Source: an uncultured Clostridiaceae bacterium (GTDB lineage Bacteria > Bacillota > Clostridia > TANB77 > CAG-508). Taken from it: a DNA stretch of 64,000 nt. The stretch lies in assembly GCA_948356915.1 (NCBI GenBank), contig CAOJCG010000012.1:232-64231 (forward strand), read 5' to 3'. The notes under the pieces were generated by a model. It ran no database searches and was not told where the DNA came from. It saw only the letters and a list, made by a program, of their open reading frames with translations. Made by a program: the position numbers and the translations under genes. Positions 1 to 64,000 of this stretch are shown here, piece after piece (position 1 is the stretch's first letter; each line of letters opens with the position of its first letter).

Positions 1-199
1 AGAAAAGAAAATGTTTGGACTTACATTAGAAGAAATTAGAAGACAAACTAAAAAGCCTTATGATGTTGATCCTCAGGCATTCATGAACCCAATGAATAAA
101 GATTTTGGTACCATTGATCCAGTTATCGAAGGTGCTAAAAAAATTAATGAAAGTCCAGAATTAAAGGAACTTGTAAAGGATATTTTGACTTCAAGATAA
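1..199 (+). CDS. 3' end of a hypothetical protein whose ORF is open from the window edge
   Basis: Frame is open from position 2. The 62-aa tail is followed by a terminator hairpin. Confidence 0.3.
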   Translation, partial: EKKMFGLTLEEIRRQTKKPYDVDPQAFMNPMNKDFGTIDPVIEGAKKINESPELKELVKDILTSR

Positions 200-204
200 A
201 ATAT

Positions 205-239
205 AAGAGACACTAAAATTGGTGTCTCTTATATTTTTA
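205..239 (+). terminator. Rho-independent terminator
   Basis: Stem aagagacac/gtgtctctt followed by a T-run. Confidence 0.6.
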
Positions 240-278
240 CTCCGTAAAGGAGGGTTGTTCAAATGTATTTGCAAATTT

Positions 279-2063
279 TTATAATTCTAAGAACACATCT
301 TCCATAGAATGGTGGACTTTTAAAGGACTCATATTAACATCTGGTCCTAGCTTAGCGTTATCATTTGATTTAGAAATATCTATTAAATGTTGAACCTCTT
401 CTTCTGAAAGCCCTTTATATCGTAAATAAGGAATATGTGTAAAGCGTAAATGTATATAAGATTCTTTGTTTGCCCAATTATAGCTTCTATTTGGATGTTC
501 TGATAATTCAAAAATTTTACCAGTATTATCTTTTACATATATAGGTTCACTTTTTTTATAAGATTTAATTTTTATATTTCTTTGTGTTAATAACTCTTCA
601 TCATAAGGAAACTCTATATCTTCTGGGAACATTAATGTATTTTTATTTAAGAAATCCTTATCTTTTAGGTTACAAGCAAGTTCACTATTTGATGTTATTA
701 AATCTTTTACAGTTTTCAAAAATTCTTTATCAGTTTCAGAAAACTCTTTTTTATTTGAATGCACATTTAAATGAGAGTATAATAAATTTAAAAATGAATC
801 CATATTTGGAATTATCATTGTAGCTAGTAATCGTACATTAGTATTTTCATGATTATTAGCAATTTTTAATAGTTCAGAATATAACATTATTTCATCAAAT
901 TCAATATATTTATCTAAGTCTATATCTTGTACATTTGTATTCTTTAAGTACATAAGAAAGTCATAAAAATCACTTCCAGCTACTGTTGATCTAGAAGATA
1001 AAAATGCTTCTAAAAATCTTGATATACATCTTTCAGCACTGTGAGTATATTTTGACATATATACATCTTTATATCTATCTTCTCGTAATAATAAAGCTTT
1101 TTCAATTTCAGGCAATGAAGAAAAATCATAAACATCTATATACTTCTTTCCTAAATCGCTTGTTTTAATACTATTATCAGAATTGCATATAGGAACATTA
1201 TTTTCATCAGTTTCTACACAAATACTTTCATAATTTTGAGTTGATAAATTTGAATGATGTCCTAAATATAAGCTATCTCTACTTAAATAATCCATTCTAT
1301 CAACATCATAACTACTTTCATCATGATTTTTAAAATTAAGTAAATCTTGTTAATATAACTTGGCTAAAATATTTGGTAAATCTGGGCTTATTGCTAAAAG
1401 TACATTTTGTATATCTTCATTTTCAAGCATAATTCTATCGCCAATTTCCTCATGCACACCTCTACTACCAAAAATTTGCTCCTCCATAGCATGTGAAAGT
1501 GGTGGATGTCCAATGTCATGTCCAGCCATTTTAATTAGTTCAGCAATTAAATGTAGTTTTAAATTATTATCTTCAATGTATTTTTTCCATAATGGATTTT
1601 GATAATTATAAAATAATTCTTCTATCTTTTTATTTAAAACGCCTTTTGAATGCTCTAATCTACTGTGATACAAATTAGGAAAATGAGTCACTGCTAAACC
1701 TAATTGGCTAATTCTACCTAATCTACTCATAGCTTTAGTTTCGAAAAAATCTTCAAACTGAGTAGGGTAATAAATATTTGCATCTGAATATGTATGACAT
1801 AAAGATAAATCAATTTCACTATGCAATTCTACATTATTGCTGATAACTCTTTCATCATCATAAAGCCATTCAAAAAAGTCTTGTAAAACTTCCTTTTTTG
1901 AATTCATATTTTCTAATTTTATCATATTAACTAATATACTTAATCTAACAAAAATAGTTTTAGAATAAGTCCTTTCTGTAAATTTTATATATAATTGGAA
2001 TAAAAATTTATAGTTAATCTCCAATATAAATATTATACATAAAAAATAGGAAAAAATCAACAA
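279..2063 (-). pseudogene. HD-domain dNTP triphosphohydrolase-like (dGTPase/SAMHD1-like) gene split into two ORFs
   Basis: The N-terminal ORF carries the HD motif (HDIGHPPLSH). The downstream ORF carries DYLSRDS, the dNTPase DxxDYLxRD signature. Track coordinates put both ORFs in one frame with a single stop near 1349-1352. The likely real start is M at 1925 or 1907. Confidence 0.55.
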
Positions 2064-2136
2064 ATAATAACAATATTAGGAAAAATGTGATATAATGATA
2101 TAAATGCAAAATATATAAATAAAAAAGGAGAAAAAT

Positions 2137-2727
2137 ATGTCAAAAAGAGAATGGAAGTCAGGAACATTTATATACCCTATACCAGCAGTAATGGTAACAT
2201 CAGGAGATATGGAAAACTCTAATATAATGACAGTTGCATGGACTGGAATACTAAACACAAACCCAGCTATGTGCTACATATCAGTACGACCTGAGAGATA
2301 TTCATATAATTTAATAAAAGAATCAGGAGAATTTGTAATAAACTTAACAAATGAAAAATTGGCTTTTGCAACAGATTGGTGCGGAGTAAGAAGTGGAAAG
2401 GATTATGATAAATTCAAAGAAATGCATTTAACAAAAGAAAAAGCAAATCATGTAAAATGTCCACTAATAAAAGAAAGTCCAGTTTCAGTAGAGTGTAAAG
2501 TGAAAGAAATAAAAGAACTTGGAAGTCATCATGTGTTTGTGGCAGAAGTGTTATCAATAGATGCAGATGAAAAATATATAGACGAAAAAGGTGCATTTGA
2601 TATAAGCAAATGTAATTTAATAGCATATGCAAATGGTGGATACTACTCTTTAGGAAAGAAAATAGGAAAGTTCGGTTATTCTGTACAAAAAAATAAAAGT
2701 AAAGGTGCAAATAGAAGAAAAAAATAG
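2137..2727 (+). CDS. Flavin reductase-like (FMN-binding split-barrel) domain protein
   Basis: The 196-aa product has a typical flavin reductase domain with an AG-rich RBS. A sigmaA-like promoter lies upstream. Confidence 0.7.
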   Translation: MSKREWKSGTFIYPIPAVMVTSGDMENSNIMTVAWTGILNTNPAMCYISVRPERYSYNLIKESGEFVINLTNEKLAFATDWCGVRSGKDYDKFKEMHLTKEKANHVKCPLIKESPVSVECKVKEIKELGSHHVFVAEVLSIDADEKYIDEKGAFDISKCNLIAYANGGYYSLGKKIGKFGYSVQKNKSKGANRRKK

Positions 2728-2860
2728 GAAATTTAATTGCAAGGCAATCGTTAAAAATTTTCTACATATTAATGATACTAAATTATTACTTTTTAATAAA
2801 AATTTGAAACATTGATTTATCTAGGCAGAAAAAAATTTAAACAATTGCCTTAATTTGATT

Positions 2861-2893
2861 GACAAATTAACATAAATTGCATATAATATTATA
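2861..2893 (+). promoter_or_regulatory. SigmaA-type promoter (TTGACA, 17 nt, TATAAT)
   Basis: ttgacaaattaacataaattgcatataat lies upstream of the 2949 ORF. Confidence 0.45.
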
Positions 2894-2948
2894 CATGTAA
2901 AAGCAACTATAAAACTCAAAAAAATAATTTTTTAAGGAGGAAAAAAAC

Positions 2949-3704
2949 ATGAAAAATATTCAAAAATGGCAGAAAACAGAAAAGGTAATATTTGACTTAC
3001 CAGTTGATACCAAAAAAGAAATGGACTTTAATGAACTTAGAAAGCGGCAAATGAAAAAGCCAGTTATTGATGAAAAAGCTAATAATCCCGAATATGAAAA
3101 CGTAACAATTATGATAAAAAGTGCAACACTTAGACTTTTTAGTGATAAGCTAGGAAGCTATATAGAGGCTCTATTTAACAAAAGAAATAGGTTAAATGTA
3201 ATATCAGCTTGCTTTTTAGTATCGTTATATAATGAGCAAATGAGAGTTAAGGATAATACCCATGAGCAAATAATTCCTTTTGAACTAAAGTCATTCTGGA
3301 AGATGCAAAAGGCTGTTGTGCTTGTAGGGGAAGTATCAAATATTATTATGAAACAAAAATTATTACTTCAAAGCTTAAATAAAACATGTGCACTTGATAA
3401 TCAGAAAAAGGCAATAGAGAGCACACTCGAAGTAGTAAATGCTTTGCACATCTTGCCACCAGAAGAGGGGAAGATAGTAATTGAATTTTTAGAAGAAAAG
3501 TTTACAGTAGATGCTAATAATGTTAAGCTAGATATAGTGCCACTTTGTAAAATTCTTGCGAAATATTATGTGAAATTTATTACATGTATTGATGAAGCTT
3601 ATGAGAGTTTTAACACATACTATAATAAGAAAAGAATTTACAATGCAAGAAGCGAAATGGGAAAACTTATGGAAGAGTATTTTACTTTAGGCGTAAAGTA
3701 TTAA
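2949..3704 (+). CDS. Hypothetical protein
   Basis: 251-aa ORF with a strong RBS (aaggagg) and no recognisable domain. Confidence 0.5.
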   Translation: MKNIQKWQKTEKVIFDLPVDTKKEMDFNELRKRQMKKPVIDEKANNPEYENVTIMIKSATLRLFSDKLGSYIEALFNKRNRLNVISACFLVSLYNEQMRVKDNTHEQIIPFELKSFWKMQKAVVLVGEVSNIIMKQKLLLQSLNKTCALDNQKKAIESTLEVVNALHILPPEEGKIVIEFLEEKFTVDANNVKLDIVPLCKILAKYYVKFITCIDEAYESFNTYYNKKRIYNARSEMGKLMEEYFTLGVKY

Positions 3705-3724
3705 TAAATAAGGAGGAAAAGCGT

Positions 3725-4033
3725 ATGAAAAAAACAATAATGTTCATTTGCAAAGAAAAAGGTAAGGAATATGAAAATGAAGTAGATCGGGAGCTTTTTA
3801 AAAATTTAATGGAGGCAGTAAAAGCTAGCTTTGATTGGGATAATGAAATTTCTACAAAGATATTAGAATATATTCCAAATTTGGAATGTATAGAAATTGA
3901 TAGAGATAGAAATGAGCAACGAGATGTGCCATTTATTATTTGTACAATGCAGAATAATAAAAAAGAAATGGTAGAGATAAGAAAATGTCATGAAATAATG
4001 TGGTCAATACTAAATAAGTATACTACATATTAA
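3725..4033 (+). CDS. Hypothetical protein
   Basis: 102-aa ORF with RBS aaggagg, followed by a terminator. Confidence 0.45.
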   Translation: MKKTIMFICKEKGKEYENEVDRELFKNLMEAVKASFDWDNEISTKILEYIPNLECIEIDRDRNEQRDVPFIICTMQNNKKEMVEIRKCHEIMWSILNKYTTY

Positions 4034-4057
4034 AGAGAAAGAATTATAATATAAAAA

Positions 4058-4116
4058 AGAAAGAAATGTTGAACTATACTTTAAAAAGTAAAATTCAACA
4101 TTTCTTTCTTTTTTAT
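4058..4116 (+). terminator. Rho-independent terminator
   Basis: 16-bp stem agaaagaaatgttgaa/ttcaacatttctttct plus a T-run. Confidence 0.6.
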
Positions 4117-4144
4117 ATACTAGGGAAATACGTTATTTTAAGTT

Positions 4145-4183
4145 GTAGGGGCAATTTTAATCGCCTGCCTTCGAAGACATTTC
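4145..4183. repeat. REP-like element (GTAGGGGC-hairpin-CTTCGAAGA)
   Basis: gtaggggcaattttaatcgcctgccttcgaagacatttc. This member of the dispersed family keeps the 5' GTAG. Confidence 0.6.
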
Positions 4184-4366
4184 TATAAAATTTTAATACA
4201 AATATATTAATTTTTAGTACAATACATAAGAATATAAATTTTTTTAAGATACGCCTATGTAATATCGATCAATTATGCTAAAGTATAACTTATTTCTAAC
4301 TCGTTGTTGCTCAAAAAACTAAAAAAAAATCGCCCCTACACCTTGAAAAAACTTTATAAATATAAT

Positions 4367-4435
4367 ACAAGGGGCTGTAAAAAAGGAAAGATTTTGAACG
4401 CGTCCCAAATCTTTCCTTTTTTTACAGCCCCTTTA
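4367..4435. repeat. Long hairpin with GGCTGTAAAAAA / TTTTTTACAGCC flanks (palindrome family 2)
   Basis: ggggctgtaaaaaaggaaagattt ... aatctttcctttttttacagcccc forms a stem of about 24 bp. Confidence 0.55.
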
Positions 4436-4542
4436 TGAAATGACCTTGTATATTTAGAAAAATCGTTTGACAAATGTCGAAAATTGTAGTAATATTTAAA
4501 GTTAAGTGAACATAAGAGATAATAGAAAGGGGAGCAAATAAA

Positions 4543-6156
4543 ATGAAAAAAACATATATATTCGGACATAAAAATCCAGATACAGATTCAGTAACTTCAG
4601 CAATAGCACTTTCATACTTAAAAAATAAGCAAGGTTTTAATACAAAACCTGTAATATTAGACAGTTTAAATAGAGAAACTGAATTTGTATTAAAATACTT
4701 TAATATAGATGTTCCAGAATTTTTAAATGATGTAAAAATAAAAATAGAAGATATTGAATACTATAAAAACTTTTGTGCTAAAGAAAATGTAAGTATACTA
4801 AAAGCATATGAAGAAGTAAGAAAAAAAGCAGTCACTGCCATACCAATAACTTCAGAAAACAAAAAACTACTAGGACTACTTACATTAAAAGCAATAGCAA
4901 ATGAATTAATAAGTGGAAATTTTAATAAAATAGAAACTTCATATAAAAATATATTAGAAACTCTAAAAGCACAAGAAATAATAAAAATAGATGAAGAAAT
5001 TAGTGGAAATATATTAGTTGCAAGTTATGGTAGTGAAACAATAGTAACTAATATAAAAATGGATTCAGAAACAATATTAATAGTAGGTAATAGAAATAGA
5101 GTAATAGACTATGCAATAAGTAGTAGCGTAAAAATGCTAGTTGTAATAGGTGGTCATAAGCTATCTGAAGAACAACTAGATAAAGCAAAAGAAAACAAAG
5201 TAAATATAATATCTACACAATATGATGCTTTTTATACAGCAAAATTAATAGGACTAAGTAACTATGTAAAAAAACTAATAGATAACTCAAGAGTAGAAAG
5301 TGTAAATAAGAAAGACGATTTAGACGTACTACTACAAATGAGTGCTAAAAAAAGATACAATAACTATCCAGTTGTAAATGAAAAAGGAAAATGTGAGGGA
5401 CTAATTAGAATAACAGATATAAAAGAAAAAAATAATAAAAAAGTAATACTAGTAGACCATAATGAAATTGAACAAAGTGTTACAGGAATAGAAGAAGCAG
5501 AAATACTAGAAATAGTTGACCATCATAAAATAGGAAGTATTTCAACAACAAAGCCAATTAATTTTAGAAATATGAGTGTAGGAAGTACAAATACCATAAT
5601 ATATATGATGTATAAAGAAGCAAGAATAGAAATACCAAGTAATATAGCAGGAATTATGTTTTCAGGAATTGTATCAGATACACTAAACTTTACAAGTCCT
5701 ACAACAACTAAAATAGATATAGAAGCGGCAAATGAATTACAGAAAATAGCAGGTATTAACAAAGATGAATATGTTATGGAAATGTTCAAAGAAGGAACAA
5801 AAATAGATGGAAAAACAAAAGAAGAAATAATAACAAAGGACCTAAAAGTATTTCAAATAGATAATAAAAAAATAGCAGTTTCACAAGTACTAACATTATC
5901 GGCTAAAGAAATTCTGGAAGAAAAAGAACAATATATAGCGCAAATGGAAAAAATAAAAGAAGAAAAAGGATATTTTGTATTAATAATGTATTTAACAGAT
6001 ATAGTAAAAAAAGGTTCTTATGTACTATACACTGAAAGTGCAAAAGGTATTTTACAAAATGCAATACAATCAGAAGAAATATATCAAGGAATATATAGAA
6101 GTGGTATATTATCAAGAAAAAAACAAATTATACCAAAACTTATGAATTCTATATAA
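4543..6156 (+). CDS. ppaC: CBS-domain-containing family II (Mn-dependent, DHH) inorganic pyrophosphatase
   Basis: FGHKNPDTDS DHH motif, CBS insert, and VDHNE / DHHK / DHHA2 C-terminal motifs. 537 aa. Promoter TTGACA-17-TAATAT lies upstream. Confidence 0.8.
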   Translation: MKKTYIFGHKNPDTDSVTSAIALSYLKNKQGFNTKPVILDSLNRETEFVLKYFNIDVPEFLNDVKIKIEDIEYYKNFCAKENVSILKAYEEVRKKAVTAIPITSENKKLLGLLTLKAIANELISGNFNKIETSYKNILETLKAQEIIKIDEEISGNILVASYGSETIVTNIKMDSETILIVGNRNRVIDYAISSSVKMLVVIGGHKLSEEQLDKAKENKVNIISTQYDAFYTAKLIGLSNYVKKLIDNSRVESVNKKDDLDVLLQMSAKKRYNNYPVVNEKGKCEGLIRITDIKEKNNKKVILVDHNEIEQSVTGIEEAEILEIVDHHKIGSISTTKPINFRNMSVGSTNTIIYMMYKEARIEIPSNIAGIMFSGIVSDTLNFTSPTTTKIDIEAANELQKIAGINKDEYVMEMFKEGTKIDGKTKEEIITKDLKVFQIDNKKIAVSQVLTLSAKEILEEKEQYIAQMEKIKEEKGYFVLIMYLTDIVKKGSYVLYTESAKGILQNAIQSEEIYQGIYRSGILSRKKQIIPKLMNSI

Positions 6157-6299
6157 AAAAAATAAAAAAATATATGATTTTATTTGACTTTATTGTAAAA
6201 CTATGGTAGAATAAAAAAGCATATGTGGAATGCATATGCTTTTTAAAGTAGTTAAACAATAAAAAAATAAACAAAAAATAGGCATTGGAGGTGTTTTAA

Positions 6300-6461
6300 A
6301 TGGCCGTAGCAGTAAGAGAAAAAATTACATTAGAATGTACAGAATGTAAAAGAAGAAATTATATGACAGAAAAAAACAAAAGAAATAATACTGAAAGATT
6401 AGAAATTATTAAATATTGCAAACATTGCAAAAAACGTACAACACACAAAGAAACAAAATAA
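6300..6461 (+). CDS. rpmG: 50S ribosomal protein L33
   Basis: 53-aa [21 protein letters not shown]...CKHCKK zinc-ribbon L33. It precedes secE-nusG as in Firmicutes. Confidence 0.8.
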
Positions 6462-6489
6462 TTAATAACCTTTTTAAGGGGGAAAAGAA

Positions 6490-6813
6490 ATGCCAAAAGA
6501 TAATAAAAATAAAAAAGAAAACAGACATTTTTTTAAAGATTTTAAAGCAGAACTTAAAAAAGTAATTTGGCCAACACCAAAACAACTTGTAAACAATACA
6601 GTTGCTGTTATTACAATAGTAATAATAGTTGCTATAATTGTATTTGTACTAGACTTTACATTTGAAAAGTTAAATACATATGGAATTAATAAAATAAAAT
6701 CAATGGTTGAAACTACAAACTCTATAGATGAAACTACAAATTCTGTAATTGAAGAAACAAGCACAAATGAAGTAGCAAATTCAGAAACTCAAACAAACGA
6801 AGTAGTAGAATAG
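6490..6813 (+). CDS. secE: Preprotein translocase subunit SecE (with a TN/E-rich C-terminal extension)
   Basis: KAELKKVIWPT plus a single TM helix. Position is between rpmG and nusG. Confidence 0.75.
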   Translation: MPKDNKNKKENRHFFKDFKAELKKVIWPTPKQLVNNTVAVITIVIIVAIIVFVLDFTFEKLNTYGINKIKSMVETTNSIDETTNSVIEETSTNEVANSETQTNEVVE

Positions 6814-6852
6814 TAAAATCATTAAAAAGTAAATAAAAAGGAGGCTTTAAAA

Positions 6853-7401
6853 ATGTCTCAAGAAAATGAAAAACTAGATAGTAAACTAGAGCCACAATGG
6901 TATGTAGTACATACATATTCTGGTTACGAAAATAAAGTAAAAACAGACTTAGAAAAAACAGTAAAAAATAGAGAACTTGAAGAATACTTCTTTGAAATAG
7001 TTGTACCAATGGAAGAACAAATTGAAATAAAAGAAGGTAAGAGAAAAGTAAACCTAAAAAAAGTTTTTCCTGGCTATGTTTTAATAAAAATGATTGTAAC
7101 AGAAGATACATGGTATATAGTTAGAAATACAAGAGGCGTTACTGGCTTTGTTGGCTCAGGAACAGATCCAATTGCATTAACAGAAGACGAAATAAGACAA
7201 ATGGGATTCGAAGTATCAATGCTTAAGTTTGATTATAATATAGGCGATAGTGTTAAAATAACAGGAGGCTCATTTGACGGATTTATAGGAACTATTCAAG
7301 AAATTAACAAAGACAAAAACAAAGTAAAAGTATCAATATCTATGTTTGGTAGAGAAACACCAATAGAGGTAGACTTCTCACAAATAGGTAAAATAAACTA
7401 G
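6853..7401 (+). CDS. nusG: Transcription termination/antitermination factor NusG
   Basis: NGN and KOW domains are present (WYVVHTYSGYENKV...GDSVKITGGSFDGFIGTI). Confidence 0.9.
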   Translation: MSQENEKLDSKLEPQWYVVHTYSGYENKVKTDLEKTVKNRELEEYFFEIVVPMEEQIEIKEGKRKVNLKKVFPGYVLIKMIVTEDTWYIVRNTRGVTGFVGSGTDPIALTEDEIRQMGFEVSMLKFDYNIGDSVKITGGSFDGFIGTIQEINKDKNKVKVSISMFGRETPIEVDFSQIGKIN

Positions 7402-7407
7402 TTTAAT

Positions 7408-7538
7408 AAGAAGTTAGAAGTTGGAAAATAGAAGTTAGAAGTTAGAAGTTAGAAAATAGGGTAAATTCTTCGAAGAAATTACTTAAATATCCGACTTCCG
7501 ACATCTGACTTCCGACCTCCAATCTCTAACCTCCAATT
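7408..7538. repeat. Composite repeat: purine arm (GAAGTTAGAAGTTGG)n, CTTCGAAGAAATTAC core, pyrimidine arm (TCCGACTTCCGAC...CCTCCAAT)
   Basis: Read directly in the sequence. The arms are largely complementary. It lies in the rplK 5' leader. Confidence 0.7.
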
Positions 7539-7604
7539 AAATAAATAATCTATAATTATTACGATGTAAATATACATCAAAACTTAAAGGAGGTGCAAAG
7601 AACA

Positions 7605-8033
7605 ATGGCAGAAAAAGAGATAAGTAATTTAATAAAATTACAAATAGAAGCAGGTAAAGCTACACCAGCTCCACCAGTAGGTCCAGCATTAGGTTCAAGT
7701 GGCGTTAACATTATGCAATTTGTAAAAGAATTTAATGATAGAACTGCAAATCAACCAGGAATGATAATACCAGTTGTTATAACAGTTTACAAAGATAAAT
7801 CATTTACATTCATAACAAAAGTACCACCAGTAGCAGTACTAATAAGAAAAGCTATAAAAATCGAAAAAGGTTCAGGAAAACCAAACAGAGAAAAAGTAGG
7901 AACAATTACTAAAGCTCAAGTAGAAGAAATAGCTAAACAAAAAATGCCAGACTTAAATGCAGCATCATTAGAAGCAGCAATGAGTATGGTTGCCGGAACT
8001 GCAAGAAGCATGGGTGTTGTAGTTGCTGACTAA
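7605..8033 (+). CDS. rplK: 50S ribosomal protein L11
   Basis: [10 protein letters not shown] and [11 protein letters not shown] motifs. ATG at 7605 follows RBS aaggagg; the track ORF starts at an upstream GTG. Confidence 0.9.
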
Positions 8034-8122
8034 TAAACAATATGTTTATTTTTAGGCAAATAACCAAACTAAAAATTGGGAGAATTTGAAAAAGTTCGTT
8101 AAAACCAAAAGGAGGAAAGAAA

Positions 8123-8800
8123 ATGGGAAAAAGATTTGAAGAGTGCTCAAAACTTATCGATAAAAACAAATTATACGAAGTAAAAGAAGCACTAGAAGTA
8201 ATCGAAAAAATGCCAAAAGCTAAATTCGATGAAACAGTTGAATTACACGTAAAACTAGGTGTAGATTCAAAACATGCTGACCAACAAGTAAGAGGTACAA
8301 CAGTACTTCCACATGGTACAGGTAAAACATTAAGAGTATTAGTATTTGCAAAAGGACCAAAAGCTGAAGAAGCCCAAAAAGCAGGAGCAGACTTTGTAGG
8401 AGCAGAAGAACTAATACCAAAAATAGAAAAAGAAAATTGGTTTGACTATGATGTAATAGTAGCAACTCCAGATATGATGGGTGTTGTAGGAAGATTAGGA
8501 AAAGTATTAGGACCAAAAGGATTAATGCCAAACCCTAAATCAGGAACAGTTACAATGGATGTAACAAAAGCTATAAACGAAATCAAATCAGGTAAAGTTG
8601 AATACAGATTAGACAAAACTAACATTATCCATTTAGGTTTTGGAAAAGTTTCATTTGGTGCAGAAAAATTAGCTGAAAACTATGAAACAATAATGAATGC
8701 AATAATAAAAGCTAAACCAGCAGCAGCTAAAGGACAATATATTAAATCTGTTGCAATTTCTACAACAATGGGACCTGGAATGTATATTGATCAAAAATAA
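8123..8800 (+). CDS. rplA: 50S ribosomal protein L1
   Basis: 225-aa L1 with a strong RBS. Confidence 0.95.
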
Positions 8801-8927
8801 TAATTATAGTAGCCAAAGAAAGTAGGCATAAAAACAAGACCTACCGAGGCATAAAAAGAAAAGAGATTTACAAAAAATCTAATCTTTTATGCCAAATGTG
8901 GCTATAAAGATTAGATTTTTATATTAG

Positions 8928-9062
8928 AACAGAAGTCAGAAGGAAGAGAGTGGAAATTAAATAGTGTAGATGATTAGAAGACATTGTAGGGACGACTATT
9001 AGTCGTCCGCACTTCGAAGAAACTACCCAAAATCCGACATCCGACATCTGACCTCCGATATC
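8928..9062. repeat. Composite repeat with embedded REP hairpin (GTAGGGACGACTATTAGTCGTCC) and CTTCGAAGAAACTACCC core
   Basis: Purine arm agaagtcagaaggaagagagtgg. Pyrimidine arm atccgacatccgacatctgacctccgat. It lies in the rplJ leader. Confidence 0.7.
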
Positions 9063-9090
9063 AAAATTCTTTAGGAGGTGAAAAAACAAA

Positions 9091-9591
9091 ATGGCAAGTG
9101 AAGCAATATTAAAACAAAAAGAAGAAGAAGTTAGTACATTAGCAGAAAAATTCAAAAACTGCAATTTAGTACTTTTAACAGATTACAGAGGAATAACAGT
9201 TGATGATGTAACTAATTTAAGAAATAGCTTAAGAGAAACAAAAGCAGAATACAAAGTAATAAAAAATAATATAGTAAGAAGAGCTTTAGAAACAAATGGT
9301 GTAGAAGGTTTAGAAGGAGCACTAGAAGGACCAACAGCAGTTATAACAACAGATAGTGAATATTTAGATCCATTAAAAGCAATTTACAAATTTGCTAAAG
9401 ACAATGAGTACTATAAAATAAAAGGTGGAATAGTTGAAGGTAAAGTATTAAGTGTAGAAGAATTAATAACTTTAGCAAAATTACCATCAAGACAAGAATT
9501 ACTTGGAATGCTTGCAGGTGGTTTACTTGGAACTATTTCAAAACTTGCAGTCGGCTTAGATCAAGTTAGAATGCAAAAAGAAAATGCATAA
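9091..9591 (+). CDS. rplJ: 50S ribosomal protein L10
   Basis: 166-aa L10. Confidence 0.9.
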   Translation: MASEAILKQKEEEVSTLAEKFKNCNLVLLTDYRGITVDDVTNLRNSLRETKAEYKVIKNNIVRRALETNGVEGLEGALEGPTAVITTDSEYLDPLKAIYKFAKDNEYYKIKGGIVEGKVLSVEELITLAKLPSRQELLGMLAGGLLGTISKLAVGLDQVRMQKENA

Positions 9592-9593
9592 AA

Positions 9594-9861
9594 CAGAAGA
9601 CGGAAGTCGAAAGACAGAAGTCAGAAGAAATATATGTAGGGAATAAATTGGTATAAAATAATATAATAGGGAATACCAAATTTTATCCAATACAAATAAA
9701 AAAGGTAGGGGCGAGCATCGCTCGTCCGAAAAAGAGTAGTGAACTTAAAACACTAGAAATATAAAGAAAGTTGGAAAAGGCAGAATAGAGAAGAAAGAAA
9801 TTAATAAGTATAAATATAAATTATATGAAATCCGACTTCCGACATCTGACCTCCGACTTCA
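9594..9861. repeat. Composite repeat cluster (purine arm, two GTAGGG-hairpin REPs, pyrimidine arm) in the rplL leader
   Basis: Contains cagaagacggaagtcgaaagacagaagtcagaag, then gtagggaataaattggtat, gtaggggcgagcatcgctcgtcc and atccgacttccgacatctgacctccgacttc. Confidence 0.65.
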
Positions 9862-9883
9862 ATAAAATAGGGAGGAAATTAAA

Positions 9884-10243
9884 ATGATAGAAGAATTAAT
9901 CGAAAAAATTGACGCTTTAACAGTAGCTGAACTTGCTGAATTAGTTAAAGCAATTGAAGAAAAATATGGAGTATCTGCAGTAGCAGCAGCTGCACCAGCA
10001 GCAGGAGGAGCTGCACCAGCAGCAGAAGAAAAATCATCTTTTGACGTAGTATTAAAAGATGCAGGAGCAAACAAAATCCAAGTAATCAAAGTTGTAAGAG
10101 ACGTTACAGGATTAGGATTAAAAGAAGCTAAAGAATTAGTAGACGGAGCTCCAAAAACAGTTAAAGAAGGAGCAAGCAAAGAAGAAGCAGAAGAAATAAA
10201 AGCTAAATTTACAGAAGCAGGAGCAGTTATCGAACTTGCTTAA
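9884..10243 (+). CDS. rplL: 50S ribosomal protein L7/L12
   Basis: A-rich hinge and conserved C-terminal domain. Confidence 0.95.
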
Positions 10244-10251
10244 GTTTAAAT

Positions 10252-10288
10252 AAAAATTGCTAAAATTTAATTTTAGCAATTTTTTTGT
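10252..10288 (+). terminator. Rho-independent terminator after rplL
   Basis: aaaattgctaaaat/attttagcaatttt stem plus a T-run. Confidence 0.7.
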
Positions 10289-10446
10289 ATACTATGAAAG
10301 TACTTGACTAGATAGTCAAATTAATTGAAAAATACGAAAATAAGTTATAAAATTATAATTGTACAATTGACAATCAAAAATATAAGTTATAAAATATAAA
10401 AAATACAATATATATGTAGAAAACAAGTAAAAGGAGAAAACTAAAA

Positions 10447-11463
10447 ATGGTTATATTATTAGATGCAATGGGAGGAGATAACGCACCAGATGCAAATATA
10501 AAAGGAGCAGTAAAAGCGATAAAAGATATAGAAGCTGAAGTATGCTTAGTTGGAAATAAAGATATAATTAATTCTAAAATAAAACAATTTTATGGCAAAA
10601 ATGATATTTCAGAAATATCACCAAGGCTAACTATACATCATACAACAGAAACTATTGAAATGTGTGATATACCAACACAAGCAATAAAACATAAAAAAGA
10701 TTCTTCAATGGTAGTAGGTTTTAACTTACTTAAAGAAGGAAAAGGAGATGTGTTTATATCTGCTGGAAATTCAGGTGCACTTTTAACAGGAGCAACACTA
10801 TTAGTTGGAAGAATTAAAGGAATAGATAGACCAGCATTAGCAGGAATACTTCCAGCATATAAAGGAAAACTAATGTTAATGGATTGTGGCTCAAATACAA
10901 ATTGTAAGCCAATAAATTTACTTCAATTTGCACAAATGGCAACTATATATAATAGGAATACATTTGGAATAGAAAGACCAACAGTTGGTTTATTAAATAT
11001 AGGAACAGAAGAAACAAAAGGAAATGATTTAGTAAAAGAAAGCTACAAATTATTAAAAGAAAAATCAGAAGAACTAAATTTAAACTTTGTAGGAAATGTT
11101 GAAGGAAGAGATGCATTTTCAGGTAAGCTTGATATATTAGTAGCAGATGGATATACAGGAAATGTATTTTTAAAAACAGTAGAAGGTGTCGGAAAATTAG
11201 TAAAAAGAACATTAACAGAAAGCCTAAAGAAAAATATTTGGGCTACAATAGGTGCAATACCTGCGCTTCCATCAATAAAAGCATTTTCTAAAACTATGGA
11301 TTATAAAGAATATGGAGGAGCACTTTTCTTAGGAGTAAAAAAACCAGTAGTAAAAGCACATGGAAGTAGTGATGAAAAACTATTTGAATTTACAATAAAG
11401 CAAGCAGAACAATTTGTAAAAAACAAAGCAGTAGAGAAAATGATAGAAGAATTTGAAAAATAG
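10447..11463 (+). CDS. plsX: Phosphate acyltransferase PlsX
   Basis: 338-aa PlsX (LDAMGGDNAP motif) followed by acpP. Confidence 0.9.
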   Translation: MVILLDAMGGDNAPDANIKGAVKAIKDIEAEVCLVGNKDIINSKIKQFYGKNDISEISPRLTIHHTTETIEMCDIPTQAIKHKKDSSMVVGFNLLKEGKGDVFISAGNSGALLTGATLLVGRIKGIDRPALAGILPAYKGKLMLMDCGSNTNCKPINLLQFAQMATIYNRNTFGIERPTVGLLNIGTEETKGNDLVKESYKLLKEKSEELNLNFVGNVEGRDAFSGKLDILVADGYTGNVFLKTVEGVGKLVKRTLTESLKKNIWATIGAIPALPSIKAFSKTMDYKEYGGALFLGVKKPVVKAHGSSDEKLFEFTIKQAEQFVKNKAVEKMIEEFEK

Positions 11464-11538
11464 TATTGACAATTATATAAAGTTGTATTATTGTTAATGC
11501 GAGCATAAGAGAAGTACCGAGAGGGGGTGTAATTATAA

Positions 11539-11781
11539 ATGACACAAGAAGAAATATTTGAAAAAGTAAAAGGAATTATAGTTGAACAATTAGGTGTTAC
11601 AGAAACATCAGTAACAATGGAAGCTTCTTTTATAGATGACTTAGGAGCAGACTCATTAGATATTGTTGAATTAATAATGGCATTAGAAGAAGAATTCGAT
11701 ACAGAAATTCCAGATTCAGATGCTGAAAAAGTAGTTACAGTAGGTGACGTTGTTGACTACATAAAAGATCATGTTGAATAA
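11539..11781 (+). CDS. acpP: Acyl carrier protein
   Basis: DLGADSLD phosphopantetheine-attachment motif. 80 aa. Confidence 0.9.
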
Positions 11782-12037
11782 AACATAGAAATTAATTTTA
11801 ATATTATAAAAAAATAAAATAGTAGAAGTTTATTATAATTTCTGCTATTTTATTTTTATTATAGTATAGGAAAAAATAAATTTTAAATTGTAGGGGGAGA
11901 GCAGTACTCGTCAGCGTGGCGAAGCTACCTGTATTATAACTATATTGTATTTCTATGTTCAGCATATTGGAAAAAATTTCAAATACCTCTTTCAATTTCA
12001 AAAATTATGTTATATAATGTAACAAAAGGAGAGACAA

Positions 12038-12706
12038 ATGGAATTACAAATTTTAGAGAATAATATTAATTATACATTTAAAAATAAAGAATTATTAAAA
12101 AATGCGTTAACACATACTTCGTATGCATTTGAAAGAAATACAGCTAGTAATGAAAAGCTAGAATTTTTAGGAGATAGTATATTAGAGTTTATATCTAGCA
12201 AATATTTATATAAAAATTTTCCTAATCTTTCAGAAGGTGAACTTACTAAAGTTAGAGCTACAATTGTATGTGAAGAAAGTTTATATAAAATTGCTAAAAA
12301 ACATAACTTTGATAAATTTATATTTTTAGGTAGAAGTGAAACAGCAGTGCATAAAGAAGTAAGAAAGGCAATTATGGCAGATAGCGTAGAAGCGGTAATT
12401 GCAGCTATATACTTTGACTCTAATTTAGAAGAAGCAGAACGTTTTATTATAGAAAACTTAAAAGAAGAGGCACTAATAGCTAGTAAAAATGTAGGGCAAA
12501 AAGATTATAAAACCGTACTACAAGAAAAATTACAAGCTAATGGAGAAGTACATATAAAATATGAAATTATAAAAGAAGAAGGACCAGACCATAATAAGAA
12601 GTTTACAGCAAGAGTAAGTTGCAATGGTAAAGCACTATCAACAGGAGAAGGAAGAACTAAGAAAGCAGCAGAAATGGAAGCAGCCCGAAAGGCAATGAAC
12701 AAATAA
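12038..12706 (+). CDS. rnc: Ribonuclease III
   Basis: ERLEFLGDS signature plus a dsRBD. 222 aa. Confidence 0.9.
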   Translation: MELQILENNINYTFKNKELLKNALTHTSYAFERNTASNEKLEFLGDSILEFISSKYLYKNFPNLSEGELTKVRATIVCEESLYKIAKKHNFDKFIFLGRSETAVHKEVRKAIMADSVEAVIAAIYFDSNLEEAERFIIENLKEEALIASKNVGQKDYKTVLQEKLQANGEVHIKYEIIKEEGPDHNKKFTARVSCNGKALSTGEGRTKKAAEMEAARKAMNK

Positions 12707-12763
12707 TTATAAATTGTAGGGGGATTAAGCGATGAGGAATTCCAAAAAGAAAGGAGAAAAAAC

Positions 12764-13837
12764 ATGAAAAAAGAATACATTATACCAATATTCGTACCAC
12801 ATTTAGGATGCCCACATGCTTGTATATTTTGTAATCAAAGAAAAATAAGCGGTGAACAAAAAGATGTAAGAGCAGAAGATGTACGAAAGACAATAGAATA
12901 TTATTTAGATAATTTCAAAGATGATAATAAATTAGTAGAAGTAGCTTTTTTCGGTGGAAGTTTTACAGCAATAGATATAGACTTGCAAAAAGAATTATTA
13001 GAAGCTGCAAATGAATACATACAAAAAGGCTTAGTAAATGGCATACGCATATCAACAAGACCAGATGCAATAAATAAAGAAATTCTTAAAATGTTAAAAA
13101 AATATAATGTTAAAACAATAGAATTAGGAGTACAATCTGCAAATAATTATATATTGCAAAAAGCAGAAAGAGGACATACCTTTGAAGATGTTAAAAAAGC
13201 TTCAAAATTAATTAACAGATTTGGTTTCATATTAGGTCATCAAATGATGATAGGTTTGCCAGAAAGTACCTCATTAGATGAAATAAACACAGCAAAGGCA
13301 TTAATAAAATTAAAACCAAAAATAGTAAGAATATACCCAGTGCTAGTAATAAAAGGAACTAAATTAGAAGAAGAATATAATAACGGTAATTATGAGCCAC
13401 TATCAGTAGTACAAGCAGTAGAGCGTTCAAAAGAAGTAGCACACTTATTTAATAAGAAGAAAATAAAAGTAATAAGAATAGGACTTCAAAATACAGACGA
13501 AATATGTGAGCCAGGAAACAAAACAAGTCAAGTAGTAGCAGGGCCATACCATCCAGCATTTAGGCAATTAGTAGAAGCAGGAATGTGGTATGATGTAATA
13601 GTAACTAAAATAAAGAAATTTAATACAAAAGTAAAACAGGTACAAATAAGAGCAAACCCAGAAGATATAAACAATATAATAGGACATAAAAAAGAAAACG
13701 TGGAAAAATTGAAAGAGATATATGAAGTAGATGCAATAATAACAGCAGATGAAACAATAAGAAATGGAAAATTTGAGATTACAATAGAAAAAACATATGA
13801 TGATATAATAGAAGAAAAACAAAAAATAAACAATTAA
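12764..13837 (+). CDS. Radical SAM protein (Elp3/MiaB/NifB superfamily)
   Basis: CPHACIFC is a CxxxCxxC motif. Position after rnc matches the Clostridia arrangement. Confidence 0.7.
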   Translation: MKKEYIIPIFVPHLGCPHACIFCNQRKISGEQKDVRAEDVRKTIEYYLDNFKDDNKLVEVAFFGGSFTAIDIDLQKELLEAANEYIQKGLVNGIRISTRPDAINKEILKMLKKYNVKTIELGVQSANNYILQKAERGHTFEDVKKASKLINRFGFILGHQMMIGLPESTSLDEINTAKALIKLKPKIVRIYPVLVIKGTKLEEEYNNGNYEPLSVVQAVERSKEVAHLFNKKKIKVIRIGLQNTDEICEPGNKTSQVVAGPYHPAFRQLVEAGMWYDVIVTKIKKFNTKVKQVQIRANPEDINNIIGHKKENVEKLKEIYEVDAIITADETIRNGKFEITIEKTYDDIIEEKQKINN

Positions 13838-13925
13838 AAAAGTGTGTCAAATGGGGTGGGGGATACACATCTTTAAAAGATAAAGTGTGTCAATATCCCC
13901 CGTCCCATTTGGCACACTTTTTTAA
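13838..13925. repeat. Nested long palindrome (family 2): GTGTGTCAAATGGGGTGGGGGATA...TATCCCCCGTCCCATTTGGCACAC
   Basis: About 21-bp outer stem enclosing an inner hairpin. A near-identical copy lies at 46123-46215. Confidence 0.65.
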
Positions 13926-14001
13926 TTGTTTATTTTTTGTTTTATTTTCATTTGCATAAAAATCTAATAATAACAAATACTTATAAAAAAAGGAGATTTT
14001 T

Positions 14002-14871
14002 ATGGAATATGTAGAAATAAATAGCAAAATTAAAATTCGAAGGTATATATATGATTTTATATTATTAATTATTGGCTGTGCCATAATGGCAATATCTACA
14101 TCTTTTTTCTTACTACCAAACCAATTATCATCAGGAGGATTTACAGGTATAGCAACAATAACATACTATGTATTAAAGTGGCCAGTGGGTACAGTAATAT
14201 TTGCACTTAATATACCACTATTTATATTAAGTTATTTTAGAATAGGAAAAGAGTTTTTAATAAAAGGTATATTAGGAACAATATTTTTATCTGTATTTAT
14301 AGATATATTTGACAAATTTAAACCTTTAACACATGACAGAGTATTAGGCTGCATATATGGTGGAATAATTATGGGAATAGGAATGAGCTTAGTACTAAAA
14401 GGCTCAAGTTCAACAGGAGGAACAGACCTTTTATCATATATAATAAAATCATATAAACCATATTATAGAACAAGTAACCTAATAGTAATTATAGATATTG
14501 CAATAGTAAGTTTAAACGTAATATTCTTAAAAGACATAGAAATAGGTCTATATTCAGCAATAACAATATATTTAATGGGAAAAATGCTAGATATAATATT
14601 TGAAGGTGTATATTTTACAAAAATGATATTTATAGTGTCAGATAAATACAAAGAAATAGCAAAAGAAATAGAGCAAAATGTTAGAAGAGGTGTAACAGGA
14701 TTGCAGGCAACAGGAATGTATACAAATGACGAAAAAATGATGTTATGGTGTATAAGCTCAAGAAATGAAACAATAAGAATAAAGCAAATATGCAAAAAAA
14801 TAGACAAAAATTCATTTATAGTAATTTCAAATGCCAGAGAAGCTTATGGAATTGGGTTTAAGAGAAATTAA
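14002..14871 (+). CDS. YitT-family membrane protein (DUF161/DUF2179)
   Basis: Multi-TM N-terminal region plus a C-terminal DUF2179-like domain. 289 aa. Confidence 0.65.
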   Translation: MEYVEINSKIKIRRYIYDFILLIIGCAIMAISTSFFLLPNQLSSGGFTGIATITYYVLKWPVGTVIFALNIPLFILSYFRIGKEFLIKGILGTIFLSVFIDIFDKFKPLTHDRVLGCIYGGIIMGIGMSLVLKGSSSTGGTDLLSYIIKSYKPYYRTSNLIVIIDIAIVSLNVIFLKDIEIGLYSAITIYLMGKMLDIIFEGVYFTKMIFIVSDKYKEIAKEIEQNVRRGVTGLQATGMYTNDEKMMLWCISSRNETIRIKQICKKIDKNSFIVISNAREAYGIGFKRN

Positions 14872-14874
14872 ATC

Positions 14875-14926
14875 TAGTTACAAATCATGACCAACCTTTC
14901 AAAGGGTGGTCATGATTTGTAACTAA
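14875..14926. terminator. Perfect 20-bp hairpin terminator
   Basis: agttacaaatcatgaccaacc / ggtggtcatgatttgtaact. Confidence 0.6.
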
Positions 14927-15019
14927 ATGTAAAAATACCTATAGATTTAAAAAACAAAATACCTTGCTATTCCTACCAAAATAATATATAATAAAAATAG
15001 TTATTTATGGAGGAAATGT

Positions 15020-16447
15020 ATGCAAAAAACAATGAAAATAATTGGCAAAATAATATCTTTATTAATTACATTAACATTAATATTTATAGCTTATAAAGTA
15101 TATAGTATAAATAATTTTAATGAATATATAAGGGCAGAATATAATAGTGGACTTTCTAATTTTTCAAGAGATACACAAAATAAATATTCAAAAAAGGATA
15201 GCTACAAAATAGAAAATACTGATTATAATGATGCAATGTTTTTTAAAACTATACCAGTTACGCCTAATACTTCATATAAAGTAAGTTGCATGATAAAAAC
15301 TGAAAAGGTAGTAAATAAAGAAGAAAATACAGATGCAGGAGCACATATATGTATAAATGAAACAACAGAAAAATCTGACAATGTAGTAGGAACAACAGAT
15401 TGGAAAAAAATAGAATTTGTATTTAATTCAAAAAATAGAAATGAAGTTCAAGTAGGTTTTAGGCTTGGAGGAAACTTTGATGACTCAAAAGGTACAGCAT
15501 GGTTTTCAGATATAACAATAGAGCAAGGAATAGCAGATAACTCCAACAATTGGAAGTTCTTATGCTTAATATTTGATAAAACAGACGTAAATTTAGAAAT
15601 AAATGGAGGGCTTAAAAACTTTAATTTAACATTATCAAATTCAGATGTAGAAGATATGAAATTATGTATAAACAGATTTAAAAATTCTATGGAACAGATG
15701 TCAAAAGGAAAAATGAAAGTAGAATGTAACATTTTAGAAGTAAAAACACCAATAACATCTATGTCATATGACGACGAAAACGGTTATTTTGTGTCACCAT
15801 ATGATGTAAAAGATGTAATAGACAAATATATACAAACAGGAAAATATGACCATATATTTATAGCATTTAGAACAGGAAATATAAATGCAAAAAATGAAAT
15901 ACCAGTAAATGATTGGATAGGACTTGGAAGTATGGAATATAGAAATATAGGATTTTCAAATATAAGACTTCCAAATAGTGACTCAAATTACATATATAAA
16001 TATGATGAAAGAATAAATACATTCCCAGAAGAAGTATATGTACATGAGTTTTTACATACTCTAGAAAGAAATGCACTAGAATACGGATATGAAAGACCAG
16101 AACTTCACGATAATGAAAAATATGGTTATAAAAGCCAAAGTATAACAGGATTAAAAAAATGGTATGAAGATTACATGAACAAAAATATAAAATCTTCTAT
16201 AAAAGGTTATATAGGACTTCCAGAAGAAATATATACAAAAAAACCATCAAAAAACACAGATTTTGAATATTCAAGAAAATTAGACTATCTTGAAGAACCA
16301 CAAAATATAATAGAAGAATTGAATATATTATTTAAAAGAATAGGAAATTTATTTAATGAAATAAGTAATGGAATACGGAAGGCAGAAGTCAGAAGTCGGA
16401 AGTCAGAACTAGAAGTTATAGTTTATAGGTTAGAGACTAGAAGCTAG
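15020..16447 (+). CDS. Membrane-anchored/secreted hypothetical protein with an HExxH motif
   Basis: N-terminal TM segment and a HEFLH motif. The last ~20 codons (AEVRSRKSELEVIVYRLETRS) are read through the purine-arm repeat, so the true C-terminus is uncertain. Confidence 0.45.
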   Translation: MQKTMKIIGKIISLLITLTLIFIAYKVYSINNFNEYIRAEYNSGLSNFSRDTQNKYSKKDSYKIENTDYNDAMFFKTIPVTPNTSYKVSCMIKTEKVVNKEENTDAGAHICINETTEKSDNVVGTTDWKKIEFVFNSKNRNEVQVGFRLGGNFDDSKGTAWFSDITIEQGIADNSNNWKFLCLIFDKTDVNLEINGGLKNFNLTLSNSDVEDMKLCINRFKNSMEQMSKGKMKVECNILEVKTPITSMSYDDENGYFVSPYDVKDVIDKYIQTGKYDHIFIAFRTGNINAKNEIPVNDWIGLGSMEYRNIGFSNIRLPNSDSNYIYKYDERINTFPEEVYVHEFLHTLERNALEYGYERPELHDNEKYGYKSQSITGLKKWYEDYMNKNIKSSIKGYIGLPEEIYTKKPSKNTDFEYSRKLDYLEEPQNIIEELNILFKRIGNLFNEISNGIRKAEVRSRKSELEVIVYRLETRS

Positions 16448-16605
16448 AAGTCGAAGAAGAGAAGATAGATAGAGAGTATTTTATTATAGTATAGCAAAAA
16501 GCAATTTTAACTTTAGGGAAAAGGGGCTTGTGTCTGCCCGCTCTTCGAAGAAATTACCCTAAAATCTGACCTCTGATATCTGCCTTCTGTCCTCTGTCCA
16601 CAAGA
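16376..16605. repeat. Composite repeat (purine arm, REP hairpin GGGGCTTGTGTCTGCCC, CTTCGAAGAAATTACCC, pyrimidine arm) in the queA leader
   Basis: Arms are ggcagaagtcagaagtcggaagtcagaac and atctgacctctgatatctgccttctgtcctctgtcc. Confidence 0.7.
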
Positions 16606-16617
16606 AAAGGAGAAAAA

Positions 16618-17643
16618 ATGAAAGTATCAGAATTTAATTATAATTTACCAGAAGAATTAATAGCACAAGTACCAATAAAAAATAGAGATATGTCAAGACT
16701 AATGGTATTAGAAAGAAAAAATAAAACAATAGAAGACAAAATATTCAAAGATATATTAGACTACCTAAAACCGGGAGATTGCTTAGTAAGAAACAATACA
16801 AAAGTACTACCAGCACGTTTGTATGGAGTAAAAGAAGAAACAGGAGCAAATATAGAATTCTTACTATTAAAAAGAATAGAAGGAGATACTTGGGAAACAA
16901 TGGTACACCCAGGAAGAAGGCTAAAACCAGGAACTAAAGTAATATTTGGAGATGGCTTACTAAAAGCAGAAGTATTAGAAATATTAGAAGGTGGAAATAG
17001 AAAAGTACATTTTGAATATAAGGGAATATTTAATGAAATATTAGATCAAATAGGACTAATGCCACTACCACCATACATACATGAAAGTCTAAAAGAAAAA
17101 GACAGATACCAAACAGTATACGCAAAGCACGAAGGCTCAAGTGCAGCACCAACAGCAGGTCTGCACTTTACAGATGAACTACTAGAAAAAATAAAAGAAA
17201 AAGGTATAGAAATAGCAAATGTAACCTTACATGTAGGAATAGGAACCTTCAGACCAGTAAAAGTAGAAAATATAGAAGAACACGACATGCATAGTGAGCA
17301 CTACTACATAAAAAAAGAAGACGCCGAAAAAATAAACAAAACAAAGCAAAATGGAGGAAGAATAATAGCAGTAGGAACAACATCATGTAGAGTACTAGAA
17401 TCAATAGCAAACGAAAAAGGTTTAGTACAAGAAACAGAGGGAGACACAAACATATTCATATATCCAGGCTACAAATTTAAATGTATAGACGCACTAATAA
17501 CAAACTTCCACTTACCAGAATCAACACTAATAATGTTAGTATCCGCATTAGCAGGAAAAGAATACATAATGGAAGCATATAAACACGCAGTAAAAGAAAA
17601 ATACAAATTCTTCAGCTTCGGAGATGCAATGTTTATATATTAG
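16618..17643 (+). CDS. queA: S-adenosylmethionine:tRNA ribosyltransferase-isomerase
   Basis: 341-aa QueA followed by tgt. Confidence 0.9.
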
Positions 17644-17663
17644 TGCAAAAAGGGAGGAAATAA

Positions 17664-18789
<1,126 letters not shown>

Positions 18790-18811
18790 TAACACAAAAG
18801 AGGAGGATGTT

Positions 18812-20260
18812 ATGGAAATAATAGGAACTAACCAAGAAGAAAAACAAAAGAAAAGCAAAAAGTTAATGATAGTAATAACAATACTAATTATTATATTATT
18901 AATTATCAGTATAGGTTTATTTACTGCAATTTATTATTTAAAAGCACAACAATTTAAATTTGTGATAGATGGTAAATCAATATCAAGTAAATCTATGGCA
19001 AATGATTTATTTGTATATGAAAATGATAACATATATGTTTCATTAAGAGATATATCAGAATTAATAGATTATAAATATTATAATGGTGGATACAAACAAT
19101 ATACAGAAGATACAACCAAATGCTACTTAGAAGGCAAAAATGAAGTTGCTACTTTTGAAAAAGATTCAAATACTATATATAAAACAAAAGTAGGAGAATT
19201 AGACTATACTTATTTTACATTAGATGAACCAATAAAAAGAATAAATGGCAAGCTATACATTAGTTCAAAAGGGCTAAATACAGCATGTAACCTTCAAATG
19301 AGCTATGATAAAGAAGCAAATAGAATGACAATATATACTCTACCATATTTAACAAATTATTATATGACTAGATATTCAAATGCTTCTCTTGAAACAAACT
19401 TTAATAACCAAAAAGCCTTGTTATATGGTTTATTAGTAGTACAAAATGTAGATAACACAGATAAAAATACATCTAATGCTAATATAAGATATGGTATTCA
19501 TAATTTAAATAATGAAGAAATAGTTGGAACAAAATATACAAATATTGATTTCATAGAAGGAACAGAAGAATTTATTGTAACAACAGAAGAAAAAAAAGTT
19601 GGAATAATAACATCAGAAGGTGATACAAAAGTAAATCCACAATATGATGCATTAAAGCAAATTGATAAAAAATTAAATTTATATATGGCAACAACAAATG
19701 GTAAAAGTGGTATAATAGAGAAAAATGGAAAAATATTAATTTATTTAGAATATGAACAAATAGGAATAGATGCAAACCAATTCCCAACAAATGATATAAA
19801 GAATAAGTACATATTATTTGATAATGCAATACCAGTTAAACAAAATGGAATGTGGGGATTATTTGATATAAGAGGAAATCAAATATTACCACTAGAATAT
19901 GTAAGTTTAGGATGTATATCAAAAACAAGTTCTAATAGAAGTTTAAACAATATATTAGTAATACCAGATGTTGAAGGAATAGTAGTATGTCAAGAAATAG
20001 AAAGAGATTCTAGGAAAACAGAAATTTATGGAATAGTAAACTCAAGAGGAAAAGAATTAATACCAATGTGTTTAGAAACAGTATATTCTGTAACAGTATC
20101 AGGAAAAGATGAATATACAATGGTAAATAACGGCAACTCGATTGATGTAATAGAATATGTAAAATTAACAAGAGAATTTGAAGAAGAAAATAACAAAAAC
20201 ACTACTACAAATACAGTAACAAATGAGGTATCAAATACAATTCAAAATACGCAAAGTTAA
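18812..20260 (+). CDS. Membrane-anchored protein with WG-containing repeats
   Basis: ATG at 18812 follows RBS aggagg. One TM segment, then repeats of the KNGK..G.I..NG / MWGLFD type. Confidence 0.5.
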   Translation: MEIIGTNQEEKQKKSKKLMIVITILIIILLIISIGLFTAIYYLKAQQFKFVIDGKSISSKSMANDLFVYENDNIYVSLRDISELIDYKYYNGGYKQYTEDTTKCYLEGKNEVATFEKDSNTIYKTKVGELDYTYFTLDEPIKRINGKLYISSKGLNTACNLQMSYDKEANRMTIYTLPYLTNYYMTRYSNASLETNFNNQKALLYGLLVVQNVDNTDKNTSNANIRYGIHNLNNEEIVGTKYTNIDFIEGTEEFIVTTEEKKVGIITSEGDTKVNPQYDALKQIDKKLNLYMATTNGKSGIIEKNGKILIYLEYEQIGIDANQFPTNDIKNKYILFDNAIPVKQNGMWGLFDIRGNQILPLEYVSLGCISKTSSNRSLNNILVIPDVEGIVVCQEIERDSRKTEIYGIVNSRGKELIPMCLETVYSVTVSGKDEYTMVNNGNSIDVIEYVKLTREFEEENNKNTTTNTVTNEVSNTIQNTQS

Positions 20261-20266
20261 AAAAAT

Positions 20267-20370
20267 GAAATGGGCTGTAAAAAAAGTATGCCAAAAGGCA
20301 CGAGAGAAATTGACACTCCTCGAGGAGTCAATTTCCTCCGTGCCTTTTGGCACACTTTTTTTACAGCCCA
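20267..20370. repeat. Long imperfect palindrome with GGGCTGTAAAAAAA / TTTTTTTACAGCCC flanks; likely bidirectional terminator
   Basis: tgccaaaaggcacgagagaaattgacactcctc / gaggagtcaatttcctccgtgccttttggca. Confidence 0.6.
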
Positions 20371-20472
20371 TTTCATTTTTTATGTACTATATATTTTTAA
20401 TTATAGCAAAGGAATATAATAAACGAACCCAAAATTATAATACTCATATAGTATAGTAGGAGGTTGCATGTT

Positions 20473-21117
20473 ATGAATCAAATAGAAAAAAAGACAATAA
20501 AAGGAGAGTTAAAGTATAAAAATACAGTAATACTTACATACAAAATAGAATATCCACAAATGATTTCTACTAAATATACATATGGGAAGGAAATATTTAA
20601 TAATTACAATAAAAAAAAGGCAATTGACTTAGAAAAATATATAAAAACAGATTTATATGAAAATGCCAAAGAAGTATATGAATATAATAAGGCAAATGGC
20701 TATCCTATTATGGTATTCGAAGTAATATCAGAATATCATATAACTTATAATGAAGGATTTATTGTAAGCTTATATCAAGATGAATACCAATTTACAGGAG
20801 GAGCACATGGAAGTACAATAAGAACTTCTCAAAACTGGAATTTAAAAGAGGCAAGTACTATACCACTAACATACTTTTTTCCTAATAACCCATATTATAC
20901 AATAGACATATTAAAAGAAATAAATAGTCAAATAAAAACGCAAATAGAAGAAGGGAAAAACCAATATTTTGAAAACTATTGTGAACTAGTATTAGAAACA
21001 TTTAATTTAAGCAACTATTATATAATGCCAAATCAAATAGCAATATATTTTCAACAATACGATATAGCACCATACTCAAGTGGAATACCAGTATTTTTAA
21101 TCAGGACCGCACACTAG
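20473..21117 (+). CDS. DUF3298/DUF4163 (RsiV-like) domain protein
   Basis: FTGGAHG motif. The last codons (IRTAH) and the stop lie inside a REP copy. Confidence 0.6.
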   Translation: MNQIEKKTIKGELKYKNTVILTYKIEYPQMISTKYTYGKEIFNNYNKKKAIDLEKYIKTDLYENAKEVYEYNKANGYPIMVFEVISEYHITYNEGFIVSLYQDEYQFTGGAHGSTIRTSQNWNLKEASTIPLTYFFPNNPYYTIDILKEINSQIKTQIEEGKNQYFENYCELVLETFNLSNYYIMPNQIAIYFQQYDIAPYSSGIPVFLIRTAH

Positions 21118-21166
21118 GGACGGTCCTTTTCGTTCCGAAATCGGAACGCTGGGGACACTCCTTAAG
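21103..21166 (+). repeat. REP copy (TAGGGACGGTCCTTTTCGTTCCGAAATCGGAACGCTGGGGACACTCCTTAAG)
   Basis: Same sequence as the REPs flanking the RAYT at 23444 and 24428. Confidence 0.8.
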
Positions 21167-21249
21167 TAGAATAACAATAGAAAAATGTGATTGAAAACTG
21201 ATAATAATTATGATAAAATTATATATATTAAATATATAAGGAGCAAAAA

Positions 21250-21720
21250 ATGGAATATTGGAATACATATAAAACAAAAATAGGAACACTTATAATAACA
21301 CAAAAAGAAAACAAAATTTCAAGAATAGAAACAGTAAAATCAAATAGTGAATACCCTAAAGGAGAAAAAGTAGAAACAAAATTAATAAAAAAAGCTTATG
21401 AACAAATATCAGAATACTTAGAAGGAAAAAGAAAAGAATTTACACTACCACTATTAATAAAAGGAACGAAGTTTCAAGAAAAAGTATGGAAGGCACTACT
21501 AGAAATACCATATGGAGAAATAAGAACTTATGGAGAAATAGCAAAACAAATAGGAAACGAAAAAGCTTCAAGAGCAGTAGGTGGAGCAAGCCATAACAAT
21601 CCAATTATGATAGTAGTACCCTGTCATAGAGTAATAGGTAGCAATAAAAAAATAGTAGGATATGCAGGAGGGATAGAGGTAAAGGAAAATTTATTAAAAT
21701 TAGAACAAGTAATATTATAA
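21250..21720 (+). CDS. ogt: Methylated-DNA--protein-cysteine methyltransferase
   Basis: PCHRVIG active-site motif. 156 aa. Confidence 0.85.
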   Translation: MEYWNTYKTKIGTLIITQKENKISRIETVKSNSEYPKGEKVETKLIKKAYEQISEYLEGKRKEFTLPLLIKGTKFQEKVWKALLEIPYGEIRTYGEIAKQIGNEKASRAVGGASHNNPIMIVVPCHRVIGSNKKIVGYAGGIEVKENLLKLEQVIL

Positions 21721-21808
21721 ATAGATATAAGTATAACTAAAAAATATATTTACAGTTTGAAGCTAAAAAATATAGTATAGCAGAGATGTATTACTCTGCT
21801 ATATACAT

Positions 21809-22417
21809 TTACAAATTATCTTTTATTTCTGGAAATAAATCATATAAATCATATCCTAATAAATTATCAAAGTATGCTTTTAATTTATATGTTTCTTTTA
21901 TATGGTATTGTGTATTTTCATAAGCACCATGCCTTATCATAATATCAATTAATCGCTTATCTATTGTATAAACTTTTCCACCTTGAGGACACATTAAATC
22001 GCATAAATTTATTATTTTTTCTTCTATTGTATATTCATGATTTTTTATAAACTGTGTTAAAAATAGATTTTTATTAGGGTCTGGAATACCTCCTGCAACA
22101 CAAAGGATATCATTATTTAAAAATGAATGTGTTAAACAGATATTATAGAAATCTTCATCATATCCTTGCTCTTTCAAATATTCGTAACCTTTTATCTCAT
22201 GAATTTGAGGTTCAACACTATATTTACCAATATCATGAATGTAGCCTAGTACTATTGCTTTATCAACATCAACATTATAACCTTTTACAGTTAGAGCTTG
22301 AGCAATTTTTCCTGCTGTATCGCCAACACAAATACAATGGTCTATCCATCTATCACTTTGAGTTGTACCTCTAAAATTTTCTAATATAGTTCTTGCAGCA
22401 TTACTTGTTAATTTCAT
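21809..22417 (-). CDS. HD/HDIG-domain phosphohydrolase
   Basis: H..HD motif (YIHDIGK). 202 aa. Confidence 0.65.
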   Translation of the reverse strand: MKLTSNAARTILENFRGTTQSDRWIDHCICVGDTAGKIAQALTVKGYNVDVDKAIVLGYIHDIGKYSVEPQIHEIKGYEYLKEQGYDEDFYNICLTHSFLNNDILCVAGGIPDPNKNLFLTQFIKNHEYTIEEKIINLCDLMCPQGGKVYTIDKRLIDIMIRHGAYENTQYHIKETYKLKAYFDNLLGYDLYDLFPEIKDNL

Positions 22418-22742
22418 AATTTTCTCCTAACTTTTCAAATAAATATTTATTATATAAACTTTAACACTATTACTTATTATTTAATAATTCTTTATCATTA
22501 AAGACAAGCTTAATAATATATTATAAAAATTATTTATGCAATTGTATAAATCCATAGCATTTTGACGTTTCATATTAATTACATTTGCTATACTAAAAGA
22601 TATTATCATAAAAAACATCTATTTTCAACAAAATTTATCTATAAGTTTAAGAAATATATTATGTGAAAACTATGTGAAATTGGTAGAAAAGTGAATACAA
22701 ATATGATAATATAGAAAAATAATTATTAGAGAGGTATGGTAA

Positions 22743-23444
22743 ATGTCATATATAGAATTTAGAAATGTTAATAAAGAATATAAAATGGGAGAAGTAACAA
22801 TAAAGGCCTTAGACGATACAAGCTTTAGTATAGAAAAAGGAGAGCTAGTAGTTATAGTAGGTCCAAGTGGAGCAGGAAAAACCACAACACTAAACATATT
22901 AGGTGGAATGGACAGTGTAACATTAGGTGAAGTAATAGTAGATGGAAAACAAGTAAATAAATTAAACAACAAAGAGTTAATAAAATACAGAAGAGAAGAC
23001 ATAGGCTTCATATTCCAATTCTACAACTTAGTACAAAACCTAACAGCTCTAGAAAATGTAGAACTAGCAACTCAAATATGTAAAGACTCATTAGACCCAG
23101 AAACAATAATAGAAAAAGTAGGTTTAAAAGAAAGAAAAGGAAACTTCCCATCACAACTATCAGGAGGAGAGCAACAAAGAGTGGCAATAGCAAGAGCAAT
23201 AGCAAAAAATCCAAAGCTACTATTATGTGATGAACCAACAGGAGCACTAGACTACAAAACAGGAAAACAAATACTAAAACTTTTGCAAGATACATCAAGA
23301 AAAGAAAAAATGACAGTAATAATAATAACACACAACACAGCACTAGCGCCAATGGCCGACAAAGTAATACACTTCAAAAATGGAAAAGCAGAAAAAATAG
23401 AAACAAATGAAAAACCAACATCAATAGAAGAAATAGAATGGTAG
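22743..23444 (+). CDS. ABC transporter ATP-binding protein (MacB/FtsE-like)
   Basis: Walker [10 protein letters not shown], signature LSGGEQQR and Walker B LLLCDEPT. Confidence 0.9.
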
Positions 23445-24486
23445 CGTGTTAGGGACGCACGTTAGGGACGGTCCTTTTCGTTCCAAAATCGGAACGCTAG
23501 GGACACTCCTTAAACTAAATAATGGGGAATTATGGTTTATTGAGATTGGATTAAAAGATATAATAGGGGAAATTATATTTTAAACTAAAAACAAAAATTA
23601 AATAGGGGCTTAAAATAATAAAAGAAAGAAGGTAATATTATGCCCCGAATGGCAAGAAAAAGTTTAGAAAAAGGTTTTATGCATATAATGGCTCAAGGAA
23701 TAAAAAAAGAAAAAATATTCTACAAAGATGACTATAAAGAAAAATATATTAAATTAATAAAGTTTTTTAAAGAAAAGCAAAAAGTAGAAATTATTAATTA
23801 TTGTGTAATGAATAATCATGTTCACATTATTATATACACTGAAGATATAGATGAATTAACAATATTTATGAGAAAGTTAAATACAACATATGCTTTACAT
23901 TATAATAAATCAGAAAATAGAGTAGGCTATGTATTTAGAAATAGATTTGAAAGTAAAGAAATATATAATCAAGATTACCTAACAAAATGTATAAAATATG
24001 TACATATGAATCCAGTAAAAGCAGGAATTACGAAAACAGAAGGAGAATATAAATATTCAAGTTATAATGACTATATAAACAAAAAAGGAATTATAACAGA
24101 TGAATTATTACAAAAAATATTTAATTCAAAATATAATTATTTAAAGGAATTCTTAAAGATAGAATATGACGAAGAATTATTCGAAGAACTAGAAAAAGAA
24201 GAACTTACAAATGAAAAGCTAAAAGAACAAATAGAACAATTTATAAAAAAAGAACAAGTAACCTTAGGAGAATTAAAAAACGATAAAAGATTAATAAAAA
24301 AACTATATAATACAATGAAGTTAAAACCAACAAAAGCGAAATTAGGAGAATGTATAGGACTAAGTAGAACAAGAATAAGTAAGATATTAAATGATTATAA
24401 AGAAAATAAAAAATAAGGAGTAAGCAAAGGAGTGTCCCCAGCGTTCCGAATTCGGAACGAAAAGGACCGTCCCTAGCGTGCGGAAG
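23444..24486 (+). mobile_element. REPtron: REP, RAYT gene, inverted REP
   Basis: REP at 23444-23512 (+) and its reverse complement at 24428-24486 flank a Y1/HUH transposase. The unit sits between the ATPase and permease genes of one ABC transporter. Confidence 0.8.
23640..24416 (+). CDS. REP-associated tyrosine transposase (RAYT, IS200/IS605-like Y1 HUH)
   Basis: HUH motif NNHVHIIIY and catalytic Tyr region YVFRNRF...KYVHMNPVKAGI. 258 aa, intact. Confidence 0.8.
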   Translation: MPRMARKSLEKGFMHIMAQGIKKEKIFYKDDYKEKYIKLIKFFKEKQKVEIINYCVMNNHVHIIIYTEDIDELTIFMRKLNTTYALHYNKSENRVGYVFRNRFESKEIYNQDYLTKCIKYVHMNPVKAGITKTEGEYKYSSYNDYINKKGIITDELLQKIFNSKYNYLKEFLKIEYDEELFEELEKEELTNEKLKEQIEQFIKKEQVTLGELKNDKRLIKKLYNTMKLKPTKAKLGECIGLSRTRISKILNDYKENKK

Positions 24487-24492
24487 ACGAAA

Positions 24493-27400
24493 ATGAAAAA
24501 AGCGTTATTGAAAGATAGTTTAAAAGAAATTAGAAATACATATAAAAGGTTTACTTCCATTTTATTAATGGCTTTTTTAGGTGTGGGCTTTTTTGCGGGA
24601 ATGAGGGCTGCAAGCCCTGATATGATATCTACTATTGATAATTATTTTGACAGTCAAAATGTATATGATATACAAATTCTTTCTACTTTGGGTTTAACAA
24701 ATGATGATACCCAGGCTTTAGAACAGGTTGAAGGCGTAAAAAAAGCTTATGGAGAATATAGTGAGGATGTTCTAATTAATTATGAAGATACTGAAATTGT
24801 AACTAAAGTATTATCAATAGATGATATAAATAGGGTAGCACTAATAGAAGGAAGAATGCCTCAAAGTAAAAATGAGTGCTTAGTTGAAAAAGCATTTTGT
24901 AATAGAACAGGAAAGAAAATAGGAGATAGCCTTACTATTGAAGAAACAAATGACAGTATAATAAAAGAAAAAGAGGTTACTATTGTAGGAACAATGAATA
25001 GTCCACTATATGTTTCAAGACAAAGAGATACTTCAAAGTTAGGTTCTGGAATGGTAAGCCATAATATGTATTTACCAAAGGAAAGCTTTGATTCGGAAGT
25101 ATATACTGGTATATATGTTGAACTAGTAAATTCTAAGCAAATGGTAGCTAATTCACAAGAATATAACGATTATGTACAAGAAGTGACTACAAAAATAGAA
25201 GAAATAAAAGCACAAAGAGAAAATGCAAGATATGATGAAGTGAAAGCCACCGCACAAGAAAGGCTAGAAGAAGGAGAGACAAAATTACAAGAAGAAAAGG
25301 TTTCAGCTAATAATAAACTAAAAGAAGCAGAAAATGAAATTATAGAAGGAGAAAGAAAATTAAATACTGCTGAAATTACTTTAAATAATAAAAGTAAGGA
25401 AGCGGAGGAAAAATTTAAGTTAGCAGAAGAAAATATAAAAACAGCTAAGGTTAAAATAAAAGAAGAAGAGGAAAATTTTAAAGTTCAGGAGCAAAATGCT
25501 TTTGCACAAATAGAACTTTTAAATAAACAAAAACAAGAAATAGAAGTTAATTTACAAAGTATAAATACTAATATAGAAGAATTACAAAAAAACTTAAATA
25601 AAATAAATGAAAGTCTTAACAATAATAATTTAACACAAGAAGAAATAGCTAGCCTTCAAGCTCAAAAGGAAAATATAGTAAATACATTAACAAATGTAAA
25701 GGCACAAAAAATACAGTTGGAAGCTGGGCTAGTAAGTATAAATAATGGTTTAGAAGAAATACAAAACGGAATAAAAGAAGGAAAAGAAAAATTAAATTAC
25801 GCTAAAACTACATTAGAAAATAATGAAAAGGAACTAAACAAAACAAAACAGTTAACAACAAAACAATTAGAAAGTGCAAGACAAGAAATAAATACTTCAA
25901 AAAAGCAGTTACAAGAAGGAAGAAAAACTCTTGAAACAAATAAGGCAGAATATGAAGAAAAAATAAAAGAAGCAGAGAAAGAACTATCAGATGCAAAGCA
26001 AAAAATACAAGAAATAGAACATCCAACTTGGTATATATTAGGACGAGATTCAAACCCAGGTTATAGTGGATTTATGCAAGACACAAAAAGTATAGAAAAT
26101 TTAGGAAAAGTATTTCCAATAGTATTTTTTGTTATAGCAACACTTATTTCACTAACTTCTATGACTAGAATGGTAGAAGAGCAAAGAGTGCAAATAGGTA
26201 CAATGAAGGCATTAGGATATAACAAAGCACAAATTGCAAGCAAGTATTTATTATATTCAGGGCTAGCTTGCCTAATTGGTGGAAGTATAGGAATGATAAT
26301 AGGTTTTGAAACACTTCCAAGAATTATATGGATGATGTATAGCATGATGTATGTAATACCAAATTTTGTTGCAAGTTTTAATGTATATTTTGCTATATTA
26401 GGTCTAGGGTTAGCAAGTGTATGTATAATAGGTGCAAGTTTATACACTGTTTTAAAAATAGTAGGAGATACACCAGCCCAACTAATGAGGCCAAAAGCTC
26501 CAAAAGCAGGAAAGAAAATATTATTAGAAAGAATTCCTTTTATATGGAAACATTTAAGTTTTAGCAGAAAAGTAACAGTTCGTAATATTTTCAGATATAA
26601 AAAAAGAGTAATTATGACAATAGTTGGAATTGCAGGAAGTACAGCACTTATACTAACAGGTTTTGGAGTAAAAGACGCAATTTCAGATATTTTAATAAAA
26701 CAATATGAAAATGTGTATAACTACGATATGCAAATTAGTTTGAAAAGTGATTTAGAAGAAACAGGAATAGAGAATTTTGTTAAAACATTAGAAGAAAAAG
26801 AAGAGATTAATAAAATAGCAGAAGCCAATATGACATCTGGAACATTAGTAAATGGAGAAAATGAAGAAGATGTACAAATTATTATAGCAAAAGATGAAAA
26901 AATAAATGAATTAATACATTTATCAGATAGGAAAACAAAAAAGGAACTTAAGTTACAAGAAGGAAAAATAGCTATAACAGATAAAGTGGCAGAATTATTA
27001 GAAGTTAAAAAAGGTGATAGCATAATATTAAAAGATGCAGAAGGAAAAGAAAATAGTGTAATAATTTCAGATATTGTAGAAAATTATATTTATCACTATG
27101 TATATATGCCAAAAAATTTATATGAAGAACTATATGGAGAATATAATACAAATGTATTATTTGCACAAAATAATGTAGAAGATGAGCAAGAGGAAGAACT
27201 TGCAAGTAAGTTTTTAAAAGAACCAAATGTAAATGCAGTATCATTAAGTTCTAACATGGAAAATGTAATGGATGATATGATGAGAAACTTAAATTATGTT
27301 GTAATTATACTAATAGTATCAGCAGGTATGCTAGCATTTGTAGTACTATATAATTTAGCAAATATAAATATTAGTGAAAGAATAAGGGAACTTGCTAGTT

Positions 27401-27690
27401 TAAAAGTACTAGGTTTTTACGATAAAGAAGTTTATGACTATGTAACAAGAGAAACAGCAATATTAACTGCAATAGGAATAATATTTGGACTAATAGGAGG
27501 ATATTTCTTAAGCATATTTATAGTAAAAACATGTGAAATAAATGTTTTAAGGTTTGGTCAAGAAATAAAGCTGCCAAGTTATATATATTCAGTAGCAATA
27601 ACGGTAATATTTACAGTAATAGTAAATATAGTAACATATTTTGCTTTGAAGAAAATTGATATGATTGAGAGTTTGAAAAGTATAGAATAG
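24493..27690 (+). CDS. ABC transporter permease, FtsX/MacB family, with a large coiled-coil extracytoplasmic domain
   Basis: N-terminal TM, about 450 aa of coiled coil, then two FtsX-like 4-TM blocks. ATG at 24493; the track start at 24478 lies inside the REP. Confidence 0.75.
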   Translation: MKKALLKDSLKEIRNTYKRFTSILLMAFLGVGFFAGMRAASPDMISTIDNYFDSQNVYDIQILSTLGLTNDDTQALEQVEGVKKAYGEYSEDVLINYEDTEIVTKVLSIDDINRVALIEGRMPQSKNECLVEKAFCNRTGKKIGDSLTIEETNDSIIKEKEVTIVGTMNSPLYVSRQRDTSKLGSGMVSHNMYLPKESFDSEVYTGIYVELVNSKQMVANSQEYNDYVQEVTTKIEEIKAQRENARYDEVKATAQERLEEGETKLQEEKVSANNKLKEAENEIIEGERKLNTAEITLNNKSKEAEEKFKLAEENIKTAKVKIKEEEENFKVQEQNAFAQIELLNKQKQEIEVNLQSINTNIEELQKNLNKINESLNNNNLTQEEIASLQAQKENIVNTLTNVKAQKIQLEAGLVSINNGLEEIQNGIKEGKEKLNYAKTTLENNEKELNKTKQLTTKQLESARQEINTSKKQLQEGRKTLETNKAEYEEKIKEAEKELSDAKQKIQEIEHPTWYILGRDSNPGYSGFMQDTKSIENLGKVFPIVFFVIATLISLTSMTRMVEEQRVQIGTMKALGYNKAQIASKYLLYSGLACLIGGSIGMIIGFETLPRIIWMMYSMMYVIPNFVASFNVYFAILGLGLASVCIIGASLYTVLKIVGDTPAQLMRPKAPKAGKKILLERIPFIWKHLSFSRKVTVRNIFRYKKRVIMTIVGIAGSTALILTGFGVKDAISDILIKQYENVYNYDMQISLKSDLEETGIENFVKTLEEKEEINKIAEANMTSGTLVNGENEEDVQIIIAKDEKINELIHLSDRKTKKELKLQEGKIAITDKVAELLEVKKGDSIILKDAEGKENSVIISDIVENYIYHYVYMPKNLYEELYGEYNTNVLFAQNNVEDEQEEELASKFLKEPNVNAVSLSSNMENVMDDMMRNLNYVVIILIVSAGMLAFVVLYNLANINISERIRELASLKVLGFYDKEVYDYVTRETAILTAIGIIFGLIGGYFLSIFIVKTCEINVLRFGQEIKLPSYIYSVAITVIFTVIVNIVTYFALKKIDMIESLKSIE

Positions 27691-27697
27691 AATGGTA

Positions 27698-27741
27698 AAA
27701 AGCAAGCAAAGATAGAAGCACTATCCTTGCTTGTTTTTTAG
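27698..27741 (+). terminator. Rho-independent terminator
   Basis: aagcaagcaaagatag / ctatccttgcttg plus a T-run. Confidence 0.55.
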
Positions 27742-27823
27742 AAGAAAAGGAAAAAATTGATTTGTAGGGATACCATTTGTATGTATACACGTTGTGCTCG
27801 TTTATTATTTTAGATGTAGGGGC

Positions 27824-27860
27824 GATTAGCAATCGCCCGCTCTTCGAAGAAATAGCTTAA
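27824..27860. repeat. REP-like element GTAGGGGCGATTAGCAATCGCCCGCTCTTCGAAGAAAT
   Basis: GTAG 5' motif, 8-bp stem gggcgatt/aatcgccc and CTTCGAAG core. Confidence 0.7.
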
Positions 27861-27897
27861 AGAATAGCATTAAACGTGTAAAATTACCCGCTCCCAC

Positions 27898-28047
27898 GGT
27901 GTTTGATTTGTTTTTTTAAAATTGGTTTCCTAGCCTCCCTACTCAAGAGTAAGTACAAATAATGAGCTCCATTTCATTCCACTCATTATTTTACTTACTC
28001 TAAGCGGTCCCCACCGCCTTAACGGAAAATGCAATTTTAAAAAAATA
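27898..28047. ncRNA. Rod-like 150-nt element; candidate 6S RNA (ssrS) or MITE
   Basis: 27-bp near-perfect closing stem ggtgtttgatttgtttttttaaaattg / caattttaaaaaaataaatcaaacacc, an asymmetric internal bubble (16 vs 23 nt) and a terminal ~20-bp hairpin. Confidence 0.3.
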
Positions 28048-28282
28048 AATCAAACACCCCTCGTGCTACTCTATATTTTATAGGTACTACTATTCTACCA
28101 TGAGATTTATATTTGATAGCAAAGGTTACATAAAATTACGAGGATTTATTGCTATTTCATCGAAGATATGATATAATGCTTACATAATTAAATATTTAAA
28201 ACTCTTATTTTTGCATTATGGGAGTTACGAAGGTAACTAAAAACAGCAAAGAAAATTAATATTTAAAGGAGGAACTTATATT

Positions 28283-28936
28283 ATGGATGGAATTATTGTA
28301 GGAATAACGCTTATTTTATGTATAGCACAGTTTATTGTATGTGTATTTGTAGAACCTAAAATACCTATAAAATTAAAAGAAACTGATACCTTACAACGGA
28401 TAAGAAAGAGAAAGAACAATTATTTAAGAATAATACTTGTTGTAGGTATATTTACAATTATTCTCGCATATTATGGAGTAAAAAATCAAATTCTTATTTT
28501 TGGTATGATATTTGGATTCTTTCTTATATTTTTACTTACAGGGGCAAATACAATATTTGATAGAATAGAAAAGAAAGAAAAGCTATTTCTTGCAGAGCAC
28601 ACAATATCTATTCTAAATGATTCATCAATTAAAAATATCGTTTTGAAAGATGAAGAGTTACGGGAAAGTATTATAAAAGACAGTATTGAGAAGATAAATC
28701 TTACAATGTACTTTAAGGAAGGAGAAGAATATTTACTCAAAGTAAGAGAAGGAAAATTAATGCCTTATATAGGAAATACATTTAGAGAAGAGATTTTGCA
28801 AAAAAATATAGAAAGTATAGAAGTAGAAGAACTTAAAGAAAACGAAATAAAATTGAAAGTCAGAACAAAAACAGGAAATACTTTTCAAAAAGATATTGAA
28901 AAATGGGAATTATCTCAATGTATTGCAATTAAGTAA
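28283..28936 (+). CDS. Hypothetical membrane protein
   Basis: Three N-terminal TM segments, RBS aaaggagg, promoter TTGCTA-17-TATAAT upstream and a terminator hairpin downstream. Confidence 0.45.
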   Translation: MDGIIVGITLILCIAQFIVCVFVEPKIPIKLKETDTLQRIRKRKNNYLRIILVVGIFTIILAYYGVKNQILIFGMIFGFFLIFLLTGANTIFDRIEKKEKLFLAEHTISILNDSSIKNIVLKDEELRESIIKDSIEKINLTMYFKEGEEYLLKVREGKLMPYIGNTFREEILQKNIESIEVEELKENEIKLKVRTKTGNTFQKDIEKWELSQCIAIK

Positions 28937-29057
28937 CCAAATAGAAACCTTACTTTAAATTATAAGTAAGGTTTCATTTTGCTTTTTTAAATACTTATGA
29001 TATAATTAAAAAAATACGAGAAAACTATATTATAAATAAAAAATATGGAGGGAAAAA

Positions 29058-29732
29058 ATGCAAGAATTTGATTGGAAAAATAATGTAGATAATAGAGAGC
29101 AAAAGCAAAAACTAGCAAAAAGGATAGCAAAAAGAGTGAAAGATGGAGATACAATAGGTTTTGGCTCAGGAAGCACTTCATACTTAGCAGTAGAAGAAAT
29201 TGCAAAAAGAGTGCAGGAAGAAAACTTAAAAATAAAAGCAATTCCAACATCAACTATAATAGAAGAAATATGTAAAAAATTAAAAATAGAAACAATAACT
29301 TTAAGTGAAGCAAAGCCAGACTGGTGCTTTGATGGAGCAGATGAAGTAGACCCACATAACTGGCTAATTAAAGGAATGGGAGCTGCTTTATACAGAGAAA
29401 AAATGAATATAAAAGCATCAGAAGAAAATTATATATTAGTAGATAGTTCAAAATTTGTAGAAAAACTAGGGCAAAACCATCCAGTACCAGTTGAATGTAA
29501 AATAGATAAAATAGATATAGTAAAAGAAGGGCTAAAAAAGTTAGGTGCAACAAATGTAATAATAAAAGAATCAAATATAGGAGAAGGAATGCTAATAACA
29601 GACAATGGAAACGCATTGCTATTTGCAGAATTTCCAAAAATAGAAGCAAATTATGAAGAGAAAATAAATAAAATTGATGGAGTAGTAGAAAACGGACTAT
29701 TTATAGGGTATGACTTAATTGTGATAAAATAG
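29058..29732 (+). CDS. rpiA: Ribose-5-phosphate isomerase A
   Basis: GFGSGST, DGADEVD and KGMGAAL motifs. Confidence 0.85.
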   Translation: MQEFDWKNNVDNREQKQKLAKRIAKRVKDGDTIGFGSGSTSYLAVEEIAKRVQEENLKIKAIPTSTIIEEICKKLKIETITLSEAKPDWCFDGADEVDPHNWLIKGMGAALYREKMNIKASEENYILVDSSKFVEKLGQNHPVPVECKIDKIDIVKEGLKKLGATNVIIKESNIGEGMLITDNGNALLFAEFPKIEANYEEKINKIDGVVENGLFIGYDLIVIK

Positions 29733-29754
29733 TATAAAGAAAGAAGGAAATTTA

Positions 29755-30228
29755 ATGGATATAACACTAGATGTAGAAGGATATAAATTAAATGTAAGGG
29801 CAGCAGTAATAATATTACACAATAATAAGATATTAGTTCATAGAAATGTAAAAAGTGACCATTATGCATTAATTGGAGGAAGAGTAGAAATGGGAGAAAA
29901 CTCAGCTAAAACAGTAAAAAGAGAAATTCAAGAAGAACTAGGAAAACAAATAGAACTAACGGGATATTATTCAACAATTGAAAACTTTTTTGAATTAAAT
30001 GGCTCTAAATATCATGAGATAATGTTTGTGCATAAAGCAGAGTTTGTAAATGATGAGGATAAGAAAATAGAATACACATTGCATAATATAGAAGGAAAAG
30101 AAGACTTACAATATGAGTGGATAAAACTAGATGAGCTAGAAAATTATAATATAGTACCAAGATGTATAATAGAAGCATTAAGAAATAAGCAGTTTCCAGT
30201 TCATAAAATAAATGATGAATTGTGCTAA
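29755..30228 (+). CDS. NUDIX hydrolase
   Basis: Nudix box GGRVEMGENSAKTVKREIQEELG. Confidence 0.75.
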   Translation: MDITLDVEGYKLNVRAAVIILHNNKILVHRNVKSDHYALIGGRVEMGENSAKTVKREIQEELGKQIELTGYYSTIENFFELNGSKYHEIMFVHKAEFVNDEDKKIEYTLHNIEGKEDLQYEWIKLDELENYNIVPRCIIEALRNKQFPVHKINDELC

Positions 30229-30272
30229 TTAAATATATTATATAAAAAATGAAAATAGAGAGGAACAAAAAA

Positions 30273-31601
30273 ATGAATAATTATATAACAATAATAGGCG
30301 GAGGTTTAGCAGGAACAGAAGCAACATATCAAATAGCAAAAGCAGGAATAAAAGTAAAACTATATGAAATGAAACCAGTGAAATTTTCACCAGCACATTC
30401 GAATAAAAATTTAGCAGAAATAGTATGTAGCAATTCATTTAAATCCAATTTGCACACAAATGCATGTGGCTTACTAAAAGAAGAACTACGTATACTAGAT
30501 AGCTTGCTTATAAAAATAGCAGAAGAAACAAGTGTACCAGCAGGACAAGCTCTAGCTGTAGATAGAGAAAAATTTTCAGAAAAAGTAACAGAAGAATTAA
30601 AAAGTAATAAAAATATAGAAATAATAAATGAAGAAGTAAGTAATATAGAAGAACTTGCAAAAAATGGAATTGTAATAATAGCAACAGGGCCACTTACATC
30701 AGACAGTCTTTCAGAAAGTATAAAAAAGATAACAGGAGAAGATAAACTGGCATTTTATGATGCAGCAGCTCCAATAGTAGAAAAAGATAGCATAAATATG
30801 AATATAGCTTTTTATGGTGATAGATATGAACAAGAAAAAAGAAAAGATGAAGAAATAGAGGAATGGAAAGAGCGTATAAGTAAAGAAAAAGCAAGCTATA
30901 TAAACTTACCAATGAATAAAGAAGAATATGAGAACTTTGTAAATGAATTAATAAATGCAGAAGTAGTAGAATTACATGAATTTGAAAAAAGAGAGATATT
31001 TGAAGGATGTATGCCAGTAGAAGTAATGGCAAAAAGAGGAATAGATACGCTTCGCTTTGGACCATTAAAACCAGTTGGATTTGATGACCCAAGAACAGGA
31101 AAAAGGCCATATGCAGTAGTACAATTAAGGCAAGATAACAGTGAAGGAACAATATATAACATAGTAGGATTCCAAACAAACCTAAAATTTGGAGAACAAA
31201 AGAGAGTATTTAGTTTAATACCAGGGCTAGAAAATGCAGAATTTGTAAAATATGGAGTAATGCACAGAAATACATTTATAAATTCACCAGAACTTTTAGA
31301 TGAAACATACAATTTTAAGAAAAACGAAAACATATATTTTGCAGGTCAAATAACAGGAGTAGAAGGATATGTAGAATCAATATCTTCTGGAATGGTTGCC
31401 GCCCTAAATGCAATAGAGAAATTTAAGCAAACAAAAAACAAAAAAATCTTCTCAAACCAAACAATGATAGGTGCTTTAGCCAATTACATATCAAGTAGTA
31501 ATGAAAAATTTGAGCCAATGAATGCAAACTTTCGGAATATTACCTGTATTGCCAGAAAAAATAAAAGACAAAAAAATAAAATACGCAAAGCTTGCGGATA
31601 G
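30273..31601 (+). CDS. trmFO: Methylenetetrahydrofolate--tRNA-(uracil-5-)-methyltransferase TrmFO
   Basis: FAD-binding motif [11 protein letters not shown]...LYEMKP. ATG at 30273 follows RBS agaggaa. About 442 aa. Confidence 0.9.
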
Positions 31602-31771
31602 AGCAATAGCAGAAATAAAGAACAGATAAAGGTACATATTATGTATCTTTTATTTGTAAAAAAATAAGTATGAAATATTAAATTTTGATTACATACAACC
31701 AAATATACATAATATTGTTGCAAATTATGTCAGTTTATGGTAAAATAAAAAGTAGCTAAAGAAAAAATAAA

Positions 31772-32650
31772 ATGGAGGGTAATATTATGGAAGATAATAA
31801 AAAAAGAAAGTTAAATTTGAAAATAAAAACATTTTCAGATTTAAAAAGATTTAAAAGCCAAAAAGTACACGAGATAGTTGGGAAGATGAGAGAAAGCAAT
31901 AGTAAAATATCTGATGAAGAGTTAAAAACTTTTTCAGGATTAGTAAAATATGCAACAAGGAGAAGTTTGATTAGAAAATCAGATAATAATAGAATTAAAC
32001 AAAATGAAAAGGTAAAAACAAAATATAACGAAGAGAAAAGTATTTTGAAAGAATTATTAGAAAATAAACAAATTACTAAAGAACAATACAACAAACAAAT
32101 GGAAAAATTAATTTATAAAACGAGAAAGAAGATTTATGAAAAAGACTTAAGCAGTGATGTAACTGAAAAACCAAAAAATCCAACAATACAAAGGGCAATT
32201 AAAAATATAGGAAAAGTAGTAAAAACAGTAGGTAAAGGTTTAGCAGTTGCAGTAGCATCACCATTTGTATTAGGTTATAAAATAGCAACAGGAATAGGGA
32301 AAGTAGCAAAGGCAATAGGTAGAGGAACACAAACAGCATATTTAACAGCAGGAAAAGTAGCAGATAATGTAAAAGATCAAGTACAAAATGCAAATGGAGA
32401 AGTAAATAGAGAAATGTACGAAAAAGCTAATGAAAAACAAAAACAAGAAATGATGGAAAGAGCTTATAAGCAAGCAGATAAAGAAAATGCAAAAAGAGAT
32501 AGAGAAGCAGCAAGAAGAGAAAACTTACATATGAATGCAGAGCAACAACCAATAGATCATGAAGAAGCAAAGAAACATACATTTGAAAGAGTAGACGCAG
32601 AACAATTATCACCAGAAGAAATAAAACAAGTTTATGGAGAAGAAAAATAA
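31772..32650 (+). CDS. Hypothetical K/E-rich protein
   Basis: 292-aa ORF with no recognisable domain. Confidence 0.4.
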   Translation: MEGNIMEDNKKRKLNLKIKTFSDLKRFKSQKVHEIVGKMRESNSKISDEELKTFSGLVKYATRRSLIRKSDNNRIKQNEKVKTKYNEEKSILKELLENKQITKEQYNKQMEKLIYKTRKKIYEKDLSSDVTEKPKNPTIQRAIKNIGKVVKTVGKGLAVAVASPFVLGYKIATGIGKVAKAIGRGTQTAYLTAGKVADNVKDQVQNANGEVNREMYEKANEKQKQEMMERAYKQADKENAKRDREAARRENLHMNAEQQPIDHEEAKKHTFERVDAEQLSPEEIKQVYGEEK

Positions 32651-32864
32651 CAAAAAAATATTGACATATAAACATAAAAATGATAAAATAGAACCGTTAT
32701 AGTAGAATGCCAACAAATGGTATTTCCGTAACGGTTTTCTATATTGTAACAATATAAATAATACAAAGAAATGAAAAAGCAAAATAGTGTTACAATAAAT
32801 TATGAAATCAACTAAATATTGTAAAAAAATTACAATAAACAAAAATCAAGGAGGTGAAATTTAA

Positions 32865-33278
32865 GTGCCAACAATTAACCAATTAGTAAGAAAAGGAAGA
32901 CATACACAAAAAACTAAATCAACATCACCAGCTCTACAACATGGTTACAATACAATGAAAAAAAGAGTAACAAATAAAAGAGCACCACAAAAAAGAGGTG
33001 TATGTACAGTAGTTAAAACAGTAACTCCAAAGAAACCAAACTCAGCTTTAAGAAAAGTAGCCAGAGTTAGACTTTCAAACGGTTATGAAGTAACTTCTTA
33101 TATTCCAGGAATAGGTCACAACCTACAAGAGCATAGTGTTGTTCTAATAAGAGGTGGAAGGGTAAAAGACCTACCAGGTGTTCGTTACCACATAATAAGA
33201 GGAACATTAGATACAGCAGGTGTTAAAGACAGAATGCAAGCTAGATCTAAGTATGGAGCAAAAAGACCTAAAAAATAG
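32865..33278 (+). CDS. rpsL: 30S ribosomal protein S12
   Basis: [11 protein letters not shown]...[14 protein letters not shown] start after aaggagg. Confidence 0.95.
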
Positions 33279-33345
33279 AATTTAGGCAGATATTTTAAAT
33301 TATATTAATCTATGAAGATTAATTTAGTGCATATAAGAAGATACT

Positions 33346-33590
33346 AATTGGAAGTTGGAAGTTGGAGGTTAGAAGTTGGAAAAATTAATTCTAACTCTTA
33401 GCCAAAATCTTGAAAACTTAAATTTAGAATATATATTATACGCACTGTACGGGGAGAAAAGACTTTCCGAGTAACTTTAGATATTTTATATAAATATCAA
33501 CAAATCTAGGATGAAAAATGGAATAAGATGTTGTAGAAAACCGATTTAAAAAGGAATTTACGCTTCCAACCTCTAACTTCCAACATCCAA
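33346..33590. repeat. Composite repeat: (GGAAGTTGG)n arm, ~180-nt spacer, CCAACCTCTAACTTCCAACATCC arm in the rpsL-rpsG spacer
   Basis: Arms are ttggaagttggaagttggaggttagaagttgg and gcttccaacctctaacttccaacatccaa. Confidence 0.7.
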
Positions 33591-33611
33591 ACAGAAAAGG
33601 AGTGAAGAATA

Positions 33612-34082
33612 GTGCCAAGAAGAGGATATGTAGCAAAAAGAGAAGTAATAGCAGATCCAATGTACAATAGCAAACTTGTTACAAAATTAATAAACAATGT
33701 TATGCTAGATGGTAAAAAAACAGTTGCTCAAAAAATAGTATATGATGCATTTGACATCATAAAAGAAAAAGAGCAAAAAGACGCTTTAGAAGTATTCGAA
33801 GCAGCTCTTAACAATGTAATGCCAGTTCTTGAAGTAAAAGCAAGAAGAGTTGGTGGAGCAACATACCAAGTACCATTAGAAATAAGACCAGAAAGAAGAC
33901 AAACTTTAGGTTTAAGATGGCTAGTTACTTATGCTAGAAATAGACATGAAAAAACAATGGCTGAAAAATTAGCCGGAGAAATAATGGATGCAATTGCTGG
34001 AAACGGTGGAGCATTCAAAAAGAAAGAAGACATGCACAGAATGGCAGAAGCAAACAAAGCTTTCGCACATTACAAGTGGTAG
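33612..34082 (+). CDS. rpsG: 30S ribosomal protein S7
   Basis: GTG start and PRRG N-terminus. 156 aa. Confidence 0.95.
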
Positions 34083-34410
34083 AATGGAAGTTGGAAGTTG
34101 GAAGTTGGAAGTTGTAAACTTGGGTAATTTCTTTGTAGAATTTATCTTAAAGTATCAACCTCTAACTACTAACATCTAACCTCCTAAATAAAATATAAAA
34201 CAAAGAGTTAGGAAGTTAAATTGAAGTTAGGAGAAAAAATGGATAGGAAGTTTCTTAGAAGAGATTCTCAAAATCCAACCTCCAACTTCCAACTTCCAAC
34301 CTCAAAAAAATAAAAGAGATAGGAATTGGAAAACGAAGTAAGGATGCAAAAGGAAAATCTACAAAGAAATTCCCCGAGCTTTCAACCTCCAACTTCCAAC
34401 CTCTAATTAA
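34083..34410. repeat. Three tandem composite units (34083-34192, 34196-34308, 34310-34410) between rpsG and fusA
   Basis: Each unit has a purine arm (GGAAGTTGG x4), a CTWCRAAGAAATTMCC-like core (revcomp in unit 1) and a pyrimidine arm (CCAACCTCCAACTTCCAAC). Confidence 0.75.
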
Positions 34411-34430
34411 AAAAGGAGGAAAAAGCAAAA

Positions 34431-36512
34431 ATGGCTGGAAGAGAGTTTCCTTTAGAGAGAACAAGAAACATAGGAATCATGGCCCATATAGATGCTGGAA
34501 AAACTACTACTACAGAAAGAATTCTATTCTATACAGGTAGAACTCATAAAATAGGAGAAGTTCACGAAGGTGCGGCAACAATGGACTGGATGGTTCAAGA
34601 GCAAGAAAGAGGTATAACAATTACTTCAGCTGCAACAACATGTAAATGGATGGACAACAGAATAAACATCATAGACACTCCAGGACACGTTGACTTCACA
34701 GTAGAAGTTGAAAGATCTTTAAGAGTACTAGATGGTTCTGTATTAGTTCTAGCAGCAAGAAGTGGTGTACAACCACAATCAGAAACAGTTTGGAGACAAG
34801 CTGATAAATACAAAGTACCAAGAATGGCATATGTAAATAAAATGGATATGACAGGTGCAGATTTCTACGGATGCGTTGAGCAAATGAAAGAAAGATTAAA
34901 TGCAAATGCAGTTCCAATTGAATTACCAATAGGTGCTGAAGACAATTTCCAAGGAATTGTTGACTTAGTAAAAATGAGAGCTTTTATTCATAAAGATGAT
35001 TTAGGAAAAGAAATTGAAGAAACTGACATTCCTGAAGATTTAAAAGAAAAAGCAGAAGAATATAGAGCCGCAATGGTAGAAGCAGCAGCAGAACAAGATG
35101 ATGAATTAATGATGAAATATTTAGACGAAGGAGAATTAACACAAGATGAAATAAGAGCAGGTTTAAGAAAAGGAACAATAGCAAATACAATAGTTCCAGT
35201 AACATGTGGTTCATCATACAAAAACAAAGGTGTACAAGAATTATTAGATTCAATAGTATACTATATGCCATCTCCACTAGATATACCAAATATTAAAGGT
35301 GTAGATGACGCTGGAAATGAAGTAGAAAGAGTAACATCTGATACAGAACCATTCTCAGCATTAGCATTCAAAATAGCAACAGACCCATTTGTTGGAAAAC
35401 TTTGTTTCTTCAGAGTATATTCAGGAACATTAGAATCTGGATCTACAATATTAAATGCAAACAAAGACAAAAAAGACAGAATGGGAAGAATACTATTAAT
35501 GCATGCTAACCATAGAGAAGATATAGACAAAGTATATGCAGGAGATATAGCTGCAGCAGTTGGACTAAAAGAAGTATCTACAGGAGATACACTTTGTGAC
35601 CCAGCTCATCCAGTTATATTAGAATCAATGGAATTCCCAGAGCCAGTTATTGATATAGCTATAGAGCCAAAAGATAAAGCAAACAGTGAAAAAATGAGTA
35701 TAGCTTTAGCAAAATTAGCAGAAGAAGATCCAACATTCAAAACACATACAGACCATGAAACAGGTCAAACAATAATCGCTGGTATGGGTGAGCTTCACCT
35801 AGATATCATCGTAGACAGATTAAAGAGAGAATTTAAAGTTGAATGTACAGTTGGTAAACCACAAGTTTCTTACAAAGAAACAATAAGAAACAAAGTAAAA
35901 GTTCAAGGTAAATTTGCTCGTCAATCAGGTGGACGTGGACAATACGGAGATGTATGGATTGAATTAGAACCATTAGAGCCAGGAACAGGAGTTCAATTCG
36001 AAAGCCAAATCGTTGGTGGATCTGTACCAAAAGAATATGTAAAACCAACAGAAGAAGGTATTAGAGAAGCTGCTGAATCAGGAATTCTAGCTGGATATCC
36101 AGTTATAGACTTCAAAGCAACATTAGTAGATGGTTCATACCACGAAGTTGACTCATCAGAAATGGCATTCAAAATAGCAGGATCTATGGCATTCAAAGAA
36201 GGATGTCGTCAAGCAAAATCAGTACTATTAGAGCCAATAATGAGAGTAGAAGTAACAGTTCCAGAAGAATACATGGGAGATGTTATAGGAGATATAAACT
36301 CAAGACGTGGAAGAATGGAAGGAATGGAAGCACGTAGCGGAAGCCAAATAATTCGTGGATTTATACCACTATCAGAAATGTTTGGATATGCAACAGACTT
36401 ACGTTCAAGAACACAAGGAAGAGGAACATACGCAATGGAACCAAGCCATTACGAAGAAGTTCCAAAATCAGTACTTGAAGCAATAGTAGCATCAAGAGCA
36501 AAGAAAGATTAA
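34431..36512 (+). CDS. fusA: Elongation factor G
   Basis: AHIDAGKTT and DTPGHVDF motifs. 693 aa. Confidence 0.95.
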
Positions 36513-36542
36513 TAAAAATAGAATAGCAAATTAAATTCAATT

Positions 36543-36590
36543 GTAGGGGCGTGGCCTTGTGTCCGCCCTATGCTACAACGAAATTCCTTA
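36543..36590. repeat. REP-like element GTAGGGGCGTGGCCTTGTGTCCGCCC...CGAAATTCC
   Basis: GTAGGGGC plus hairpin. Confidence 0.55.
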
Positions 36591-36702
36591 AATAATAAAC
36601 ATTATTAGGATATGCCTTTGAGGAGGGACAGACACTAGGCATGCCTCTACATCGAATTTAATAACTGTTAAATATAATATTTAAAAATAAGGATGTGATA
36701 AT

Positions 36703-36918
36703 ATGTATGAAAGTATAAAGAAACAAAGGAAAAAATTTATTGAAGGTTTAAAGGCTGATGTTTCTGAATATAAAACAAATATATTATCAGATGAAAAAAC
36801 AAAATCTGCGTTAGATGCAGAAAAAATAAGAAAAGATTGGGAGCAAGTAGGTGCTGATATAAAAAGTAGTATTTCAGTTAGCATTTATGATAAACCAGTT
36901 AAGGACTTAAGTAAGTAA
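36703..36918 (+). CDS. Small hypothetical protein
   Basis: 71-aa ORF between fusA and tuf with weak support. Confidence 0.3.
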   Translation: MYESIKKQRKKFIEGLKADVSEYKTNILSDEKTKSALDAEKIRKDWEQVGADIKSSISVSIYDKPVKDLSK

Positions 36919-37076
36919 TATTCAAAGTGTTACTAAAAGAGGATACGAAAATGAAAAATAATTAAAAACACTTGCATTTTTCTAAAATTTGTTATAAAAT
37001 GCAAGCGTATAAAATTAGTTATTAATTTTAAAAAAATAAAAAATAAATGAAAAGAAAAAAAGGAGGAAAATTTCAA

Positions 37077-38276
37077 ATGGCAAAGGAAAAATTTGAAAGA
37101 ACTAAACCACACGTTAACATCGGTACAATCGGACATGTTGACCATGGTAAAACAACAACAACAGCAGCTATTACTAAATACTTAGGAATGTTAGGAAAAG
37201 CTAAATACGAAGCATATGATGCAATTGATAGTGCACCAGAAGAAAAAGCAAGAGGTATCACAATCAATACAGCACACGTAGAATATGAAACAGATAACAG
37301 ACACTACGCACACGTTGACTGTCCAGGACACGCTGACTACGTTAAAAACATGATTACAGGTGCAGCACAAATGGATGGTGCTATACTAGTTGTTTCAGCA
37401 GCAGATGGCCCAATGCCTCAAACAAGAGAGCACATCTTACTTGCAAGACAAGTTGGTGTTAAATTTATCGTAGTTTACCTAAACAAATGCGATATGGTTG
37501 ATGACCCAGAATTATTAGAATTAGTAGAAATGGAAGTAAGAGACTTATTAAGCGAATATGGTTTCCCAGGAGACGAAATTCCAATTATAAAAGGATCTTC
37601 ATTAAACGTTCTAGAATCAACATCAACAGATCCAAATGCACCAGAATATGCATGTATGAAAGAATTAATGGAAGCAGTTGATAGCTACATCCCAACACCA
37701 GAAAGACCAATCGACCAACCATTCTTAATGCCAGTAGAAGACGTATTCACAATTACAGGACGTGGAACAGTTGCAACTGGTAGAGTAGAAAGAGGAGTTG
37801 TTAAAGTACAAGACGAAGTTGAAATAGTTGGTATCAAACCAGTTAACAAGAGTGTTGTTACAGGTGTTGAAATGTTCAGAAAACTATTAGACCAAGCAGA
37901 AGCTGGAGACAACATAGGTGTATTATTAAGAGGTATTGATAGAAAAGACATCGAAAGAGGTCAAGTTCTAGCAAAACCAGGAACAATACATCCACACACA
38001 AAATTCACATCACAAGTATACGTTCTAACAAAAGAAGAAGGTGGACGTCATACACCATTCTTCGATGGATATAGACCACAATTCTATTTCAGAACAACAG
38101 ACGTTACAGGTGTTATCAAATTACCTGCTGGAACAGAAATGGTTATGCCAGGAGATAACGTAGATATGGAAATCGAATTAATCACTCCAATTGCTATCGA
38201 AAAAGGACTAAGATTCGCTATCCGTGAAGGTGGTAGAACAGTAGGTTCAGGTGTCGTAGCTGAAATTAAAGAGTAA
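37077..38276 (+). CDS. tuf: Elongation factor Tu
   Basis: [30 protein letters not shown] at 37077 follows RBS aaaggagga. Confidence 0.95.
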
Positions 38277-38287
38277 TTATAAAATAA

Positions 38288-38340
38288 ACCAAAAAGAAAG
38301 AATTGGGACACGTCCCAATTCTTTCTTTTTGGTTTTATTT
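38288..38340 (+). terminator. Rho-independent terminator after tuf
   Basis: Perfect 23-bp stem aaccaaaaagaaagaattgggac / gtcccaattctttctttttggtt plus a T-run. Confidence 0.8.
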
Positions 38341-38342
38341 GG

Positions 38343-38435
38343 CTTTAAAAGTACTTATCAAGTATTGGTGCAATAATGAACCAAAAGATATAACTACCAA
38401 CAATAGAACCAAGAATATAAAATATAGCATTTGTC
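38343..38435 (-). CDS. Candidate 30-aa hydrophobic peptide (MTNAIFYILGSIVGSYIFWFIIAPILDKYF)
   Basis: One TM segment. It lies just downstream of the Cys-rich ORF, and an aggagg sits 16 nt upstream. Too short to appear in the ORF track. Confidence 0.25.
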
Positions 38436-38456
38436 ATTGTTATAATGAATATCCTC

Positions 38457-38642
38457 CTATTTTGTAGATGTTTCTTTTTTGATGTTGTTAGCAGAAACTT
38501 TAGTGTACTCGGGGTACTCAGTGTTTGGAATTAAAGGCATTCCAGCAGAAGCACATCCCGCACGGAAAAAAAGTTGACACTTGCACTGTGAAAATCCACA
38601 AGGATAATCACAAAAATATCCTTTAGCATTTGTTTTAGCCAT
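38457..38642 (-). CDS. Small cysteine-rich protein
   Basis: 61 aa with CDYPCGFSQCKC and GCASAG motifs. Strong RBS taggagg 6 nt upstream. Confidence 0.5.
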   Translation of the reverse strand: MAKTNAKGYFCDYPCGFSQCKCQLFFRAGCASAGMPLIPNTEYPEYTKVSANNIKKETSTK

Positions 38643-39207
38643 AAAAGCCTCCTATTCATTGAAAGAACTATAAACCTAGTTTAATTAAAAAGTTACTATT
38701 ATAATTACAATATACTTTACATAAAATATAAAGTAAAATAGGTAAATTTTGTATGTTATATATAACTATTCATGGATTAGTATAAAATGCAACTTATAAT
38801 AGTAGATTGGGCGATTATTAATTGCCTGTGCACCAACAGCGTAGTTATATATATCTAATTCACTACTCGCCCGAAGAGTTAAAAAATTAATCGCTCATAT
38901 ATCAGTTTTTAGTTTATTTTATTATATTGGCTCTGAATAATTAATTAAAAATTTTTATCATTTGCACAATTAGAATAATAATTTCACATTGCAATATTTA
39001 ATGGTAAGGATATATGTAAGAATTCATTTAATTACAATATAAATTTAAATAAATAATTTATGCCATAATTTAGATAGCATAACCAAATAAAAGAAAGAGG
39101 CTTCGTCCCCCCAGACGAGCAATGCACGCCCATACATTTTAACTTAAAATAGAGTACTTTCCTAGTATAAAATAAAAGAACGAGAGCATTGCTCCCGTTC
39201 TAGAATT

Positions 39208-39468
39208 TTAAGCAGATAACTGGCAAGATAAGTACTCTTCAATACTATTAGCTTTCTTTCCATATTTGGCACGATCCTCATAGGCTTCCAGCATTGCGTC
39301 CATGTCAGGGGACTGAGGAATTCGAGGAGGATTGCCTAAAATAGGTTTTAAAAGCTCGATAGTTAACGTAGAAGCTTTCTTGTACTCCTCAAGAAGTGTA
39401 TCCAAAGAAGTATTAAATGCCTCAAATTCTGTAGAAGTTAAAATGTTACGTAAGTCACAAATAGTCAT
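39208..39468 (-). CDS. Hypothetical protein
   Basis: 86 aa with RBS aaggag and a terminator hairpin (agaacgagagca/tgctcccgttct) after its 3' end. Confidence 0.45.
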   Translation of the reverse strand: MTICDLRNILTSTEFEAFNTSLDTLLEEYKKASTLTIELLKPILGNPPRIPQSPDMDAMLEAYEDRAKYGKKANSIEEYLSCQLSA

Positions 39469-39714
39469 AATGAATCTCCTTCTTAAAAAAATTATAGTAT
39501 ACTAAAATTATAACATAAATTGACATAAAAATCAAATTTTACCCTTTAAAAATTTGCAAAACTATGATAAAATAGAAAAAGTGTATAAAAGAAAAGGAAC
39601 AAAATGAAAAAAGTAGCATTTTGCACACTAGGTTGGCTAAAAGTACAATTGAGTATGAAAAAATTAGCTTAGAAAAAAGAAAAAAGATAGAAATCGCTGA
39701 AAGGTAGTAATAAT

Positions 39715-41086
39715 ATGGAAAATAAAAAAAATAATAAGAAAAGAAGGGTTGCTTTTTTTACTTTACGGTTGCAAAGTAAATCAATACGAAACAAATGCAA
39801 TGATAGAGCAATTTATGAAAAAAGGATATGAAATAGTAAATTTTGAAGAAAAGGCAGACATATATATAATAAACACATGCACAGTAACAAATATGGCAGA
39901 TAGAAAATCAAGACAAATGTTAAGAAGAGTTAAAGAAATAAATAGAGAGGCTATAGTGGTAGCATGTGGTTGTTATGCACAAGTAGCGAAGGAAGAACTA
40001 GAAAAAATTCCAGAAATAGATTTAATATATGGGACAAATGAGAAAAATAGGATAGCAGAATATATTGAGAGGGAGTGCCCATTCCAATTGGGGACGTTTC
40101 CAATTGGGGTATCTGACACTTTTGGGGTATCTGTCCCTTTTGGGAAATTTCCTAATGGAAAAGTAACAGATGTAATGTACCAAAAAGAATTTTTAGATTT
40201 TGGTACAACATTGTACACAGAAAAAACAAGAGCAGTTATAAAAGTTCAAGATGGTTGTGATAGATTTTGTAGTTATTGCATAATTCCATATGCAAGAGGG
40301 CATGTAAGGAGTAGAAAGCCAGAAAGTGTTATAGAGGAAATAAAAGGGATAGCAAAAGAAGGAATAAAAGAAGTAGTTATAACAGGAATACATGTAGCTT
40401 CTTATGGAAAAGATTTTAAAGATGATATAGGTTTAATTGATTTACTAGAAAAAGTAAATGAAATTGAAGGAATAGAAAGAATACGTTTAGGTTCAATAGA
40501 ACCAACAATAATAACTGATGGATTTTTAGAAAGACTAACAAAGCTAGAAAAAATATGTGATCATTTTCATCTATCACTTCAAAGTGGTTGTGATGAAACA
40601 CTAAAAAGAATGAATAGAAAATACACAACTGAACAATTTAGAAAAAGTACTAACCTTCTAAAAAAAGCATATCCAAATGTAGCACTAACAACAGATATAA
40701 TAGTAGGTTTTCCAGGGGAAACAGATGAAGAATTTGAAAAAACATATAACTTCCTAAAAGAAATAGATTTCTATAAAATGCACATATTCAAATATTCACA
40801 AAGGAGAGGAACAAAAGCAGCTGTAATGGCAAATCAAATAGATGGAAATGTAAAAGAACAAAGAAGTAGAAGGTTAATAGACTTATCTAACAAAAATGAA
40901 AAAAGGCATAATGAGAAATATATTGGAAAAGAAGTAAAAGTTTTATTTGAAGAAAAAGAAGGAGATTATATAAAGGGTCATACTACTAATTATATGGTTG
41001 TAAAAATACCATACAGAAAAATAGAAAATATTATTGAAAAAGTTAAAATTGATAAGGAAGAAAATTTAGAATTAATAGGAAAATAA
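39715..41086 (+). pseudogene. mtaB: tRNA methylthiotransferase MtaB (MiaB-like), N-terminal frameshift
   Basis: ATG 39715 frame gives MENKKNNKKRRVAFFTL, matching the conserved VAFYTL N-terminus. GCKVNQYE...CxxxCxxC(CSYC)...TRAM continues in another frame from about 39766 (track ORF 39749..41086, TTG start). Confidence 0.7.
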
Positions 41087-41315
41087 TTTAAATAGTGAAA
41101 ACGTAATTTATTATATTTACTGTTAAAGAATATTTTGTTATATAGGGGCGAGGTAGGTAAGAAATACTAAAAGAAATTAGCTAGTTGCCCCCTAAATAGT
41201 TTTCATTTTAAGAGGTAAATAATAAAAAACAAGTTGACATATTGTATGGTTTTATGTATAATATAAGAAGTTAAAAAGAAAGTAATAAACCAATTCTTAA
41301 TTAAGGAGGTAATAT

Positions 41316-41594
41316 ATGAAAAGGATTATTACAAAGGAATGGAAACGGGTAAAAAATATTGTACAAAAAAATAAGTCAATACAAAGTGCAGTGTTTACCC
41401 TATTTTCTATTTTTATAGGTGGAATATTAGCAACTATTGGAGTAGCGATATTTGAACCTACTTATGTGTATCCATCAATAAGAATCTTCATAGCAACATA
41501 TCTTGCAGGGGGAATATTATTCATAATAGGCATTGTAGCAATAGTTATTAATATAGCGCTATTATGGCTTGCGATTAGCTTATTTAATCATTAA
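41316..41594 (+). CDS. Small membrane protein (2 TM)
   Basis: 92 aa with RBS aaggagg and promoter TTGACA-17-TATAAT upstream. Confidence 0.4.
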   Translation: MKRIITKEWKRVKNIVQKNKSIQSAVFTLFSIFIGGILATIGVAIFEPTYVYPSIRIFIATYLAGGILFIIGIVAIVINIALLWLAISLFNH

Positions 41595-41610
41595 ACAAGG
41601 AGAAAAAAGT

Positions 41611-42000
41611 ATGAGAAGAATTAATTTGAAGGAAATTTTACGGCAGACTCTTGAAAATGCAGGAATTTCAGAAAGCTATTACAGTATAAAAGGCTATAAA
41701 GAAGGTGCTACATGCATGGAAAAAACAGGTAAAGTATATGTGGTATATGATGCCAAAAGAGCAGAAAAATATATACATAAAGAATGCAAAAATGAACTAG
41801 AAGCATGTAAAGAGATGATTCGTAGCATAGCTAAAAATAATGAAGATTTTCAAATACTTAGTCAAGAATTTTTTGATGCTAGAGCTAAAGAAGTATTAAA
41901 ACAAGTATTTGATAATGAAGGCATACCACAGCAGTATTATTCCTTAGAAGGATATGTAGAAGAAGCAGTATGCATTGAAAAAATAATAAAAACTATATAG
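41611..42000 (+). CDS. Hypothetical protein with an internal duplicated ~20-aa motif
   Basis: YYSIKGYKEGATCMEK repeats as YYSLEGYVEEAVCIEK. ATG 41611 follows RBS aaggagaaaaaagt. Confidence 0.4.
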   Translation: MRRINLKEILRQTLENAGISESYYSIKGYKEGATCMEKTGKVYVVYDAKRAEKYIHKECKNELEACKEMIRSIAKNNEDFQILSQEFFDARAKEVLKQVFDNEGIPQQYYSLEGYVEEAVCIEKIIKTI

Positions 42001-42410
42001 TGTATATTGGTGAAAGAGGTAATAAACATAGTGTAAGTAAGCATTCAAATATATCAAAAGCACTCTTAAATCTTATTTCAAAGGTAACACAAAACTATGC
42101 GCAAGAAGAAAGAGTAGTAGAAGCTTTCATAAATAAATTATATAAAACAGCATAGAAATAAAAAAGTTGATAGATTACTAATTAGTAGTTTATCAGCTTT
42201 TTTATTATGGACAATGGAACAATGTTTTATCACTAGGATTTCAGAATTAAATTTAGATAAGTAGAAAATCAAATGGTAGACAAGAGTAGTAAACAAACCA
42301 CCTTCCCATTGTCACTATTTTGAAATAATTAACTAGAAACCTTGATTTTTAAGCCTATATGTAATATAATTTCAAATAATGTTATAGGAAATAATAGGAG
42401 GAAAATAAAA

Positions 42411-44171
42411 ATGGAAAAGAAAAATTTAAAAGATTTATATATAAATTTCTTTGTAGAAAATGCACATGTTCAAATACCATCAGCGCCAGTTGTGCCAGAA
42501 AATGACCCAAGTGTACTATTTAATACAGCAGGAATGCAACCATTAGTGCCATATTTAATGGGGCAAAAACATCCACTAGGAACACGTCTTTGCGACTATC
42601 AAAAATGTATAAGAACAAATGACTTAGAAGAAATAGGAGATAAAACACACCACACATTTTTTGAAATGCTAGGAAACTGGAGTTTAGGAGATTACTTCAA
42701 AAAAGAATCTATTACATGGAGTTTTGAATTTTTAACAAAAGTATTAAACATACCAGTTGAAAAACTAGCAGTAACAGTATTCGAAGGAAATAATGAAGTT
42801 CCAAGAGATGAAGAATCAGCAAATGTATGGAAAAGTTTAGGCATTCCAGCAGAAAGAATAAGTTACTTAGATAAAGACAATAACTTCTGGATAGCAGGAG
42901 AAGTAGGTCCATGTGGACCAGATACAGAAATATTTTACTGGAGAAGCGAAGACGAAGTCCCACAAAAACACGACCCAGAAGATGAAAGATGGGTAGAAAT
43001 ATGGAACAATGTATTTATGCAATATGAAAGACATAAAGATGGAACAGTAACAGAACTTCCACATAAAAATGTAGATACAGGAATGGGAGTAGAAAGAACA
43101 GTAGCAATACTAGAGGGAGTAGATGACAACTACTTAACATCAATATGGGAAGATGTAGTAGGGAAAATAGAAGAAATGTCAAATACAACATATGTAGAAA
43201 ACGCAAAAAGTATAAGAATAATAGCAGACCATATACGTACAGCAGTATTTATTGCAGGAGATAACTCAGGAATAAAGCCATCAAACACAGACCAAGGCTA
43301 TATATTAAGAAGATTAATAAGAAGAATGATACGCCATGCTAAAAAAATAGGAATAGATTTAGAAAGTGGTTTTGAAAGAACTTTAGCATTAATGATAATA
43401 GAAAAATATGCAAAATATTATGATGAACTAGAAAAAAATAAAGAAGTAATATTAGATGTTTTAACAAATGAATTAAAGAAATTTAACAGAACTCTAGAAA
43501 AAGGTTTAAGAGAATTTGAAAAAATAGTATCAAATTTAGAAGGAACTACATTAAACAAAGATTTAGCATTCAAACTATATGACACATACGGTTTCCCACT
43601 AGAGCTAACAGTAGAACTAGCAGAAGAAAAAGGAATAACAGTAGATAAAGTTGGTTTCGAACAAAAATTTAAAGAACACCAAGAAAAATCAAGAGCAGGT
43701 TCAGAGCAAAGGTTTAAAGGAGGTCTCGCAGGAGATGGCGAAATAGAAACAAAATATCATACAGCAACACACCTTTTAAATGCAGCACTAAAACAAATAA
43801 TAAGTAAAGATGTACATCAAAGAGGTTCAAATATAACAGTAGAAAGAATGAGATTTGACTTCAACTGTGACCACAAATTAACAGATGAAGAAAAACAAAA
43901 AGTAGAAGACCTAGTAAATGAATGGATAAAACAAGAAATACCAGTAACAGTAGAAGAAATGAGCAAACAAGAAGCAATAGAATCAGGAGCAGAGTGTATG
44001 TTTATAGAGAAATATCCAAATATTGTTACAGTATATAGTATAGGGGATATATCAAAAGAACTATGCGGAGGTCCACATGTACAAAATACAAAAGAGCTAG
44101 GACACTTTAAAATAAAAAAAGAAGAAGCAAGTTCAGCAGGAGTAAGGAGAATTAAAGCAATATTGGAGTAG
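42411..44171 (+). CDS. alaS: Compact alanine--tRNA ligase-like protein lacking the editing-domain beta-barrel and the C-Ala domain
   Basis: Class II AlaRS catalytic motifs (FNTAGMQ, KCIRTNDLEEIGDKTHHTFFEMLGNWSLGDYF, GPCGPDTEIFY, WNNVFMQYER). A short linker leads directly to editing-core motifs HTATHLL and CGGPH. 586 aa total. Confidence 0.7.
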   Translation: MEKKNLKDLYINFFVENAHVQIPSAPVVPENDPSVLFNTAGMQPLVPYLMGQKHPLGTRLCDYQKCIRTNDLEEIGDKTHHTFFEMLGNWSLGDYFKKESITWSFEFLTKVLNIPVEKLAVTVFEGNNEVPRDEESANVWKSLGIPAERISYLDKDNNFWIAGEVGPCGPDTEIFYWRSEDEVPQKHDPEDERWVEIWNNVFMQYERHKDGTVTELPHKNVDTGMGVERTVAILEGVDDNYLTSIWEDVVGKIEEMSNTTYVENAKSIRIIADHIRTAVFIAGDNSGIKPSNTDQGYILRRLIRRMIRHAKKIGIDLESGFERTLALMIIEKYAKYYDELEKNKEVILDVLTNELKKFNRTLEKGLREFEKIVSNLEGTTLNKDLAFKLYDTYGFPLELTVELAEEKGITVDKVGFEQKFKEHQEKSRAGSEQRFKGGLAGDGEIETKYHTATHLLNAALKQIISKDVHQRGSNITVERMRFDFNCDHKLTDEEKQKVEDLVNEWIKQEIPVTVEEMSKQEAIESGAECMFIEKYPNIVTVYSIGDISKELCGGPHVQNTKELGHFKIKKEEASSAGVRRIKAILE

Positions 44172-44535
44172 AAAATAAGAGAAGTTCGAATAAGGACTTC
44201 TCTTATTAAAAAGGAGCTTACAAATGTAAGCTCCACAACCATACAGTCAATACCGCTGGTTCGTCGCGTGACAATGTCACACGGTACGGCACATCTACGT
44301 GATACATATGAGACATGCTAGATACTCTCAATAGAGTACACTTATTATATAATAATTTTTAAAAATGTCAATATTTAATGCAAAATTTTTTAAAACATAT
44401 TAATTGATTTTTAAAACAATTTATAATATAATTATTAACATATTTTAAAATTTATTTTGAAAAGTATTAAATATCAAAATAGTATGATATTATCTAATAT
44501 TTTACAAAAAAATAAATTAAGAGATAGGAGAAAAA

Positions 44536-46092
44536 ATGGAACTTTTAAAGAAATATTATAATAAAGAAAAAATGAGAATTTTACTTGTAACAGTAATAAC
44601 TTCTATGATTGTACACTTTGCATTATATGCAACTTCTGTAACAGGTCCAGATACATTATTAAATAGTATGTACCATCAGGCAGATATATGGGAAACAATG
44701 TTATTAAGATTTGGACTTTTCTTTGTTCAAATTATTAAAGGGAATGTTGTATCACCAATATTAGCAACTTTAATAAGTAGTATATTGTTGGGAATAACAG
44801 TAAATGTGGTGTTAGATATATTTAATATTAAAAATAAATATTTTAAATATATTACAGCAGTTGTATTTGCAGTAGCTCCAAATATATCGTCAACATTAAC
44901 ATTTTTTTATTGCTCAGATGCATATTTACTAGGATTACTTTTTGCAACCCTAGCAGTATATATAATAAGAAAATATGAAAATAAAAATTGGTTAGTAATT
45001 ATAAGCGGTTTGCTGTTAGCTTTAGCTATGGGAATGTATCAAACATATTTATCAGTAACTATGGTTTTATGTGTTGCTACATTATTAATAGATGTATTAA
45101 ACAATAAAGACAAAAAGCAAATATTTATTACTCTATTTAAATATATAGTAATGGGAATAATAGGAGTAATAATGTTTTACTTAATAGCACATGCGGTATT
45201 GCTAATAAGACATTTACATGCAAGCTCATATAGTGGCGCAGATTCAATAGGTTTAGGAACTTTATTACAATTACCTAACTTACTTCCACAAGCATATAAA
45301 AGTTTCTTTAATTATTATTTTAATGATGAAATTATACCAAATACAATATGGAAAACAAATATACTATATATTGTTATATTTACAATAGCAGTAATTTCAA
45401 CAATCTATATTATAATAGAAAATAGAATATATAAAAAAATTACAAATATGATATTAGCATTAATTTTTATATTAATAGCTCCAATATGTTTTGGAATAAT
45501 AGAAATAACAGTTCCAGATGTAGACATACATATACTTATGGCATGTTCAATGATATACATATTTCCAATATTCTTTAAATTATTAGAAATGCTCCCAAAA
45601 ACTAAGATTGTTAGAAATATTACATATATTATGGTATTTTCTAGTATACTTGTTATTTGGAATTATACTTGGCAAGACAATGCTTCATATGTTGCAATGA
45701 AAGCAATGCAGAATCAAACTGGGGCAGCAGTTTCAAGAATAGTAACAAGAATAGAAGAGCTAGAAGGCTATAATAGTCAAATGCCAGTATTATTTTTAGG
45801 TGGTTTAGAGAACAATGAATACTTAAATAGAGCAAATACAGACACAGAAGCAAGAAAGATATATGATAGGTCGTGGGGCTTTATAGCAAATAAGTCAACA
45901 TTATGGTGGGGAAGTATGGATAGTTGGAGAAAAATACTATACGAATATGAAGGTGTAAATACAAAATTAGTAAATGAACATGAAAGTTCAGAGATATTCG
46001 AAACAGAAGAATATAAAAATATGAAATATTACCCAGAAAGAGATAGTATAAAAATTATAAATAATACAGTTGTTGTTAAACTAAGTGATTAG
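44536..46092 (+). CDS. Polytopic membrane protein, possibly a GT-C/GtrII-like glycosyltransferase
   Basis: 518 aa with about 10 or more TM segments and a C-terminal soluble domain. Confidence 0.4.
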   Translation: MELLKKYYNKEKMRILLVTVITSMIVHFALYATSVTGPDTLLNSMYHQADIWETMLLRFGLFFVQIIKGNVVSPILATLISSILLGITVNVVLDIFNIKNKYFKYITAVVFAVAPNISSTLTFFYCSDAYLLGLLFATLAVYIIRKYENKNWLVIISGLLLALAMGMYQTYLSVTMVLCVATLLIDVLNNKDKKQIFITLFKYIVMGIIGVIMFYLIAHAVLLIRHLHASSYSGADSIGLGTLLQLPNLLPQAYKSFFNYYFNDEIIPNTIWKTNILYIVIFTIAVISTIYIIIENRIYKKITNMILALIFILIAPICFGIIEITVPDVDIHILMACSMIYIFPIFFKLLEMLPKTKIVRNITYIMVFSSILVIWNYTWQDNASYVAMKAMQNQTGAAVSRIVTRIEELEGYNSQMPVLFLGGLENNEYLNRANTDTEARKIYDRSWGFIANKSTLWWGSMDSWRKILYEYEGVNTKLVNEHESSEIFETEEYKNMKYYPERDSIKIINNTVVVKLSD

Positions 46093-46122
46093 TCGATTAT
46101 AAAAATTAATATGATAAATAGG

Positions 46123-46215
46123 CTGTAAAAAAGTGTGTCAAATGGGACGGGGGATATTGACACATCTTTAAAAGATAAAGAGTGTCAATATCCCCCGTCC
46201 CATTTGACATTTAAA
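46123..46215. repeat. Nested long palindrome (family 2), near-identical to 13838-13925
   Basis: ggctgtaaaaaagtgtgtcaaatgggacgggggata ... tatcccccgtcccatttgaca. The 21-bp outer stem is perfect. Confidence 0.7.
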
Positions 46216-46300
46216 ATATAATAATTGATTTTTTTAGTCAACTATAATATAATTCAATAAATAAAAACCAAAAAAATAATTTGAAATATAAAATTTATAG

Positions 46301-46666
<366 letters not shown>

Positions 46667-46816
46667 AATTTTACCCCAAAAGGACCAAGTTATATGGGGG
46701 TACTTTTTTGAAATAAAAAATATAAAGTGGGAGATGCCGCTTATGGGAGTAACTATTGAGAATAATACCACTGTGCCCAAAGATAAAATAGTAAAAGAAG
46801 AAGGATAAATAACAAT

Positions 46817-47869
46817 ATGAAAAATGAATATTTCGAAAATTTAAATGAAACAATTAAACAATATTTTAGTATATTATCAAAAGAAATACCAGAATTTTTA
46901 CATGACTATATAGATACAGAAGAGATGCAAAAACAAAAAGGAATTAGTGTATCTTGTGGAACTTTTTATTCAAAGTTATATAATATTGATTTATGGTACT
47001 CAAGTTTAGACCACAGTATAGCAACAGCTTTAATAGTATGGAATTTCACGAAAGATAAAAAGCAAACACTATCAGCATTATTTCACGATATAGCAACGCC
47101 AACATTCAAACATTGTATTGATTTTATGAATGGAGACTATGAAAAACAAGAATTTACAGAAGATTTAACTACTAAAATAATATCTGACTCAAAACAAATA
47201 ATGGAATTATTAAATAGAGATGAAATAGAGTTAGAAGAAATATCAGACTACCATATATATCCAATTGCAGATAATGACACGCCAAAGCTTTCAGCAGATA
47301 GATTAGAATATACTTTATCCAATGGATTAGGTGTAAGAAAAAAATTATGGACTTTAGAAGAAGTAAAGGAAATATATGAAGACATAGAAATACAAAAAAA
47401 TGAAGATGGAATTCAAGAATTAGGATTTAAACATAAGAGCATGGCAGAGAAATTTGTAAAAAATGTAAGTGAATTAGGAATATTATATATAGTAAATGAA
47501 ACCAGATTTACAATGCAATTTTTAGCAGATACTATGAAAAATATGAGTGAAAAAGGCTTAATAACAAAGAAAGACTTATACAATATGTCAGAACAAGAAG
47601 TAATTAAATTAATTGAAAATTGCGAATATAATGATATTTCTAAAAAGTTTAAAATATGGAAAGAAGCACAAAAAATAAACGAAAGTGATACATTAGTTGA
47701 AAATAGATATTGTGTAAATATAGAAAAAGTAAAGAAAAGATATATCAATCCATTAGTGAACTTCGAAAATAGATATGTAAGAATTGCAGATATTTCAGAT
47801 ATCGCTAAAAAAGATATTGAAAAAATATTGAATTTTAAAACTAAAAAATATGCATATTTAGATTTTTAG
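46817..47869 (+). CDS. HD-domain phosphohydrolase
   Basis: H (LDHSIATA) and HD (LFHDIATP) motifs. 350 aa. Confidence 0.55.
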   Translation: MKNEYFENLNETIKQYFSILSKEIPEFLHDYIDTEEMQKQKGISVSCGTFYSKLYNIDLWYSSLDHSIATALIVWNFTKDKKQTLSALFHDIATPTFKHCIDFMNGDYEKQEFTEDLTTKIISDSKQIMELLNRDEIELEEISDYHIYPIADNDTPKLSADRLEYTLSNGLGVRKKLWTLEEVKEIYEDIEIQKNEDGIQELGFKHKSMAEKFVKNVSELGILYIVNETRFTMQFLADTMKNMSEKGLITKKDLYNMSEQEVIKLIENCEYNDISKKFKIWKEAQKINESDTLVENRYCVNIEKVKKRYINPLVNFENRYVRIADISDIAKKDIEKILNFKTKKYAYLDF

Positions 47870-48007
47870 TACTAATAAATAATATAGCTATTTTAATTTA
47901 AATAATGCCATAACTATTGAAAGATAAATCAAAATATGTTATAGTACCTATACGATGAAATAGTAGAACTATAAATTCTCTAAAACAAATGTAAGGAGGA
48001 AAAAGCT

Positions 48008-48174
48008 ATGGATGAAAAGGACATCAAAAAAATGCAAAAGGTTGCTAGTAGAGTTACTAAAGAACATCATCTAAAATTTATGGCTGAAAACGAAGGAAGA
48101 ATAAAAAAAGAGATGGAAGAACTTAGAAAAAAAGAAATTGAAAATGAAGTGGATGAAAACACTATATTATGGTA
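48008..48174 (+). CDS. Small hypothetical protein
   Basis: 55 aa with RBS taaggagg, followed by a bidirectional terminator. Confidence 0.4.
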
Positions 48175-48177
48175 AAA

Positions 48178-48216
48178 AGTTTACCCAAAAAGAACCTGGT
48201 CCTTTTGGGGTAAACT
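48178..48216. terminator. Bidirectional terminator hairpin between convergent genes
   Basis: gtttacccaaaaagaacc / ggtccttttggggtaaac. Confidence 0.6.
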
Positions 48217-48218
48217 TT

Positions 48219-49517
48219 TTATTGTTCTTGTAAAGTAATTTCTACTTCTTTTTCACTACCATTCCTGTTAATCTTAATTTTCATAGTATCACCAATAGCA
48301 TGTTTATTCTTAATTTCATTTAATTCATTCATAGTTTTAATAGCTGTTCCGTCAGCTTCTATTATAACATCTCCAATTTTAAGTCCAGCCTTTTCACCAG
48401 CTGAAAATTCTTCTATACTTGTTATATAAATACCAACTACTAAGTTATTAGCTTTAGCAAGTTCTTCGGTTAAATCTCTTCCGCCAATACCAATATAAGG
48501 TCTTTTAACTTTTTTATATTCTATAAGTTGTTCATAAATAGGTTTAGTACTATTTATAGGAATAGCAAACCCCATACCTTCAATACCAGTTCCAGAAAGT
48601 TTTAAAGTGTTAATTCCAATAACCTGACCTTTACTATTAACTAAAGCACCGCCACTGTTACCAGCATTTATAGCAGCATCTGTTTGAATTAATGTGTAGG
48701 TCCTACCATCTGTTTGAACATCTCTATTAACAGCACTTATAGTTCCAGAAGAAATACTACTTTGCATTCCAAGTGGGTTACCAGCAGCCATTGAAAATTC
48801 ACCAACTTGAATACTATCAGAATCACCAAGTTCAGCAGCTGTTAAACCTTCTTTTTCTATTTTAATAACAGCTAAATCAGTTTGCTCGTCTGTTCCGATA
48901 ATAGTTGCATCATAAGGTGTTTTATCATTAAATAAATAAACTACAACTTTACTTGCATCACCAACTGTATAATAAGAAGATGAAGAACTAGAGCTTACAA
49001 TATGGTTATTCGTTAAAATATACCCATCTTCAGATATAATAATTCCAGAACCTTCACCAGTAGTAGTTGAAGTACCTCTACTAAAAATAGAGTTAACAGG
49101 AAATTCAACTGTAATACCTACAACAGAAGGTAATATTTTTGCAGCTACACCAACACCAGTTTCAGAATATTCTTTTAAAGAAACTAAATCTGTATTAACA
49201 CCTGTGTAAGTATTAGAAGAATTACTAGTATTATTAGAAGAACTTGAAGTATTTCCCATAATAGCTTTTTTAATACTAGGAACTCCAAAACAAGTACCAA
49301 TAACTAAGGCACTACCCACTACACCAGAAATAAATGGAACTGCAATTGTTCTGCCAAAACCAGATTTGTTTTCTTTCTTACTTTTAACAGTAAATTCACT
49401 TACAGGTTTATAATTAGTTTTAGTATTTGCAGTTTTAAATGTATTTGTTTCTTTAGAAGTGGTACTGCTGGCTTCTTCTACTTTTTCTCCTTCAATAAAA
49501 TTCTTATTTTCATCCAT
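48219..49517 (-). CDS. htrA: HtrA/DegP-family serine protease (trypsin-like S1C domain plus PDZ)
   Basis: GNSGGALVN catalytic serine, TM anchor and C-terminal PDZ. Start at M(DENKNF) after RBS gaaaggaag. Confidence 0.85.
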   Translation of the reverse strand: MDENKNFIEGEKVEEASSTTSKETNTFKTANTKTNYKPVSEFTVKSKKENKSGFGRTIAVPFISGVVGSALVIGTCFGVPSIKKAIMGNTSSSSNNTSNSSNTYTGVNTDLVSLKEYSETGVGVAAKILPSVVGITVEFPVNSIFSRGTSTTTGEGSGIIISEDGYILTNNHIVSSSSSSSYYTVGDASKVVVYLFNDKTPYDATIIGTDEQTDLAVIKIEKEGLTAAELGDSDSIQVGEFSMAAGNPLGMQSSISSGTISAVNRDVQTDGRTYTLIQTDAAINAGNSGGALVNSKGQVIGINTLKLSGTGIEGMGFAIPINSTKPIYEQLIEYKKVKRPYIGIGGRDLTEELAKANNLVVGIYITSIEEFSAGEKAGLKIGDVIIEADGTAIKTMNELNEIKNKHAIGDTMKIKINRNGSEKEVEITLQEQ

Positions 49518-49669
49518 AAAATTACTTCCTTTCAAAAATATCATTATTATTTTACACATATTTTATCATATATTACAATAAAATTGTGAAAATTGTGTGA
49601 CAATTTTGTTGATTTTGTAAAAACATACATATATAATAATAGTATAAAAGAAAGGAAAAGTGAAATAAA

Positions 49670-49840
49670 ATGAAAAAGGAAAATGGAATGGCTCATATAA
49701 CACTTATTATTTGGATAGTAATTATAATTGTTATAGGATATTTAGGTATAAATTTTGTATTAAAAGAAACACGGAAAAGGAAAAATAGAAAACTTAAAAA
49801 CAGATATGTTACTAGTTCAAGGAAAAATAAAAGTAATTGA
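49670..49840 (+). CDS. Small membrane protein candidate
   Basis: 56 aa with one TM segment and a weak RBS. Confidence 0.3.
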   Translation: MKKENGMAHITLIIWIVIIIVIGYLGINFVLKETRKRKNRKLKNRYVTSSRKNKSN

Positions 49841-50144
49841 ACAAGAAAATGAAATGAATAAAGAAGAAAACCCATTAAGAGGTTTAAAGGTCTCAGAAAA
49901 TTTAGAAGATGAAAAGGTAAAAAAATTAATAGAAAATAAAGTAATAAATGCAGAAGATGAAAATTTTGACCAATATTATATAATAAATTCAGAAACCTTA
50001 AATGAACTAAATTTACAAGATAACTTAAAAGGTGAGTATTATATAGTAAATTATAAAACTTATGAAATAATTTACTCAAAGGGAATTGAAATAGAAGAAC
50101 AGATGCATTATAGCTTGACTGAAATTCTAGAACATACACGTTAG
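49806..50144 (+). CDS. Hypothetical acidic protein
   Basis: 112-aa ORF whose 3' end runs into a degenerate REP fragment (acgttagggacg). Confidence 0.3.
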   Translation: MLLVQGKIKVIEQENEMNKEENPLRGLKVSENLEDEKVKKLIENKVINAEDENFDQYYIINSETLNELNLQDNLKGEYYIVNYKTYEIIYSKGIEIEEQMHYSLTEILEHTR

Positions 50145-50258
50145 GGACGCTCATTTTTGTGTTAATTTAACATGGTAGGGACAACCTTTAAGATAAAAAA
50201 TATATACATAGTATTTTTTTATGGTAAAATAAGTTATAAAAGTGGAGAAAGTATTAAA

Positions 50259-50672
50259 ATGAAAAATTTAATGAGAAGTAATATATATGATGTAGAAGAA
50301 ACAATAGTAATAGTAGGAAGTTGCCTAAAGAATATGCAACCACAAGGATATGAAAAAGTAAAACATTTATCAGAAAATATATATGAACTATGTTTAGAAG
50401 AAACACATATTAATATGGCAATAACTAAAATAGGTGGAATGTTAAGAACAGGAAAAATAAAAAATATAATATTTGCAACTGTTGATAAATCACCACATTG
50501 CATTCAAGTACATTATATAAGAAATGAACTTGAAAAAATGATGGATATAAAAGATATAAACATTACAAATTATGTAGTAGTAGATAATGAACTAGTAGAA
50601 ATAGATGATAAAATAATATCGATGTCAAAACAATTATCAAAATTAAAAGATATGACAAATAAAAATATATAA
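50259..50672 (+). CDS. Hypothetical protein
   Basis: ATG at 50259 after a ggag. About 137 aa. Confidence 0.4.
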   Translation: MKNLMRSNIYDVEETIVIVGSCLKNMQPQGYEKVKHLSENIYELCLEETHINMAITKIGGMLRTGKIKNIIFATVDKSPHCIQVHYIRNELEKMMDIKDINITNYVVVDNELVEIDDKIISMSKQLSKLKDMTNKNI

Positions 50673-50679
50673 TAAGGAA

Positions 50680-50766
50680 ACTAGAAATTAGAGAATATAT
50701 AAAAAAACTTCGAGGGATTTGCTAAAAATCCAACATCCAACTTCCAACCTCTAACTTCTACATTCC
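50680..50766. repeat. Partial composite repeat (CTTCGAG core-like segment plus pyrimidine arm TCCAACATCCAACTTCCAACCTCTAACTTC) in the rnhB leader
   Basis: Read directly in the sequence. Confidence 0.6.
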
Positions 50767-50781
50767 AAAGGAAGGTAAAAA

Positions 50782-51409
50782 TTGAAAGAAAAAGAATTAC
50801 AAAGATTAACTGAACTAAAACAAATAGAAGAAAACTTACATTCACAAGGAATAGAATACATATGTGGAATAGATGAAGCAGGGCGTGGTCCACTAGCAGG
50901 GCCAGTAGTAGTTGCAGCAACAATAATGCCAAAAGATTCAATGATAGAAGGAGTTAATGACTCAAAAAAAGTTTCAGAGAAAAAAAGAGAATTACTATAC
51001 GAAAAAATAACTGAAGAAGCAATAGCGTGGGGAGTAGGTATAATAGACCAAAAAGAAATAGATAGAATAAATATACTAAATGCAACAAAAGAAGGACTAA
51101 CTCAAGCACTAAAAGCACTAACTGTAAAGCCAGATAGAATAATAGTAGATGCCCTAAATGGAATAGATACACTTCGGAATACCATACACATCAATAATAA
51201 AGGGAGACGCAAAATGCTATTCAATAGCAGCAGCCTCAATAATAGCAAAAGTAACAAGAGATAGAATAATGCGTCAGTGGGATGAAATATACCCTATGTA
51301 TGGCTTTGAAAAACATAAGGGATATGGAACAAAAGCACACATAGAAGCAATAAAAGAATATGGCTTATGCCCATTACATAGACTAAGCTTTACTAAGAAT
51401 ATAAGATGA
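50782..51409 (+). pseudogene. rnhB: Ribonuclease HII, frameshifted
   Basis: ICGIDEAGRGPLAGPVV is in frame 1. The conserved C-terminal region [31 protein letters not shown]...[14 protein letters not shown]...HRLSF is in the +1 frame, and the shift is near 51172-51178 (cttcgga). Confidence 0.75.
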
Positions 51410-51475
51410 ACTAATTACAAAAATAATGAGAACATATGAAAAAAATACATAAAGCAATAGAAAAGGAAAAATAAA

Positions 51476-51790
51476 ATGTACTACATATATATGTTAAGAT
51501 GTGAAGATAACTCAATTTATACAGGAATAGCAAAAGATTTAGAACATAGATTAAATGAGCATTTTACTAAAGATGAAAAGTGTGCAAAATATACAAAATC
51601 GCATAAAGCTCAGAAATTAGAAATAGCGTGGAAAACACAAAATAAGTCTTTAGCATCTAAATTGGAATATGCAATAAAGAAGCTAAATAAGAATAGAAAA
51701 GAAAAATTAATATGTGAACCTAACTTGCTAAGAGAATTCTTTAAAGAGAAAATAGATAAAAATGAATACTTATTATATAAAATAAAATAA
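51476..51790 (+). CDS. GIY-YIG nuclease-family protein (UPF0213-like)
   Basis: YYIYMLRC..SIYTGIA...RL.EH motifs. 104 aa. Confidence 0.65.
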   Translation: MYYIYMLRCEDNSIYTGIAKDLEHRLNEHFTKDEKCAKYTKSHKAQKLEIAWKTQNKSLASKLEYAIKKLNKNRKEKLICEPNLLREFFKEKIDKNEYLLYKIK

Positions 51791-51812
51791 AATAAAATAA
51801 AATAAAATAAAA
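51781..51812. repeat. Microsatellite (AAAAT)6
   Basis: aaaataaaataaaataaaataaaataaaaat overlaps the GIY-YIG stop. Confidence 0.8.
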
Positions 51813-51927
51813 ATATTGAAATTTATGTTAAACATGTTATACTAGGCAATGAAAAAGCTGTAATAATCCTTTTTACACTAAAAGATAACAACAGAGGTTA
51901 AATAAAATTATTTAAAGGAGGTATAAT

Positions 51928-52119
51928 ATGCAAGAAGAAGAGAAAAAAATAATGGGACATACTGAAGAAGAAATTAAGGCTAGTTTTAGAAAAGAACAGC
52001 AGTTACCTAATATTACAGAAAAAATTTGGACAGACAAATCAACTCTTGAAATTCTAATTGAAGGAGGAAAAGAACTTACAGAAGAGGAAAAAGAATATTT
52101 AGAAGATATTTTTTATTAA
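51928..52119 (+). CDS. Small acidic hypothetical protein
   Basis: 63 aa with RBS aaaggagg. Confidence 0.4.
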   Translation: MQEEEKKIMGHTEEEIKASFRKEQQLPNITEKIWTDKSTLEILIEGGKELTEEEKEYLEDIFY

Positions 52120-52165
52120 TATAAAGTATTATATTAATAAACCATTATAATAAGAAAGAATAAGT

Positions 52166-52210
52166 AGAAAAAAGCCATTGAAAATATTAATTAAAATGGC
52201 TTTTTTCATT
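52166..52210. terminator. Bidirectional terminator
   Basis: aaaaagccatt ... aatggctttttt. Confidence 0.6.
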
Positions 52211-52235
52211 TGTTTATAACAAATGCTTTTTATAT

Positions 52236-52823
52236 TTATTTTTTGCTATTACTTTTTATAAAACCTCTAATAGTATCATACAAATAAGGCTTAAACTCTT
52301 CAATAGGTAAAGGTTTCTTATATAAAATAGAATGATAACAAGTAGAGCTTACAAGTTCAACAATCATAAATAAAGTTATTTCAGGATTTTTCAAACTATA
52401 TTTTTTTGATTTTTCTAAAAATAACTGATAAAAACCATTTGGGTTGTTTTCACTGTCTTCACAAAGTTTATGAACAGTTTGATTATATATTCCCCAAGAT
52501 AAATTTTTAGAAATAAACTTTAATAAAGTAGGAGTTTTATTTAGTTCATCAATCACATAATTTATAACAAAAATAACTTGGTCAGCAAAATTTTCAATAT
52601 AATTTTTATTAAGTAGTTCAACTGCTTCATTAAACAATTTAGTTGCCTTCCTAGAAATAAGAATATCCCTTATTTCATATTTATCCTTAAAATATATATA
52701 AAAAGTACCTTTGGCAACATTAGCATTATCAACAATTTCTTGAATAGAAGTATCAGTAATACCTTTTTCAGTAAATAATTTAAAAGCAGTATCTAATAAT
52801 CTATTTTCCTTATCTTTTTCCAT
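52236..52823 (-). CDS. TetR/AcrR-family transcriptional regulator
   Basis: N-terminal HTH LLDTAFKLFTEKGITDTSIQEIVDNANVAKGTFYIYF. 195 aa. Confidence 0.8.
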   Translation of the reverse strand: MEKDKENRLLDTAFKLFTEKGITDTSIQEIVDNANVAKGTFYIYFKDKYEIRDILISRKATKLFNEAVELLNKNYIENFADQVIFVINYVIDELNKTPTLLKFISKNLSWGIYNQTVHKLCEDSENNPNGFYQLFLEKSKKYSLKNPEITLFMIVELVSSTCYHSILYKKPLPIEEFKPYLYDTIRGFIKSNSKK

Positions 52824-52921
52824 ATCTCATTTCCCCCTATTCATATTATGACATATTTTAGACGATTGGTCAATATATTTGTAAGAAGAAGTTTTTGAGG
52901 TGTTAAATGGGCCGTCAGAAA

Positions 52922-53122
52922 GTTTGAAATATTAATGATTTTTAGATGTTAACGGTTCATTAAAAAATTTAAGAACTTCTATGCTCAATTTTCGGCACCC
53001 TTTCTGTGCTCGTTCCTTTAAAATAAAGGAACGCCACGAACATTTTCCAAAAATTTCGCAAAGAATTTCTAAAGTTGTTTTAACTCACACATTAACATCT
53101 AAAAATTGTTAATATTTCAAGC
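52922..53122. repeat. Element of about 200 bp bounded by 32-bp imperfect inverted repeats (MITE-like or invertible segment)
   Basis: Left arm is gtttgaaatattaatgatttttagatgttaac. Right arm is attaacatctaaaaattgttaatatttcaagc. The 137-bp core contains nested hairpins. Confidence 0.5.
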
Positions 53123-53170
53123 TTTCTGACTACTCTACTGTTCACAACTTGCAGCTAAAATATTTCATGT

Positions 53171-53320
53171 TGTAGGGGCTTAATCGGTTAGGAATACCAA
53201 AGAGAACTTATCGGATTACGCCCTCTAAACGTATATTTAAGATTAATACCAATATTAAAATTATCTAAGGGCGAAATTTGGTATTCCCAGAGAGGTATTC
53301 CTTACTGATTTAGCCCCTAC
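53171..53320. repeat. Inverted pair of REP-like elements (GTAGGGGCTTAATCGGTTAGGAATACC ... GGTATTCCTTACTGATTTAGCCCCTAC)
   Basis: BIME-like inverted REP pair. A direct half-copy lies at 57631-57690. Confidence 0.65.
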
Positions 53321-53397
53321 AGTAATTCTAAAATATTTAGTGGCTATGAATATTAATCTATATAATGTATAAATATAGAAAAATTTTCACAAACGTA

Positions 53398-53451
53398 TTG
53401 ACTAATGGTCATGAAAGTAGTACAATAAAACCTAAAGTGACCAATAGTCAT
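53398..53451 (+). promoter_or_regulatory. Promoter (TTGACT-17-TACAAT) overlapping two direct 13-mer repeats TGACTAATGGTCA / TGACCAATAGTCA; candidate TetR operators
   Basis: Read directly in the sequence. Located between the divergent tetR and MMPL genes. Confidence 0.4.
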
Positions 53452-53471
53452 AAAACGAAAGGAGAATAAGT

Positions 53472-55532
53472 ATGCATAAATTTGGAGAATTTGTATGTAA
53501 ATACAAAAAAGCAATTTTAATAATTGCACTACTACTATTAATTCCATCTATAATAGGAATGAAAGCTACAAGAATAAACTACGACATATTAGTATATCTT
53601 CCAAATGACATAGAAACAATAAAAGGCGAAAAAATACTATCTGAAGATTTTAATATGGGAGCATTTTCTATTATAATAGTGGATGATATGAATACAAAAG
53701 ATATTATAAAATTAGAAAATAAAATAAAAGAAATAGAAAGCGTACAAAAAGTAGTAAGTATAGCAGATGTTTTAGGAACAAGCATTCCAAAGGAAATTCT
53801 ACCAGATGAAATAAAAGATAAAGTATATAAAGAAAATTCTAGCGTAATGTTAGTAACATTTAAGGGTGGAATATCCGAAGATAGTACAGTAAAAGCAGTA
53901 GAGGAGCTAAGAGAGATAACAGACCAAAGGTGCAAAATAAGTGGAATGACCTCTACTGTAATAGACACAAGAGACTTATCAAACTCAGAAGTAGCAATAT
54001 ATGTAATAATAGCAGTATTACTTTGTCTTTTAGTATTGGAAATAGCACTAGATTCATATGCAGTACCAGTTATAATATTACTAAACATAGGAATAGCAAT
54101 TCTATATAATATGGGAACAAATATAATGTTTGGAGAAATTTCGTACATAACAAAAGCAATAAGTGCAGTATTACAACTAGGTGTAACAATGGACTTTGCA
54201 ATATTCCTATATCATAGTTATATGCAAGAAAAAGAAAAGTGCGAAAATAAAGAAAAATCAATGGCAAATGCAATATCAAAAACACTAATATCTGTAATAG
54301 GAAGTTCACTTACAACAATAGCAGGTTTCTTAGCATTATGTAGTATGAACTTAACACTAGGAAAAGATATTGGTTTAGTAATGGCAAAGGGAGTATTTTT
54401 AGGAGTAATAAGTGTAGTTACAGTATTACCAGCAATGATATTAGAGTTAGATAATTTAATACAAAAAGCAAAACATAAGGAAATATTACCTAAATTTACT
54501 AAAATAAAAGAATTAGTAATAAAACACTATAAATTAATAGCAATAATATTCATTATAATATTACCTATAGCATTTTATGGATATAAAAATACTAAAGTTT
54601 ACTACAACCTAGATAAATCATTACCAAAAACTTTAGAAAGTGTAATAGCAAATAGTGAATTAAAAGAGAAATTTAATATGGTATCAACTGAGCTTCTATT
54701 AGTAGACAAAAACTTACCAAACTCTAAATTAGATGAAATGATAAACAAAATAGAAGAACTAGATGGAATAGAGTGGACTTTAAGTTCTTCAAAAATACAA
54801 AACCTAGGAATACCAAAAGAAACAATACCAGAAGAAATAAAAGAAATATTTGAAAGTGAAAAACACCAAATAATTATAATAAATTCAAGATATGAAATGG
54901 CAACAGATGAGCTAAACGAGCAAGTTGAAAGCATAGATAATATAGTAAAACAATATGACGAAAATGCAATGCTAGCAGGAGAAGGTCCATTAATGAAAGA
55001 CTTAGTACAAATAGCAGACCACGACTTTAACAGTGTAAACATTGTTTCAATAGCAATAATATTTGCAATAATGATAATTGTTCTAAAATCAATATCATTA
55101 CCAGTAATATTAATAATGGTAATAGAGTTTGCAATATTCATAAATATGGGAATACCATATTACACAAACACAGTCTTGCCATTTGTAGCCTCAATAGTAA
55201 TAGGAACAATACAACTAGGAGCAACAATAGACTATGCAATACTAATAACAACAAAATATATAGGAGCAAGAAAAGAAGGAAAAGAGAAAAAAGAGGCAGT
55301 ATCAGAAGCATTAGGAACATCAATTAGTTCAATAGCAGTAAGTGGCCTATGTTTCTTTGGAGCAACATTTGGAGTAGGAGCATACTCAAAAATAGAAATG
55401 ATAGGCTCACTATGCACACTAATGTCAAGAGGCGCAATAATAAGTATGATAACAGTAATATGTGCATTACCTGCATTTTTGATAATATTTGATAAGCTTA
55501 TATGCAAAACAACAATGAAAATGGAGAAATAG
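53472..55532 (+). CDS. MMPL/RND-superfamily membrane transporter
   Basis: 686 aa with two 6-TM bundles and extracytoplasmic loops. Divergent from tetR. Confidence 0.75.
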   Translation: MHKFGEFVCKYKKAILIIALLLLIPSIIGMKATRINYDILVYLPNDIETIKGEKILSEDFNMGAFSIIIVDDMNTKDIIKLENKIKEIESVQKVVSIADVLGTSIPKEILPDEIKDKVYKENSSVMLVTFKGGISEDSTVKAVEELREITDQRCKISGMTSTVIDTRDLSNSEVAIYVIIAVLLCLLVLEIALDSYAVPVIILLNIGIAILYNMGTNIMFGEISYITKAISAVLQLGVTMDFAIFLYHSYMQEKEKCENKEKSMANAISKTLISVIGSSLTTIAGFLALCSMNLTLGKDIGLVMAKGVFLGVISVVTVLPAMILELDNLIQKAKHKEILPKFTKIKELVIKHYKLIAIIFIIILPIAFYGYKNTKVYYNLDKSLPKTLESVIANSELKEKFNMVSTELLLVDKNLPNSKLDEMINKIEELDGIEWTLSSSKIQNLGIPKETIPEEIKEIFESEKHQIIIINSRYEMATDELNEQVESIDNIVKQYDENAMLAGEGPLMKDLVQIADHDFNSVNIVSIAIIFAIMIIVLKSISLPVILIMVIEFAIFINMGIPYYTNTVLPFVASIVIGTIQLGATIDYAILITTKYIGARKEGKEKKEAVSEALGTSISSIAVSGLCFFGATFGVGAYSKIEMIGSLCTLMSRGAIISMITVICALPAFLIIFDKLICKTTMKMEK

Positions 55533-55544
55533 AAGACCAAAATT

Positions 55545-55574
55545 CAAATGTAGGGGTCGCCGAAGGCGGCGACC
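55545..55574. repeat. Perfect palindromic REP GTAGGGGTCGCCG-AA-GGCGGCGACCCCTAC
   Basis: 13-bp perfect stem with GTAG/CTAC ends, between the MMPL gene and the downstream gene. Confidence 0.7.
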
Positions 55575-55614
55575 CCTACACAACCATTAAGCAAAAAAGA
55601 AAGGAATGAAAAAT

Positions 55615-57555
55615 ATGAATAAAAAAATAACAAAACTAACCAGCACACTATTATTAACCACAATGCTAGCATACACAACACCTATTCTAGCATTCACAAA
55701 AGAAGAAACAGTATATTCAAAAATAAATGCAAAAGGAGAAAACTACAAAACAATAGTAAGTACACATTTAGGAAACGAAAATGAAGAACAAATTTTAAAC
55801 GATTTAACAGACTTAATAAATATAGAAAACACAAATGGAGATGAAGACTTTAAACTAGATGGAGAAAATATAATCTGGAATGCAAATGGCTCAGATATTT
55901 ATTACCAAGGAGAAACAAAAAAAGAACTACCAGTACAATGTAATATAAAATATGAACTTAATGGAGAAGAAATAGAAGCAAGCGAAATAATAGGAAAAAG
56001 TGGAAAAGTAAAAATAACAATAGAATATAAAAATAATGATTCACATATAGTTACAATAAATGGAAAGAAACAAACTATGTACACACCATTTACAACAATT
56101 GCTATGACCTATATTGACAATTCACAAAATAAAAATATAGAAGCTAAAAATGCTAAAATTATAAATGATGGAACCAAAACAATTATAGCAGGTATTGCAA
56201 TGCCAGGAATGCAAGAAAGTTTAAATATTTCTAATAAAAAAATAGAAATACCAAGCAAAGTAGAAATAACAATGGAAACTTCAAAATTTGAACAAAATAA
56301 TATAATAACATTTATAACACCTAAAGTATTAGATGAAAGTATATCATTTGATAAATTAAATAACCTATATAAAAAGGTAGATGAAATGCAAACAGCTAGT
56401 AAACAAATAGAAGAAGGAGCAAATGCTTTAAAAGAAGGAACAACAGAGTTTAGCAAAAAAACACAAGAATTTAATAATGGAATGAAACAATTTGAAGAGG
56501 GGACAAATAAAGCAAGTAATAGCTATAAAGAAATTGACAATGGAATAAACCAAGTAACAAAAGGAAGTAAATACTTAAAAACAGGTAGCATAGAATTAAA
56601 CAATGGACTAACAGCTCTTTCTAATGGACTTTCTAGTATGCCAGAAAATATAGAAAAATTATATAATGGAAGTAGTGCAGTTTTAGCAGGTTTAAGTGAT
56701 AATAAAGAAACAAATGGGGTAGGTCTTGTAACAGGGATAAATGCATTAGCAGGTAGCTTAAATGATACAATTTCAAATTTAGAAAAAAGCTTAAATACAA
56801 TGAAAACAAGTTGTGAAGAAGGAGTAACAAAATTAACAAAAAGCAATAGTGTTTTAAATTCAGTAATAGCTACATTAAATGCCGAAACTCAAAGTGTTCA
56901 AATTGAAACATTAAAACAAATAGTAAAACAAAATGAAGAAGCTATAAAAGAATACAATGTTAAAATACAATATATTAATACTCAGCTAAAAGAATTAAAT
57001 AATAAAAAGGTAGAAGGAAAAAAGAATATTTCAAAAATAACAACAGGAATGAAAGAAGTTCAAAATGGAGTAAGTGAATTAACAAATGGACTAAGTAAAT
57101 TAAATGTTGCATCAACTACATTACCAGAGAACTTAAATAAATTAGTACAAGGTTCAAAAAAATTAGCAAATGGAACAGAAGAATTAAATAAAGGAACAAC
57201 AGCATTAAGTGCAGGTTCAAAACAAATGGAGCAAGGTTTAAATACATTAAAAGAATCAAGTAAAATACTTGCAAGTGGTTCAAATGCTTTAACACAAGGA
57301 GCAGAAATAATAAATAATGGAAGTATTGAACTAGCACAAGGAATAACAACATTTAATCAAGAAGCAATAAACAAAATATGTAGTTATATAAATTCAGATA
57401 TAAAAGAAATAGCTATAAGAGCAGAAAAATTACAAGAGCTTTCAGAAGAATATGTAAGCTTTACAAAAGCAAATGAAAATACAGCAAAAGAAGTTAAATT
57501 TATATTGATAACAGATAGTATAAAAATAAAAGAAGAAAAAAGTGAAAACGAATAG
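55615..57555 (+). CDS. Secreted protein with LxxG heptad (YhgE/Pip N-terminal-like) repeats
   Basis: Signal peptide plus many NGL..L..G repeats and coiled coil. No C-terminal TM segment. Confidence 0.5.
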   Translation: MNKKITKLTSTLLLTTMLAYTTPILAFTKEETVYSKINAKGENYKTIVSTHLGNENEEQILNDLTDLINIENTNGDEDFKLDGENIIWNANGSDIYYQGETKKELPVQCNIKYELNGEEIEASEIIGKSGKVKITIEYKNNDSHIVTINGKKQTMYTPFTTIAMTYIDNSQNKNIEAKNAKIINDGTKTIIAGIAMPGMQESLNISNKKIEIPSKVEITMETSKFEQNNIITFITPKVLDESISFDKLNNLYKKVDEMQTASKQIEEGANALKEGTTEFSKKTQEFNNGMKQFEEGTNKASNSYKEIDNGINQVTKGSKYLKTGSIELNNGLTALSNGLSSMPENIEKLYNGSSAVLAGLSDNKETNGVGLVTGINALAGSLNDTISNLEKSLNTMKTSCEEGVTKLTKSNSVLNSVIATLNAETQSVQIETLKQIVKQNEEAIKEYNVKIQYINTQLKELNNKKVEGKKNISKITTGMKEVQNGVSELTNGLSKLNVASTTLPENLNKLVQGSKKLANGTEELNKGTTALSAGSKQMEQGLNTLKESSKILASGSNALTQGAEIINNGSIELAQGITTFNQEAINKICSYINSDIKEIAIRAEKLQELSEEYVSFTKANENTAKEVKFILITDSIKIKEEKSENE

Positions 57556-57630
57556 AAAGAGAAGAAGAACTCATGTGAGCTCTTCTTTTCTTTCCATTCT
57601 AAGAAAGTATATGATTTAAAGTTAAGAGTG

Positions 57631-57690
57631 TAGGGGCTTAATCGGTTAGGAATACCAGTGAGTATTTACCGAATTACGCCCTCTATTGCG
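57631..57690. repeat. REP-like element GTAGGGGCTTAATCGGTTAGGAATACC...CCGAATTACGCCC
   Basis: Direct copy of the left half of 53171-53320. Confidence 0.65.
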
Positions 57691-58049
57691 CCTAATTTCT
57701 CTAATTCTCTAACAAGTTTAGTAGTTTTTATTCCAATAAATGTGTTAGAACCATCTGAAACCATAATAAATGGATGGTTAATTTGATAGATAGTAGAACT
57801 TATTACAAAAGTATTAGTTTTGTTTTTATCAACTTTAATTGAGAAATAACCATTATCTACATCATTGGTATAAATAATATATTTATTAAGGGATAAAAGA
57901 AAAGTAATTATCAAAAAGTTAATACCTATAACTATTAATGGTAGTGTTGCCTCAAAAAAAGCAAAATAAAAGAATATCATAGAACTAATAAATGTAACAA
58001 CACAAGATAATGAATTATTTCTTACTATAATAAGTTTATTCCGTTTCAT
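57666..58049 (-). CDS. Hypothetical membrane protein (2 TM plus PH-like C-terminal region?)
   Basis: 127-aa ORF whose 3' end overlaps the REP. Confidence 0.3.
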   Translation of the reverse strand: MKRNKLIIVRNNSLSCVVTFISSMIFFYFAFFEATLPLIVIGINFLIITFLLSLNKYIIYTNDVDNGYFSIKVDKNKTNTFVISSTIYQINHPFIMVSDGSNTFIGIKTTKLVRELEKLGAIEGVIR

Positions 58050-58251
58050 AAAGTTCCTCCTTTTAATTAAATGGAAACAACATGCAAATTATTATTATGC
58101 AAATATTTTATCATATTTATATAAAAAAGTAAATACATATTACAAAATTATGTTAATATAGAAAAATAAAATAATAACAGATAAAAGCACTTGACATACG
58201 AATAAATATTCGATAAAATTAACAAAAATTTAAAAGGGAGTGTGATAATAA

Positions 58252-58386
58252 TTGAAGAAAGAAAAGCCATATGAAATTTTTACAGATGCTAGTTTTGATA
58301 GTAGAACTAAAATTGCAACTTATGCTATTGTTATCATACAAGAGAAAAAAATAATAAAAGCTTTTGCAAAAAAATGTAAAATATAG
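58252..58386 (+). pseudogene. Truncated RNase H-like (RVT_3-type) gene fragment
   Basis: TTG start after RBS aagggag. Product is only 44 aa (YEIFTDASFDSRTKIATYAIVI) and then a stop. Confidence 0.3.
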
Positions 58387-58434
58387 GCTGTTAATATAAA
58401 TAAAATTATAAAATATTAAAGGAGATACTTGATT

Positions 58435-58977
58435 ATGACAGAGAATAATAAATTAGAAACAATTTCAAATCTTTTTGAAGGAAAAGAAATAAGAAGTGTA
58501 TGGGATGCAGAAAAAGAAGAATACTATTTCAATATTACAGAATTACAGATGTAATAAAAGCATTAACAGATAGTCCAGATCCATCACATTATTGGAGAAC
58601 TTTAAAATATAGAATGATTAAAGAAGGAAATCAAACCGTCACAAATTGTGACACTTTCAAATTTAAATCAAAAGATGGAAAAATGAGAGATGCAGATGTT
58701 TTAGACACAAAAGGAATACTACGTCTTATTGAATCAGTTCCAAGTTCAAAGGCAGAGCCATTCAAACTATGGCTTGCTCAAATGGGAAGTTAAAAAACAT
58801 AAACCATATGGATTAAAAGAAAATAAAAAGGTCGCAAAAGCAGGAGGCGAAGTAGCTAAAACAGCATGTGACAATTTAGAACAGAAATTAGGGGAGACAA
58901 TTATTAGTAGTAATAATAATCTAAATTATCAATATCTAGAAGAAAATAAAAAGTTAGAAAGTAAGAATAGGAGTTAA
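58435..58977 (+). pseudogene. DinD-like (DNA-damage-inducible protein D) gene disrupted in at least two places
   Basis: N-terminus EIRSVWDAEKEEYYFNIT is in frame ≡1. ITDVIKALTDSPDPSHYWRTLKYRMIKEG...KAEPFKLWLAQMG is in frame ≡0, entered by the 8-bp tandem duplication ttacagaa at 58533-58548. A further frame change then leads into the C-terminal piece (ORF 58729..58977). Confidence 0.55.
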
Positions 58978-58978
58978 T

Positions 58979-59795
58979 ATGATATATTTAAAAACATTTA
59001 AATTAAGTAATAGCAAAATAAGAAATAACAATATATATCCTTTCAATATACTAAAAAATAAAGAACCAGACATATTTGTATTTGACAATATAACTGTACT
59101 ATATGGAAATAATGGTTCTGGGAAATCTACAATATTAAATATAATAGCAAATAAATTAAATTTAAAAGGAAAAGAAAAAGATAATCCAGAAGTAATAGGA
59201 AAATTAAATTATTTTGAAGAATTTGCATCAAAATGTGAGTATCAATTAGGTGAGTTTGAAAATGGCAAAAAGATAGCCAGAATACCTGAAAATAGTAGAT
59301 ATATAAAAAGTGAAGAAATACTATATGAAATAAGAAAAATTGAACAAGAGAATGTCTTAAAAGAAGGATATGTAGCGAATTTAGTAAGAAGTTGTATGGA
59401 AGTAGAACAAGCAAAACAGAGTGTAAGTACAGAAAAGCGGACAAGTTCAATTAGAAAGATTTAAATTCGCACAAGATAAATATTCAAATGGAGAAACAAC
59501 CATGCAAATATTAGAAGACAATATAGAACCAGATAACCTATATTTACTAGACGAACCAGAAGTATCACTATCCCCACAAAACCAAGTAAAACTTGCAAAA
59601 AAAATAAATGAAATGGCAAGATACTTAGGAATACAATTTATAATAGCAACGCACTCACCATTTATGTTAGGAATATTAGACGCAAAAATATACAATTTAG
59701 ATACAAAAGAATATGAAGTGCAAAAGTGGAGTGAACTTGAAAATGTAAAATATTTTTATAACTTTTTCAAAGATAGGGAAGAGGAATTTAAATAA
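58979..59795 (+). pseudogene. AAA/ABC-type ATPase (AAA_21-like) split into two frames
   Basis: Walker A GNNGSGKST is in ORF 58979..59464. The signature-like YSNGE, Walker B LLDEPE and H-loop ATHSP are in ORF 59502..59795, which sits in the +1 frame. Confidence 0.6.
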
Positions 59796-59884
59796 AAATA
59801 AGTAAAGTATTTCAGATTAATAATTTTGAAATGCTTTATTTTATTAAATTGATATGTTAAAATAAAATCAAAAAGGGGTAATTT

Positions 59885-60351
59885 ATGGAAAATGAAATGA
59901 AAGAAAATAAGTACTACATTATAAAAGTTAATTTAGAATATACACCTGCTTGAAGAAAATTTATAATACCATCAGGTACTACTTTTAGAAAATTGCAAGA
60001 TATATTATTAATTGCATTTGATTGGGATGGAGATCATTGTAGTGGTTTTGACATGGGACCAAAAAGAAATAGAGAATGGCTAGAAGACGATGAACTAGAT
60101 GATGCTATAGTAGATGAATATTTTGAAAAATACAAAAGCATTAGATTTATTTACGATTATGGAGATAATTGGGAACACACAATAAAAACATATAAACCAA
60201 GATATAAAGAAAAAAATTAACAATTCCAATTTGTACAGAAGCAAAATTTATTGCACCAGAAGAAGATTGTGGATGGAATGTAGAAATACCAGACATTGAA
60301 GAAGTAGATATAGAAGAAATAAATAGCAAGATTGAAATATTATATAAGTAA
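59885..60351 (+). pseudogene. Plasmid pRiA4b ORF-3-like family gene with an in-frame TGA and an A7-run frameshift
   Basis: YYIIKVNLEYTPA-TGA-RKFIIPSGTTFRKLQDILLIAFDWDGDH...YDYGDNWEH, with the TGA at the position of a conserved W in the family (PPIWRR). The C-terminal PICTEAKFIAPEEDCGW is in another frame after gaaaaaaatt. Confidence 0.55.
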
Positions 60352-60365
60352 AAATGGAGAAATAT

Positions 60366-61457
60366 ATGAAGATAAATTTTGAAGAATTATTTGAAGAAAA
60401 AATTTTAAAAAGAGGTTATAGTTATTACCTAGAAGATTCAGTTCATGATGTTACTAAAAATGGTAACTGTTATGAAGGATTAGTATATGGAACAGAAATA
60501 TATGAGGTACAAGTAGAAATTAATGAAAATGGTAATGTAGAAAATATGGATTGTGATTGCCCTTATGCAGAGGAAAATAATTGTAAACATATGGCTGCGC
60601 TTTTATATTATATTGAGAACGACGGAGAAATTGAAAATAAAAAAATAATAAGAAATATAGATAACTTTGATAAAATACTAGATAGAATATCTGAAAATGA
60701 AATCAAAGAATTTGTTTTAGAAAAGTTATATGAAAATTCAGAATTTCAAAACGAATTTAGAAGTAAGTTTGTTCAATATTTTGAAAAAACTCCTAAAAGA
60801 GTATATGAAAGAAGAATATCTCAAAGTGTATATCAAGCAATAGGAAGAAAAGGATTTATTGAATATAATGAAACAGATAGATTTTCAGATCCAATGTATG
60901 ATTATATACAAGAAGCAAGAAATTTAATAAGACATAAGGAATATCAAGCACCATTTTGGATAGCAAGTTTAATATTAGAAGAACTTCCAGACTTGCCTAT
61001 TGATGATTCAGATGGAACGACTACCTATGTAGAAGATGAATGTATAGAAGTTATAGAAGAAATATTGGAGAAATGTAAAAGTGAAAATATTATAAATGAA
61101 ATATTTGATTGGATTATTAAAACAATTAAAAATGATACTTTAGGTGATTATTCTGATGGAATCGAAAAGATATTAGATGAATATTTTACAGAAGATAAAT
61201 TTATAAATGAAAGATTAAAAATAATAGATACAAAGATACAGGAATTAAATAAAGAAAAAGACCGTTATTCAGAATACGAATTAGAAAACCTAATAAAAAC
61301 TAAAATAGCATTATTATATCAATTAGGAAAAGATAAAGAGGCACTAGGAACAATAAAGGATAACATTTATTTTATTCCAATTAGAAGAATGTTAATTGAT
61401 AAAGAAAGAGAAAATGGAAATATTGATCAAGTAGAAAAACTACTAAAGGAAGAATGA
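60366..61457 (+). CDS. SWIM zinc-finger domain protein
   Basis: CxCxnCxH motif MDCDCPYAEENNCKHMAALL. RBS ggag precedes ATG 60366 (the track ORF starts at ATG 60354). Stop overlaps the next start (ATGA). Confidence 0.5.
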   Translation: MKINFEELFEEKILKRGYSYYLEDSVHDVTKNGNCYEGLVYGTEIYEVQVEINENGNVENMDCDCPYAEENNCKHMAALLYYIENDGEIENKKIIRNIDNFDKILDRISENEIKEFVLEKLYENSEFQNEFRSKFVQYFEKTPKRVYERRISQSVYQAIGRKGFIEYNETDRFSDPMYDYIQEARNLIRHKEYQAPFWIASLILEELPDLPIDDSDGTTTYVEDECIEVIEEILEKCKSENIINEIFDWIIKTIKNDTLGDYSDGIEKILDEYFTEDKFINERLKIIDTKIQELNKEKDRYSEYELENLIKTKIALLYQLGKDKEALGTIKDNIYFIPIRRMLIDKERENGNIDQVEKLLKEE

Positions 61458-62032
61458 GTATTGCATTAAAACAAGGATATTGTGGAACAGTTACATATTA
61501 TATAGAAGAATTATTATCTATATATGAAAAACAAAACGATAATGAGAAGTATAAAGATTTAGTACAAGAAACATTATTTAAGTACAGTAGAGCTAGTTTC
61601 AAATATTATAAAAAACTAAAAGAATTATATACAAAAGAACAATGGAATAATAAAAGAGATAGTATTATAAAAAACTTAGAAAGTGACGGAGAAGGCTATC
61701 ACAGAGATGATTTAAGACAAATATATATAGAAGAACAATATTATGATAAATTATTCAAATCTGTTATGACTACACCATTATTTGAAATAATAGTTCGTTA
61801 TGAGAAATACTTAAAGAAAGATTTTGAAAAGCAGTTATTGGAACAATATCGAAAGATAGTAGAAGAAAAGTCTAGATTTACTGGCAAGAAAAATTATGAA
61901 GAGATTAGAAAAATATTACAACATATGAAAACATTAAAAAATGGAGAGAAACTTGTAGAAAAAATGATAGAAGAATATAAAATTAAATATGCCAATAGAA
62001 GATTAATGTTAGAAGAATTAAATAAAGTATGA
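61454..62032 (+). CDS. Hypothetical protein (translationally coupled)
   Basis: ATGA overlap with both flanking ORFs. 192 aa, K/E/Y-rich. Confidence 0.45.
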   Translation: MSIALKQGYCGTVTYYIEELLSIYEKQNDNEKYKDLVQETLFKYSRASFKYYKKLKELYTKEQWNNKRDSIIKNLESDGEGYHRDDLRQIYIEEQYYDKLFKSVMTTPLFEIIVRYEKYLKKDFEKQLLEQYRKIVEEKSRFTGKKNYEEIRKILQHMKTLKNGEKLVEKMIEEYKIKYANRRLMLEELNKV

Positions 62033-62745
62033 AAGTAGGAATTATTATGAAGAATGATAAAATAGAAAAAATAATGAAACTTGATAAAGAGATAGATAAT
62101 ATTGCTATGAAAACAACTTCTTGTTTTGGATTTAGAGAGAAACAGAACTTAAATAATTATGACAAAAAAGTGATTGAATATTATCAAGAGATTTTAAATT
62201 TAATTATAGATATAGCAAAACAAGAAGGTATTAGAGAGGTTGAAATAATTGATAAAAAATATTTTAAAGTGGTAAACACTGCAAGCATGATGATAGAAGA
62301 TTATATGTCAATATTACAATTTTATGGAAATATAGATAGAAATATTACGAAAAAAGAAATTGAAGTTATTAATCAGATGCAAAAAAATTTGAAACTAGAT
62401 AATGAATTTGAAAATAAAAACAAAATAGAATTGGCTGATTGTCATTTTCATATTGGTAATGAAGATAAGGCTAGAAATTTAATACTAGAGTTTATAAAAA
62501 ATAATCCAGATAAAGATGAAGCATATATGTGTATGCAAAATTGGTATATGTATGATAAACCAGATATTGGTAAGTTAGCTGAGGTAATAGACTTAGCAGA
62601 AGAAAATAAACATATATTAATTACAGATTTTGGTTATGATAGGTTAGTGAAATTTTATGATAGTATAGGAGATATTAGAAATAAGCAGAAATATCAAGAA
62701 CTTTACGATAAATGGAAAAGTAAAAGGGATACAATAGAATTTTAG
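62029..62745 (+). CDS. Hypothetical protein, possibly TPR-like helical
   Basis: ATGA overlap with the upstream ORF. 238 aa. Confidence 0.45.
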   Translation: MKVGIIMKNDKIEKIMKLDKEIDNIAMKTTSCFGFREKQNLNNYDKKVIEYYQEILNLIIDIAKQEGIREVEIIDKKYFKVVNTASMMIEDYMSILQFYGNIDRNITKKEIEVINQMQKNLKLDNEFENKNKIELADCHFHIGNEDKARNLILEFIKNNPDKDEAYMCMQNWYMYDKPDIGKLAEVIDLAEENKHILITDFGYDRLVKFYDSIGDIRNKQKYQELYDKWKSKRDTIEF

Positions 62746-63370
62746 AATAGATATATCTATATTTACCACACACGTGGAATGCGTAACAGTGCTACAATTA
62801 AAACAAGACAGCTAATACTTGATTTTGATATGGTTTCAGAGATTATAACTTTTGAAGAAAAAGGCAGATTTGGAAAAGAAAAACATCAAAATTTGGGTGT
62901 CAAAGTTAAAGTAGTTGCTTAAGTGGTAAGTGGAAACACATAGATGAAATTTTAAAAAAGTGAGCAAAGTGTTTGAAATACTGAAAAATTTACGATTGTA
63001 TCTACGATAAGCATAACAGGTATAGGTTGTGTTGGTTTGTAGATATGATGTAAAGCTATAAATTTCAACTGTTAAAAAGAATTTATTAAAATAAGTTATA
63101 GAGAATCTTTAGTAAATAGGTGTCAGTAGATATGTGCTGATGTCTATTTTTTTGTTCTATACATTTGCAAAGCAATTTTAATCTCAAATAAAAGTAATAT
63201 CAAGAGTAAATAAACTCGTTATCACTCGCTCTTGACATTATTTCTATTGGAGATTTTGTGGCATTTAAGCGAATGTAAGGATAAATATGTTTTGCAAATA
63301 TTGGCAAAACACTATGAAAAATTGTAAAGTTGTGATATAAATTAGACATAAAGAAAGAGGAGGATGCATA

Positions 63371-63898
63371 ATGGAAGAATTAATAGATGTGTTAGATGAA
63401 AATGGGAATAAAACAGGAGAAATTTTAACAAGAGAACAAATACATAAAAAGGGATTATGCCATAGAATAGTTGTAATTGCAATTATAGATGAGAAAGGAA
63501 ATATATTAATGCAACAAAGGTCAAAAAACAAATCTAAGAATCCTGGAAAATGGGATGTGGCATCAGCTGGACATGTATCAAGTGGACAGACTTCTACTGA
63601 AGCTGCTATAAGAGAAACATTAGAAGAGGTAGGAATAAAAGTAAATGAAAAGGAACTTGAATATATACTTACATATAAAAACAAAGAAAATGTAGAGGAA
63701 GATTATATAGATAATCAAATTTATGATTGTTATATTGTAAAAAGAGAACAAATAGAATTAACTGATATTAAAATGCAAGAAAGTGAAGTTGAGCAAGTGA
63801 AATTATGCAACTTAAAAGAATTTAGCGAAATTATTAAAAATGGCAATATAATGGAAAGAGATGAATTTTATAAGAAAATTATAAAATATTTAAAGTAA
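63371..63898 (+). CDS. NUDIX hydrolase
   Basis: Nudix box GHVSSGQTSTEAAIRETLEEVG and RBS agaggagg. Confidence 0.75.
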   Translation: MEELIDVLDENGNKTGEILTREQIHKKGLCHRIVVIAIIDEKGNILMQQRSKNKSKNPGKWDVASAGHVSSGQTSTEAAIRETLEEVGIKVNEKELEYILTYKNKENVEEDYIDNQIYDCYIVKREQIELTDIKMQESEVEQVKLCNLKEFSEIIKNGNIMERDEFYKKIIKYLK

Positions 63899-63916
63899 TT
63901 ACAATGAGGAGAGAAT

Positions 63917-64000
63917 ATGAAAATTGGAGTAGATATAGATGATACAATGGCAGATACCTTTGGTGTTAGAATAGATATATGGACACATTTTATGAGAGAG
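63917..64000 (+). CDS. 5' end of a hypothetical ORF that runs off the window
   Basis: MKIGVDIDDTMADTFG... after RBS ggagag, truncated by the window end. Confidence 0.3.
   Translation, partial: MKIGVDIDDTMADTFGVRIDIWTHFMRE

Follow-up and report, generated by a model that had tools for sequence, protein, structure and literature searches.

The alaS gene at 42411..44171 on the plus strand of the window (the entire 64,000-nucleotide stretch of DNA analyzed) is a real, well-conserved gene encoding an alanyl-tRNA synthetase (AlaRS) of 586 residues, an ordinary member of a large, catalogued and under-studied family. Its product was confirmed to have neither a beta-barrel subdomain nor a C-Ala domain. 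The gene lies in an open reading frame extending from 42342 to 44171 on the plus strand, in which the ATG at 42411 yields 586 amino acids followed by a TAG stop codon, and its assignment as a short-type alaS is based on NCBIfam NF002436, TIGR00344, Pfam and phmmer. A ribosome-binding site, AGGAGG, is present at 42396..42401 (plus strand), 9 nt 5' of the ATG, and this spacing, together with the lengths of the orthologues, almost all of 586-587 amino acids, shows that the gene boundaries had been placed correctly in the first-pass annotation.

Domain architecture of the short AlaRS

Canonical bacterial AlaRS (E. coli/TIGR00344, about 875 amino acids) consists of an aminoacylation domain, a tRNA-recognition domain, a beta-barrel with an editing core, and C-Ala. 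The first two are found in the window protein as a single module, residues 1-430 (42411..43700, plus strand), delimited by phmmer, Foldseek and AlphaFold2, with the catalytic core at roughly 1-240 and the helical tRNA-recognition domain at roughly 241-430. Pfam tRNA-synt_2c (PF01411) matched residues 6-435 with an E-value of 1e-140, covering only profile positions 2-436 of 552, and phmmer aligned residues 5-432 with the AlaRS catalytic fragments 9jc7, 1riq and 3hxu (E 3e-104 to 6e-94). The FFEMLGN, GPCGP, VDTGMG-ER, PSN and YDTYGFP elements are all kept in the 9jc7 alignment, with N292 in PSN and D391 in YDTYGFP; we take the signature residues of the window enzyme to be the equivalents of E. 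coli R69, D235, G237, N303 and D400. Foldseek comparison of the module with AlaRS catalytic fragments gave TM-scores of 0.77-0.87 (normalized to the fragments), and the AlphaFold2 model had a mean pLDDT of 85.8 overall, with most of the module above 85. The PF01411 match and the 9jc7 alignment bear out the initial reading that the aminoacylation motifs are intact. Identity of this module to canonical AlaRS is 37-47%, and the class II AlaRS signature, PSN, YDTYGFP, HxxxH, CxxxH and GVRRI of the canonical enzyme are all present in the window protein.

The module is followed by a 13-residue linker, residues 431-443 (43701..43739, plus strand; SEQRFKGGLAGDG), which was modeled with low confidence by AlphaFold2 (pLDDT below 50 for residues 430-442) and contains an F-K-G-G-L motif. 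This motif is well conserved among 70 short-form representatives (F435 0.94, G437 0.90, G438 0.93 and L439 0.87), and in the MAFFT alignment it falls on the Gly-rich F..GGQ.D.G motif of the canonical beta-barrel.

The remainder of the protein, residues 444-586 (43740..44168, plus strand), is an editing core matched by Pfam tRNA_SAD (residues 539-581) and by the NCBIfam AlaXM model (residues 448-585). TYGFPLELT is located at 392-400, HTATH at 450-454 and CGGPH at 552-556, so that TYGFPLELT and HTATH are separated by 49 residues, not by the 20 or so first estimated. The protein had also been described as ending about 120 residues after both editing motifs; HTATH is followed by 132 residues and CGGPH by only 30. 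The putative zinc ligands H450, H454, C552 and H556 are invariant in the 70 short and in 67 canonical representatives, and Q470, G472, S473 and the GVRRI motif (577-581) are conserved in the editing core; the zinc ligands, Q470, G472, S473 and R580 are common to the window enzyme and canonical AlaRS. The C-terminus lies five residues past GVRRI.

The fold of these C-terminal 143 residues is the same minimal editing core as in AlaX-S (AlaXp type I, P. horikoshii PH0574), with Foldseek TM-scores of 0.84-0.88 (target-normalized) and an rmsd of 1.8-2.9 Å over about 150 residues for 1v4p, 1wnu and 1v7o. Like AlaX-S, the window core has no N-terminal barrel. However, AlaX-S is free-standing, comprising the editing core only (about 150-160 amino acids), whereas the window core is fused in cis to the synthetase and is preceded by the conserved Gly-containing linker motif. 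Identity is about 22-26% to archaeal AlaX-S and 41-49% to the editing cores of canonical bacterial AlaRS, and by this sequence comparison the domain is an AlaRS cis-editing core. On account of its identity to canonical cis-editing cores, a recently fused AlaX-S was rejected as its origin.

Several analyses agreed on the absence of the two remaining parts. The spacing from YDTYGFP to HxxxH is 60 residues in the window protein versus 154-203 in canonical AlaRS, and the tail after CxxxH is 35 residues versus about 180-300; other short representatives have the same values of 60 and 35. When the protein was aligned with its full-length relative P0140 using MAFFT, only 11 window residues stood opposite the 101-residue beta-barrel region and two opposite the 151-residue C-Ala region. 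P0140 is itself encoded on metagenome contigs of 3.6-5.4 kb. AlphaFold2 predicted no strands between residues 435 and 470, the window protein had no Pfam match to DHHA1/C-Ala (PF02272), and tblastn searches of the window and 81 related loci with barrel and C-Ala segments of nine AlaRS produced no hit with an E-value below 0.4. Downstream of alaS, no remnant of C-Ala or of the barrel turned up in any frame. In comparison with the canonical enzyme, about 100-115 barrel residues and about 175 residues of linker helix and C-Ala are missing. The first-pass description of catalytic and tRNA-recognition domains connected to a minimal editing core via a short linker (Pfam, MAFFT, AlphaFold2), with beta-barrel and C-Ala absent (Pfam, MAFFT against P0140, tblastn), thus stands.

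Family membership and conservation

The window protein matched the 595-position "alanine--tRNA ligase" equivalog NF002436 (PRK01584) over its full length, residues 1-586 aligning with profile positions 1-593, with 824 bits against a cutoff of 529, and it also passed TIGR00344 (626 bits, cutoff 457). The NF002436 members P0305 (Patescibacteria), P0356 (Clostridia MAG), P0141, P0147, P0249 and the plasmid-borne copies described below have the same architecture, and no structural difference separates the window protein from the family. Its score is lower than those of the plasmid copies (916-922 bits) and of P0356 (998 bits), which makes it a moderately diverged member.

The short form is found well beyond this lineage. 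At least 592 matching stretches were recovered from a one-genome-per-species collection, the best 80 of them with 67-95% identity, and the length of the protein is the same across hundreds of independent assemblies. When clusters formed at 50% identity were each represented by one sequence, 73 of the best 150 representatives had the short architecture, among them Patescibacteria and high-GC sequences with identities of just 41-55%. The named members, mostly Patescibacteria and gut Firmicutes MAGs, are annotated as alanine--tRNA ligase (Patescibacteria, Nealsonbacteria, Parcubacteria, Clostridia MAGs). The occurrence of one architecture in 73 of 150 representatives, down to such identities, indicates from sequence that the shortening of AlaRS is old and widespread. 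The gene had first been seen as a special, naturally reduced AlaRS or as a by-product of the reduction of its own genome; neither view is supported, given the membership in a curated family and the presence of the same short form in Patescibacteria and high-GC sequences.

Both halves of the gene are under purifying selection. Omega (dN/dS) was 0.05-0.23 overall and 0.05-0.14 for the editing part, which is at least as constrained as the N-terminal part. Of six orthologues, four have their stop codon where the alignment ends, and in the other two it comes two to five codons later.

Genomic context and proposed role

The region around alaS suggests that it has its own transcript. A hairpin followed by a T-run at 42162..42208 (plus strand; AGTTGATAGATTACTAATTAGTAGTTTATCAGCTTTTTTATT), 3' of the preceding ORF, is likely a terminator dividing alaS from the upstream genes; it was absent from the list of the terminator pattern scan since its stem has too few G-C pairs. 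A sigma-70-like promoter, TTGATT-17 nt-TATAAT, was found by pattern scan at 42342..42370 (plus strand; 10/12 matches), ending 41 nt before the start codon. With 10/12 matches occurring at background frequency in AT-rich DNA, this candidate promoter is only suggestive; if used, it would leave a leader too short for a T-box. Directly 3' of the stop codon, two hairpins at 44176..44234 (about 44176-44208 and 44213-44234) probably mark the end of the transcript, the second being terminator-like on the minus strand in the pattern scan. Unlike T-box-regulated alaS genes of Firmicutes, the window alaS has no T-box leader, as had been remarked from the outset: Rfam searches returned no match at gathering score anywhere in the window, and none of relevance at E <= 1 within 41000-44700. 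The window contains no tRNA genes, and no tRNA-Ala gene in which the G3:U70 pair could be checked was found in 60 related loci.

In the window, alaS has as its neighbors mtaB, a GtrII-like gene and small ORFs that match no family. The closest relatives have mtaB directly upstream of alaS, and in others it is no more than a few kb away; the GtrII-type glycosyltransferase gene, 3' of the window alaS, is not a conserved neighbor in relatives. The gene for RNase HII, another neighbor, looks split. Searches of the window and of about 1.2-1.27 Mb of related loci revealed neither a second alaS nor any sequence for a beta-barrel or C-Ala; these loci, being centered on the short alaS with 20-kb flanks, are a weak sample for a second alaS. 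Nor was a separate C-Ala or AlaX found near alaS, the sole extra match being the editing domain of a ThrRS in locus L011.

Copies of the short type are also carried by plasmids of Peribacillus and Exiguobacterium. Those on NZ_CP068052.1 and NZ_CP053558.1 encode 595-residue proteins with 51% identity to the window protein, and both belong to a common cluster that also has genes for a SAM methyltransferase, AsnA, an ATP-grasp protein, an MFS transporter and an S66 peptidase. A 386-residue "alanine--tRNA ligase-related protein", a degenerate paralogue of the AlaRS N-domain, adjoins the plasmid copy. A canonical alaS is expected on the chromosome of Bacillales, so membership in the family is no proof of a housekeeping role, and a paralogue role for a short AlaRS is possible in principle.

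We consider it probable that the window gene encodes a functional short-type NF002436/PRK01584 AlaRS, expressed on its own transcript from a constitutive-looking promoter as a housekeeping enzyme, and probably the only AlaRS in the genome of this low-GC gut Firmicutes lineage. Residues 1-430 would activate alanine and transfer it to tRNA-Ala, the acceptor stem (G3:U70) being recognized via the conserved PSN and YDTYGFP elements. The flexible linker would tether the zinc-dependent editing core, which may hydrolyze Ser-tRNA-Ala, and perhaps Gly-tRNA-Ala, in cis; the F-K-G-G-L motif may be a remnant of the Gly-rich loop beside the editing pocket. Lacking the helical and globular C-Ala domain, the enzyme would be a monomer that contacts tRNA only at the acceptor stem and not, as E. 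coli AlaRS does with its C-Ala, at the elbow.

The plasmid copies give reason to consider a different role, that of an accessory second AlaRS working beside a canonical alaS, for example an isoform resistant to alanyl-adenylate-type inhibitors or specialized for stress, as the cluster layout of the two Bacillales plasmids is typical of an antibiotic self-resistance synthetase. A self-resistance paralogue of this kind accompanies a housekeeping copy and is embedded among biosynthetic, export or immunity genes, but the window gene has no such surroundings: the proteins of the plasmid cluster are not encoded near it or in the 81 related loci, except for AsnA homologues in three. Resistance paralogues are also usually patchy in distribution, but the short alaS is present in the genomes of hundreds of species of the clade, adjacent to mtaB in the closest relatives and with an omega of 0.05-0.23. 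The lack of a second alaS in the 1.2-1.27 Mb sampled and the small-genome Patescibacteria, which carry the short type annotated as their AlaRS, point the same way, and we regard an accessory function as unlikely. A function outside translation, such as forming alanyl-adenylate or supplying alanyl-tRNA for cell-wall or natural-product synthesis, could be imagined from the existence of degenerate N-domain paralogues like the 386-residue protein and from the glycosyltransferase gene downstream of the window gene. It is very improbable given that this neighbor is not conserved, that no signature residue for catalysis, tRNA recognition or editing has been lost and all are highly conserved, and that both alaS equivalog cutoffs were passed.

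Least credible of all is a recent, lineage-specific truncation, either a gene decaying through genome reduction or an artefact of assembly or frameshift. The low GC content of the organism (about 28%), the MAG-type origin of its relatives and the apparently split RNase HII gene would fit such an event. However, hundreds of independent assemblies, and relatives with as little as 41% identity, have this same length and these domain boundaries, the match to the curated 595-position model runs end to end, both halves are under purifying selection with a conserved stop position, and the downstream DNA holds no remnant of C-Ala or barrel in any of its frames. The family match, the constant length, the selection and the remnant-free downstream DNA effectively refute a truncation artefact or pseudogene.

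Comparison with other AlaRS and significance

Forms of AlaRS departing from the prototype have been described for Tupanvirus (a mini-AlaRS, TuAlaRS), the mitochondria of C. elegans (CeAlaRSm) and N. equitans, whose enzyme is split (PMC10036535, PMC8887476, PMC11392972). The window AlaRS, likewise a natural departure from the prototype architecture, differs from each of them: TuAlaRS has no editing domain whereas the window enzyme keeps its editing core, CeAlaRSm keeps a residual C-Ala and the N. equitans enzyme is encoded by two genes, neither of which applies here. None of the three is bacterial and none belongs to NF002436. C-Ala is treated as the major tRNA-binding module, the Tupanvirus, nematode-mitochondrial and Nanoarchaeum enzymes being the only exceptions discussed (PMC10036535, PMC8887476). 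TuAlaRS, which lacks C-Ala, can bind and charge tRNA through the acceptor stem alone, and like the N453 fragment of A. aeolicus it is efficient in charging acceptor-stem substrates (PMC10036535), a precedent for C-Ala being dispensable. In E. coli AlaRS, however, tRNA binding becomes as much as 13-fold weaker once C-Ala is removed, and the N461 fragment of that enzyme is a poor tRNA binder (PMC10036535); efficient charging by the window enzyme is thus not guaranteed. No biochemical study or description of the bacterial short family was found in the searchable literature. The AlaRS of Borrelia burgdorferi, which is not known to have a second one, has 594 amino acids.

The window gene itself is unremarkable and adds one orthologue to an annotated family; the databases already hold a very large bacterial AlaRS family with no beta-barrel and no C-Ala. 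According to textbooks, AlaRS keeps one prototype architecture throughout biology. A bolder proposal, which we hold to be improbable, is that the short family is no degenerate offshoot but an AlaRS lineage of long standing that has evolved on its own, that it may be near to an ancestral synthetase with a minimal editing core that predated barrel and C-Ala, and that it provides the sole AlaRS of whole clades including Patescibacteria and the gut Firmicutes group; if true, it would contradict the textbook statement. Should their hosts have no other AlaRS, the short enzymes would offer a natural test case for how tRNA-Ala is bound and proofread with no contact to the elbow, for whether editing needs the Gly-rich loop of the barrel, and for whether oligomerization is dispensable.

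Gene and Domain Architecture

The alaS gene lies in an open reading frame spanning 42342-44171 (+), in which an ATG at 42411 yields a protein of 586 aa. An AGGAGG sequence 9 nt 5' of this ATG, together with the lengths of the listed orthologues (nearly all 586-587 aa), confirmed the coordinates 42411-44171 proposed in the first-pass annotation. Pfam tRNA-synt_2c matched residues 6-435 (E 1e-140), covering only profile positions 2-436 of 552, and tRNA_SAD matched residues 539-581; no DHHA1/C-Ala match was found in the protein by Pfam search. Searching PDB sequences, residues 5-432 resembled AlaRS catalytic fragments and residues 445-572 resembled AlaX-S. The motifs TYGFPLELT, HTATH and CGGPH occupy residues 392-400, 450-454 and 552-556. 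The distance between the first two is thus 49 residues and not the roughly 20 first estimated, and the end of the protein, first put at about 120 aa past the editing motifs, lies 132 residues past HTATH and 30 past CGGPH. The qualitative description of a direct fusion with a shortened C-terminus nevertheless stands: 60 residues separate YDTYGFP from HxxxH, versus 154-203 in canonical AlaRS, and the tail after CxxxH is 35 residues, versus about 180-300.

In a MAFFT alignment of the best 150 of 24,573 cluster-representative hits, with regions defined on the full-length relative P0140, the window protein placed 11 residues in the 101-residue beta-barrel region and 2 in the 151-residue C-Ala region. 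Along with the lack of a DHHA1 match, this supports the claimed absence of both domains. When the window and 81 related loci were searched by tblastn with barrel and C-Ala segments from nine AlaRS, no hit had an E-value below 0.4, so neither downstream remnants nor a separate C-Ala gene, which the first-pass annotation had suggested looking for, occur nearby.

An AlphaFold2 model built from an alignment of 8 sequences (mean pLDDT 85.8, pTM 0.70) showed a confident N module, a disordered linker (residues 430-442) and a compact alpha/beta C-terminal domain. Using Foldseek against the PDB, the N part superposed on AlaRS catalytic fragments (target-normalised TM-score 0.77-0.87), and the C part spanned all of AlaX-S (TM-score 0.84-0.88, rmsd 1.8-2.9 A). 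Although the fold is shared with AlaX-S, the editing core is far less similar in sequence to archaeal AlaX-S (22-26% identity) than to canonical bacterial AlaRS editing cores (41-49%), and judged by these identities it is the synthetase's own. Residues H450, H454, C552, H556, Q470, G472 and R580 are invariant in short and canonical forms, and S473 is nearly so.

Within the linker, a motif F-K-G-G-L-A-x-D (43713-43736, + strand; residues 435-442) is conserved (F 0.94, G 0.90, G 0.93, L 0.87 in 70 short forms), the rest being variable and of low confidence. MAFFT set F-K-G-G-L against the Gly-rich F..GGQ.D.G motif of the canonical beta-barrel, a match that may be an alignment artefact. The motif may represent a retained loop lining the editing pocket, in a stretch where the AlphaFold2 model is unreliable.

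Regulation and Chromosomal Context

Upstream of alaS we found a hairpin followed by a T-run (about 42162-42208) and a promoter-like site, TTGATT-17-TATAAT (42342-42370); two hairpins directly follow the stop codon. As noted from the sequence alone, no T-box was present, either at the Rfam gathering score across the window or at E <= 1 over 41000-44700. The neighbours (rpsG, fusA, tuf, mtaB, a GtrII-like membrane protein, htrA, a TetR regulator and an MMPL transporter) are an ordinary chromosomal set, in a window of about 26-35% GC with strongly positive GC skew. The mtaB gene directly precedes alaS in the closest relatives; in those more distant, the two lie a few kb apart.

Compared with six orthologues, dN/dS was 0.05-0.23, with values of 0.05-0.14 for the linker and editing part, a constraint at least that of the N module. 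Four of the six have their stop codon at the aligned end, and in the other two it comes 2-5 codons further on.

Elsewhere in the window, RNase HII is apparently split (50782-51409, +): a 160-aa ORF (50782-51264, +) covers only positions 1-115 of 199 of the Pfam RNase_HII profile, and the next, a 46-aa ORF (51269-51409, +), resembles the missing C-terminus; the gene may be frameshifted or a pseudogene, or the split may be a sequencing error. In the segment 58979-62745 (+), genes for a small P-loop ATPase-like protein (58979-59464) and for a SWIM zinc-finger protein (60354-61457) are followed by two overlapping ORFs without a confident family assignment (one Pfam hit below threshold). The segment, over which GC skew climbs steeply, may be an accessory or defence-type island. 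In a Bacilli MAG (JAQUYH010000004.1), a 588-aa ThrRS ORF (13803-15569 of locus L011, +) lies ~2 kb downstream of the short alaS; it starts right at the N2 editing domain (HSCAHLLAH), leaving no space for an N-terminal TGS domain, and is apparently another shortened synthetase of the clade.

Distribution of the Short Form

The protein matched NCBIfam NF002436 (PRK01584; a 595-position equivalog, "alanine--tRNA ligase") end to end, scoring 824 bits (cutoff 529). NCBI, ENA and Logan already contain an identical protein, and close relatives bear the name "alanine--tRNA ligase [Clostridia bacterium]". A one-genome-per-species scan returned at least 592 matching stretches, the best 80 of which (67-95% identity) came from gut MAGs carrying the labels Bacilli, Clostridia, Tenericutes or Erysipelotrichaceae and from Clostridium sp. 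CAG:609 and UBA1742. The 24,573 hits came from an exhaustive HMMER search over 1.84 billion cluster representatives; among the best 150, 73 had only the N module and editing core, 67 were canonical, 4 lacked the barrel and kept C-Ala, and 3 kept the barrel and lacked C-Ala. Examples of the partial forms are P0180, P0187, P0233 and P0269 (about 775-815 aa, C-Ala retained without the beta-barrel) and P0173 and P0267 (about 690-725 aa, barrel retained, ending directly past the editing core). Since both occur, the barrel and C-Ala were lost independently.

Short forms at 41-55% identity include high-GC and very low-GC sequences, and a profile built on 27 varied short forms picked out members under the names Patescibacteria, Nealsonbacteria, Parcubacteria and Clostridia; all tested members pass NF002436. 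Because it occurs family-wide across such divergent sequences, the shortening is, on this comparative evidence, old and widespread. The alternative raised in the first-pass annotation, a product of this genome's own reduction, does not fit that age and breadth: the end-to-end NF002436 match, the 73 relatives of identical architecture and the members at 41-55% identity all speak against it.

A rough neighbour-joining tree of the N module sets most short forms apart from canonical ones, with a small short-form group near the canonical cluster and the full-length P0140 nested among short forms. P0140 (885 aa; L082:292-2949), known solely from metagenome contigs of 3.6-5.4 kb, carries the short-family signatures GQKHPLGTRLCN and SWSLGDYFKK in its N module and may be either ancestor-like or recombinant. 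A one-piece short-form AlaRS (51.5% identity over 99% of the query) is also encoded at 53602-55353 of MT835476.1, a 114-kb contig from human faeces labelled 'Bacteriophage sp.' in a phage collection, which may be a true phage or a bacterial contig binned wrongly.

Cellular Role and Mechanism

We consider it likely that the window gene is a housekeeping, and probably the sole, AlaRS. No second alaS was found within 1.27 Mb (the 64-kb window plus flanks of up to 10 kb around relatives), which is weak evidence because this sample is centred on the short gene. The housekeeping role is favoured by clade-wide presence, a fixed chromosomal position, strong constraint and the use of the short type by small-genome Patescibacteria. 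These same features speak against a paralogue coexisting with another alaS, which seems unlikely here, even if tblastn of a plasmid collection offers a precedent: the same short type (595 aa, 51% identical, NF002436 916-922 bits) is found on plasmids of Peribacillus psychrosaccharolyticus (NZ_CP068052.1, cluster at 3150-12407) and Exiguobacterium sp. Helios (NZ_CP053558.1, 1-13143), hosts expected to own a canonical alaS. Besides the short AlaRS, both clusters encode a SAM methyltransferase, AsnA (asparagine synthetase A), an ATP-grasp protein, an MFS transporter and an S66 (MccF-like) peptidase. A degenerate 386-aa AlaRS N-domain paralogue is found in addition in the Peribacillus cluster, and a deoxynucleoside kinase, a phosphotransferase and a glycosyltransferase in that of Exiguobacterium. 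From their gene content, they look like biosynthesis clusters for an aminoacyl-nucleotide-type AlaRS inhibitor (antibiotic) with a self-resistance AlaRS. None of these genes accompanies the window gene or its relatives, apart from AsnA homologues in three of the 81 related loci.

For the probable housekeeping enzyme, a mechanism can be deduced from its anatomy and published work. Alanine activation and recognition of the acceptor stem would fall to the N module; it retains the PSN and YDTYGFP elements, whose Asn and Asp (N292 and D391) are presumably, by E. coli numbering, the residues reading G3:U70. This correspondence also leans on published work (PMC10036535). The tethered editing core would clear Ser-tRNA-Ala, and the lack of C-Ala would deprive the enzyme of both the elbow contact and the oligomerisation element. 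Published precedents point in both directions: E. coli AlaRS lacking C-Ala binds tRNA more weakly, whereas the Tupanvirus mini-AlaRS and the A. aeolicus N453 fragment operate via the acceptor stem (PMC10036535).

The accessible literature describes AlaRS as keeping a single prototype architecture throughout biology, discussing only viral, nematode-mitochondrial and Nanoarchaeum exceptions, and we found in it no paper on a bacterial short AlaRS family. The gene, correctly recognized at first pass as a short AlaRS, is an ordinary member of an already catalogued family (NF002436), one that annotation databases record but that biochemists have apparently yet to describe.
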